A stretch of 22,339 nt of DNA from a virus, in the UHGV virus genome UHGV-0337617; one strand, given 5' to 3'. Of the stretch, positions 1 through 22,339 are shown one piece after another. Every line of letters begins with the position of its first letter. Within the stretch, counting starts at the first letter, position 1. Under the pieces are notes generated by a model. That model saw nothing but the letters and a program-made list of their open reading frames with translations, was not told the DNA's origin and did not search any database. The translations under genes were made by a program, and so were the position numbers.

Positions 1-1
1 C

Positions 2-1753
2 CGTTTTGAGCTGATGGTGAATGAAGTGGCACGTCATGCCGGAGCGTCATCACAGAGTGCAGCGGCGGCAAAGAAATCCGAAACGGCAGCGACATCATCG
101 AAGAACGCGGCGAAAACCTCAGAAACGAATGCAGCTAACAGCGCACAGGCGGCAGCGGCCTCGCAGACTGCATCGGCAAACTCCGCGACAGCAGCCAAAA
201 AATCAGAAACCAGCGCGAAAAATAGCGAGACAGCCACAAAGGCCAGCGAAAAAAACGCAAAATCCAGCCAGACGGCAGCGAAAACCAGTGAGACGAATGC
301 CAAAGACAGTGAAGCCAACGCAAAGGTGAGCGAAACAGCGGCGGCGAACTCGGCGAAAGCATCGGCAGCAAGCCAGACGGCAGCAAAAGCAAGTGAAGAT
401 GCTGCCAGAGAATACGCAAACCAGACAGCAGAGCCGTACAGATATGTTTTACAGCCGCTGCCGGATGTGTGGATACCCTTTAATGATTCGCTGGATATGA
501 TTACGGGCTATTCTCCGGGTTATAAAAAAGTGAAGATTGGTGATAATGTGGTTCAGGTTGCCAGTGATAAACAGGTTAATTTCAGTCGCGCATCAACGGC
601 AACATATATCAACAAATCTGGCGAACTGAAAACGGCGGAAATTAATGAGCCACGATTTGAGTGTGATGGCCTGCTTATTGAGGGGCAAAGAACGAACTTC
701 TTCCCGAACAGTACAGACCCTTCGAAGTGGAATAAGTCAACTTCACTGGACGTTACAGAAACAGGCACAGATAGTTTCGGGTTTAATTATGGCCGGTTTG
801 TCGTACAGGATTCGATTGTTGGTACAAGTAAAGCGCATACCATTACCGGGCTGTATTCGAGTACCGGAGGGGTTGATACTTCAGGGGACGAAAAGCATGT
901 AACTATATCCTGTCGGGTAAAAAGTGAAGTTGATAATATCGCCGTTCGTATTTTATTTGAACATTATGATGGGGAGGTAAGGACATCAATAGGAGCAGCA
1001 AACCTGAACCTTACCACCCGCATAATTAGCAAGACAGGTCAGACAAGCCGTGTTACAGCAAGGTCTGTTAAGGATGATGCAACTGGCTGGATATTTTTTG
1101 AGGCTACATTAAAAGCAGATACAACAGAAAATACGGTTGGTGGTTTTGTCCAGTATTCTCCGGATACAGGGCAGATGGTTGCATCAGGGGATTATCTCGA
1201 TGTAACCACTCCACAGATTGAGGCTGGTACAGGCGCATCATCTTTTATTGTTACGGGGACGGCACCGGTAACGCGGGCAAGCGATATGGTTACAGTTCCG
1301 ATTAAGAATAATCTTTATAATCTTCCTTTTACGGTTCTTTGTGAGGTACATAAGAACTGGTATAAAACGCCAAATGCAGCACCGCGTGTTTTTGACACAT
1401 ACCGGCATCAGGCAGATGCGGGGATCGTAATGGGGTTTGGTTCATCAGGTGGGTACGACGGTTTTCCGTATTGCGATATAGGTGGTTCAGACCGACGAAT
1501 AAATGAAAATGCCGGGCTGGAAAAAATGCTTATTGGTATGCGGGTAAAGTCCGAACGGTCCACATGTGTAGTCAGTAACGGTAAGTTAAGCAGCGAAACT
1601 AAAACCAAATGGGAATATATCCGGAGTACAGCAACCATTCGCATTGGTGGACAAACTACAGCAGGATTACGCCATTTATTTGGGCATGTGAGGAATTTTC
1701 GTCTCTGGCATAAAGAGCTAACAGATGCGCAGCTTGGGGAGGTTGTGGAGTGA
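2..1753 (+). CDS. Tail fibre protein, 5'-partial (frame is open to the window start); N-terminal degenerate Ala/Ser/Thr/Lys-rich repeats
   Basis: Long ORF with no in-frame stop upstream of nt 14; repeated K-x-S-E-T/N-A motifs typical of lambdoid side tail fibres; followed by tail-fibre-associated ORFs and a Tfa remnant. Confidence 0.75.
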   Translation, partial: RFELMVNEVARHAGASSQSAAAAKKSETAATSSKNAAKTSETNAANSAQAAAASQTASANSATAAKKSETSAKNSETATKASEKNAKSSQTAAKTSETNAKDSEANAKVSETAAANSAKASAASQTAAKASEDAAREYANQTAEPYRYVLQPLPDVWIPFNDSLDMITGYSPGYKKVKIGDNVVQVASDKQVNFSRASTATYINKSGELKTAEINEPRFECDGLLIEGQRTNFFPNSTDPSKWNKSTSLDVTETGTDSFGFNYGRFVVQDSIVGTSKAHTITGLYSSTGGVDTSGDEKHVTISCRVKSEVDNIAVRILFEHYDGEVRTSIGAANLNLTTRIISKTGQTSRVTARSVKDDATGWIFFEATLKADTTENTVGGFVQYSPDTGQMVASGDYLDVTTPQIEAGTGASSFIVTGTAPVTRASDMVTVPIKNNLYNLPFTVLCEVHKNWYKTPNAAPRVFDTYRHQADAGIVMGFGSSGGYDGFPYCDIGGSDRRINENAGLEKMLIGMRVKSERSTCVVSNGKLSSETKTKWEYIRSTATIRIGGQTTAGLRHLFGHVRNFRLWHKELTDAQLGEVVE

Positions 1754-2028
1754 GAGATTTCACGTTGCGTTTCAGTGATAAAGCAGATTTCAGGGCATTT
1801 CTCAGGAAACTTAACTGGGAAGAGGACGAAGAGCTGCAGAATGCCGTTCTGGTTGATGAGATTGGTTTTACGTTCAGGGAGACAGATGTTTCTGATGACG
1901 GAGAACCAGAATACACGCGAAACGAAGGGTACTTTGTTAATATCCGTCTTCTTGACGATGGATTTGATGATTCCGTGTTCCGTGAGTGGGTGGTTACACC
2001 AGAGCGCCCGCTCAGGGAGTGGTTTTAA
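1750..2028 (+). CDS. Hypothetical protein downstream of tail fibre (possible fibre accessory/chaperone), acidic, 92 aa
   Basis: GTG start overlapping the tail fibre stop (GTGA), suggesting translational coupling; no recognised family. Confidence 0.45.
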   Translation: MRDFTLRFSDKADFRAFLRKLNWEEDEELQNAVLVDEIGFTFRETDVSDDGEPEYTRNEGYFVNIRLLDDGFDDSVFREWVVTPERPLREWF

Positions 2029-2037
2029 GGATAGCAG

Positions 2038-2331
2038 ATGGATATCACGTCGATACTTCATGCGCTTTGTGCCGTAGCGGTGCAGGTACTGGCTGGTCTT
2101 TTTACCGGAAACTGGGCTTACGGTGCGATAGCCGGTTGTACGTTCTTCATTGCGCGTGAACACACCCAGGCAGAATATCGCTGGATTGAAATGTTTGGGC
2201 ATGGCAAGAGGATTAACATGCCGTGGTGGGGCGGTTTTGATCCGCGCGTGTGGGATGTGGCAAGCCTGATGGATTTTGCTGTGCCGGTGGTGGCGTGTCT
2301 GCTGGTCTGGCTGTTGGTTAATCGTGGGTGA
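2038..2331 (+). CDS. Hypothetical small membrane protein (97 aa, hydrophobic segments)
   Basis: ORF starts 10 nt after previous stop; hydrophobic stretches at N- and C-termini. Confidence 0.5.
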   Translation: MDITSILHALCAVAVQVLAGLFTGNWAYGAIAGCTFFIAREHTQAEYRWIEMFGHGKRINMPWWGGFDPRVWDVASLMDFAVPVVACLLVWLLVNRG

Positions 2332-2341
2332 AAAAAGGTGA

Positions 2342-2473
2342 GCTGTATATGCAACGGCGGAGGAAGAAACCCCGTTGCTGGAAGCCTGGAAAAAGTATCG
2401 GGTGTTGCTGAACCGTGTTGATACATCAACTGCACCTGATATTGAGTGGCCTACGAACCCTGTCAGGGAGTAA
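2342..2473 (+). pseudogene. C-terminal remnant of a tail fibre assembly (Tfa) gene (43 codons, no start)
   Basis: Translation ...[37 protein letters not shown] matches the conserved C-terminus of E. coli prophage Tfa proteins as recalled (e.g. TfaR ...[32 protein letters not shown]); in-frame TGA immediately upstream at 2339-2341. Confidence 0.6.
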
Positions 2474-2588
2474 TCATTGGGATTATGCCGCAGCACGTCT
2501 TAAGCAAGAACGTGCTGCGGTTGGATGGTGAACTTTCGATAGTGCGAGTATTGAATGATTTCCAGCCGTTACAGATTTTACGTGCTAA

Positions 2589-2837
2589 TTAGTGAACAAA
2601 CCACTCGTCAGCAGACTCCCAGGTATCTTTCAGAGTTTCCTGAACAAAAGTTTTAGCTGAATCTTTATCGGCGGTGCGCGTAACAGAAAGGCCATCGTTG
2701 CTGGTAGCTTTTACGATCACCTCTACATCGTCATAACGTTTACTGATGCGTCGGGTTAATTCTTCCTTTAACGCATCCACAGCACCGGTTGGCATTTTAG
2801 TCATTTTTTCTTTGGCTATGCAGATTTCAATACGCAT
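2589..2837 (-). CDS. dinI: DinI-like DNA-damage-inducible protein
   Basis: 82 aa; MRIEI.IAK...L..EL.RRI...Y....V.V..........DK......ETW.SAD.WFV resembles E. coli DinI; GAGGGA RBS; LexA boxes upstream. Confidence 0.8.
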
Positions 2838-2852
2838 AAAAGTCCCTCTACA

Positions 2853-2868
2853 CTGTGTTTGTATACAG
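2853..2868. promoter_or_regulatory. Putative LexA box (CTGT-N8-ACAG) upstream of dinI-like gene
   Basis: CTGTGTTTGTATACAG, 16 bp upstream of the dinI-like start. Confidence 0.5.
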
Positions 2869-2880
2869 TATCATTTTTAA

Positions 2881-2896
2881 CTGTATGGATAAACAG
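2881..2896. promoter_or_regulatory. Second putative LexA box (CTGT-N8-ACAG)
   Basis: CTGTATGGATAAACAG, 28 bp from the first box. Confidence 0.45.
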
Positions 2897-2922
2897 TGTC
2901 AAGGGTGAAGGAAAGTGATTTT

Positions 2923-2982
2923 TTGGGGCATGCATGGGGCAAAAATATTTGTTGTGGGGCATTTTGGGGCATGATTGGGACA
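2923..2982. repeat. Cluster of five direct repeats (A/T)TGGG(G/A)CA; candidate integrase arm-type sites (attP arm)
   Basis: ttggggca, atggggca, gtggggca, ttggggca, attgggaca within 60 bp; the unit TGGGGCAT(G/C)ATTGGGACA recurs at 3175-3192. Confidence 0.4.
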
Positions 2983-3128
2983 CTTTGTTACATATGAACT
3001 TTGCCGATTTTTATATGACATGGAAATACAACGCTTTGATTCTTCTAAATAAAAAACATGCTCTTGGGCGTTCTTTAGTGATTTTTAAAAATTCCGTATC
3101 ACGCAGTTAACATGACGGGTATTAAGGA

Positions 3129-4442
3129 TTAACTTACTGATTTTAATAAGCCTCTGGTGTCACTTTGGTGACTATGGGGCATCATTGGGACATAATCTGT
3201 CAGCTTCTGATTCAGCATTGCGATCTGTTCTGCATTGCTGTCAGTCATCCATGCTCCGTATACATTGAATACCATCTGGGCACTTGCATGGCCCATCTGG
3301 CTGGCAATGAAGCTTGGGTTTGCTCCGGCAGATAATGACCAGCACGCATAAGTGTGTCGTGACTGGTATGCCTTTCGATGCCTGATCCCTGCACGCTTAA
3401 TGGCTGTTTCCCATGAGTCACCTACAGAATCGACTTTGTAGACAAAACCTACCTGTTCGCTTTTTCTAACCACTTGAGGGTTAAACACGAAAGTACATTC
3501 ATGGTTCACTGAACGTCCATATTCACGTAGTTGCACCTTGATGTTGTACTGCTTACCCAGTCTTGTCATTTCAGCCTGATTTTTCAGGACACTGATAGCG
3601 GGCTGGATAAGGTGCACAACCCTGTTTGTGCTTGCTTCAGTTTTCGGTAGAGTGAACTCACCAAGTTTCGTATAATTGCGCCTGATGGTAATTGTTCCTG
3701 CCTTCAGATCGATATCTTCCCAGGCCAGGGAGACCAGTTCACCGTGACGCATTCCTGTGTACACAGCCAATGACCACAGGTTTTTCGTCTGCTGATGTCG
3801 GCAAGCATCTATCAGGCGAATAAATTCGTCACGAGTTAGCGGATCTGGCTCTGCCCTGGCTCTTTTAAGAGGCTTAATTCCCTGGAAGGGATTTGCTTCT
3901 AAGTAACCGTGATCTGCAGCAAACTGAAACATTCCAGCGATTGTCGTCATGTAATAATTTACAGTAACGACGCTCCGTCCTTTTGCTGCTGCTTTGTTTT
4001 TCGTTGAATTCTGATACCCGGTCAGCAAATCTTTCCTGATATACAGCAATTCCTCTTTGGTTACCGATGACACCAGTTTACTGCCTCCAATTTTCGGAAC
4101 CATCGTTCTTGCAACGGATTCATAGCGATTGAATGCATTTGCAGAGATTTCCATTCGTTTCAGATCCAGCCACTTTTCTTCAAGTTCCTTCACCGTAATT
4201 TCTTTTTTACTTACCCCAAAAGCCTGAAGGTTGGGGGAGTCAGGGAACTGTGCAGCATAATCAAAGCTTCCTGTGCGGATGGCAAAACATACTGATGTCC
4301 GCAGTTCCCCGGCGATCTTCCTGTTCTTGGCAGTGTCAGGGACACCAAGATTTTCCCTGACACGTTTACCTTTAAAATTAAACCAGATGCGTAATGTGCC
4401 GCCGTGGTTTTCGACGCCTGTTGGATATTTGACTTTATCCAT
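3129..4442 (-). CDS. int: Tyrosine recombinase / phage integrase
   Basis: 437 aa; C-terminal catalytic region with R...HxxR...Y pattern (GMRHGELVSL, RHTYACW, NVYGAW); GGAGGT RBS; xis-like gene immediately upstream. Confidence 0.9.
   Translation of the reverse strand: MDKVKYPTGVENHGGTLRIWFNFKGKRVRENLGVPDTAKNRKIAGELRTSVCFAIRTGSFDYAAQFPDSPNLQAFGVSKKEITVKELEEKWLDLKRMEISANAFNRYESVARTMVPKIGGSKLVSSVTKEELLYIRKDLLTGYQNSTKNKAAAKGRSVVTVNYYMTTIAGMFQFAADHGYLEANPFQGIKPLKRARAEPDPLTRDEFIRLIDACRHQQTKNLWSLAVYTGMRHGELVSLAWEDIDLKAGTITIRRNYTKLGEFTLPKTEASTNRVVHLIQPAISVLKNQAEMTRLGKQYNIKVQLREYGRSVNHECTFVFNPQVVRKSEQVGFVYKVDSVGDSWETAIKRAGIRHRKAYQSRHTYACWSLSAGANPSFIASQMGHASAQMVFNVYGAWMTDSNAEQIAMLNQKLTDYVPMMPHSHQSDTRGLLKSVS
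3174..3192. repeat. Second copy of TGGGGCAT(C)ATTGGGACA repeat at the 3' end of int; candidate arm-type site
   Basis: Matches 2965-2982 except one base; lies inside the last codons of int. Confidence 0.4.
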
Positions 4443-4497
4443 CGATACCTCCAGACGCCCAAGAGCGATACGAGCTTACATATTTCATGATATTAAA

Positions 4498-4734
4498 TCA
4501 CCTGGGTTGTTTGTTTTTCATTGAGGCGACCCAGGCATCTATTGCTTTTCTGTTATACATACATTCACTGGAAGGCTTTGGATTACCGTCTGGTGATACG
4601 TGAATATACTCTCTTCCAACCATCCAGCATTCTTTCCGGGCCCGAAGAATTGTGCCTGGTTTGAGCCCGGTAATTGCGATAAGAACGCTTTCACAAACCC
4701 ATTCATTGGGAGCCAGTTGAATCACATTGCCCAT
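4498..4734 (-). CDS. xis: Excisionase-like DNA-binding protein
   Basis: 78-aa basic protein directly upstream of int in the same orientation; GAGGT RBS. Confidence 0.65.
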   Translation of the reverse strand: MGNVIQLAPNEWVCESVLIAITGLKPGTILRARKECWMVGREYIHVSPDGNPKPSSECMYNRKAIDAWVASMKNKQPR

Positions 4735-4742
4735 GTATTACC

Positions 4743-4889
4743 TCACACAACACTCAGCCCACGGCAGTGGCACCACACTTCAAACATTCGTTTCACAATT
4801 TCACGACAGTAGAAGCCGTCAACATCTCGCGTCAGGTCATAGCGATTGCCGTAACGCTGGCGCACCCATAGCTCAAACGCTTTATTCAT
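4743..4889 (-). CDS. Small hypothetical protein (48 aa), not in supplied ORF track
   Basis: ATG preceded by AAGGAAG RBS; its stop codon sits inside the xis RBS (operon-like packing); MNKAFELWVRQRYGNRYDLTRDVDGFYCREIVKRMFEVWCHCRGLSVV. Confidence 0.35.
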   Translation of the reverse strand: MNKAFELWVRQRYGNRYDLTRDVDGFYCREIVKRMFEVWCHCRGLSVV

Positions 4890-4892
4890 TCT

Positions 4893-5135
4893 TTACTTCC
4901 TTTTCATGGCCCGTAATTTTTTCAGATGAGCCTCCTGCTCTGTTTCTGCCAGAATTTGTCGGTATTCCTGGTGATCAATCCGTTCAAACAGTTCATTGAA
5001 ATCGTTTATTTTTACTGACTGTGTTCGCCCATCAATTCTTCTGTACAACACAGTGTTGTTTATGCAGCGAATAATTATTACCGGGTAACCGGCACTGTCG
5101 GTATACAGTTGTCCCTGATTAATCAAAGCGAACAT
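4893..5135 (-). CDS. Hypothetical protein (81 aa from internal Met; longest ORF would start at 5258)
   Basis: Start at Met42 avoids a 92-nt overlap with the upstream gene; GAGAGCAGGAG upstream. Confidence 0.45.
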   Translation of the reverse strand: MFALINQGQLYTDSAGYPVIIIRCINNTVLYRRIDGRTQSVKINDFNELFERIDHQEYRQILAETEQEAHLKKLRAMKRK

Positions 5136-5166
5136 TTTTTCTCCTGCTCTCTGAATAGTGAGAACT

Positions 5167-5538
5167 TCAGAGCCGTATGTTTGTAGCGGGTTCAATACTG
5201 ATAATTTCTGCTGAGATAAGCATCCCGGCAAGCCAGAGCTCTCCGGACAGGTCTTCATCCTGGCATGTCAGTTCGCCAATATTAATGGTGGCCATGATAT
5301 CTGTTTCCCCTGTACGCTCATCCTCGACTTCTTCATAAGGCAGCGTTGCGTACAGGCTTTCAATAGCGCAACTGATAACATCGAGTCCGGTCAGGTTGCC
5401 ACCGACAGTGACTTCGAATGTTTCGCGGTATTCCCATTGCCCGAAAGTTAATCGAACGGTTTGTTTCGCCATGCGTCCGCATGACGTCAGATTTGGGTCA
5501 TAGTTCATTATTTGCGGTTGAGTATTATGAGTGTTCAT
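5167..5538 (-). CDS. Hypothetical protein (123 aa)
   Basis: ORF in leftward operon; no recognised family. Confidence 0.5.
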   Translation of the reverse strand: MNTHNTQPQIMNYDPNLTSCGRMAKQTVRLTFGQWEYRETFEVTVGGNLTGLDVISCAIESLYATLPYEEVEDERTGETDIMATINIGELTCQDEDLSGELWLAGMLISAEIISIEPATNIRL

Positions 5539-5579
5539 CTGCTTTTCCCTTAGCCCGACGGCCTGCCGGGCATATTAAG

Positions 5580-6407
5580 TTATTTAACCTGGATAAATGG
5601 TGTATTGGCACCGCTGGTCATGTATTGCGGCAGCGTGCCGTTCCATTTATTGATGGCTTCCAGCTCCATAACACCGGGGTTCTGACGCAGAGCTTCACCG
5701 CGTAAACGAATAGCATCGGCTTCAGCCTGGGCTTTTGTGCGAATCGCATCAGCCTGTCCGGCAGCTTCCGCGCGCAACATGTTGGCTTCCGCTTCGCGCT
5801 GTTTTACTTCCTGCTCGCGTTGCAGAGTTTTCTGGTTCGCCGTGACTTTGGCATTAATGCTGTCGATAACAGTAGGCGGGTACTCCGGCTTACCCACATA
5901 TGAGAGGCTTATTACCTGAATACCGATGGGCGTCATTTCTTCCTGAATGTCTTTAAGAGCTGCATCCAGCAGCTCAGACTTGCCGCCGTCGATAAATTTG
6001 TCGGTGGTCATTTTGCTGGCCAGTCGGTTGAGTGCGTCGGCTATCTTCTGGCGCAGGTCGGTGTCGGTAATGTCGTCCACGCCTTTGCGGTAGGTCTGAA
6101 AGACTGTGGTAACTTTGGATGGATCAACCTTGTAGGCTACTCCGATGTGGTAACCAATGGTTGTTCCATCGCTCATCTGGAAACTGAATGGATCATCGTA
6201 GGTCTTCATCTGCTTAAAGGTCGGGAAGATATAAACTTCAGTGTTCCAGCCTGTCCAGTAGCGACCAACACCGACCACTTCACCGACGCCTTTGTCGTCG
6301 CCAAGTTTGTTGACTTTGATGCCCACATTACCAGGCTCAACACGATCACAACCGACAAGGCCAATGGCAGGCAGAACAATGGCTAAAGAAAAAATAATTT
6401 TTTTCAT
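5580..6407 (-). CDS. SPFH/band-7 (prohibitin/stomatin-like) domain lipoprotein
   Basis: 275 aa; signal peptide with lipobox LVGC; central band-7-like region and C-terminal Ala/Glu/Arg-rich coiled coil (AEANMLRAEAAGQADAIRTKAQAEADAIR). Confidence 0.75.
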   Translation of the reverse strand: MKKIIFSLAIVLPAIGLVGCDRVEPGNVGIKVNKLGDDKGVGEVVGVGRYWTGWNTEVYIFPTFKQMKTYDDPFSFQMSDGTTIGYHIGVAYKVDPSKVTTVFQTYRKGVDDITDTDLRQKIADALNRLASKMTTDKFIDGGKSELLDAALKDIQEEMTPIGIQVISLSYVGKPEYPPTVIDSINAKVTANQKTLQREQEVKQREAEANMLRAEAAGQADAIRTKAQAEADAIRLRGEALRQNPGVMELEAINKWNGTLPQYMTSGANTPFIQVK

Positions 6408-6592
6408 CTTTTATCCTTAGTGAAAGAAAGCCCCTTATAAATGGTATAAATACATGGCGGGGTTAGAAACGTCAGTGCAAAGCCAGAAATCACCGCTACC
6501 GTATCCTTCATTGATATCAGAAACGGGACGAGCAATCCGTAAATACATGCGATAATTGCCAGTGATATAACTATTCTGAAATAAATGTTCAT
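6404..6592 (-). CDS. Small two-helix membrane protein (62 aa) translationally coupled to the SPFH gene
   Basis: ATGA start/stop overlap with the SPFH gene; two hydrophobic segments. Confidence 0.5.
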   Translation of the reverse strand: MNIYFRIVISLAIIACIYGLLVPFLISMKDTVAVISGFALTFLTPPCIYTIYKGLSFTKDKR

Positions 6593-6652
6593 GGTCCTCC
6601 TGCTGTATTCAGCTTGCCTTATTTAATTGCGTCATGGTTAATTTCGTTTACG

Positions 6653-7045
6653 TCAGAATGGTTTTGTTGCCATCAGTTCGTAATATCCGGCGCTCCATGT
6701 GTCATATTTTCTGAACCATTTTTCTGTATACTGTTTCCTGGCGATGAGTCTGCGCAGTCGTCTGATTGTTCGCTGGTGTGCGCGGGTGTACTCTGTGGTT
6801 GATTCTCCACGTTTCCATATTTCATTCCCGTTGAAGATAAAACGCTTGTCAGGATGGCGTTGTCGGAATCCTGAACGTTCAAAAGCGCGGGTGGTCATAA
6901 AGAATGCCAGGTAACGAATTGCCGTTTTTCGAGTGAGGCATTTTTTTGTTCTTCCGTGATGTGTTACAAAAAATAACGGGCCGACGGGTGTATCATGTTT
7001 CTGTAATGCCTGGTCAATGGCGCTGGCGGTGCGGTTGTCGATCAT
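6653..7045 (-). CDS. Hypothetical basic protein (130 aa)
   Basis: ORF in leftward operon; Arg/Lys-rich C-terminus. Confidence 0.5.
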   Translation of the reverse strand: MIDNRTASAIDQALQKHDTPVGPLFFVTHHGRTKKCLTRKTAIRYLAFFMTTRAFERSGFRQRHPDKRFIFNGNEIWKRGESTTEYTRAHQRTIRRLRRLIARKQYTEKWFRKYDTWSAGYYELMATKPF

Positions 7046-7260
7046 TTCTTTATTTCTCCCGAATAACGTTCATGACTCATTATTTCCCAGTTCCGGCCGT
7101 CGTCTTTCGATAACAGCCGCCAGCGACGGTTAACCTTCAGACTGAGATATCCGTTGCGCTGTATCCGATGCGGGAATATACGTCGGCATCTGTACCGCCG
7201 CAGGACCAGCAACGCCTGCTGGTGGACCCACTCAGGAATTCGCGTTGCTGTTAATGTCAC
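7042..7260 (-). CDS. Hypothetical small basic protein (72 aa)
   Basis: 4-nt overlap with downstream gene; Arg-rich. Confidence 0.45.
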   Translation of the reverse strand: MTLTATRIPEWVHQQALLVLRRYRCRRIFPHRIQRNGYLSLKVNRRWRLLSKDDGRNWEIMSHERYSGEIKK

Positions 7261-7447
7261 TGGTTTCCTCCTGAGCAGGTGCTGTTATCTGATACCCCGC
7301 TCTTTCTGCCAGCCATATGAATGTATCCATGCTGGCAATCAGCTCTCCATCGCGGACTTTGCAGACATCTGTTACCTGGCCATTTTCAATTGTCATAACG
7401 ATCTGCACTTTTTCGTGCACAACAGATACAGGGGATAAATTAGCCAT
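7232..7447 (-). CDS. Hypothetical protein (71 aa)
   Basis: ORF in leftward operon, overlaps neighbours by a few codons. Confidence 0.4.
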   Translation of the reverse strand: MANLSPVSVVHEKVQIVMTIENGQVTDVCKVRDGELIASMDTFIWLAERAGYQITAPAQEETSDINSNANS

Positions 7448-7806
7448 CAGTTAATTCCTCCGCTGATATATTTTTCTTTCGCGTAATCAATAACCTCTTG
7501 TAAAAGGTTGTCTATAATTAACTTTCCGGTTTCAGCCTGGTATTCAGTATGTTGATTAATCCCGATGGCATTCTGGTATGCAGTTCGGAATTCTGTTTCA
7601 CCCTCCACTCGACCCAATTCACCACGGGTAATATCTTCAAAGCGCAACAGCAACTGGTTTATAAACTGTTCTGTTATTTCTATGGTCGTAATGTTCCCAT
7701 CCAGAAGGTCAACAATAAGCAGATCACCACCTGTTTTACGTTTTATTCGATGGAGTGCTGCAACAGCTATACGGCGACGATATGTATTAATGGGTTCATG
7801 TGTCAT
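7447..7806 (-). CDS. Hypothetical protein (119 aa)
   Basis: ORF in leftward operon. Confidence 0.5.
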   Translation of the reverse strand: MTHEPINTYRRRIAVAALHRIKRKTGGDLLIVDLLDGNITTIEITEQFINQLLLRFEDITRGELGRVEGETEFRTAYQNAIGINQHTEYQAETGKLIIDNLLQEVIDYAKEKYISGGIN

Positions 7807-7809
7807 TTG

Positions 7810-7923
7810 TTATTTCCCGTATGCTTTACGCAGAAATAAGCAGGCAATATGCATGTAATTTTCACCGTATTGTGCAATAAGACAGGCGGTCTTGTGTGAT
7901 GCCATATTCTTTATAAAAGTCAT
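7810..7923 (-). CDS. Small hypothetical ORF (37 aa), not in supplied track
   Basis: GGAGG RBS 7 nt upstream of ATG; stop 3 nt before the next gene start; MTFIKNMASHKTACLIAQYGENYMHIACLFLRKAYGK. Confidence 0.3.
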   Translation of the reverse strand: MTFIKNMASHKTACLIAQYGENYMHIACLFLRKAYGK

Positions 7924-8001
7924 AATAAATCCTCCTGTGGATTAAGATTGTAACAATCCCCGGCGATAAAACCGCAATAAACGTTCAGAGCATATTTGTT
8001 G

Positions 8002-8367
8002 TTATTGCGCTAATTCTTTTTCGGCAGCAGTTTTTGCATACTCACATGCAAAATTCAGAATTTCGCTGCCGAGTGTTTTCGTTTCGTGATTACTGGACAT
8101 ATGTAATACCTGTGTTGCATGCAATAAATGATAAACATTTACCGCAAATGAATCAGGCTCCAGACAAATGCCTTCGTAATTATCTTGCTGTGAGGTTGTT
8201 TCTGTCATTGCTTCTGAAGTGCATGCGAGCCTGTTTTTGACAATTCTCTTTCCTCTAATCACTATATCGGCAACATCTATTGCCTTTACAACCTCCGGGA
8301 GAAGTTCCGGGTTTGTATAATCAAAGTCATCAACATGGAGAACAGTTATGTTTTCGAACTTTTTCAT
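8002..8367 (-). CDS. Hypothetical protein (121 aa)
   Basis: ORF diverging from the 8547..8774 gene across a 179-bp intergenic region. Confidence 0.5.
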   Translation of the reverse strand: MKKFENITVLHVDDFDYTNPELLPEVVKAIDVADIVIRGKRIVKNRLACTSEAMTETTSQQDNYEGICLEPDSFAVNVYHLLHATQVLHMSSNHETKTLGSEILNFACEYAKTAAEKELAQ

Positions 8368-8546
8368 GGCTTCCTCAGCTGACTTATATGTCCTGCTATA
8401 TAGCGAGTCTCAGAAGTGTTTTCATATTGAGACTGTTTCCGCAATGATTGATAATCAGTTACCGGATGCTTATCCGTGTCCGGCGCACGACCACACGTAG
8501 CCGCGTGTTGGTCCCCATTTTCAATTCAGCTCTCAATGGAGGATAA

Positions 8547-8774
8547 ATGATTAACGCAGAGCAACTCGAAAAAGAGATTTCAGAACTCAAAAAAGAATTA
8601 ATTTGGCACAAAGTTGCTATCTCCGCATTAATTCGTCAGGTAGTTTCACCTGAAGATAAAGTAAAGTTTATGAAGCAGTTCTCATCTTCATCAAAGGAGT
8701 TTTTCACTGACGAGGTTCATCCAGAGGCTGGATTTTGGATCCGTCAATTATTTTCGCAAGATAAGCGTAAATAG
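8547..8774 (+). CDS. Hypothetical protein (75 aa), N-terminal coiled-coil-like
   Basis: GGAGG RBS 7 nt upstream of ATG; rightward gene inside an otherwise leftward region. Confidence 0.5.
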   Translation: MINAEQLEKEISELKKELIWHKVAISALIRQVVSPEDKVKFMKQFSSSSKEFFTDEVHPEAGFWIRQLFSQDKRK

Positions 8775-8946
8775 CGTCATCAATACTCGCGTCGCTCTTG
8801 AATTTAAGAGCGATGCTCTTTATATCCTCTGAAATTATTACCAGATCACCATATGTTATATTTTTATTATTGCGCGCAGTGCTTTTTTGTATGAAATCAA
8901 GCAATTCACCAATGAGACAAATATGGTAAGCATCACAGTTTTTCAT
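8704..8946 (-). CDS. Hypothetical protein (80 aa from Met15), coupled to the upstream HTH gene
   Basis: ATGA overlap with the stop of 8943..9359; AAGGA RBS; 3' end overlaps convergent 8547..8774 by 71 nt. Confidence 0.4.
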   Translation of the reverse strand: MKNCDAYHICLIGELLDFIQKSTARNNKNITYGDLVIISEDIKSIALKFKSDASIDDAIYAYLAKIIDGSKIQPLDEPRQ

Positions 8947-9359
8947 GCGCAGATATCCTTTGCTGCCGTTTCGCCAGTTAACAGCCACATCGGATCGCAG
9001 CCAAGAATATTTGCCAGTGGGATAAGCATACTGATAGTTGGTTCATACTCTCCGCTCTCCCACTGGATGATAATTTCTTCATCGAGATCGAGCAGCCTGG
9101 CGAGTTCGGCGGTTGTTAAGCCGCAGGCTTCGCGTTGGGTGCGAAGACGGTTGTTGATTGCAGAATTTTTGTTCTGTAAAAGCATTGCTGACGATAGCTT
9201 TCTGGATATGCTATTTGTCATATCCCATGCCAGTCCTGCGCATGACTCTATATCGCTAGAGAGCGTAGCATCAGGTGTTGCTTTTGCTATTAGTGTAATG
9301 AGGCTGCCGAGGTTTTTCAGTTCTTCGAGACAGTCAAGAGTTGTAGCTTTATTGATCAT
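8943..9359 (-). CDS. HTH (XRE-type) DNA-binding protein with the helix-turn-helix at the C-terminus
   Basis: 138 aa; C-terminal LTTAELARLLDLDEEIIIQWESGEYEPTISMLIPLANILGCDPMWLL looks like an XRE HTH; first gene leftward of the OL operator cluster. Confidence 0.6.
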   Translation of the reverse strand: MINKATTLDCLEELKNLGSLITLIAKATPDATLSSDIESCAGLAWDMTNSISRKLSSAMLLQNKNSAINNRLRTQREACGLTTAELARLLDLDEEIIIQWESGEYEPTISMLIPLANILGCDPMWLLTGETAAKDICA

Positions 9360-9364
9360 GAGAT

Positions 9365-9442
9365 GATACCTCAGTTACGAACTTTGTTTTATGGTAACTA
9401 AGGTATCAAGGTGTGGCAAGTGATTTTTGATACTTTGGTTTC
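9365..9442. promoter_or_regulatory. Putative left operator (three 14-bp sites, GATAC-N4-GTNNC class)
   Basis: GATACCTCAGTTAC (9365-9378), GATACCTTAGTTAC (reverse, 9394-9407), GATACTTTGGTTTC (9429-9442); 32-bp centre spacing. Confidence 0.5.
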
Positions 9443-9462
9443 TTTTTGTGTTTTGTGTCTGG

Positions 9463-10119
9463 TCAGAAAATATCCCACCTGGCATCAACCACAACACCTA
9501 CTATTTCGCAATCATTGTCCATTTCTATGATTGGATATTGTGGATTAAGGGGCTTTAGAAACGCCTTTCCCATGTCAGAAATATATTTTTTGAATGTTGC
9601 TTCATTGGTGGATTTTTTTCTGGCGATGACGTAACACCCTGAAAAAACTTCTTTATCTGGGTTGACAAGGATCGACATTCCTTCAGGAAATGTTATTCCT
9701 ACGGGCGAAGTCATTGAGTCTCCGTGCACTTCCAGCCAGAACCCCCTCTCACCAGCGTATTTTACAGAATGCCTCCAATTATCCTGATCATACATGTTGT
9801 AGTCATCACCAGAAGTTGCGAATAATCCTGCCTGAACCCAGTTAATTACAGGGTAAGAGTGTGCTGTGTCTCTCTGTGGGCAGCTCTTAACATTATTTTC
9901 CCAATGCTTATCTTTTTCATCTCCGTTCTGAAGCCACTGCGGTGAACACCGCAGTGCAGCTGCAACTTTAAAAAGGGTGTCACCGTTGAAACTTTTTGTA
10001 AGGCCTTGCTCGGCTTTACTGATTGCAACTCTGGTGATCCCAGCTTTTTTAGCCAACGCATCTTGTGTTAACCCAGCTTTTTGCCGTGCGTTGATGAGAC
10101 GTTCACCTAAAGACTTCAT
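9463..10119 (-). CDS. cI: cI-like phage repressor with HTH and S24 (LexA-like) autopeptidase domain
   Basis: C-terminal FWLEVHGDSMTSP...FKK...LNPQYP resembles lambda cI; N-terminal HTH (MKSLGERLINARQKAGLTQDALAKKAGI); GAGGAG RBS before Met26 of the longest ORF. Confidence 0.85.
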   Translation of the reverse strand: MKSLGERLINARQKAGLTQDALAKKAGITRVAISKAEQGLTKSFNGDTLFKVAAALRCSPQWLQNGDEKDKHWENNVKSCPQRDTAHSYPVINWVQAGLFATSGDDYNMYDQDNWRHSVKYAGERGFWLEVHGDSMTSPVGITFPEGMSILVNPDKEVFSGCYVIARKKSTNEATFKKYISDMGKAFLKPLNPQYPIIEMDNDCEIVGVVVDARWDIF

Positions 10120-10143
10120 TTTTCTTCTCCTCTCATGGCTGTT

Positions 10144-10213
10144 GATACTAAAGTAACAGAATTTCTTGATACTTTGGATTCCCGCGGTTAACATCGTTGG
10201 ATAACAAAGTATC
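10144..10213. promoter_or_regulatory. Putative right operator (three 14-bp sites of the same class)
   Basis: GATACTAAAGTAAC (10144-10157), GATACTTTGGATTC (10168-10181), GATAACAAAGTATC (10200-10213, palindromic); between divergent cI and rightward genes. Confidence 0.55.
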
Positions 10214-10230
10214 TGGTGTGAGACTAAAGA

Positions 10231-10458
10231 ATGACCCTTTATGAAATATTAAAAATTCAATTTAAAACCAATGCCGCTATTGGTCGCAGGTTCCCAAAGA
10301 AAGGAAGGCCTCGTGGCAGTCAAGGTGTTGGAAAGTGGAAAACGCGAGGTGTTCCGGAGGATGTTGCCATTCTTTGTCATCTGGATCCGAGCATTCCATA
10401 TACACACCCAAGTCTAGCGAATACAGAAGATGACAAGCCCACAGGAGACCAACAATGA
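10231..10458 (+). CDS. Hypothetical small basic protein in the cro position
   Basis: First rightward ORF after the operator; weak RBS and no clear HTH, so coding status is uncertain. Confidence 0.3.
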   Translation: MTLYEILKIQFKTNAAIGRRFPKKGRPRGSQGVGKWKTRGVPEDVAILCHLDPSIPYTHPSLANTEDDKPTGDQQ

Positions 10459-11162
10459 ACACCGCAATTTTTAACGGCAAAGCATCCATGACCAGCGTTG
10501 AGATCGCAGAGCTGGTGGGTAAACGTCATGACAATGTGAAACGCACTATTGAAACATTAGCCAAAGGTGGCGTTGTCCGGTCTCCTCAAATTGAGGTTTC
10601 CGAAAGAATCAATAACTTAGGTTTTAAAGTTCAATATGAGCATTACCTGTTTGAAGGAGAACAAGGTAAGCGCGACAGCATCATTGTCGTCGCACAGCTC
10701 TGTCCTGAATTCACTGCTCGCCTGGTAGATCGCTGGCACGAACTGGAAGAACAGATCCGTAAGCCAATGAGCGAAATCGAAATGGTTGCCGCGATGGCTC
10801 TTGAAGCAGTTCGTCAGCAGAAACGGATCACTCAGGTGGAAGAAAAAGTCAGCCACGTTGCTGAAACAGTCGAGCAAATTAAAAAGGGCACTATTCGTGA
10901 GGGCTATGCCGGATATCGCCAACTGAAAGCAAAAACCGGTTTGTCAGATGATAAATGCCGCAATCTGGTGAACGCCTATCAGATTCCTACAGACACCCAT
11001 GAGTTCATGACGCCGGACGGATTGTTGTCACGTCGCGCAATTGTTGCTGTGGAACCGTTTATGGCTGCTTTTTATCGGGTTATGGAGGAAGCAGAACCGC
11101 GAGGGACTCGCTGGTATCACCCGAAAATGGGGTTATTTCAGGTTATTGGTTGGCAGCGGTGA
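10455..11162 (+). CDS. Rha-family phage regulatory protein
   Basis: 235 aa; N-terminal region resembles Rha family (SVEIAELVGKRHDNVKRTIETL); AGGAGA RBS; ATGA overlap with previous ORF. Confidence 0.7.
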   Translation: MNTAIFNGKASMTSVEIAELVGKRHDNVKRTIETLAKGGVVRSPQIEVSERINNLGFKVQYEHYLFEGEQGKRDSIIVVAQLCPEFTARLVDRWHELEEQIRKPMSEIEMVAAMALEAVRQQKRITQVEEKVSHVAETVEQIKKGTIREGYAGYRQLKAKTGLSDDKCRNLVNAYQIPTDTHEFMTPDGLLSRRAIVAVEPFMAAFYRVMEEAEPRGTRWYHPKMGLFQVIGWQR

Positions 11163-11384
11163 AAAAAAGCCGGGAGTAACCCGGCTCACTCAACATCAAT
11201 AACGGGGAGCTGTTTCGCATAAAACGGCTCCGAAACATCCAAGAACAGTTCTAAAGATATCAGCAGCTATATGATCATTTCAAGACCAAATATTGATTCT
11301 GCAATTTCGGGACGTTACACTGTCTCCGCACCTTATAAAGCGGGTGCCGGGGGTCGCAGCCCGGAATTGTCAACGGCGATATAT

Positions 11385-11404
11385 GACGCGCCAGCGTCTT
11401 TTTT
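11385..11404 (+). terminator. Putative intrinsic terminator inside the early-right operon
   Basis: GACGC-GCCA-GCGTC hairpin followed by TTTTTT. Confidence 0.4.
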
Positions 11405-11570
11405 ATCGTCCGCGCTCACGCACGCCAGAATTATGGTGGGCTGGGCAGGGGAGCCGAAAGGCTCGCCGGTCTCCGTTGACGCCGGTACTGCGAACCCTGT
11501 TCAGTCTGCCACCAGTGAGTTTCGCAGCTCCGGTGGTGGAAGTTTTCCACAGTCAACGGAGGCTGCCATC

Positions 11571-12122
11571 ATGGCTACGATCCCAACCCTCACTCAACCT
11601 GAAATTGCCATCGTTGATGGTCAGGCTGTTACTTCATCCCTGGCTGTTGCCAACTTCTTCTCCAAGCGTCATGACGATGTACTGAAAAAGATCCGCACGC
11701 TTGAATGCTCCGCATCATTCACTGCCCGCAATTTTTCGGTGAGTGATTACACCGATTGCACAGGCCGCAAACTACCTTGCTATCAAATCACCCGTGATGG
11801 CTTCGCGTTCCTTGCTATGGGCTTTACTGGCAAACGTGCAGCCCGGTTCAAAGAGGCATACATCAACGCCTTTAACCTGATGGAGAAGAGTTTATCAGGT
11901 GCCGATGCGTCTGATATGTCAGCTGTCGCACGAAACGCCAGAGGCGTATACCTGCATTTGCGTGAAATCCATCAAATCTGGACAAGCCAGCTTTATCCAA
12001 TGCTTAAGGCCGTTGAATCTCCGCTGGCTAGCAAACTGTACGACCGTGTTGGTGATGCTGTTTTTGGCGCTGCACTTGTTGATTCCAGGCTGAATGGTTC
12101 TGACAAGGAGGTTCGCCCATGA
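11571..12122 (+). CDS. Rha-family phage regulatory protein (second copy, divergent sequence)
   Basis: GGAGG 8 nt upstream of ATG at 11571; PEIAIVDGQAVTSSLAVANFFSKRHDDVLKKIRTL is Rha-like; the ORF is open upstream to 11271 but that extension is low-complexity. Confidence 0.6.
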   Translation: MATIPTLTQPEIAIVDGQAVTSSLAVANFFSKRHDDVLKKIRTLECSASFTARNFSVSDYTDCTGRKLPCYQITRDGFAFLAMGFTGKRAARFKEAYINAFNLMEKSLSGADASDMSAVARNARGVYLHLREIHQIWTSQLYPMLKAVESPLASKLYDRVGDAVFGAALVDSRLNGSDKEVRP

Positions 12123-12313
12123 TTAGTTACGAAATCATCATCTCCACTACGGAATACAGAAACGATGTATCAGTTCGCACGGATGTATCTGTCTGGCACC
12201 GTCGCTATAAATCCAGAAAAACAGCGGAACTGAAAGCGGCAGAGATGTGTGAAACCATCTCAATGAAAGGTAGCCCGGTTAAATACGTAACTACGGTGGA
12301 GGTGCGTCCATGA
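12119..12313 (+). CDS. Hypothetical protein (64 aa)
   Basis: ATGA overlap with previous gene. Confidence 0.45.
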   Translation: MISYEIIISTTEYRNDVSVRTDVSVWHRRYKSRKTAELKAAEMCETISMKGSPVKYVTTVEVRP

Positions 12314-12534
12314 TCCGCCACATCGTTAATTCCCTGTATCACCGATACAACCGTTGCCCCCGTGTGGGGCAGTGGTTCGCCACCAGCAACGGTCACGTTC
12401 TGCGGGTTTGCCTAGTCAACGCTGAAAGCCAGAAAGTCGTGTGCGAACTACAGGGGCGTAGCTACACCATCAGTTACCCTCTGGCGGTATTTCTGTCTGG
12501 AAAAATGTTTAAGCGTCTGGGAGGTGTGGCGTGA
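12310..12534 (+). CDS. Hypothetical protein (74 aa)
   Basis: ATGA overlap with previous gene. Confidence 0.45.
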   Translation: MIRHIVNSLYHRYNRCPRVGQWFATSNGHVLRVCLVNAESQKVVCELQGRSYTISYPLAVFLSGKMFKRLGGVA

Positions 12535-12830
12535 ACTGTTTTCAGTTTGTGTGCGGATGTGCTTTCGATAACCCGATTCAGCGCCTAATTATGTTGCGTG
12601 TTTTGATGTCGGGTTCTTCAGACGGTGAAGGCGAGAGAGTTATTGATCATCAGGTGCTTGCTGATTTCTGCTGTTGTTCTAAGCAAGCGATATTCAGGGA
12701 AACCCTGGCACTGGAAAGAGCTGGTTATCTTCATATCCGAAAAATTGCAACGCTTACTATTGATGCAAAAGCCAGACTACAACCTGCGCGTGGCTACACA
12801 ATTCTCATGCCGCGGAAGGAGGTTGTATGA
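12531..12830 (+). CDS. Hypothetical protein (99 aa)
   Basis: 4-nt overlaps on both sides; precedes replication genes. Confidence 0.45.
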   Translation: MNCFQFVCGCAFDNPIQRLIMLRVLMSGSSDGEGERVIDHQVLADFCCCSKQAIFRETLALERAGYLHIRKIATLTIDAKARLQPARGYTILMPRKEVV

Positions 12831-13819
12831 GCCGTTACGCCCCCACACCGGAAGTTATGGCTATTGGTCAAATTAATATTTCCGGCAATGTTACACCTGC
12901 GAACTGGTGGAAATATATTCGACTACCCAGTGGGCGTCCGGATGCGACGGCTATCGCTCTGCTTTCAGAGATCGTTTACTGGTACCGCCCGACAGAGGTC
13001 AGGGATGAGCACACCGGAGCGTTGTTGGGATATCGCAAGCGTTTTCAGGGCGACAAACTGCAAAGAAGCTACCAGGCGTTTGCTGAGCAGTTTGGTTTCG
13101 GGAAAAGGGAAACCGCAGATGCGCTGAAGCGTCTGCGCGATGCAGGGTTTATTACTCTGGATTTACGCACGGTGGAAATGCTCGATGGGGTGAAATGCAG
13201 CAATATTTTGTTTGTCGGGATCAACCCACAGGCAATTGCGGCCATCACCACACCTTCTTCTGTTTCGCCAGAAAGTAACAGCAATAATGCAATCAGCGAT
13301 ACAGCTATTACGTTAAAACGGAACACCCCCCGACGTCATAACGGAACAGGGGATACGCCGAATGTTGATACAAATACAGAGATTACTACAGAGATTACAA
13401 CGGAGACTAAAAACACTATTGATGCATCCGCTGACGCGTCTGCGCCAGCGCGTTCTGCCCGACAGGAATATTCACCGGAATTTGAACAGGCCTGGCAGGA
13501 ATATCCCAAACGTGCTGGTGGCAATTCCAAGTCAGCAGCCTTCAAAGCCTGGAAAGCCCGTATCAGGGAGGGAATAAAACCGGAGACCATGCTTGATGGC
13601 GTGAAGCGGTATGCCGCCTGGGTACGTGCTACAGGAAATACCGGCACACAGTTCGTGAAGCAGGCTGCGACGTTCTTTGGACCCGATCGTCACTTCGAAG
13701 ATTACTGGCAACAGCCAGCCGCTCACGGAGGTGGGCGACAGCGACAGGTCGATGTCCTGGCTGGCCTGGGAGCCATGTCTGACAAATTCGGTAAATCCAG
13801 TAACAAATTGACATTCTGA
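12827..13819 (+). CDS. Replication initiation protein (O-like), with internal tandem repeats
   Basis: 330 aa; GGAGG RBS; immediately upstream of DnaC-like and DnaB-like genes; central TEITTEITTETK linker encoded by tandem 12-bp repeats. Confidence 0.65.
   Translation: MSRYAPTPEVMAIGQINISGNVTPANWWKYIRLPSGRPDATAIALLSEIVYWYRPTEVRDEHTGALLGYRKRFQGDKLQRSYQAFAEQFGFGKRETADALKRLRDAGFITLDLRTVEMLDGVKCSNILFVGINPQAIAAITTPSSVSPESNSNNAISDTAITLKRNTPRRHNGTGDTPNVDTNTEITTEITTETKNTIDASADASAPARSARQEYSPEFEQAWQEYPKRAGGNSKSAAFKAWKARIREGIKPETMLDGVKRYAAWVRATGNTGTQFVKQAATFFGPDRHFEDYWQQPAAHGGGRQRQVDVLAGLGAMSDKFGKSSNKLTF
13376..13411. repeat. Tandem 12-bp repeats ACAGAGATTAC(T/A) x2 plus a degenerate third; candidate origin iterons inside the O-like gene
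   Basis: acagagattact / acagagattaca / acggagactaaa read directly. Confidence 0.35.
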
Positions 13820-13820
13820 G

Positions 13821-14708
13821 GTGACAGCGATGATGACGATTGACCAACGTGAGAAACAAACAAGACTACAGGCGCGAATGGATGAGTTACGGGCAGAGAT
13901 TGCATTTGCTCAGAAGGGCGAAAAGCCATGGCCTTATCGTTCCTGCCTGATGCGTGAAGGTCGCGGATATTGCGAAAAACACGGTAAATATCGTACGCAT
14001 ATACTGGTGTGGATCGATCGTAATGGCGAGGACAGAGAAAAAATTTCATGCTGCCCTGACTGCTTGATCGCTGAGGCCAGTGATTTGACCATGGAACTGT
14101 CGTCCCTCAAGGCGGAAGAACTGACTGATAACGCCGGAATTGCTCTGCGTTTTCGGGACTGCGAGTTTGATAATTATCTGGAGGTTAATCCTGACGCAGC
14201 CAGAAATCTTGCGGCCTGTCGCCGCTATGCGGAGAACTGGCCAGATATGCTGGAGAACGGTACCAGTCTTGTTATGACCGGCAGTTGCGGTACCGGGAAA
14301 AATCATCTGGCGGTATCAATGGCAAAACACATCATCCGTAACTATCTGGCCAGTGTGGAGATCACCGACGTGATGCGCCTTACCCGGGCTGTGAAAAACT
14401 GCTGGCGGAATGACAGTGAAAAAACAGCGGATGACGTCATTGAGCATTATGCGTCACTGGATTTGCTGATTGTCGACGAAGTCGGCGTTCAGTTTGGCAG
14501 TGCGGCTGAAATGGCCATTTTGCAGGAAATTATCAATGCCCGGTATGAGGGTATTTTGCCAACTATCCTGATCAGCAACCTTTCACCGGAAGAATTGTGG
14601 GCGTTCATCAGTCCCCGGATTGCCGACAGGATCACCGATGGCGGGCGCAACTGGTTGTCGTTTAACTGGCCCAGCTACCGTTCTCGTATCGGAGGTGTTG
14701 CCGCATGA
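13821..14708 (+). CDS. DnaC-like helicase loader (IstB-like AAA+ ATPase)
   Basis: Walker A GSCGTGKNHL, Walker B LLIVDEVG; N-terminal Cys/His cluster; stop overlaps helicase start. Confidence 0.8.
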   Translation: MTAMMTIDQREKQTRLQARMDELRAEIAFAQKGEKPWPYRSCLMREGRGYCEKHGKYRTHILVWIDRNGEDREKISCCPDCLIAEASDLTMELSSLKAEELTDNAGIALRFRDCEFDNYLEVNPDAARNLAACRRYAENWPDMLENGTSLVMTGSCGTGKNHLAVSMAKHIIRNYLASVEITDVMRLTRAVKNCWRNDSEKTADDVIEHYASLDLLIVDEVGVQFGSAAEMAILQEIINARYEGILPTILISNLSPEELWAFISPRIADRITDGGRNWLSFNWPSYRSRIGGVAA

Positions 14709-16105
14709 CCAGCCAGAACACCCCGGCATGGCGTAACGATGACCTGGAAGGCGCTGTCATCGGTGCGTTTTTTCTGCGTGGGGCCGATCCGGAAGTGATG
14801 GATATTCTGGCCACACTTCCGGCGGATGTATTTTTTGTGCGTCAGTACCGGGATATTTACGCGGGGATTTGCAGACAGGCTCGCATATCCGGCGTCATTG
14901 ACCCCGTACTGCTGTGCAATGAGATGCCGGAACTTGCCCCGGTGATTACCGACACCGGACGCAAAACCTGGGTGAAGTCTTCACTGGAGCACTATGTCGC
15001 AGCGTTGCGGCGCAATGCCGCACTGCGTGATGCAGAAAAAACACTGACTGAAGCATTACAGAATTTACGTGATGCGTATACCTGTGAAGCAGCCGAGGAT
15101 GCCCTGAAGGATGCGCAGAACATGATGGCCTCACTGTCGACCGGAAAGGGCGTCATTCAGCCGGTTCACATTGATGATGTCCTTCCGGAAGTGGTCGACC
15201 GTGTTGAATGCCGCAATCAGGGACTGGAGAAATCCAGGGCGCTGATGACCGGTATTGATGAACTGGACGCAAAAACGGGCGGTATGGAGCCCGGAGACCT
15301 GGTATTCATTGCCGCCCGTCCTTCGATGGGGAAAACCGAACTTGCGCTGGACATCATCGACAAGGTGACTGAGCAGGGGCATGGCGTGCTTCTGTTCACC
15401 ATGGAGATGGCGAACATCCAGATTGGTGAACGTATGGTGTCTGCTGCCGGTGGAATGCCGGTATCCCGTCTTAAGTCTGTTGCCCGTTTTGAAGATGAAG
15501 ACTGGGCGCGTTTCTCGCAGGGCGTGGGACGAATGACGGGGCGTAATATCTGGATGGTGGACCAGGCAAACCTGACCATTGATGAGATATGTGCAACCAC
15601 GAAGCACCACCGGATGAAACACCCGGAAACGGCGCTGGTGGTGGTCGATTACCTCGGCCTGATTAAAACCCGCAGCACGGGGCGTCACGACCTTGCGGTG
15701 GGGGAAATCTCAAAGGGACTTAAAAGCCTGGCAAAATCCGGCGGTTTTCCGCTGATTGCTCTGAGCCAGCTCTCCCGCGGCGTGGAATCCAGACCCAATA
15801 AACGCCCAATGAACTCGGACCTGAAAAACTCCGGGGAAATCGAGGCGGATGCCGACATCATTCTGATGCTTTACAGGGATGAGGTATACAACCCGGAAAC
15901 TCAGGCCAGAGGCATAGCAGAAATCAACATCACGAAACAGCGTAATGGCACGCTCGGGACCATTTACCGGCGTTTTCATAACGGACATTTTCTGCCTGTG
16001 GACCAGGAGAGTGCCCGGGTTCTTTCCACACCCATGACGCCGGGCAATCCGCGCAGATACAGCAATAACCGCATGTCGGGCAGTAAAACGGAGCGTTTAT
16101 TTTGA
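14705..16105 (+). CDS. Replicative DNA helicase (DnaB-like)
   Basis: 466 aa; Walker A ARPSMGKT; DnaB-like C-terminal RecA fold motifs (ALSQLSR, ADADIILMLYRDEVY). Confidence 0.85.
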   Translation: MTSQNTPAWRNDDLEGAVIGAFFLRGADPEVMDILATLPADVFFVRQYRDIYAGICRQARISGVIDPVLLCNEMPELAPVITDTGRKTWVKSSLEHYVAALRRNAALRDAEKTLTEALQNLRDAYTCEAAEDALKDAQNMMASLSTGKGVIQPVHIDDVLPEVVDRVECRNQGLEKSRALMTGIDELDAKTGGMEPGDLVFIAARPSMGKTELALDIIDKVTEQGHGVLLFTMEMANIQIGERMVSAAGGMPVSRLKSVARFEDEDWARFSQGVGRMTGRNIWMVDQANLTIDEICATTKHHRMKHPETALVVVDYLGLIKTRSTGRHDLAVGEISKGLKSLAKSGGFPLIALSQLSRGVESRPNKRPMNSDLKNSGEIEADADIILMLYRDEVYNPETQARGIAEINITKQRNGTLGTIYRRFHNGHFLPVDQESARVLSTPMTPGNPRRYSNNRMSGSKTERLF

Positions 16106-16359
16106 ACAACAGAACAATCACTGTTTCACCGGAACAACTTCGTCGGCAGGCGCAGGAGATGCTTCGTTGTGCTGAACAGATGGAAAAAACGAGCGTGAAA
16201 AAAGATACGCTCCGCAAGCAGCTTACTCCGGCGCTTAGTGATCTGCTGCAGGCAAAACACCGCACACAAAAGGCGGTGGATGAGCTGGTGGATTGCGTGG
16301 CGGAACTGGAAGGACAGGTAAGCCAGTTTGAAACGCTGGTGAAGGAGTTTACTGCGTGA
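16102..16359 (+). CDS. Hypothetical coiled-coil protein (85 aa), TTG start
   Basis: Start overlaps helicase stop; predicted helical. Confidence 0.45.
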   Translation: MNNRTITVSPEQLRRQAQEMLRCAEQMEKTSVKKDTLRKQLTPALSDLLQAKHRTQKAVDELVDCVAELEGQVSQFETLVKEFTA

Positions 16360-16405
16360 TGGCTGAATTTTTTTCTCCTGCGTTCATGCAATACCGTTCG
16401 CTGAG

Positions 16406-17401
16406 GTGACCGTGAGAGCACTGCTGACCCCTGAAATTGCCCCGCGTATGGGGATCGTCTTGTTCAGACCCGGTTCAGAGCTGATGCCCCTGTTTATGCA
16501 GGGGCGTGTCCTGCTGGAGCCTGAGCCGGAACGTTATTCATCTTTTGCCAGTGGTGCCGTTCCGGCAGCATCACAACCGCTGGCGGATGATCCTGCCGTT
16601 CGGGCCGTGTTCCGCCATGAGGCGGTGATCCGTCGTGCTGGTGGCGTGGAATGCCTTGAGAGCTGGTTACTTCGTGAAAAAGGCTGTCAGTGGCCTCATT
16701 CCGACTGGCACAGCGAGAACATGACCACAATGCGGCACGCGCCAGGCGCAATCCGTCTGTGCTGGCACTGTGACAATCTTCTCCGTGACCAGTTCACGGA
16801 ACGGCTGGAAGCAATGGCAACGGATAACTGTGCCCGCTGGGTGTTGTCTGTTGTGCGCCGTGATCTTGGTTTTGATGACAGTCACGTTGTGACAATGCCG
16901 GAACTGTGCTGGTGGCTGATTCGTAATGACCTGGCGGATGCCTTACCGGAAAGTGCAGCCCGTAAGGCACTGAGATTACCGAAGCCTGTTGTGCCGTCTG
17001 TCACCCGGGAAAGTGACCTTGTGCCTTCGGTTCCTGCCACCAGCATCATCCAGGATAAGGCGAAAAAGGTGCTGGCGCTGAAAGTGGATCCGGAGTCGCC
17101 GGAGTCTTTTATGTTACGCCCAAAACGTCGCCGCTGGGTTAATGAAAAGTACACGCGCTGGGTTAAGACGCAGCCGTGTGCATGTTGTGGTAAGCCAGCC
17201 GACGATCCTCATCACCTGATTGGTCATGGTCAGGGTGGAATGGGTACAAAAGCGCATGACCTTTTTGTGTTGCCTTTGTGCAGAAAACACCATGACGAAC
17301 TGCATGCGGATACCGTGGCATTTGAAGAGAAGTATGGTTCCCAACTGGAGCTGATATTTCGTTTTATCGATCGCGCGCTGGCGATTGGTGTGCTGTCCTG
17401 A
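16406..17401 (+). CDS. Hypothetical protein with C-terminal Cys/His zinc-binding cluster (possibly DUF968-like)
   Basis: 331 aa; C-terminal CACCGKP...HH...C..HH motif; lies in the nin-region position between replication genes and Q. Confidence 0.5.
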   Translation: MTVRALLTPEIAPRMGIVLFRPGSELMPLFMQGRVLLEPEPERYSSFASGAVPAASQPLADDPAVRAVFRHEAVIRRAGGVECLESWLLREKGCQWPHSDWHSENMTTMRHAPGAIRLCWHCDNLLRDQFTERLEAMATDNCARWVLSVVRRDLGFDDSHVVTMPELCWWLIRNDLADALPESAARKALRLPKPVVPSVTRESDLVPSVPATSIIQDKAKKVLALKVDPESPESFMLRPKRRRWVNEKYTRWVKTQPCACCGKPADDPHHLIGHGQGGMGTKAHDLFVLPLCRKHHDELHADTVAFEEKYGSQLELIFRFIDRALAIGVLS

Positions 17402-17418
17402 TTTTGTGGAGAAAGTTG

Positions 17419-17799
17419 ATGCGTGATATTCAGATGGTTCTTGAACGCTGGGGGGCATGGGCTGCAAGTGGTAACACCGGGGTGGACTATTCTCCGATCG
17501 CTGCCGGATTCAAAGGACTTTTACCATCTGCCACTAAACCACGTCCGGCCTGCTGCGATGATGACGGACTTATCATTGAAAACTGTCTTGCTCGTCTGAA
17601 GCAGAAAAAACCTGAGGAGTATTCGCTTCTCATTGCTCATTATTTGTTGCGAATATCAAAAAGACAGATAGCCAGGACGAGAAAGAAAAGCGAAAAAGCA
17701 ATACGAATTGAGATGCAGATAGCCGAAGGGTTTATTGACGGATGTTTGTCTGTGCTGGGGGTAAGACTGGAGATGGACGACTGGCTGCTAAAAAAGTAA
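17419..17799 (+). CDS. Q: Late-gene antiterminator Q-like protein
   Basis: MRDIQMVLERWGAWAASGNTGVDYS...AGFKGLL... resembles the phage antitermination Q family; GGAGAAAG RBS; terminator about 70 bp downstream. Confidence 0.65.
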   Translation: MRDIQMVLERWGAWAASGNTGVDYSPIAAGFKGLLPSATKPRPACCDDDGLIIENCLARLKQKKPEEYSLLIAHYLLRISKRQIARTRKKSEKAIRIEMQIAEGFIDGCLSVLGVRLEMDDWLLKK

Positions 17800-17870
17800 A
17801 AAATGATTAGTGCGGTCCGCAAAAAGTATGTCAGTATGTTAAGAGTGGTTACTTCGCCACACAGCTTAAA

Positions 17871-17892
17871 CCCGCCGCGAGCGGGTTTTTTT
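17871..17892 (+). terminator. Intrinsic terminator downstream of Q (tR'-like)
   Basis: CCCGC-CGCGA-GCGGG hairpin followed by TTTTTTT. Confidence 0.6.
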
Positions 17893-18014
17893 ATGGCTGA
17901 AATCGGTCCAGTACAGTAAACGTGCTGGTGGCGGTGAATACCTGTCTTTCAGCTTGCTGGCTTTTTCGACAAGAGTTATTGGTGTGTCACGTTAACCGAA
18001 AAAGGGAAAAAGAC

Positions 18015-18212
18015 ATGCTGAAACAGCAGGATATGACAGAAACCGCCAGAGTGGTGTTTAATGAATTAAGCGTCACCGAACCGGCGACAGTCGGGGAGAT
18101 TGCGCAGAATACTTACCTTTCACGCGAACGCTGCCAGTTAATACTGACCCAGCTGGTTATGGCGGGTCTGGCAGACTATCAGTTCGGTTGTTACAGACGC
18201 CTTCCGCAGTGA
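18015..18212 (+). CDS. Hypothetical small DNA-binding-like protein (65 aa from internal Met)
   Basis: AAGGGA RBS; possible winged-helix segment (VGEIAQNTYLSRERCQLILTQLVMAGL). Confidence 0.4.
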   Translation: MLKQQDMTETARVVFNELSVTEPATVGEIAQNTYLSRERCQLILTQLVMAGLADYQFGCYRRLPQ

Positions 18213-18363
18213 AGGCTTTTTTATTTGTGGTAAATGGGCGGCTGGTGGGTGTTAGGGGCACCCACCAGCCATCTGCTCATGCGTTGGGGTCACAAGCAAA
18301 CCTCAGGCCCATCTGCTTTGCGCAAAAGCGGTATGAGCCTATCAGAGAAGTGCTTATTGATCT

Positions 18364-19413
18364 ATGGCTAATACTGTAAAAATATCCAGTTGTGAGTTAA
18401 TCAACGCCGACTGCCTGGAATTTATCCGGTCGTTACCCGAAAATTCTGTTGACCTGATAGTCACGGACCCGCCGTACTTTAAAGTGAAGCCTGAGGGCTG
18501 GGATAACCAGTGGAAGGGCGACGATGATTACCTGAAGTGGCTGGACCAGTGTCTGGCGCAGTTCTGGCGGGTGCTGAAACCTGCCGGAAGTCTTTACCTG
18601 TTCTGTGGTCATCGCCTGGCATCTGATATCGAAATCATGATGCGTGAACGCTTCAGTGTGCTGAACCATATTATCTGGGCGAAGCCGTCCGGACGCTGGA
18701 ACGGATGCAACAAGGAAAGCCTGCGGGCGTATTTCCCCGCCACAGAGCGCATTCTGTTCGCGGAACATTATCAGGGGCCGTATCGTCCGAAAGATGCCGG
18801 GTATGAGGCGAAGGGCAGGGCACTGAAACAGCATGTGATGGCCCCGCTGATTGCTTACTTTCGTGATGCGCGCGCTGCCCTGGGGATAACGGCAAAACAG
18901 ATTGCAGATGCCACAGGAAAGAAAAACATGGTGCCGCACTGGTTCAGTGCCAGTCAGTGGCAGCTACCGAACGAAAGCGATTATCTGAAATTACAGTCGC
19001 TGTTTGCCCGGGTGGCAGAAGAGAAACATCAGCGCGGGGAACTGGAAAAGCCACACCACCAGCTGGTCAGCACATACAGTGAGCTGAACCGGCAGTATAT
19101 GGAACTGCTGAGTGAATATAAAAATTTGCGGCGGTATTTCGGTGTGACGGTGCAGGTGCCGTACACCGATGTGTGGACGTATAAACCGGTGCAGTACTAT
19201 CCAGGGAAACATCCGTGCGAAAAACCGGCAGAAATGCTGCAGCAGATAATCAGCGCAAGTAGTCGTCCTGGTGATCTGGTTGCGGATTTTTTCATGGGGT
19301 CGGGTTCAACGGTAAAAGCGGCGATGGCACTGGGGCGTCGTGCGATTGGTGTTGAGCTGGAGACCGGACGTTTTGAGCAGACAGTCAGGGAAGTTCAGGA
19401 TTTAATCGTTTGA
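18364..19413 (+). CDS. DNA methyltransferase (N6-adenine or N4-cytosine, beta class), apparently orphan
   Basis: DPPY motif near N-terminus (LIVTDPPYF) and FxGxG motif near C-terminus (DFFMGSGST); no adjacent restriction endonuclease ORF. Confidence 0.8.
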   Translation: MANTVKISSCELINADCLEFIRSLPENSVDLIVTDPPYFKVKPEGWDNQWKGDDDYLKWLDQCLAQFWRVLKPAGSLYLFCGHRLASDIEIMMRERFSVLNHIIWAKPSGRWNGCNKESLRAYFPATERILFAEHYQGPYRPKDAGYEAKGRALKQHVMAPLIAYFRDARAALGITAKQIADATGKKNMVPHWFSASQWQLPNESDYLKLQSLFARVAEEKHQRGELEKPHHQLVSTYSELNRQYMELLSEYKNLRRYFGVTVQVPYTDVWTYKPVQYYPGKHPCEKPAEMLQQIISASSRPGDLVADFFMGSGSTVKAAMALGRRAIGVELETGRFEQTVREVQDLIV

Positions 19414-19462
19414 AACGGATGAGATTGCAGTATTAATTCCGTAACGTTATTATTCCGCGCGC

Positions 19463-19538
19463 GGCCCTTTAGCTCAGTGGTGAGAGCGAGCGACTCATAA
19501 TCGCCAGGTCGCTGGTTCAAATCCAGCAAGGGCCACCA
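19463..19538 (+). tRNA. tRNA with CAT anticodon (Ile2/Met type; ileZ-like)
   Basis: Hand-folded cloverleaf: acceptor GGCCCTT/AAGGGCC, D-stem GCTC/GAGC, anticodon loop CTCATAA, T-arm GCTGG-TTCAAAT-CCAGC, 3' CCA. Confidence 0.8.
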
Positions 19539-19547
19539 TATCACATA

Positions 19548-19624
19548 CCGCCATTAGCTCATCGGGATAGAGCGCCAGCCTTCGAAGCTGGTTGCGCGGG
19601 GTTCGAGTCCTCGATGGCGGTCCA
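19548..19624 (+). tRNA. tRNA-Arg (anticodon TCG; argN-like)
   Basis: Acceptor CCGCCAT/ATGGCGG, anticodon stem CCAGC/GCTGG with loop CTTCGAA, T-arm CGGGG-TTCGAGT-CCTCG, 3' CCA. Confidence 0.8.
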
Positions 19625-19637
19625 TTATCTGTACCCT

Positions 19638-19714
19638 GCGTTGTTAGCTCAGCCGGACAGAGCAATTGCCTTCTAAGCAATCGGTCACTGGTTCGAATCC
19701 AGTACAACGCGCCA
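19638..19714 (+). tRNA. tRNA-Arg (anticodon TCT; argO-like)
   Basis: Acceptor GCGTTGT/ACAACGC, anticodon loop CTTCTAA, T-arm ACTGG-TTCGAAT-CCAGT, 3' CCA. Confidence 0.8.
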
Positions 19715-19728
19715 GACTTATTTTTCCC

Positions 19729-19753
19729 GGCTCGCTTTTGCGGGCCTTTTTTT
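19729..19753 (+). terminator. Putative intrinsic terminator after the tRNA cluster
   Basis: GGCTCGC-TTTT-GCGGGCC hairpin (one G-U pair) followed by TTTTTTT. Confidence 0.5.
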
Positions 19754-19952
19754 AAATGTCTCACAATTCAGACGGTTGACAGTTGTCTGTTTTGCGGGGA
19801 GTTTGTTAAAAGAAACTGGCATGGTGAATCCCCCTGTGCGGAGGGGCAATCAGCGAGTAGGTATATGGGATAATCGCGGATTCAGGTGCTGGTACTGAAT
19901 TCACCGGGAGGCACCCGGCACCATGCAGTTGACTGAAACCATGTATACTCTC

Positions 19953-19983
19953 AGGCCCCACGCACATGTGTTGGGGCCTTTTT
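19953..19983 (+). terminator. Putative intrinsic terminator upstream of the lysis cassette
   Basis: GGCCCCA / TGGGGCC perfect 7-bp stem with 11-nt loop, followed by TTTTT. Confidence 0.5.
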
Positions 19984-20154
19984 ACATGCAAAAAAAAGCC
20001 CGCATATGGATACGGGCGGCAAGGAACAAAAAACGTGAAGTGATCTATTCAGCCAGTGGATAATACCCTGACGTTACCATATTGCGCAATCGCGCATTCT
20101 TTCTTTTTCGCTCCCCTTATAACTACGCCATCCGTTCGCTGCGGAGGTGAGGCT

Positions 20155-20370
20155 ATGAAATCCATGGATAAAATTTCAACGGGCATTGCCTACGGCACCT
20201 CCGCAGGCAGTGCTGGCTACTGGTTTTTACAGTGGCTTGATCAGGTCAGTCCGTCACAGTGGGCTGCGATTGGTGTACTGGGGAGTCTGGTTCTGGGCTT
20301 CCTGACATATCTGACTAACCTGTATTTCAAAATCAGAGAGGACCGTCGTAAGGCTGCACGGGGAGAGTAA
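20155..20370 (+). CDS. S: Class II holin (phage 21 S-like pinholin), 71 aa with dual-start motif
   Basis: [71 protein letters not shown] matches phage 21 S as recalled; GGAGGTGA RBS; two TM segments. Confidence 0.8.
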
Positions 20371-20374
20371 TTCA

Positions 20375-20725
20375 ATGACTCAAAACTATGAACTGATTGT
20401 GAAAGGGATCCGCAATTTTGAGAATAAAGTTACGGTAACTTTAGCGTTACGGGACAAAAAACGCTTTGACGGTGAAATTTTTGACCTGGACATCTCGCTG
20501 GACCGTGTTGAAGGTGCCGCGCTGGGGTTTTATGAGGCAGCAGCCAGAAGGAGCATCAGACAGGTCTTCCTGGATGTTGCTGCCGGGTTATGTGAAGGGG
20601 ATGAGCAGCCGCCGGAAAAGCGCCCCGTAATTTTAGAGGCGCAGAATGTGTGGATAACCTACAAAGGAAAGCTACCAGGAAGAATTACTGGTTCTCTGAA
20701 GACTCCTCCGGAATCACAACCTTAA
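20375..20725 (+). CDS. Hypothetical protein (116 aa) inserted between holin and endolysin
   Basis: GGAGAG RBS; starts 5 nt after holin stop; no recognised family. Confidence 0.5.
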   Translation: MTQNYELIVKGIRNFENKVTVTLALRDKKRFDGEIFDLDISLDRVEGAALGFYEAAARRSIRQVFLDVAAGLCEGDEQPPEKRPVILEAQNVWITYKGKLPGRITGSLKTPPESQP

Positions 20726-20788
20726 GTCACTGACCGGAACAGATAAACCTGTCCGTGGGCAGAAACCGATAAATCCTGATAAATATCC

Positions 20789-21322
20789 ATGAACGCAAAA
20801 ATCAGATACGGCCTGTCGGCTGCCGTTCTGGCACTGATTGCCGTCGGTGCGCCCGCGCCTGATATTCTCGACCAGTTTCTGGATGAAAAAGAAGGTAACC
20901 ACACAACGGCATACCGCGATGGGTCCGGCATCTGGACCATCTGTCGGGGTGCCACGATGGTGGATGGAAAACCCGTTTTTCCCGGTATGAAACTGTCGAA
21001 GGAAAAATGCGACCAGGTCAACGCCATTGAGCGTGATAAGGCGCTGGCATGGGTGGAGCGCAATATTAAAGTACCACTGACTGAACCACAAAAAGCGGGT
21101 ATCGCGTCATTTTGTCCCTATAACATTGGCCCCGGTAAGTGTTTTCCGTCGACGTTTTATAAGCGGCTGAATGCCGGTGATCGTAAGGGCGCATGCGAGG
21201 CGATTCGCTGGTGGATAATAGATGGTGGGCGCGATTGCCGCATACGTTCAAATAACTGCTATGGACAGGTTATTCGTCGTGACCAGGAAAGCGCATTAGC
21301 CTGTTGGGGGATAGATCAGTGA
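20789..21322 (+). CDS. R: SAR (signal-anchor-release) endolysin, lysozyme-like
   Basis: N-terminal Gly/Ala-rich weakly hydrophobic segment ([17 protein letters not shown]) then E-x8-D-x5-T catalytic pattern ([16 protein letters not shown]); follows the pinholin. Confidence 0.8.
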
Positions 21323-21783
21323 GCAGAGTCGCCGCGATTATTTATGCTCTGGTTATCTGCATCATCGTCTGCCTGTCGTGGGCGGTCAATCATTACCGTG
21401 ATAACGCCATCGCCTACAAAGAACAGCGTGATAAAAAAGTCAGTGAGCTGAAGCTGGCGATCGCCACCATCGCTGACATGCAGCAGCGTCAGCGTGATGT
21501 TGCTGCGCTCGATGCAAAGTACTCGAGAGAATTAGCCAATGCGAAAGCTGAAAATGAAACTCTGCGCGCTGATGTTGCCGCTGGTCGTCGTCGGTTGCAC
21601 ATCAAAGCAGTCTGTCAGTCAGTGCGTGAAGCCACCACCGCCTCCGGCGTGGATAATGCAACCAGCCCCCGACTGGAAGACACCGCTGAACGGGATTATT
21701 TCACCCTCAGAGAGCGGCTGATGACGATGCAGATGCAACTGGAAGGGGCACAGGAGTATATCCGCACTCAGTGCATTAAGTAG
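21319..21783 (+). CDS. Rz: Rz (inner-membrane spanin), GTG start
   Basis: Near-identical to lambda Rz as recalled ([31 protein letters not shown]...); GTGA overlap with endolysin stop. Confidence 0.75.
21539..21721 (+). CDS. Rz1: Rz1 (outer-membrane lipoprotein spanin) embedded in Rz in the +1 frame
   Basis: Lipobox VVGC, proline-rich PPPPPAW; matches lambda Rz1 as recalled. Confidence 0.65.
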
Positions 21784-21825
21784 CCTTTTTATCGTGGTAA
21801 ACATTTCGCAGGGTATGAGGTATTT

Positions 21826-22176
21826 ATGCCATCACTAATCCCACGTGCCTGCCGTAAGCGTGGATGTGCAGGAACAACCACAGACAGTTCTGGTTACTGC
21901 GATAAACATCGTGGCGAAGGATGGGTACAGCATCAACGAGGACTGAGTCGCCACCAGCGTGGCTATGGTTCGAAATGGGATGCCATACGTGCGCGCATAC
22001 TGAAGCGTGATAATCATCTGTGTCAGAACTGCCTGCGCAATGGGAGAGCCGTTGAAGCCAGAACTGTGGACCACATCATTCCGAAAGCTCATGGTGGCAC
22101 AGATGCAGACAGTAACCTGCAGAGTCTGTGCTGGCCCTGTCATAAAGCAAAAACAGCGCGCGAACGCATCAATTGA
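21826..22176 (+). CDS. HNH endonuclease
   Basis: 116 aa; HNH motif DHIIPKAHGG...N...LCWPCH plus N-terminal Cys cluster; GAGGT RBS. Confidence 0.75.
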   Translation: MPSLIPRACRKRGCAGTTTDSSGYCDKHRGEGWVQHQRGLSRHQRGYGSKWDAIRARILKRDNHLCQNCLRNGRAVEARTVDHIIPKAHGGTDADSNLQSLCWPCHKAKTARERIN

Positions 22177-22339
22177 TAACAGTTCCCATCTGTAGGGGAG
22201 GGGCGGGTCAAATCTCTGCAACCCTGGCTGCTCAGTACCGCCGCCTGAGTGATCCGTTTCTGCTGACGAACTGCTTCAAGAGCCATCGCGGCAACCATTT
22301 CGATTTCGCTCATTGGCTTACGGATCTGTTCTTCCAGTT
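22140..22339 (-). CDS. 3' portion of a Rha-like gene on the minus strand (5' end beyond the window)
   Basis: 22244-22339 is the exact reverse complement of 10741-10836 (...ELEEQIRKPMSEIEMVAAMALEAVRQQKRITQ), then diverges and stops at 22140; overlaps the HNH 3' end by 37 nt. Confidence 0.35.
   Translation of the reverse strand, partial: LEEQIRKPMSEIEMVAAMALEAVRQQKRITQAAVLSSQGCRDLTRPSPTDGNCYQLMRSRAVFAL

What the first reader, a model, noticed from the sequence alone, without database searches (positions are those of the whole stretch)
11163..11570. 400-bp spacer with terminator-like hairpins between two Rha-family genes
There is a hairpin preceded by an A-run right after the first Rha gene (minus-strand terminator-like), then a GACGC/GCGTC hairpin with T-run on the plus strand. 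The second Rha gene has a GGAGG-supported start at 11571, although the frame is open for 100 codons upstream encoding low-complexity sequence. This may be a regulated attenuation point or hold a small antisense RNA.
Basis: seen in the sequence. Interest (0 to 1): 0.4.

Follow-up and report, generated by a model that had tools for sequence, protein, structure and literature searches.

The report
P4-type RNA immunity cassette before Rha gene
The "spacer" between the two Rha genes of this E. coli prophage is not empty: it holds two known small-RNA genes (IsrK/SeqA and C4/CI) whose exposed loops pair with the ribosome-binding site of the second Rha gene. This is a well-known phage RNA switch that public annotation hides inside a protein-coding gene.

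Summary
Both hairpins, the GGAGG-supported ATG at 11571 and the 100-codon open frame from 11271 are there.

The plus-strand GACGC/GCGTC + T-run hairpin is the terminator of an IsrK/SeqA-type sRNA (11328-11404, Rfam 58.7 bits). Next to it lies a C4/CI-type antisense RNA (11429-11516, 78.8 bits).

The two exposed C4 segments, b' (11470-81) and a' (11488-94), are complementary to:
- b2/a2 in the Rha2 leader, where b2 (11552-62) covers the Shine-Dalgarno sequence;
- b1/a1 inside IsrK.

Across more than 150 related cassettes these three site sets co-vary (24 b keys, 14 a keys, freely reassorted). The RNA helices show compensatory changes.

The "low-complexity" frame is Pfam PF10554. In phage P4 that family matches the eta ORF overlying SeqA and CI RNA, not epsilon. 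The frame stays open and in phase in all Rha/Kil-type relatives, so the RNAs and a nested long ORF coexist as in P4 eta/kil.

This is the P4 / P1 c4 / Gifsy-1 IsrK system: a new member of a known kind, of low to moderate interest.

The minus-strand terminator and the flank 11163-11285 are conserved but unexplained. They may encode an OOP-like antisense sRNA.

The parts
11162..11186 (-). Intrinsic-terminator-like hairpin read on the minus strand: stem AGCCGGG/CCCGGCT, then U7 (A-run 11162-11168 on the plus strand). It abuts the Rha1 stop codon. It is part of the Rha1-linked flank, not of the RNA cassette.
   Evidence: The stem is unchanged in 22 of 23 distinct flank variants of three diverged types; one variant (L179) has a single substitution in the 3' arm.
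11206..11231 (.). Second hairpin of the flank (GGAGCUGUUU/AAACGGCUCC). The structure is kept at this position in flank types P and Q with different sequence. The strand on which it acts is unresolved.
   Evidence: G.U asymmetry gives contradictory signals.
11254..11283 (-). Minus-strand promoter-like site, TTGAAA-18-TGnTATCTT. Hexamers and spacing are kept in the three flank types while the spacer diverges. With the terminator it would give an RNA of about 85 nt (about 11247 to 11162). Hypothetical.
   Evidence: There is no expression data. No Rfam family matches above threshold (sroD 24.5 bits against a gathering score of 50).
11271..11273 (+). ATG of the nested long ORF (283 aa, "Ash-Rha", the counterpart of P4 eta). 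It is conserved as ATGAT in every context. In the window it lacks a Shine-Dalgarno sequence and is not coupled to an upstream gene.
11293..11321 (+). Candidate sigma-70 promoter of the cassette: -35 TTGATT (11293-98), 17 nt, -10 TACACT (11316-21). The start site would be near 11328. It lies in the same register as P4 PLE and Gifsy-1 PisrK.
   Evidence: Alignments. It matches 8 of 12 consensus positions, below the scan threshold. The position is conserved in P4, Gifsy-1, APSE-3 and an N15-like phage.
11328..11404 (+). IsrK/SeqA-type sRNA. Hairpin 1 is 11328-33/11342-47. Hairpin 2 is 11348-51/11360-63, with site a1 (TCGCAG, 11354-59) in its loop. Site b1 is TGTCAACGG (11368-76). The terminator is GACGC/GCGTC (11385-98) plus U6.
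   Evidence: Rfam RF01394, 58.7 bits against a gathering score of 50. Hairpin 1 is 97% paired with 4 of 6 pairs compensatory. The a1/b1 pairing with C4 is 96.6% paired with 12 of 14 pairs compensatory.
11429..11516 (+). C4/CI-type antisense RNA. Closing stem P1 is 11434-50/11495-511. P2 is 11451-55/11460-64. P3 is 11465-69/11482-86. Exposed loop b' is UCUCCGUUGACG (11470-81). Exposed strand a' is CUGCGAA (11488-94). A 3' CCA follows (11512-14). The conserved AUG 11433 (the orf45 start in Gifsy-1) lies at the 5' edge of stem P1 and overlaps its first two pairs.
   Evidence: Rfam RF01695, 78.8 bits against a gathering score of 45. MFE -47.8 kcal/mol, z -4.34. P1 is 99.7% paired with 7 compensatory pairs; P2 is 98.5% paired with 4 of 5 compensatory.
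11506..11539 (+). Alternative hairpin. The C4 3' strand CUGCCACC (11506-13) pairs with GGUGGUGG (11532-39), presenting target site a2 (TTCGCAG, 11521-27) in the loop. It is mutually exclusive with C4 stem P1.
   Evidence: 97.2% paired, 4 of 8 pairs compensatory. The a'-a2 duplex is -10.5 kcal/mol.
11552..11562 (+). Target site b2, GTCAACGGAGG, which includes the Shine-Dalgarno GGAGG (11558-62) of Rha2. It forms 11 pairs with loop b' (10 Watson-Crick and one G.U).
   Evidence: Inverted repeat I4. Duplex energy -18.8 kcal/mol, 0 of 1000 shuffles as good. 91.7% paired with 9 of 11 pairs compensatory.
11571..12122 (+). Regulated gene: a Rha-family (Bro-network, antirepressor-like) protein of 183 aa. 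The start context GGAGGCTGCCATCATGGCTAC is identical to that of P4 kil.
   Evidence: PF09669, 104 bits. PHROG 821/995/518. P4 comparison.

Best explanation
Positions 11286-11570 are a P4-type RNA immunity cassette placed in front of, and nested inside, a Rha-family gene of an E. coli lambdoid prophage.

Proposed sequence of events:
1. A constitutive promoter (-35 at 11293, -10 at 11316) starts transcription near 11328.
2. Most transcripts stop at the IsrK terminator (11385-11404), giving a SeqA/IsrK-type sRNA of about 77 nt that displays sites a1 and b1.
3. Read-through transcripts contain the C4/CI-type RNA (11429-11516). By analogy with P1 and P4, this is cut out of the precursor.
4. The two exposed C4 segments pair with a2 (11521-27) and b2 (11552-62) in the leader. 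Because b2 contains the Shine-Dalgarno sequence, Rha2 translation from ATG 11571 is blocked. As in P1 and P4, the untranslated message is then probably terminated, which would also silence genes downstream.
5. IsrK carries the same two sites and competes for C4. It would act as a decoy/activator as in Gifsy-1, or as a second target as seqA does in P4.
6. A long ORF (ATG 11271, or AUG 11433) runs in phase through both RNAs into Rha2. When transcription arrives from the early promoter upstream, ribosomes reading this frame would unfold the RNAs and bypass the block, as P4 eta does. In this window that start lacks a ribosome-binding site, so this last step is the least certain.

Shown here: the RNA families, their folds, the three-way complementarity and its covariation, and the conserved nested frame.

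Inferred from homologous systems: promoter activity, processing, repression, polarity, and the roles of IsrK and the long ORF.
For: - RNA families: Rfam gathering-level hits to isrK and C4. The same pair, in the same order, occurs in P4 (SeqA/CI), Gifsy-1, phiP27, ST64B, an N15-like phage and APSE-3.
- Folds: C4 and IsrK helices are 97-100% paired with many compensatory changes, and no shuffle reaches the observed values (0 of 500).
- Pairing between sites: b'-b2 is 91.7% paired with 9 of 11 pairs changed on both sides. For a1-a' and b1-b', 96.6% of cells are paired, against 63.8% in shuffles and 35-48% with slid partners.
- Alignment-free check: cognate Watson-Crick matches average 6.9 nt (a) and 7.6 nt (b), against 3.4 and 3.7 nt for non-cognate pairs.
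- RNA-level constraint: b1 often pairs through G.U where b2 is Watson-Crick.
- Wider survey: of 125 cassettes found, the 116 that could be parsed carry 24 b keys and 14 a keys in 39 combinations. All but about five of these combinations (short-b'-loop types) show cognate a1/a2 and b1/b2 sites; in those five the best b1 or b2 match is uncertain.
- Energetics: the b'-b2 duplex is -18.8 kcal/mol and covers GGAGG. The whole leader folds at z -5.46.
- Nested frame: PF10554 hits the frame over the RNAs here and the eta ORF of P4, not epsilon. The frame is open and in phase in all Rha/Kil-type relatives, and all net indels are multiples of 3.
- Literature: PMC4825925 (Gifsy-1 IsrK), PMC3632133 (IsrK = seqA, C4 = CI, also in lambdoid prophages), PMC10111431 (CI and seqA inside eta; eta/kil logic), 10.1101/2020.03.17.996009 (APSE).
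Against: - There is no expression, processing or repression data for this locus.
- The promoter matches only 8 of 12 consensus positions and was not called by the scan.
- IsrK alone does not fold better than shuffles (z -0.65).
- ATG 11271 has no Shine-Dalgarno sequence and is not coupled to an upstream gene, so bypass by translation is doubtful here.
- The Gifsy-1 study explains activation through a separate orf45, which does not exist as a separate ORF in this window.
- The covariation counts use related sequences, so the shuffle control overstates significance. The slid-partner control does not have this weakness.
Confidence: 0.82

Rival explanations
1. Protein only. The region simply encodes the N-terminal "Ash" domain of a 283-aa Ash-Rha protein, as RefSeq annotates it, and the RNA-family matches have no function.
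For: - PGAP annotates 11271-12122 as one CDS, or a separate "ash family protein" in other genomes.
- PF10554 scores 52.5 bits.
- The frame is open in all Rha/Kil-type relatives, and the ATG at -99/-100 codons has a strong Shine-Dalgarno sequence and ATGA coupling in many contexts.
Against: - The RNAs and their pairing sites are conserved where the frame is closed: Gifsy-1 has 3 stops, APSE-3 has 5, the N15-like phage has 2.
- Helices show compensatory and G.U changes.
- The sites vary at all codon positions, yet always stay complementary to each other.
- The amino-acid sequence between the RNA elements is poorly conserved (read).
- CI, c4 and IsrK are experimentally shown RNAs (PMC4825925, PMC10111431).
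Confidence: 0.03
2. Passive terminators. The hairpins only end or attenuate transcription between two independent Rha genes, and no trans-acting RNA is involved.
For: There are two terminator-like hairpins. The IsrK terminator is a genuine read-through point in Gifsy-1 (PMC4825925).
Against: This does not explain the 88-nt C4 fold, the three-way covariation of sites a and b, or why b2 sits on the Shine-Dalgarno sequence. The first hairpin terminates only on the minus strand.
Confidence: 0.04
3. Additional, not exclusive. The Rha1-linked flank 11162-11283 encodes a minus-strand sRNA of about 85 nt. It would run from a promoter-like site at 11283..11254 to the terminator at 11186..11162. It would be antisense to the early read-through transcript just upstream of the long-ORF start, like lambda OOP.
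For: - The terminator stem, the A/U run, the -35/-10 hexamers with TGn and 18-nt spacing, and the block ATCCAAGAAC are all kept in three flank types of about 70% identity.
- The second hairpin is kept with compensatory sequence changes.
- The minus-strand fold has z -2.97.
- The position, between early regulators and replication genes, matches lambda oop (own knowledge).
Against: - The promoter-like count is not above chance (6 against 3.9 +/- 2.2).
- The -35 overlaps codons of the long ORF, so its conservation may have another cause.
- G.U asymmetry in hairpin 2 favours the plus strand in the window type (L024, L194) and the minus strand in type P (L179).
- No Rfam match reaches threshold.
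- The RNA would end at the Rha1 stop codon and would not overlap the Rha1 coding sequence.
Confidence: 0.3
4. A variant of the main model for the role of IsrK. Sites a1/b1 would not be a decoy that activates Rha2 (the Gifsy-1 model). They would be a second cis target whose pairing with C4 enforces early termination (the P4 seqA model).
For: The cassette, including the start context of the downstream gene, is closest to P4. TraDIS data indicate that IsrK-like elements are needed in P4-like prophages (PMC3632133).
Against: The only direct test in a lambdoid prophage, Gifsy-1, showed trans-activation by IsrK (PMC4825925). The b1 pairing is usually weaker than b2 (G.U pairs), which fits a competitor that can be titrated.
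Confidence: 0.3

Closest known systems
Satellite phage P4 immunity region (PLE - seqA - CI RNA - seqC - kil, nested in eta)
   Same: - Same two Rfam families in the same order.
- Same a/b site logic, with b2 on the kil Shine-Dalgarno sequence.
- Identical start context GGAGGCTGCCATCATGGCTAC, and related first residues (MATTLTPSHPE in P4, MATIPTLTQPE here).
- A long ORF starting upstream of the internal promoter, in phase with the short gene, and hit by PF10554.
   Different: - The downstream domain is Rha (183 aa), not the 65-aa Kil.
- P4 has 84 extra nt between SeqA and CI.
[quoted passage not shown]
- The host element is a lambdoid prophage, with the cassette in the early-right operon upstream of the replication genes.
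Phage P1/P7 ImmI (c4 antisense RNA - icd - ant)
   Same: The C4 family was defined on c4. Two exposed segments a'/b' pair with a2/b2 downstream and a1/b1 upstream on the same transcript, and b2 covers a ribosome-binding site. Key differences give heteroimmunity (Citron & Schuster 1990, as cited in 10.1101/2020.03.17.996009 and PMC12197685).
   Different: In P1 the occluded ribosome-binding site belongs to a small upstream ORF (icd) coupled to ant (own knowledge). Here it belongs to the Rha gene itself.
Salmonella Gifsy-1 isrK - orf45 (STnc1160) - anrP
   Same: It is a lambdoid prophage. IsrK scores 79 bits and C4 scores 69 bits, in the same layout. The gene downstream is antirepressor-like. 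The conserved AUG in the C4 5' strand is the orf45 start. IsrK activates in trans (PMC4825925).
   Different: - orf45 is a separate ORF ending at anrP, whereas here the same AUG (11433) is in phase with Rha2 and no stop intervenes.
- AnrP has an ORF6N domain, not a Rha domain.
- The Gifsy-1 cassette lies downstream of the Q gene, not in the early operon.
Phage-plasmid N15 anti-immunity region and APSE phages
   Same: The isrK + C4 pair lies upstream of Bro-network genes. APSE records already annotate both RNAs and their a'/b' sites.
   Different: The frame over the RNAs is closed, and the downstream genes differ (a 66-76-aa protein, Bro-N). Control of the N15 antirepressor by a small processed RNA is recalled from Ravin et al. 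1999 (own knowledge, not read here).

Membership tests
C4 antisense RNA (Rfam RF01695; P1/P7 c4, P4 CI) | Covariance-model score at or above the curated gathering score | tested here: met
   78.8 bits against 45, full-length match 1-87.
C4 antisense RNA (Rfam RF01695; P1/P7 c4, P4 CI) | Long closing stem with two internal hairpins, supported by compensatory changes | tested here: met
   P1 is 99.7% paired (7 of 17 pairs changed on both sides). P2 is 98.5% paired (4 of 5). P3 is nearly invariant (a single G-C to G-U change in one of 40 sequences; 100% paired). MFE z-score -4.34.
C4 antisense RNA (Rfam RF01695; P1/P7 c4, P4 CI) | Two exposed segments (a', b') complementary to two sites downstream on the same strand (a2, b2), with b2 over a ribosome-binding site | tested here: met
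   b'-b2 forms 11 pairs including GGAGG. a'-a2 forms 7 pairs. The sites co-vary across 39 key combinations.
C4 antisense RNA (Rfam RF01695; P1/P7 c4, P4 CI) | A second copy of the target sites upstream (a1, b1) | tested here: met
   a1 at 11354-59 and b1 at 11368-76. 96.6% of cells paired, 12 of 14 pairs compensatory. The Rfam c4-a1b1 model itself scores only 18.5 bits against 46.7.
C4 antisense RNA (Rfam RF01695; P1/P7 c4, P4 CI) | Stable RNA of about 70-80 nt processed from a precursor (RNase P), which represses the downstream gene in trans | not testable with these tools
   Only the 3' CCA after the closing stem (11512-14) can be seen in the sequence.
IsrK / SeqA sRNA (Rfam RF01394) | Covariance-model score at or above the gathering score | tested here: met
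   58.7 bits against 50.
IsrK / SeqA sRNA (Rfam RF01394) | Own promoter directly upstream and a Rho-independent terminator that allows read-through into the C4-like RNA | tested here: inconclusive
   The terminator is called. The promoter hexamers TTGATT-17-TACACT lie at the position conserved in P4, Gifsy-1, APSE and the N15-like phage, but match only 8 of 12 positions and were not called by the scan.
IsrK / SeqA sRNA (Rfam RF01394) | A separate small ORF (orf45), translationally coupled to the antirepressor gene (Gifsy-1 model) | tested here: not met
   AUG 11433 is conserved, but its frame runs into Rha2 without a stop.
IsrK / SeqA sRNA (Rfam RF01394) | Hfq binding and trans-activation of the long transcript | not testable with these tools
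   -
P4-type nested eta/kil arrangement (Pfam PF10554 'Phage_ASH') | PF10554 match to the frame that overlies the two RNAs | tested here: met
   52.5 bits against a cut-off of 26, for 11271-11570. The same family hits the P4 eta ORF at 82 bits, while P4 epsilon hits PF25738 instead.
P4-type nested eta/kil arrangement (Pfam PF10554 'Phage_ASH') | A long ORF starting upstream of the internal promoter, in phase with the short gene | tested here: met
   ATG 11271 is 100 codons upstream and in phase. No in-frame stops occur in any of the 34 E. coli-type modules, phiP27, ST64B or P4. All 62 wider cassettes of the MAT[IV]PT/MTTLPT classes keep the frame open.
P4-type nested eta/kil arrangement (Pfam PF10554 'Phage_ASH') | [quoted passage not shown] | tested here: not met
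   In the window there is no Shine-Dalgarno sequence, and a 108-nt gap separates the ATG from Rha1. In many other contexts there is ATGA overlap with GGAGG-type Shine-Dalgarno sequences.
Rha family (Pfam PF09669), the regulated gene | Pfam domain match above the cut-off | tested here: met
   104.3 bits against 29.9, residues 21-106 of the 183-aa protein.
Lambda OOP-like antisense RNA (considered for flank 11162-11283) | A leftward promoter and intrinsic terminator giving a short RNA antisense to the early rightward transcript, between regulators and replication genes | tested here: inconclusive
   The terminator is strong and conserved. The promoter-like hexamers are conserved but not above chance. 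There is no overlap with the Rha1 coding sequence. The strand signal from G.U pairs is contradictory.

The most novel reading that the evidence does not exclude
The a and b sites form a combinatorial two-key RNA lock. At least 14 a keys and 24 b keys reassort by recombination in front of near-identical Rha and other Bro-network genes. This would give each prophage, each tandem cassette and each P4-like satellite its own orthogonal, or deliberately shared, immunity specificity. The result would be an RNA-based cross-talk network among co-resident mobile elements. Here it may be joined by a third, undescribed minus-strand sRNA in the Rha1 flank.
Probability: 0.35. Interest if true: 0.45.

Novelty: new member of a known kind. 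Interest (0 to 1): 0.25.

Why it matters
- Gene model. Three nested in-phase starts (11271, 11433, 11571) and two sRNA genes share the same DNA. RefSeq shows only one 283-aa CDS and no RNA.
- Pfam family. PF10554 ("Ash") is the protein shadow of the SeqA/IsrK and CI/C4 genes, not P4 epsilon. This matters for pipelines that use it as an epsilon marker.
- Role in this prophage. The cassette sits in the early operon ahead of the replication genes. A small RNA made in the lysogen may therefore form a second immunity layer over a Rha-type, antirepressor-like regulator.
- Wider use. The covarying key sets offer many natural orthogonal RNA-target pairs for testing specificity. The underlying principle (P1/P7 heteroimmunity, P4 immunity) is already established.

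Tried and rejected
- Rfam at a permissive E-value over 11100-11620 added only sub-threshold hits: sroD at 24.5 bits, c4-a1b1 at 18.5 bits and BcKCsr2.
- The 8-mer GTTTCGCA in the loop of flank hairpin 2 (11212-19) repeats a2. I considered it a third C4 target and rejected that. The same flank accompanies cassettes with other a keys (L020, L021, L037, L048), and an 8-mer repeat within 500 nt is about what chance gives.
- The alignment-based count for a'-a2 was dropped because a 3-nt indel shifts the register in alignment A1. An alignment-free test replaced it.
- The first cognate versus non-cognate test, which allowed G.U pairs and used whole segments, discriminated poorly (10.1 against 6.6 nt). 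It was redone with Watson-Crick pairs only and restricted zones.
- Orthogonality of keys in tandem cassettes is only marginal. No keys are shared among 9 co-resident pairs (P about 0.035-0.055 by resampling).
- Using G.U asymmetry to assign a strand to flank hairpin 2 gave opposite answers in different flank types.
- Searches for diverged copies of the flank in phage records found only copies at least 99% identical. E. coli genomes and IMG/VR yielded two further flank types.
- Forti 1999 (PMC94026) and Sabbattini 1995 (PMC176756) are not held. The P4 eta/kil logic is cited through PMC10111431 and my own knowledge.
- No protein-database search, structure prediction or custom covariance model was run. 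None was needed for the verdict.
Full report
**Observation**

The window is an E. coli prophage; it is 99.9% identical to several chromosomes. Its layout:
- integrase, 3129-4442 (minus strand);
- LexA-family cI-like repressor, 9463-10194 (minus strand);
- a rightward early operon: a small ORF (10231-10458), Rha1 (10455-11162), the 408-nt "spacer", Rha2, then a replication initiator (12827-13819), a DnaC-like loader and a DnaB-like helicase.

- Minus-strand terminator-like hairpin: A7 followed by AGCCGGG/CCCGGCT, 11162-11186.
- Plus-strand hairpin: GACGC/GCGTC at 11385-98, then T6.
- GGAGG at 11558-62, 8 nt before ATG 11571.
- A frame open from ATG 11271.

Terminator-like hits as such are not more frequent than in shuffles (6 against 3.4). 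The hairpins become meaningful only through what follows.

**What the region is**

A scan of the whole window against Rfam at gathering thresholds places two RNA genes in the spacer:
- isrK (RF01394) at 11328-11404, 58.7 bits;
- C4 antisense RNA (RF01695) at 11429-11516, 78.8 bits.

The same two families, in the same order and orientation, occur in P4, Gifsy-1, phiP27, ST64B, an N15-like phage and APSE-3. In P4 they correspond to the SeqA and CI RNAs. In Gifsy-1 the pair lies upstream of anrP. The APSE-3 record already annotates both RNAs.

Barquist et al. (PMC3632133) state that IsrK and C4 are the seqA and CI of P4 and that lambdoid prophages carry such systems. Hershko-Shalev et al. (PMC4825925) worked out the Gifsy-1 case.

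Homology to other phages begins at about 11286, just upstream of a -35/-10 pair: TTGATT at 11293-98, 17 nt, TACACT at 11316-21. This pair is in register with the promoters of P4, Gifsy-1, APSE and the N15-like phage. The segment 11163-11285 belongs to a different module that travels with Rha1.

**Anatomy and pairing**

C4 folds into a 17-bp closing stem with two hairpins (MFE -47.8 kcal/mol, z -4.34). This leaves a 12-nt loop b' (UCUCCGUUGACG, 11470-81) and a joining strand a' (CUGCGAA, 11488-94) unpaired.

| C4 segment | Partner | Location | Duplex energy |
|---|---|---|---|
| b' | b2, GTCAACGGAGG (11552-62), contains the Shine-Dalgarno sequence | Rha2 leader | -18.8 kcal/mol, 0 of 1000 shuffles as good |
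| b' | b1, 11368-76 | single-stranded linker of IsrK | -15.4 kcal/mol |
| a' | a2, TTCGCAG (11521-27) | Rha2 leader | -10.5 kcal/mol |
| a' | a1, TCGCAG (11354-59) | loop of IsrK hairpin 2 | -9.7 kcal/mol |

Site a2 sits in the loop of a hairpin whose stem is the C4 3' strand (11506-13) paired with GGUGGUGG (11532-39). This helix excludes the C4 closing stem and is itself supported by covariation (97.2% paired, 4 of 8 pairs compensatory).

The complete leader folds far better than shuffles (z -5.46), with the Shine-Dalgarno sequence paired in cis.

**Comparative test**

Eighty IMG/VR loci encode Rha2 homologues of 82-100% identity. Their upstream regions nevertheless fall into sharply different types: identity in the C4 segment drops to about 60% while the promoter stays at 81-100%.

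I aligned 40 sequences, including P4, Gifsy-1, phiP27, ST64B, the N15-like phage and APSE-3 (alignment A1). Results:
- Intramolecular helices plus b'-b2: 94.6% paired against 82.3% in shuffles and 37-47% with slid partners. C4 P1 is 99.7% paired, P2 is 98.5% paired, and b'-b2 is 91.7% paired with 9 of 11 pairs changed on both sides.
- a1-a' and b1-b': 96.6% paired against 63.8% in shuffles, with 12 of 14 pairs changed on both sides.
- a'-a2, tested without an alignment because of a register shift: a perfect 6-8-nt Watson-Crick match in every type, against 3.4 nt on average for non-cognate pairs.
- b1 frequently pairs through G.U where b2 is Watson-Crick (for example GAUUACUG against GACUACCG). 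This is expected for a constraint acting at the RNA level, not for a DNA repeat.

A pattern scan of IMG/VR gave 125 further cassettes, of which 116 could be parsed. They carry 24 b keys and 14 a keys in 39 combinations. All but about five of these (short-b'-loop types, where the best b1 or b2 match is uncertain) have matching a1/a2 and b1/b2 sites, and in most combinations b2 runs into the Shine-Dalgarno sequence.

Seven contigs carry two or three tandem cassettes about 655 bp apart, and these never share a key. This is only marginally non-random (P about 0.035).

**The open frame**

The translation of 11271-11570 matches Pfam PF10554 "Phage_ASH" (52.5 bits). In P4, PF10554 matches the long ORF that overlies SeqA and CI, which is eta with kil as its last 65 codons. 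It does not match epsilon, which hits PF25738. The P4 kil start context (GGAGGCTGCCATCATGGCTAC) is identical to the Rha2 start.

Evidence that the frame is maintained:
- The frame in phase with the downstream ATG has no stop in any of the 34 E. coli-type modules, phiP27, ST64B or P4. The other frames carry up to 7 stops.
- All net indels are multiples of three, including +84 nt in P4.
- In the wider set, all 62 cassettes followed by MAT[IV]PT or MTTLPT genes keep at least 99 open codons.
- The frame is closed in Gifsy-1, APSE-3 and the N15-like phage, where the RNAs are nevertheless intact.

So the RNAs are the universal feature, and the nested ORF is a feature of one clade.

In many contexts the ATG at -99/-100 codons overlaps the stop of the upstream gene (ATGA) behind a GGAGG-type Shine-Dalgarno sequence. 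This matches the eta-alpA coupling described for P4 (PMC10111431). In the window the same ATGAT is present, but there is no Shine-Dalgarno sequence, and the ATG lies 108 nt from Rha1.

The conserved AUG 11433, at the 5' edge of the C4 closing stem (overlapping its first two pairs), is the orf45 start of Gifsy-1. Here it is in phase with Rha2. Three nested products are therefore possible: 283, 229 and 183 aa. RefSeq annotates only the 283-aa CDS and no RNA.

**Mechanism**

Shown here: the family membership, the folds, the three-way complementarity with covariation, occlusion of the Shine-Dalgarno sequence by b', and the conserved nested frame.

Inferred from P4, P1 and Gifsy-1:
- constitutive transcription from the internal promoter;
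- termination at the IsrK terminator, with partial read-through;
- excision of C4;
- a block of Rha2 translation, with likely Rho-dependent polarity on downstream genes;
- competition by IsrK for C4;
- bypass when ribosomes read the long frame on transcripts from the early promoter.

No plus-strand terminator separates Rha1 from the cassette, so early transcripts should enter it.

**The other hairpin**

The flank 11163-11285 exists in three types of about 70% identity. All keep the following:
- the A-run with the GCCGGG/CCCGGC stem;
- a second hairpin at the same place with different, compensating sequence;
- the block ATCCAAGAAC;
- the minus-strand motif TTGAAA-18-TGnTAT(C/T)TT;
- the long-ORF ATG.

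This fits a minus-strand sRNA of about 85 nt, analogous in position to lambda OOP. However, the promoter call is at chance level, the G.U evidence for strand is contradictory, and no Rfam family matches. I leave it as an open candidate with a probability of about 0.3.

**Verdict**

This is a real, functional-looking feature, but of a well-described kind: the P4 / P1 c4 / IsrK RNA immunity cassette. It is a new, unannotated member placed in front of a Rha gene in the early operon of a lambdoid prophage. Interest is low to moderate.

Noticed in passing
window 19463-19989: Three tRNA genes (Met-CAT, Arg-TCG, Arg-TCT; 19463-19714) are followed by a strong STnc100 sRNA match (19790-19989, plus strand, 140 bits against a gathering score of 47). 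This arrangement is typical of the late-promoter region of lambdoid and Stx-type prophages.
   Followed up: no
L087 (phage P4) 8168-8812 and 7888-8175, minus strand: Pfam PF10554 "Phage_ASH" matches the P4 ORF overlying SeqA and CI RNA (eta), not epsilon, which matches PF25738. A P4-satellite survey (10.1101/2021.03.30.437493) used PF10554 as its epsilon marker, so that marker actually detects the RNA immunity locus.
   Followed up: partly
L086 (Gifsy-1) 34131-34214 and about 34080-34095, minus strand: In Gifsy-1 the loop of the C4-like RNA (UCGGUGAU) is directly complementary to AUCACCGG(AGG), the Shine-Dalgarno region of anrP, and a' is complementary to a site in the leader. The published model (PMC4825925) explains control through orf45 and IsrK and does not invoke this pairing.
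   Followed up: partly
L114 (three cassettes), L101, L102, L144, L156, L162, L205: These IMG/VR contigs carry tandem arrays of two or three cassette-plus-gene units, mostly about 655 bp apart (up to about 870 bp in L162 and L205). Each unit has a different a key and b key; no key is shared among 9 co-resident pairs (P about 0.035).
   Followed up: partly
L002 1250-1503: This is a natural deletion variant. The Rha1 coding sequence is joined at a short repeat (ATGACGC) to the IsrK terminator. The internal promoter and most of IsrK are lost, leaving one open frame that runs Rha1 - C4 - Rha2.
   Followed up: no
window 11271-12122; L001, L208, L209: RefSeq/PGAP annotates the cassette as coding sequence only. 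It is labelled either "Rha family phage regulatory protein" (283 aa, WP_024226990.1) or a separate "ash family protein". No ncRNA feature is given, although both Rfam models pass their gathering scores.
   Followed up: yes
window 11237-11246 and flank types P and Q (for example L147, L206): The 10-nt block ATCCAAGAAC is kept nearly unchanged in three otherwise diverged Rha1 flanks (one variant, L264, has a single substitution). It lies between the second hairpin and the long-ORF ATG. Its function is unknown. It could be the single-stranded 5' part of the candidate minus-strand sRNA.
   Followed up: partly
window 12098-12124: The Rha2 stop overlaps the start of the next ORF (ATGA) behind AAGGAGG. 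The same junction sequence precedes the long-ORF ATG of cassettes in other phages (for example L058), which indicates that cassette-plus-gene units are stacked head to tail through translational coupling.
   Followed up: partly

What the first reader, a model, noticed from the sequence alone, without database searches (positions are those of the whole stretch)
19715..20154. About 440 bp without a convincing ORF between the tRNA cluster and the holin, rich in hairpins
In Stx-converting phages this position, after ileZ-argN-argO-like tRNAs and before S, carries the toxin genes. Here there is no such ORF but several strong stem-loops, two with T-runs, and a possible minus-strand terminator (A-run then GCCCG...CGGGC). 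It may be a regulatory leader for late transcription or an empty cargo site.
Basis: partly seen in the sequence, partly recalled or inferred. Interest (0 to 1): 0.45.

Follow-up and report, generated by a model that had tools for sequence, protein, structure and literature searches.

The report
Convergent prophage small-RNA gene pair
The "empty" 440 bp between the phage tRNA genes and the lysis genes holds two small regulatory RNA genes facing each other, an arrangement already described in Shiga-toxin phages; here it lacks the toxin and esterase genes that relatives carry beside it.

Summary
Window 19715-20154 has no credible ORF. It has four terminator-type hairpins, three on the + strand and one on the - strand.

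The gap is not empty and is not mainly a leader. Its parts are:
1. An intrinsic terminator closing the tRNA cluster (19729-19753).
2. A full-length member of Rfam family STnc100 (RF02076, 19790-19989, +, 140 bits against a threshold of 47). This family is also known as EcOnc27, EcOnc05, sRNA103 and the PasD relatives.
3. A ~65-nt RNA gene on the - strand (about 20054-19990), convergent with STnc100, with its own promoter and terminator. It is a diverged allele of the Hfq-bound EcOnc08/21/42 RNAs of E. coli O157 Sakai.
4. A short recombination joint followed by the holin leader.

This is the "sRNA dyad" that Tree et al. 2014 described between PR' and the lysis genes of lambdoid prophages. Relatives carry stxAB before the dyad, a nanS-p esterase after it, or both. 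This prophage has neither, so the "cargo slot" idea is half right.

The kind is known; the alleles are new; targets are unknown.

Two side findings. The STnc100 core has a covarying pseudoknot. In other Enterobacterales it sits upstream of kdgM-type porin genes.

The parts
19729..19753 (+). Intrinsic terminator right after tRNA-Arg(TCT): GGCTCGC-TTTT-GCGGGCC followed by T7. It closes the tRNA transcription unit.
   Evidence: 7 pairs, 6 G-C, then a T-run. 94-97% identical in Sakai Sp4 and CE10.
19783..19812 (+). Candidate STnc100 promoter: -35 TTGTCT (19783-19788), TG at 19804-19805, -10 TAAAAG (19807-19812). This is inferred and the true 5' end is unresolved.
   Evidence: The TTG of the -35 and the TTTGTTAAAA block are the best conserved upstream positions among 37 distinct E. 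coli-type alleles. It is not found by the strict sigma-70 scan. Published Northern sizes of 222-247 nt for homologues suggest some transcripts start further upstream, near 19762.
19790..19989 (+). STnc100 small RNA (Rfam RF02076), also known as the EcOnc05/EcOnc27/sRNA103 type and related to PasD. Helices: P1 19819-26 with 19919-26; P2 19831-35 with 19842-46; P4 19878-85 with 19895-902; P5 19904-08 with 19914-18; pseudoknot 19849-55 with 19887-93. The variable tail is 19927-19952 and the terminator is 19953-19983.
   Evidence: cmscan 140.2 bits (gathering score 47), E 2.5e-31, model positions 1-206. Fold -67.8 kcal/mol, z -2.59. Coordinates checked. Helix and pseudoknot covariation. Scaffold 98% conserved against 34% for the tail.
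19990..20054 (-). Convergent small RNA of about 65 nt, a diverged allele of EcOnc08/EcOnc21/EcOnc42. The 5' part is GGCUGAAUAGAUCACUUCACGUUUUUUGUUCCUUGCC. The terminator is GCCCGUAUCCAUAUGCGGGC (20017-19998) followed by U8 (19997-19990).
   Evidence: Terminator. Fold z -4.87, 0 of 200 shuffles as stable. blastn 72-75% identity to 866 E. coli genomes at the same position. The homologue in Sakai Sp4 coincides with the Hfq-CRAC peak EcOnc08. No AgvB or AsxR hit at E<=10.
20060..20089 (-). Promoter of the - strand RNA: -35 TTGCGC (20089-20084), 18-nt spacer, -10 TATTAT (20065-20060). The predicted start is G at about 20054.
   Evidence: 8 of 12 matches. The same GCGCnnTTGCGCA-18-TAwwAT arrangement precedes the EcOnc08-type, AgvB-type (L003) and AsxR (Sp5) RNAs. 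In AsxR and AgvB the published 5' ends lie 6 nt after the -10.
20096..20117 (.). Recombination joint. Homology to the dyad and esterase-leader module ends at about 20095, and homology to essD-type holin modules starts at about 20118-20124.
   Evidence: The exact junction is shared by only 97 of 5426 complete E. coli genomes.
20118..20154 (+). Holin leader with Shine-Dalgarno GGAGGTGAGG (20143-20152). It precedes the P21-type class II holin, which starts at 20155 with the MKSM dual-start motif.
   Evidence: (PF04971, E 8.6e-36).

Best explanation
The interval is the moron slot of a lambdoid late operon, and it holds a dyad of two independently transcribed, convergent small-RNA genes.

In the lysogen, inferred:
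- The + strand gene makes STnc100. This RNA has a highly conserved pseudoknotted scaffold followed by an allele-specific single-stranded tail and a Rho-independent terminator.
- The - strand gene makes a ~65-nt RNA with a U/G-rich single-stranded 5' part and its own terminator.
- The two 3' ends lie about 6 nt apart and do not overlap.
- By analogy with their homologues in EHEC and EPEC, both act in trans as Hfq-associated base-pairing RNAs on host or phage transcripts. The variable tail of STnc100 and the 5' part of the - strand RNA would serve as the pairing regions.

The three + strand terminators (after the tRNAs, after STnc100, and a weak one at 20083-20105) keep tRNA and sRNA transcription from reaching the holin, endolysin and Rz genes. 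Q-modified polymerase from PR' reads through them after induction.

Relative to Stx phages and Sp4-like prophages, this phage has no stxAB upstream of the dyad. It also has no nanS-p esterase block downstream, so the dyad is fused directly to an essD-type lysis cassette.

Shown: family membership of STnc100; homology, promoter and terminator of the - strand RNA; synteny and mosaic joints.
Inferred: expression in this strain, Hfq dependence, trans action, targets, and the insulating role of the terminators.
For: STnc100 identity and expression of homologues
- Rfam STnc100 at 140.2 bits over the full model.
- The same family sits at the same position in five relatives.
- The 5' 200 bp of the gap is present in 2859 of 5426 complete E. 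coli genomes, with up to 12 places per genome.
- Eleven copies are transcribed in EDL933 and one is confirmed by Northern blot (PMC5331693).
- STnc100 is equated with EcOnc27 and sRNA103 (PMC12711010 and PMC7873438).

The - strand RNA
- A conserved -35/-10 pair and a terminator appear in four alleles with four different stems.
- z -4.87.
- Its homologue coincides with the Hfq-CRAC peak EcOnc08 of Sakai Sp4, running from just after the -10 to the U-run.
- In phage 75/02 Stx the same slot and strand holds an AgvB-family RNA.

The dyad architecture
- It is described as general for at least 8 Sakai prophages (PMC4104026; PMC7873438).

Cargo and mosaic structure
- Synteny with and without stxAB and the esterase.
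- Mosaic joints.

Coding
- No protein-family signal in any ORF of the gap.
Against: - No expression data exist for this strain or for these alleles.
- Neither predicted promoter passes the strict sigma-70 consensus scan.
- The 5' end of STnc100 is ambiguous. Rfam starts the model at 19790. A conserved extended -10 predicts a start near 19819. Northern sizes of homologues imply about 19762.
- Northern blots for EcOnc08/21 gave about 271 nt, so a longer - strand transcript exists in Sakai. Its upstream part has no counterpart here, because the esterase leader is replaced.
- The - strand allele lacks 5 nt of the conserved GU-rich stretch and could be a decaying copy.
- No target is known for either RNA family. 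Only fimZ and espA effects on overexpression of sRNA103 are reported.
- Ribosome footprints were reported on some STnc100 copies.
Confidence: 0.8

Rival explanations
1. The interval acts mainly in cis as a regulatory leader of the late operon. The series of terminators and hairpins sets how much transcription from PR', the tRNA promoter or the sRNA promoters reaches the holin. The RNAs released are by-products.
For: - Three + strand terminator-like sites lie between the tRNAs and the holin start, 3 in all in 440 bp against 0.6 expected.
- A tR'-like terminator follows Q at 17868-17888.
- In about 20 other species the STnc100 domain lies directly upstream of a porin gene with no strong terminator, which looks like a 5' leader.
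Against: - The scaffold and the dyad are conserved whatever gene follows: esterase, three holin families or others.
- The - strand RNA cannot be a leader of + strand genes.
- Homologues accumulate as discrete Hfq-bound RNAs in uninduced EHEC and EPEC.
- Q-modified polymerase is terminator-resistant by established lambda biology.
Confidence: 0.12
2. The interval is an inert recombination scar. It is what remains after loss of stxAB and the esterase block, and its RNA genes are decaying.
For: - The exact junction at 20096-20117 occurs in only 97 of 5426 genomes.
- The - strand allele has a 5-nt deletion in the conserved GU-rich stretch.
- The STnc100 tail and terminator are only 34-45% like other alleles.
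Against: - The STnc100 scaffold is intact and scores 140 bits.
- Both terminators are perfect hairpins with long U-runs, and the - strand stem differs from the Sp4 allele yet still forms a perfect hairpin.
- Both promoter-like boxes are retained.
- Tail variability is a family property, not a sign of decay.
- An independently sequenced phage, PhiR49_2, carries the interval at 99.8% identity.
Confidence: 0.05
3. The gap encodes one or more small proteins. Candidates are the 61-aa - strand ORF that PGAP marks as a pseudogene, the 46-aa + strand ORF annotated in PhiR49_2, or a micro-ORF inside STnc100.
For: - These annotations exist.
- Ribosome footprints with RCV up to 3.2 were reported on some STnc100 copies in EDL933, with a putative SD 'tatgggata' that is present here at 19863-19871.
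Against: - No Pfam hit.
- The ORFs overlap helices whose substitutions are compensatory at the RNA level: 85 distinct P4 stems among 111 cores.
- The ATG after that SD is followed by a stop after two codons (sequence).
- PGAP itself flags its CDS as incomplete.
Confidence: 0.03

Closest known systems
STnc100 (Rfam RF02076), also EcOnc05/EcOnc27 (Tree et al. 2014) and sRNA103 (Gruber & Sperandio 2015); relative of PasD1/PasD2 (Pearl Mizrahi 2021; Zhu, Shabalina & Storz 2026 preprint)
   Same: - Full-length covariance-model match.
- Same helices and same terminator type.
- Same place in the late region, right after ileZ-argN-argO (as in Sp4) or after stxB (as in Sp5 and Sp15).
- The first 213 nt of the gap are 97-98% identical to the Sp4 and CE10 copies.
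   Different: - The tail and terminator (19927-19983) are a different allele from Sp4/Sp15. They are closer in style to the Sp5 terminator ...GGGGCCTTTTTACATG.
- No stx and no esterase lie next to it.
EcOnc08/EcOnc21/EcOnc42: Hfq-bound RNAs of Sakai Sp4 and Sp15, targets unknown
   Same: - Same slot and same strand, convergent with STnc100.
- Same promoter boxes at the same 18-nt spacing.
- Conserved GCUGAA...ACUUCACGUUUU...UUCCUUGCC body.
- Rho-independent terminator.
   Different: - Only 72-88% identical.
- 5-nt deletion in the GU-rich stretch, so UUGUUGUUUA becomes UUUG.
- Terminator stem replaced: GCCCGUAU/AUGCGGGC instead of GCCCGCG/CGCGGGC.
- The sequence upstream of the promoter is replaced by a holin leader, so the ~271-nt species seen in Sakai cannot be the same here.
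Anti-sRNAs AgvB (RF02702), AsxR (RF02703) and EcOnc03
   Same: - Position and orientation in the dyad.
- Length class: predicted ~65 nt against 51-60 nt.
- Homologous promoter module (GCGCnnTTGCGCA-18-TAwwAT).
- GCCCG...CGGGC terminator with a U-run.
   Different: - No covariance-model hit at E<=10.
- Lacks the defining conserved 3' ~42 nt (AGUAUCUCAUGCnnUUGCCCGAACCCAyUCGGGC).
- The 5' part is GU-rich, not the CA-rich GcvB-target mimic of AgvB.
Morons of lambdoid phages (Juhala et al. 2000) and the stx/nanS-p cargo site downstream of PR'
   Same: - Located between Q/PR'/tRNAs and the lysis cassette.
- Each unit has its own promoter and terminator.
- Bounded by mosaic joints.
   Different: The cargo here is RNA genes only. 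stxAB and nanS-p are absent.
PR'-tR' leader RNAs (lambda 6S RNA; StxS = EcOnc15)
   Same: Short terminated transcripts of the late region that are read through by Q-modified polymerase.
   Different: - Those start at PR' immediately after Q. In this window the corresponding terminator is at 17868-17888.
- The finding lies about 1.9 kb further downstream and has its own promoter-like boxes.

Membership tests
STnc100 (RF02076) | Covariance-model score at or above the curated gathering score (47 bits), over the whole model | tested here: met
   140.2 bits, E 2.5e-31, model positions 1-206, not truncated.
STnc100 (RF02076) | Closing helix enclosing the CCCCC/GGGG hairpin, a variable hairpin and the CCGGG-AGGCA-CCCGG hairpin, followed by a Rho-independent terminator | tested here: met
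   The MFE and centroid folds reproduce P1, P2, P4, P5 and the terminator. P4 covaries, with 85 distinct stems among 111 cores.
STnc100 (RF02076) | Expressed, Hfq-associated RNA | not testable with these tools
   Only homologues have data: EcOnc05/27 by Hfq-CRAC and Northern, and EDL933 RNA-seq and Northern.
EcOnc08/21/42 group | Sequence homology of the RNA body, independent of any profile that contains the window | tested here: met
   blastn gives 72-75% identity over window 19991-20102 to 866 genomes including EDL933. Block identities to Sakai Sp4 are 74-100%.
EcOnc08/21/42 group | On the - strand, convergent with STnc100, ending a few nt from its terminator | tested here: met
   U-run at 19997-19990 against the STnc100 T-run at 19979-19983. 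Same layout in Sp4, Sp15, CE10 and O111.
EcOnc08/21/42 group | Hfq binding in vivo | not testable with these tools
   The Hfq-CRAC peak EcOnc08 (1179938-1180010) maps onto the Sp4 homologue. There are no data for this allele.
AgvB/AsxR anti-sRNAs (RF02702, RF02703) | Covariance-model hit, with the conserved 3' ~42 nt AGUAUCUCAUGC..GCCCGAACCCAyUCGGGC | tested here: not met
   No hit to either family at E<=10 in 19400-20400. Read by eye, only the outer terminator bases are shared.
AgvB/AsxR anti-sRNAs (RF02702, RF02703) | Dyad position, orientation and promoter module | tested here: met
   In L003 an AgvB-family RNA occupies the same slot. The TTGCGC-18-TAwwAT promoter is shared.
AgvB/AsxR anti-sRNAs (RF02702, RF02703) | Sponges a core sRNA through its 5' variable region | not tested
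   No partner is known. Exploratory duplex predictions gave nothing above shuffles for this allele.
Stx-converting phage toxin locus | stxA and stxB between the tRNAs (or Q) and the dyad | tested here: not met
   Only 75 nt separate tRNA-Arg from the start of the Rfam STnc100 match, with no ORF. Compare L003, L004 and L006.

The most novel reading that the evidence does not exclude
The STnc100 scaffold may not be just the handle of a base-pairing sRNA. It may be an autonomous pseudoknotted RNA domain that binds a protein or small ligand and can act in cis.

What supports this reading:
- Its two halves are nearly invariant across many genera of Enterobacterales. The genome scan required an exact 21-mer, so this is partly by selection.
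- A previously unannotated pseudoknot covaries.
- In about 20 species it sits as a leader-like element upstream of a kdgM-type porin and pectate lyase gene pair, with no strong terminator between.
- In E. coli prophages it precedes a carbohydrate esterase.

On this reading the phage copies would be captured leaders that now end in a terminator.
Probability: 0.12. Interest if true: 0.7.

Novelty: new member of a known kind. Interest (0 to 1): 0.25.

Why it matters
**Annotation.** RefSeq marks this spot with a pseudo "hypothetical protein" antisense to a well-supported RNA, and one phage record annotates a 46-aa CDS. Neither RNA gene is annotated. About half of complete E. coli genomes carry this module, some of them up to 12 times.

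**Biology.** The locus shows that the sRNA dyad is a self-contained unit of lambdoid late regions. It persists without the toxin and esterase genes it is usually discussed with, and it is found in non-STEC strains. The reason for the dyad arrangement is still stated to be unclear (PMC7873438).

The allele pattern is a near-invariant scaffold or promoter with a swapped tail or body. That fits a cassette system for exchanging regulatory specificities.

The pseudoknot and the kdgM association give concrete handles for working out what the conserved scaffold does.

Tried and rejected
1. Coding. The five ORFs of 40-61 aa overlapping the gap have no Pfam hit at E<=1. Rejected as genes.
2. tRNA-like or tmRNA element. 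ARAGORN finds only the three tRNAs.
3. Membership of the - strand RNA in AgvB or AsxR. No Rfam hit at E<=10. Rejected, although AgvB does sit in this slot in phage 75/02 Stx.
4. Cis pairing of the - strand RNA with STnc100, the holin leader or the tRNAs, and of the STnc100 tail with the holin leader. Duplex energies are no better than shuffles, with 24-77% of shuffles as good.
5. A GcvB-like seed that could bind AgvB. The Sp4 allele pairs with the AgvB 5' end at -10.8 kcal/mol (2.7% of shuffles). The window allele does not (-5.9 kcal/mol, 38% of shuffles). Kept only as a remark about the Sp4 allele.
6. Alignment-based covariation for the - strand RNA. There are only four really distinct alleles, and MAFFT puts the terminators out of register. 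RNAalifold gave a weak result of -2.7 kcal/mol. The argument therefore rests on each allele forming its own perfect hairpin.
7. The strict sigma-70 scan finds no promoter in the gap. The promoters proposed are weaker matches supported by conservation only.
8. Looking for the Sp15 copy in Tree et al. Table S2 by coordinates found nothing. The Sp4 copy (EcOnc08) and a review table (EcOnc42 = EcOnc21 = EcOnc08) settled the point.
9. A preprint that mentions PasD and CsrA guidance could not be read.
10. A sialic-acid link between the esterase and the porin. The porin locus turned out to be kdgM plus a pectate lyase, not nanC.

Full report
**1. What is at the coordinates**

The window is the late region of a lambdoid prophage. 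In order it holds:
- A Q antiterminator gene at 17419-17799 with a tR'-like terminator at 17868-17888.
- A DNA methyltransferase gene at 18364-19413.
- Three tRNA genes at 19463-19714, with anticodons CAT (annotated Ile in RefSeq), TCG and TCT.
- The 440-bp gap.
- A P21-type class II holin at 20155-20370, a DUF1327/YdfR gene, lysozyme and Rz.

The gap is 100% identical to E. coli ZH063 and 99.8% identical to phage PhiR49_2 from ECOR13.

No ORF inside the gap exceeds 61 aa, and none has a Pfam match.

The terminator scan finds 3 sites in 440 bp against 0.6 +/- 0.7 in shuffles. A fourth, at 19953-19983, has a loop too long for the scan but is seen in the fold.

**2. The + strand RNA**

cmscan against Rfam places STnc100 (RF02076) at 19790-19989. 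The score is 140.2 bits against a gathering score of 47, E is 2.5e-31, and the match covers the full model.

The predicted fold has these elements (coordinates checked):
- A closing helix, 19819-26 with 19919-26.
- A CCCCU/AGGGG hairpin.
- An 8-bp hairpin, 19878-85 with 19895-902.
- A CCGGG-AGGCA-CCCGG hairpin stacked on the closing helix.
- A 26-nt tail and a terminator.

The same family is found at the equivalent place in all five relatives examined.

The first ~200 bp of the gap occur in 2859 of 5426 complete E. coli genomes, with up to 12 places per genome, and in 229 phage records.

The literature identifies this RNA as follows:
- EcOnc05 (Sp4) and EcOnc27 (Sp5) in O157 Sakai. It is Hfq-crosslinked, with Northern sizes of 222-247 nt (PMC4104026).
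- sRNA103 in EDL933. Overexpression raises fimZ and espA transcripts (PMC12711010 and PMC7873438).
- A relative of the EPEC RIL-seq sRNAs PasD1 and PasD2 (preprint 10.64898/2026.05.13.724894).
- Eleven copies are transcribed in EDL933 (PMC5331693).

No direct target is established.

Among 37 distinct E. coli-type alleles, conservation differs by segment:

| Segment | Fraction of alleles identical to the window |
|---|---|
| Scaffold halves | 98% |
| Tail | 34% |
| Terminator | 45% |

The window carries a minority tail allele. This pattern of an invariant scaffold plus a swapped tail is what one expects if the tail carries the pairing specificity. That is an inference.

The 5' end cannot be fixed from sequence. 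A conserved TTG...TGTTAAAA arrangement predicts a start at the first base of the closing helix, near 19819. Rfam begins the model at 19790. Published Northern sizes imply about 19762.

**3. The - strand RNA**

Upstream on that strand lie TTGCGC (20089-84), an 18-nt spacer and TATTAT (20065-60). The predicted 65-nt RNA folds far better than shuffles (z -4.87, 0 of 200).

blastn finds the exact sequence in 97 genomes. A 72-75% identical version occurs in 866 more, always just downstream of STnc100.

All keep the promoter boxes and the ACUUCACGUUUU / UUCCUUGCC body, and each has a different but perfect terminator stem.

In Sakai Sp4 the homologue coincides base for base with the Hfq-CRAC peak EcOnc08 (1179938-1180010). 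That peak runs from just after the -10 to the U-run. A review lists EcOnc42 (Sp15) = EcOnc21 = EcOnc08 as Northern- and CRAC-confirmed with unknown targets.

In phage 75/02 Stx the same slot holds an AgvB-family RNA. In Sp5 it holds AsxR. All share the promoter module GCGCnnTTGCGCA-18-TAwwAT. The mapped 5' ends of AsxR and AgvB lie 6 nt after the -10, which puts the start here at G20054.

The window RNA is not a member of the AgvB or AsxR families. There is no Rfam hit at E<=10, and the defining conserved 3' 42 nt are absent.

**4. The architecture is a known one**

Tree et al. [quoted passage not shown] A 2021 review calls these "dyads" and says the reason for the arrangement is unclear.

The interval studied here is one more dyad. 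Its two 3' ends are about 6 nt apart and do not overlap.

**5. Cargo comparison**

The layouts found are:

| Prophage or phage | Layout |
|---|---|
| This window | tRNAs - terminator - dyad - holin |
| Sakai Sp4, O111 11128 | tRNAs - terminator - dyad - esterase (- DUF1378 - DUF826 - holin in O111 11128) |
| CE10 | the same, but with two STnc100 copies |
| Stx2a_WGPS6 | tRNAs - stx2AB - STnc100 (no - strand partner found in the fetched locus) - esterase - ... - holin |
| 75/02 Stx, EDL933 Stx1 phage | Q - (ORF in 75/02 Stx) - stx1AB - dyad - esterase - ... - holin |

Pairwise alignment gives the mosaic joints:
- 19700-19931 is 97-98% identical to Sp4 and CE10.
- 19932-19990 is a different tail and terminator allele.
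- 19991-20095 is 74-100% identical, block by block, to the EcOnc08 module, which in relatives continues into the esterase leader.
- 20096-20117 is specific to this junction.
- From about 20118 the sequence belongs to essD-type holin modules present in about 1940 genomes.

So the "cargo site" idea is right for the position. The site is occupied by RNA genes rather than being empty.

**6. Mechanism proposed**

In the lysogen both RNAs are made from their own promoters. They end at their own terminators and act in trans with Hfq. This is inferred from homologues.

The + strand terminators also keep transcription out of the lysis genes until Q-modified polymerase arrives. This is inferred from lambda biology.

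Rival readings were considered and are less likely:
- A purely cis-acting leader. The dyad is conserved before unrelated downstream genes, and the - strand RNA cannot be a leader.
- An inert recombination scar. Structure, promoters and terminators are all intact.
- A small-protein gene. There is no family signal, and substitutions are compensatory at the RNA level.

**7. Beyond the window**

An exact 21-mer of the scaffold (ACCGGGAGGCACCCGGCACCA) is present in at least 120 genome contigs from many Enterobacterales genera. It is also in at least 120 IMG/VR contigs.

Among 111 distinct cores there are 85 different P4 stems.

The stretch 2-4 nt after P2 is complementary to the P4 loop, with many different sequence pairs: AUCAGC/GCUGGU, CUGGUG/CACCGG, GCCAGUC/GACUGGC, UUUGAUC/GAUCAAA and others. 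The mean matched run is 6.08 within a sequence, against 4.26 when loops are exchanged between sequences. This pseudoknot is absent from the Rfam consensus line.

In about 20 species the element lies 80-220 nt upstream of a KdgM-family porin gene, which is followed by a periplasmic pectate lyase gene. There is no strong terminator in between, and Rfam calls these copies STnc100 too. These points feed the "novel case" and do not change the verdict on the window.

**8. Verdict**

The element is a further instance, with new alleles, of the known prophage sRNA dyad: STnc100 plus an EcOnc08-type partner. Interest is modest.

Noticed in passing
window 11328-11404 and 11429-11516 (+): Rfam matches to isrK (58.7 bits) and C4 antisense RNA (78.8 bits) lie side by side. 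This is an IsrK/C4-type immunity or anti-Q RNA module like that of Gifsy-1 and P1/P7.
   Followed up: no
window 19849-19855 with 19887-19893: A covarying pseudoknot in the STnc100 scaffold. The segment just 3' of the CCCCC/GGGG hairpin pairs with the loop of the variable hairpin. Complementarity within a sequence is 6.08 nt, against 4.26 nt across sequences, over 109 distinct cores. It is not shown in the Rfam consensus structure.
   Followed up: partly
L015 786-1832, L046 1822-2763 and about 18 other genome loci: In Kosakonia, Klebsiella, Raoultella, Enterobacter and others, an STnc100 copy lies 80-220 nt upstream, on the same strand, of a KdgM-family porin gene followed by a periplasmic pectate lyase gene. 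There is no strong terminator between them, so it looks like a 5' leader.
   Followed up: partly
window 19809-19967 (-) and 19923-20063 (+): RefSeq/PGAP marks a pseudo 'hypothetical protein' antisense to STnc100 in ZH063. The PhiR49_2 record annotates a 46-aa CDS over the STnc100 tail. Both are probably spurious, and neither RNA is annotated in those two records.
   Followed up: partly
L007 3323-3513 and 3791-4000; L037 6323-7018: Tandem STnc100 copies. There are two in the E. coli CE10 prophage and three at about 250-nt spacing in Superficieibacter electus, each with a different variable middle and tail.
   Followed up: no
L250 2017-2102 (Sakai Sp4, - strand): A second Hfq-CRAC peak (EcOnc21) lies directly upstream of EcOnc08 on the same strand, and the reported Northern size is about 271 nt. 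In esterase-bearing prophages a longer - strand transcript, antisense to the esterase leader, seems to exist. It has no counterpart in the window.
   Followed up: no
window 20083-20096: The palindrome TGCGCAATCGCGCA overlaps the -35 of the - strand promoter and is followed by a T-rich run on the + strand. A similar GCGCAAnnGCGC palindrome is conserved in Sp4, Sp5 and 75/02 Stx. It could be a weak + strand terminator or a protein-binding site.
   Followed up: no
L022, L043, L050, L061, L084: The enterobacterial 21-mer, and in L061 the whole kdgM context, occurs in contigs labelled Prolixibacteraceae, Halomonas, Mucilaginibacter, Vagococcus and Geobacteraceae. Several are tiny or low-coverage. 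Contamination or misbinning is likely.
   Followed up: no
window 20155-20166: The holin begins MKSM, the dual-start motif of P21-type class II holins, which gives holin and antiholin from two start codons.
   Followed up: no
window about 20375 onward, compared with L001: The gap is identical to ZH063, but the window diverges from ZH063 elsewhere. In naive register there are 1353 mismatches over 8.6 kb, which implies an indel or a further mosaic change. The YdfR gene is 351 nt here against 345 nt in ZH063.
   Followed up: no

What the first reader, a model, noticed from the sequence alone, without database searches (positions are those of the whole stretch)
20375..20725. Unknown ORF inserted inside the lysis cassette between pinholin and SAR endolysin
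The phage 21-type S and R genes are normally adjacent. Here a 116-aa ORF with its own RBS sits between them and would be co-expressed late. Its sequence gives no family assignment; it could be cargo or a lysis modulator.
Basis: partly seen in the sequence, partly recalled or inferred. Interest (0 to 1): 0.55.

Follow-up and report, generated by a model that had tools for sequence, protein, structure and literature searches.

The report
Known YdfR gene in lysis cassette
The small gene between the holin and the lysozyme is a real, conserved member of the already annotated YdfR (DUF1327) family, found at this position in most E. coli genomes, so the arrangement is ordinary although the protein's job is still unproven.

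Summary
The ORF at 20375..20725 (+, 116 aa) exists as described, between an S21 holin and a lysozyme. It is not an unclassifiable insertion. It matches Pfam DUF1327 (141 bits against a cut-off of 25). It is 100% identical at the DNA level to a RefSeq gene named 'YdfR family protein', and its first 74 residues are 80% identical to YdfR of the E. coli K-12 Qin prophage, which has the same essQ-ydfR-rrrQ order. Related DNA occurs in 4101 of 5426 complete E. coli genomes. In every ydfR locus examined that had upstream DNA (133), the holin gene's stop codon lies 4 nt before ydfR. In every such locus with a detectable endolysin, it is of the Qin (RrrQ) type. The true phage 21 pair, S21 overlapping R21, lacks ydfR, and the lysozyme here is only about 33% identical to R21. 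The gene is under purifying selection (dN/dS 0.27-0.46). The protein has no membrane segment, and the gene has no promoter or terminator of its own. Fold searches gave nothing specific. The only functional data are from 2026: K-12 YdfR binds the catalytic half of RNase E through residues 1-72 and co-purifies RNA. My best guess is a late-made cytoplasmic RNase E or RNA-binding accessory protein. A role as lysis modulator is not excluded. Low interest; already known.

The parts
20155..20370 (+). S21-type class II holin (pinholin), 71 aa, with an MKSM dual-start motif (Met1 and Met4)
   Evidence: Pfam PF04971 E 8.6e-36; PHROG holin families. The protein is 100% identical to the holin that precedes genuine R21 in L011.
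20362..20365 (+). GGAG Shine-Dalgarno-like motif for ydfR, inside the 3' end of the holin gene, 9 nt before the ATG
   Evidence: Read directly from the sequence. The S-ydfR junction has the same spacing in all 133 related loci with upstream DNA.
20375..20725 (+). ydfR-family gene (DUF1327), 116 aa. It has a conserved N-terminal domain (aa 1-72: three beta strands and a long helix) and a subfamily-specific tail (aa 73-116).
   Evidence: Pfam PF07041 141 bits against a cut-off of 25; PHROG 406/2091; RefSeq name 'YdfR family protein' at 100% DNA identity; 80% identity to K-12 YdfR over aa 1-74; dN/dS 0.27-0.46; AlphaFold2 model of the N-domain with pLDDT 90.6.
20726..20788 (+). 63-nt spacer between ydfR and R. 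Its 3' end (GAAACCGATAAATCCTGATAAATATCC, just before the R ATG) is shared with alleles that carry 0.3-0.9 kb of extra sequence here. The window therefore has a short form of a polymorphic segment.
   Evidence: DNA alignment A3; classes of S-to-R gap length.
20789..21322 (+). Lysozyme R of the RrrQ (Qin) type, 177 aa, with a weakly hydrophobic Gly/Ala-rich N-terminus (a predicted SAR domain)
   Evidence: Pfam PF00959 E 1.1e-23; about 93% identity to the K-12-type rrrQ in L006; only about 33% identity to R21 (PDB 3HDE E 2.8e-16); hydropathy maximum of 1.87 at residue 9.
21319..21783 (+). Rz i-spanin
   Evidence: Pfam PF03245 E 7.2e-49. The start is taken from the RefSeq annotation of the identical locus.
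21539..21721 (+). Rz1 o-spanin lipoprotein, embedded in Rz in another frame (the sequence reads ...VVGC...)
   Evidence: ORF and sequence. The assignment rests on position and the lipobox, so it is an inference.

Best explanation
The ORF is a ydfR gene, a member of the small Escherichia/Shigella prophage family DUF1327. It occupies that family's invariant position, immediately after an S21-family holin and before an RrrQ-type endolysin. It is transcribed with the lysis genes from the Q-dependent late operon. It is translated from its own Shine-Dalgarno site 4 nt downstream of the holin stop codon. The product is a soluble cytoplasmic protein with a conserved 72-residue beta-beta-beta-alpha domain and a variable tail. 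The most likely mode of action (inferred) is that the N-terminal domain binds the catalytic half of host RNase E, and possibly RNA, late in infection. This would adjust RNA processing or decay. It would not take part in breaching the envelope. Identity and anatomy are shown here. RNase E binding is shown only for the K-12 homologue. Any effect on RNA decay or on lysis is not shown for any member.
For: Family membership:
- Pfam DUF1327 E 1.5e-41 and PHROG 406/2091.
- RefSeq calls the identical gene 'YdfR family protein'.
- 80% identity to K-12 YdfR over aa 1-74, with the same essQ-ydfR-rrrQ order in Qin.

Fixed synteny:
- The holin gene's stop codon lies 4 nt before ydfR in 50 + 8 + 75 loci.
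- R is of the RrrQ type wherever an endolysin was detected in these loci.

A real gene:
- dN/dS 0.27-0.46.

Soluble:
- The highest 19-residue hydropathy is 0.69, against 1.7-2.7 for S, R and Rz.

No own promoter or terminator:
- None was found between S and R.

Not essential for lysis:
- The identical S21 holin works with R21 without ydfR in 24 loci, and one RrrQ-type R abuts S directly.
- 438 phage records carry an S21-type holin, but only 101 carry a YdfR homologue.

Mechanism lead (PMC13232886):
- K-12 YdfR was recovered in a bacterial two-hybrid screen.
- It interacts with Rne(1-597) and co-purifies with Rne(1-598).
- The interaction maps to residues 1-72.
- RNase-resistant... correction not applicable: the co-purifying material is DNase-resistant nucleic acid, i.e. 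RNA.

Precedent:
- Phage proteins that target RNase E are known: T4 Srd, T7 gp0.7 and phiKZ Dip (PMC4980113).
Against: - RNase E binding has not been tested for this 116-aa allele.
- For K-12 YdfR the co-purification was from crude lysate without nuclease treatment, so the contact could be bridged by RNA.
- Full-length YdfR gave two-hybrid signals only with Rne(1-597).
- Overproducing K-12 YdfR changed few transcripts and did not affect growth.
- The N-domain is neutral to acidic (pI 6.2 here, 4.6 in K-12), which is not typical of an RNA binder.
- The strict linkage to one holin family and one endolysin family would fit a lysis-related role equally well.
Confidence: 0.5

Rival explanations
1. 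YdfR is a soluble lysis-timing modulator. It acts from the cytoplasm on the charged C-terminal tail of the pinholin, or on membrane release of the RrrQ-type SAR endolysin, and so tunes when lysis fires.
For: - It always lies between an S21-family holin and an RrrQ-type endolysin, with an invariant coupled junction to S.
- In K-12 its stop codon overlaps the rrrQ start.
- It is never seen with R21-type endolysins, although the same holin protein precedes both.
- The K-12 ydfR deletion mutant scored as a hit in the primary lists of an envelope-leakiness screen (supplement of PMC3879167).
Against: - It has no membrane segment or signal sequence.
- It shows no similarity to any lysis-category PHROG or Pfam family.
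- The same holin, and the same endolysin type, occur and presumably function without it.
- Overproducing K-12 YdfR caused no growth defect.
- The screen hit was not followed up. It could be a polar effect of the resistance cassette driving the downstream lysozyme gene; this is my inference.
Confidence: 0.25
2. YdfR is the conserved adaptor of a polymorphic cargo locus. The N-domain carries exchangeable C-terminal effector modules, sometimes paired with a small gene on the opposite strand that might act like an immunity gene. The window holds a short allele that lacks the cargo.
For: - Related loci have S-to-R gaps from 312 to 1263 nt.
- YdfR proteins range from 103 to 268 aa. They share aa 1-72 but have different tails.
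- Minus-strand ORFs of 88-104 aa (PHROG 2411, 2572, 1853) sit between ydfR and R.
- The window shares both flanks of this variable segment.
- Variants with a shuffled module order exist, such as P0147.
Against: - No toxin, immunity or defence family matched any module (Pfam, PADLOC).
- A minus-strand ORF also accompanies short 114-aa alleles.
- Short alleles like the window's are common (13 + 30 loci) and are under purifying selection in the tail too (dN/dS 0.24). They are therefore not obviously degenerate.
Confidence: 0.15
3. The ORF is a remnant or chance reading frame with no function of its own. It persists only because it lies between two selected genes.
For: No phenotype has been shown for any family member. 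Many truncated or frameshifted copies occur in databases.
Against: - dN/dS is well below 1 against several alleles up to 29% divergent.
- The start, ribosome-binding site and spacing are conserved in all 133 loci with upstream DNA.
- The predicted fold of the N-domain is confident (pLDDT 90.6).
- The K-12 protein accumulates and binds a partner.
Confidence: 0.03

Closest known systems
YdfR (b1555, P76160) of the E. coli K-12 cryptic prophage Qin; Pfam DUF1327 (PF07041)
   Same: Both share the gene order holin - ydfR - RrrQ-type lysozyme - Rz. The N-terminal 74 residues are 80% identical, and that is the region mapped as the RNase E-interacting part. The spacing after the holin stop codon is the same (PMC13232886).
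   Different: The C-terminal tails are unrelated: 44 residues here (GLCEGDEQPPEKRPVILEAQNVWITYKGKLPGRITGSLKTPPESQP) against 31 in K-12. The protein is 116 aa rather than 103 aa. Here a 63-nt spacer precedes R, whereas in K-12 ydfR overlaps rrrQ by 4 nt.
Canonical phage 21 / DLP12 lysis cassette (S21 pinholin, R21 SAR endolysin [PDB 3HDE; RrrD 4ZPU], Rz/Rz1)
   Same: The holin protein is identical to the one found with genuine R21. The overall order is holin, endolysin, spanins.
   Different: In the canonical cassette R21 starts 1 nt before the end of the S21 stop codon and there is no ydfR. Here ydfR intervenes, and the endolysin belongs to a different allele family, about 33% identical to R21.
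Phage-encoded modulators of RNase E (T4 Srd, phiKZ Dip/gp37, T7 gp0.7)
   Same: All are small phage proteins that contact host RNase E. Srd, like K-12 YdfR, binds the catalytic N-terminal half (PMC4980113; PMC13232886).
Soluble or accessory lysis regulators encoded next to holins (for example P1 LydB, T4 RI/RIII)
   Same: The gene lies immediately downstream of a holin gene, is co-expressed with it, and is dispensable for lysis as such.
   Different: There is no sequence or family match. YdfR has no membrane or periplasmic domain. No effect on lysis has been reported. The comparison with LydB and RI rests on my own knowledge and was not tested here.

Membership tests
DUF1327 / YdfR family (Pfam PF07041) | Score above the Pfam gathering threshold over the whole domain | tested here: met
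   141 bits against a cut-off of 25, E 1.5e-41, protein residues 1-112 on profile positions 1-92 of 93.
DUF1327 / YdfR family (Pfam PF07041) | Close similarity to the name-giving protein, K-12 YdfR | tested here: met
   80% identity and 95% positives over aa 1-74, E 1e-45. The tails are unrelated.
DUF1327 / YdfR family (Pfam PF07041) | Position between an S21-family holin and an RrrQ-type lysozyme | tested here: met
   The window has this order. So do K-12 Qin, 50 + 75 IMG/VR loci and 8 genome loci, with no exception.
DUF1327 / YdfR family (Pfam PF07041) | Binding of the N-terminal domain to the RNase E catalytic half, the only reported biochemical property | not testable with these tools
   Shown for K-12 YdfR only (PMC13232886).
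Phage 21-type lysis cassette (S21-R21-Rz-Rz1) | S21 pinholin with a dual start | tested here: met
   PF04971 E 8.6e-36. MKSM start. 100% identical to the holin upstream of R21 in L011.
Phage 21-type lysis cassette (S21-R21-Rz-Rz1) | R21-type SAR endolysin directly following S | tested here: not met
   The window R is about 33% identical to R21-type proteins and matches PDB 3HDE only at E 2.8e-16, against 3.9e-110 for the L011 R. It lies 418 nt after the S stop codon, with ydfR in between.
Known holin-associated lysis regulators (antiholins and similar) | Sequence-family match to a lysis-category protein, or a membrane or periplasmic sensing domain | tested here: not met
   All PHROG hits are of 'unknown function'. 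The only Pfam hit is DUF1327. There is no hydrophobic segment.
Phage RNase E modulators (Srd, Dip, gp0.7) | Homology in sequence or fold to a characterised member | tested here: inconclusive
Moron (autonomously expressed prophage cargo) | Own promoter and terminator flanking the gene | tested here: not met
   No sigma-70-like promoter or intrinsic terminator was found on the + strand between 20100 and 21300. This was only a consensus scan.
Anti-phage defence systems (PADLOC) | Match to a defence-system protein model | tested here: not met
   The window protein matched no family. The long alleles and the neighbouring minus-strand ORFs gave no significant hit.

The most novel reading that the evidence does not exclude
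YdfR proteins could be a new class of late-expressed phage effectors. In this reading the conserved beta-beta-beta-alpha domain docks on the catalytic half of RNase E. The exchangeable C-terminal modules, and the small opposite-strand genes in longer alleles, would diversify what is delivered or regulated. The result would couple host RNA decay to the timing of pinholin/SAR-endolysin lysis.
Probability: 0.2. Interest if true: 0.55.

Novelty: already known. Interest (0 to 1): 0.15.

Why it matters
As a finding it matters little. The gene, its family and its position have been annotated since the E. coli K-12 genome, and an identical copy is named in RefSeq. The residual value is practical. YdfR is one of the commonest uncharacterised prophage genes in E. 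coli and sits inside the lysis cassettes of many Shiga-toxin phages (Stx1a and Stx2c types, H-19B, BP-4795). A function in RNA turnover or lysis timing would therefore bear on toxin release. The synteny rule found here, that ydfR occurs only with RrrQ-type and never with R21-type endolysins, and the polymorphic segment downstream give concrete handles for such experiments.

Tried and rejected
- NCBIfam gave no model for the ORF.
- A profile search of the PDB sequences found nothing: best E 0.9, to centromere protein P.
- Foldseek against BFVD found nothing at E<0.001.
- The afdb50 library was unavailable.
- PADLOC found nothing.
- An exhaustive HMMER search of 1.84 billion representatives found only 64 hits, many of them fragments. 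The genome scan found the gene only in Escherichia and Shigella, plus two metagenome bins labelled Veillonella and Bacillota that look like E. coli contigs. There are therefore no distant relatives to borrow a function from.
- Literature searches for ydfR and DUF1327 yielded one functional paper (PMC13232886) and one screen list (PMC3879167). A broader 'anywhere' search returned only noise.
- I considered that the ORF might be an insertion into a phage 21 cassette. I rejected this because the endolysin is of a different type and the layout is that of Qin.
- I considered an autonomous moron and rejected it for lack of promoter or terminator signals.

Full report
**Observation**

The holin gene ends with TAA at 20368-20370. 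A GGAG lies at 20362-20365, inside the holin's last codons and 9 nt before the ATG.

The upstream gene (20155..20370) is a 71-aa class II holin. It matches PF04971 'Bacteriophage P21 holin S' at E 8.6e-36 and begins MKSM, the dual-start motif. The downstream gene (20789..21322) is a 177-aa lysozyme (PF00959). It is followed by Rz (PF03245), an embedded Rz1 lipoprotein ORF, and an HNH endonuclease. A consensus scan found no promoter-like or terminator-like site on the + strand between the holin and the lysozyme. Further upstream lie a Q antiterminator (17404..17799; PF06530), a DNA methylase and three tRNA genes. The ORF is therefore part of the Q-dependent late operon.

**What the ORF is**

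The statement that the sequence gives no family assignment does not hold.
- The protein matches Pfam DUF1327 (PF07041) at 141 bits against a gathering score of 25.
- It matches PHROG families 406 and 2091 at about E 1e-66.
- The window from 3100 to 22248 is 100% identical to a prophage of E. coli strain 20AR0300. There RefSeq annotates the gene as 'YdfR family protein'.
- The name-giving gene is ydfR (b1555) of the cryptic prophage Qin in E. coli K-12. Qin has the same order: essQ (holin), ydfR, rrrQ (lysozyme), rzpQ/rzoQ.
- The window protein and K-12 YdfR are 80% identical over residues 1-74. After that their tails are unrelated.

**How common it is**

- DNA related to the ORF occurs in 4101 of 5426 complete E. 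coli genomes, often several times per genome. It is near full length in 1903 of them.
- Among deposited phage genomes, 101 records encode a homologue. They include many Stx1a- and Stx2c-converting phages, H-19B, BP-4795 and mEp460. By comparison, 438 records encode an S21-type holin.
- The family is narrow. HMMER against 1.84 billion representative proteins found only 64 hits, many of them fragments.
- A scan of one genome per species found it only in Escherichia and Shigella. Two metagenome bins with other labels also matched, but their contigs look like E. coli.

**Synteny**

I took the 80 IMG/VR loci with the holins closest to the window's and located YdfR and R in each. An endolysin could be found in 73 of them.
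- 24 have an R only about 33% identical to the window's R. Twenty-three of these start 1 nt before the end of the holin stop codon, and none has ydfR.
- 48 have the window-type R (over 90% identical), and every one has ydfR in between.
- 1 has the window-type R abutting S without ydfR.

The abutting R is the genuine R21. The L011 protein matches PDB 3HDE/3HDF (phage 21 lysozyme) at E 3.9e-110 and the DLP12 RrrD structure 4ZPU at E 5.3e-111. The window's R matches the same entries only at about E 1e-16. It is about 93% identical to the Qin-type rrrQ.

A second set gave the same picture. Of 79 IMG/VR loci found through the YdfR N-domain, all 75 with upstream DNA had an S21-family holin (72-100% identical) whose stop codon lies 4 nt before ydfR. 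Every locus with a detectable endolysin had the RrrQ type. The 8 genome loci agree.

So the window does not show a phage 21 cassette with something inserted. It shows the ordinary Qin-type cassette, whose holin happens to be identical to S21.

**Is it a functional gene?**

Pairwise dN/dS between the window allele and alleles up to about 29% divergent is 0.27-0.46. For the tail region alone (codons 73-112) it is 0.24. The start codon, ribosome-binding site and spacing are invariant across loci. The protein has no hydrophobic segment: the 19-residue hydropathy maximum is 0.69, against 1.7-2.7 for S, R and Rz. It is near neutral, with pI 6.3. It is therefore a soluble cytoplasmic protein.

**Structure**

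The full-length AlphaFold2 model was weak overall (pLDDT 61.5) because residues 70-116 scored below 50. A model of residues 1-75, built on a more diverse alignment, was confident (pLDDT 90.6, pTM 0.76). It shows three antiparallel strands (5-14, 18-27, 34-43) and one long helix (50-73). Invariant residues are M1, E6, L7, G47, Y53, E54 and A57.

Foldseek against viral models found nothing at E<0.001. No PDB sequence relative exists. I draw no functional conclusion from the fold.

**Variation in the family**

The segment between the conserved core and R is polymorphic. S-to-R gaps fall into classes from 312 to 1263 nt.
- There are three alternative short tails: the K-12 type, the window type, and a '...YTIKINSSDNSITGC' type.
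- Extensions bring the protein to 174-268 aa.
- In the longer classes a minus-strand ORF of 88-104 aa (PHROG 2411, 2572 or 1853, all of unknown function) lies between ydfR and R.

None of these modules matches a Pfam or PADLOC family. The window shares the sequence on both sides of this variable segment and carries a short form of it.

**Mechanism**

The only experimental information I found is a 2026 study (PMC13232886).
- K-12 YdfR was isolated in a bacterial two-hybrid screen.
- It interacts with RNase E residues 1-597.
- It co-purifies with chromosomally encoded Rne(1-598).
- The interacting part is its first 72 residues.
- It brings down DNase-resistant nucleic acid.
- Its overproduction changed few transcripts and did not affect growth.
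- The gene is essentially silent in uninduced K-12.

Two caveats apply. The co-purification was from lysate without nuclease treatment, so RNA bridging is possible. No effect on RNase E activity was shown. The ydfR deletion mutant also appears in primary hit lists of an envelope-leakiness screen (PMC3879167 supplement). It was not followed up there. I suspect a polar effect on the downstream lysozyme could explain it, but this is inference.

Phages are known to target RNase E: T4 Srd, T7 gp0.7 and phiKZ Dip (PMC4980113). Because the mapped region is 80% identical in the window protein, the best-supported reading is a late-made cytoplasmic protein that binds RNase E or RNA. I put the family assignment at about 0.97 and this mechanism at about 0.35-0.4.

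The main rival is a soluble modulator of pinholin or SAR-endolysin timing. The strict synteny favours it. Against it stand the absence of any membrane feature and the fact that both partner genes occur without ydfR. A third reading treats YdfR as the adaptor of a polymorphic cargo locus. It rests only on the layout of the longer alleles.

**Verdict**

But it is not unclassified, not an unusual insertion, and the flanking endolysin is not the phage 21 type. This is an already known, very common gene in its usual place. Interest is low.

Noticed in passing
window 19790-19989 (+): A full-length match to the Rfam sRNA family STnc100 (140 bits against a gathering score of 47). It lies between the tRNA cluster and the holin gene, the position where Stx phages carry their toxin genes.
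   Followed up: no
window 11328-11516 (+): Matches to isrK (58.7 bits) and C4 antisense RNA (78.8 bits) just upstream of and within the start of a Rha-family regulator gene. This suggests a P1/P7-like C4-antirepressor immunity module in this lambdoid phage.
   Followed up: no
window 19463-19714 (+): Three tRNA genes (anticodons CAT, TCG, TCT; RefSeq calls the first tRNA-Ile) lie between the DNA methylase and the lysis cassette, as in Stx phages.
   Followed up: partly
window 1-3110 and the junction near 3110-3130: The first 3.1 kb (tail-fibre, tail-fibre-assembly and DinI-like genes) matches the far right end of the same prophage in strain 20AR0300, about 38 kb away from the integrase end. The window therefore represents the circularly joined (excised or permuted) phage genome, with attP next to the integrase gene. 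The 579-aa ORF at 14..1753 has no Pfam match.
   Followed up: partly
related loci L028, L041, L023, L070 (between ydfR and R): Minus-strand ORFs of 88-104 aa (PHROG 2411, 2572, 1853; unknown function) and long YdfR alleles of 174-268 aa with unrelated C-terminal modules. The layout resembles a polymorphic effector with a partner gene. There were no Pfam or PADLOC hits.
   Followed up: partly
related loci L011-L090: The same S21 holin protein (99-100% identical) is found in front of two unrelated endolysin modules, R21-type without ydfR and RrrQ-type with ydfR. This points to a recombination boundary exactly at the end of the holin gene.
   Followed up: yes
protein P0147: A 112-aa family member in which a module normally found at the C-terminus of long alleles comes first and the 'EKRPIILEAQ...KTPPKW' segment comes last, with no N-domain. 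This is evidence of module shuffling, or of a mis-called gene.
   Followed up: no
window 21826-22176 (+): An HNH endonuclease gene (PF01844, E 1.9e-16) lies directly between the spanin genes and the terminase small subunit. This is the arrangement typical of HNH-assisted cos packaging in HK97-like phages.
   Followed up: no
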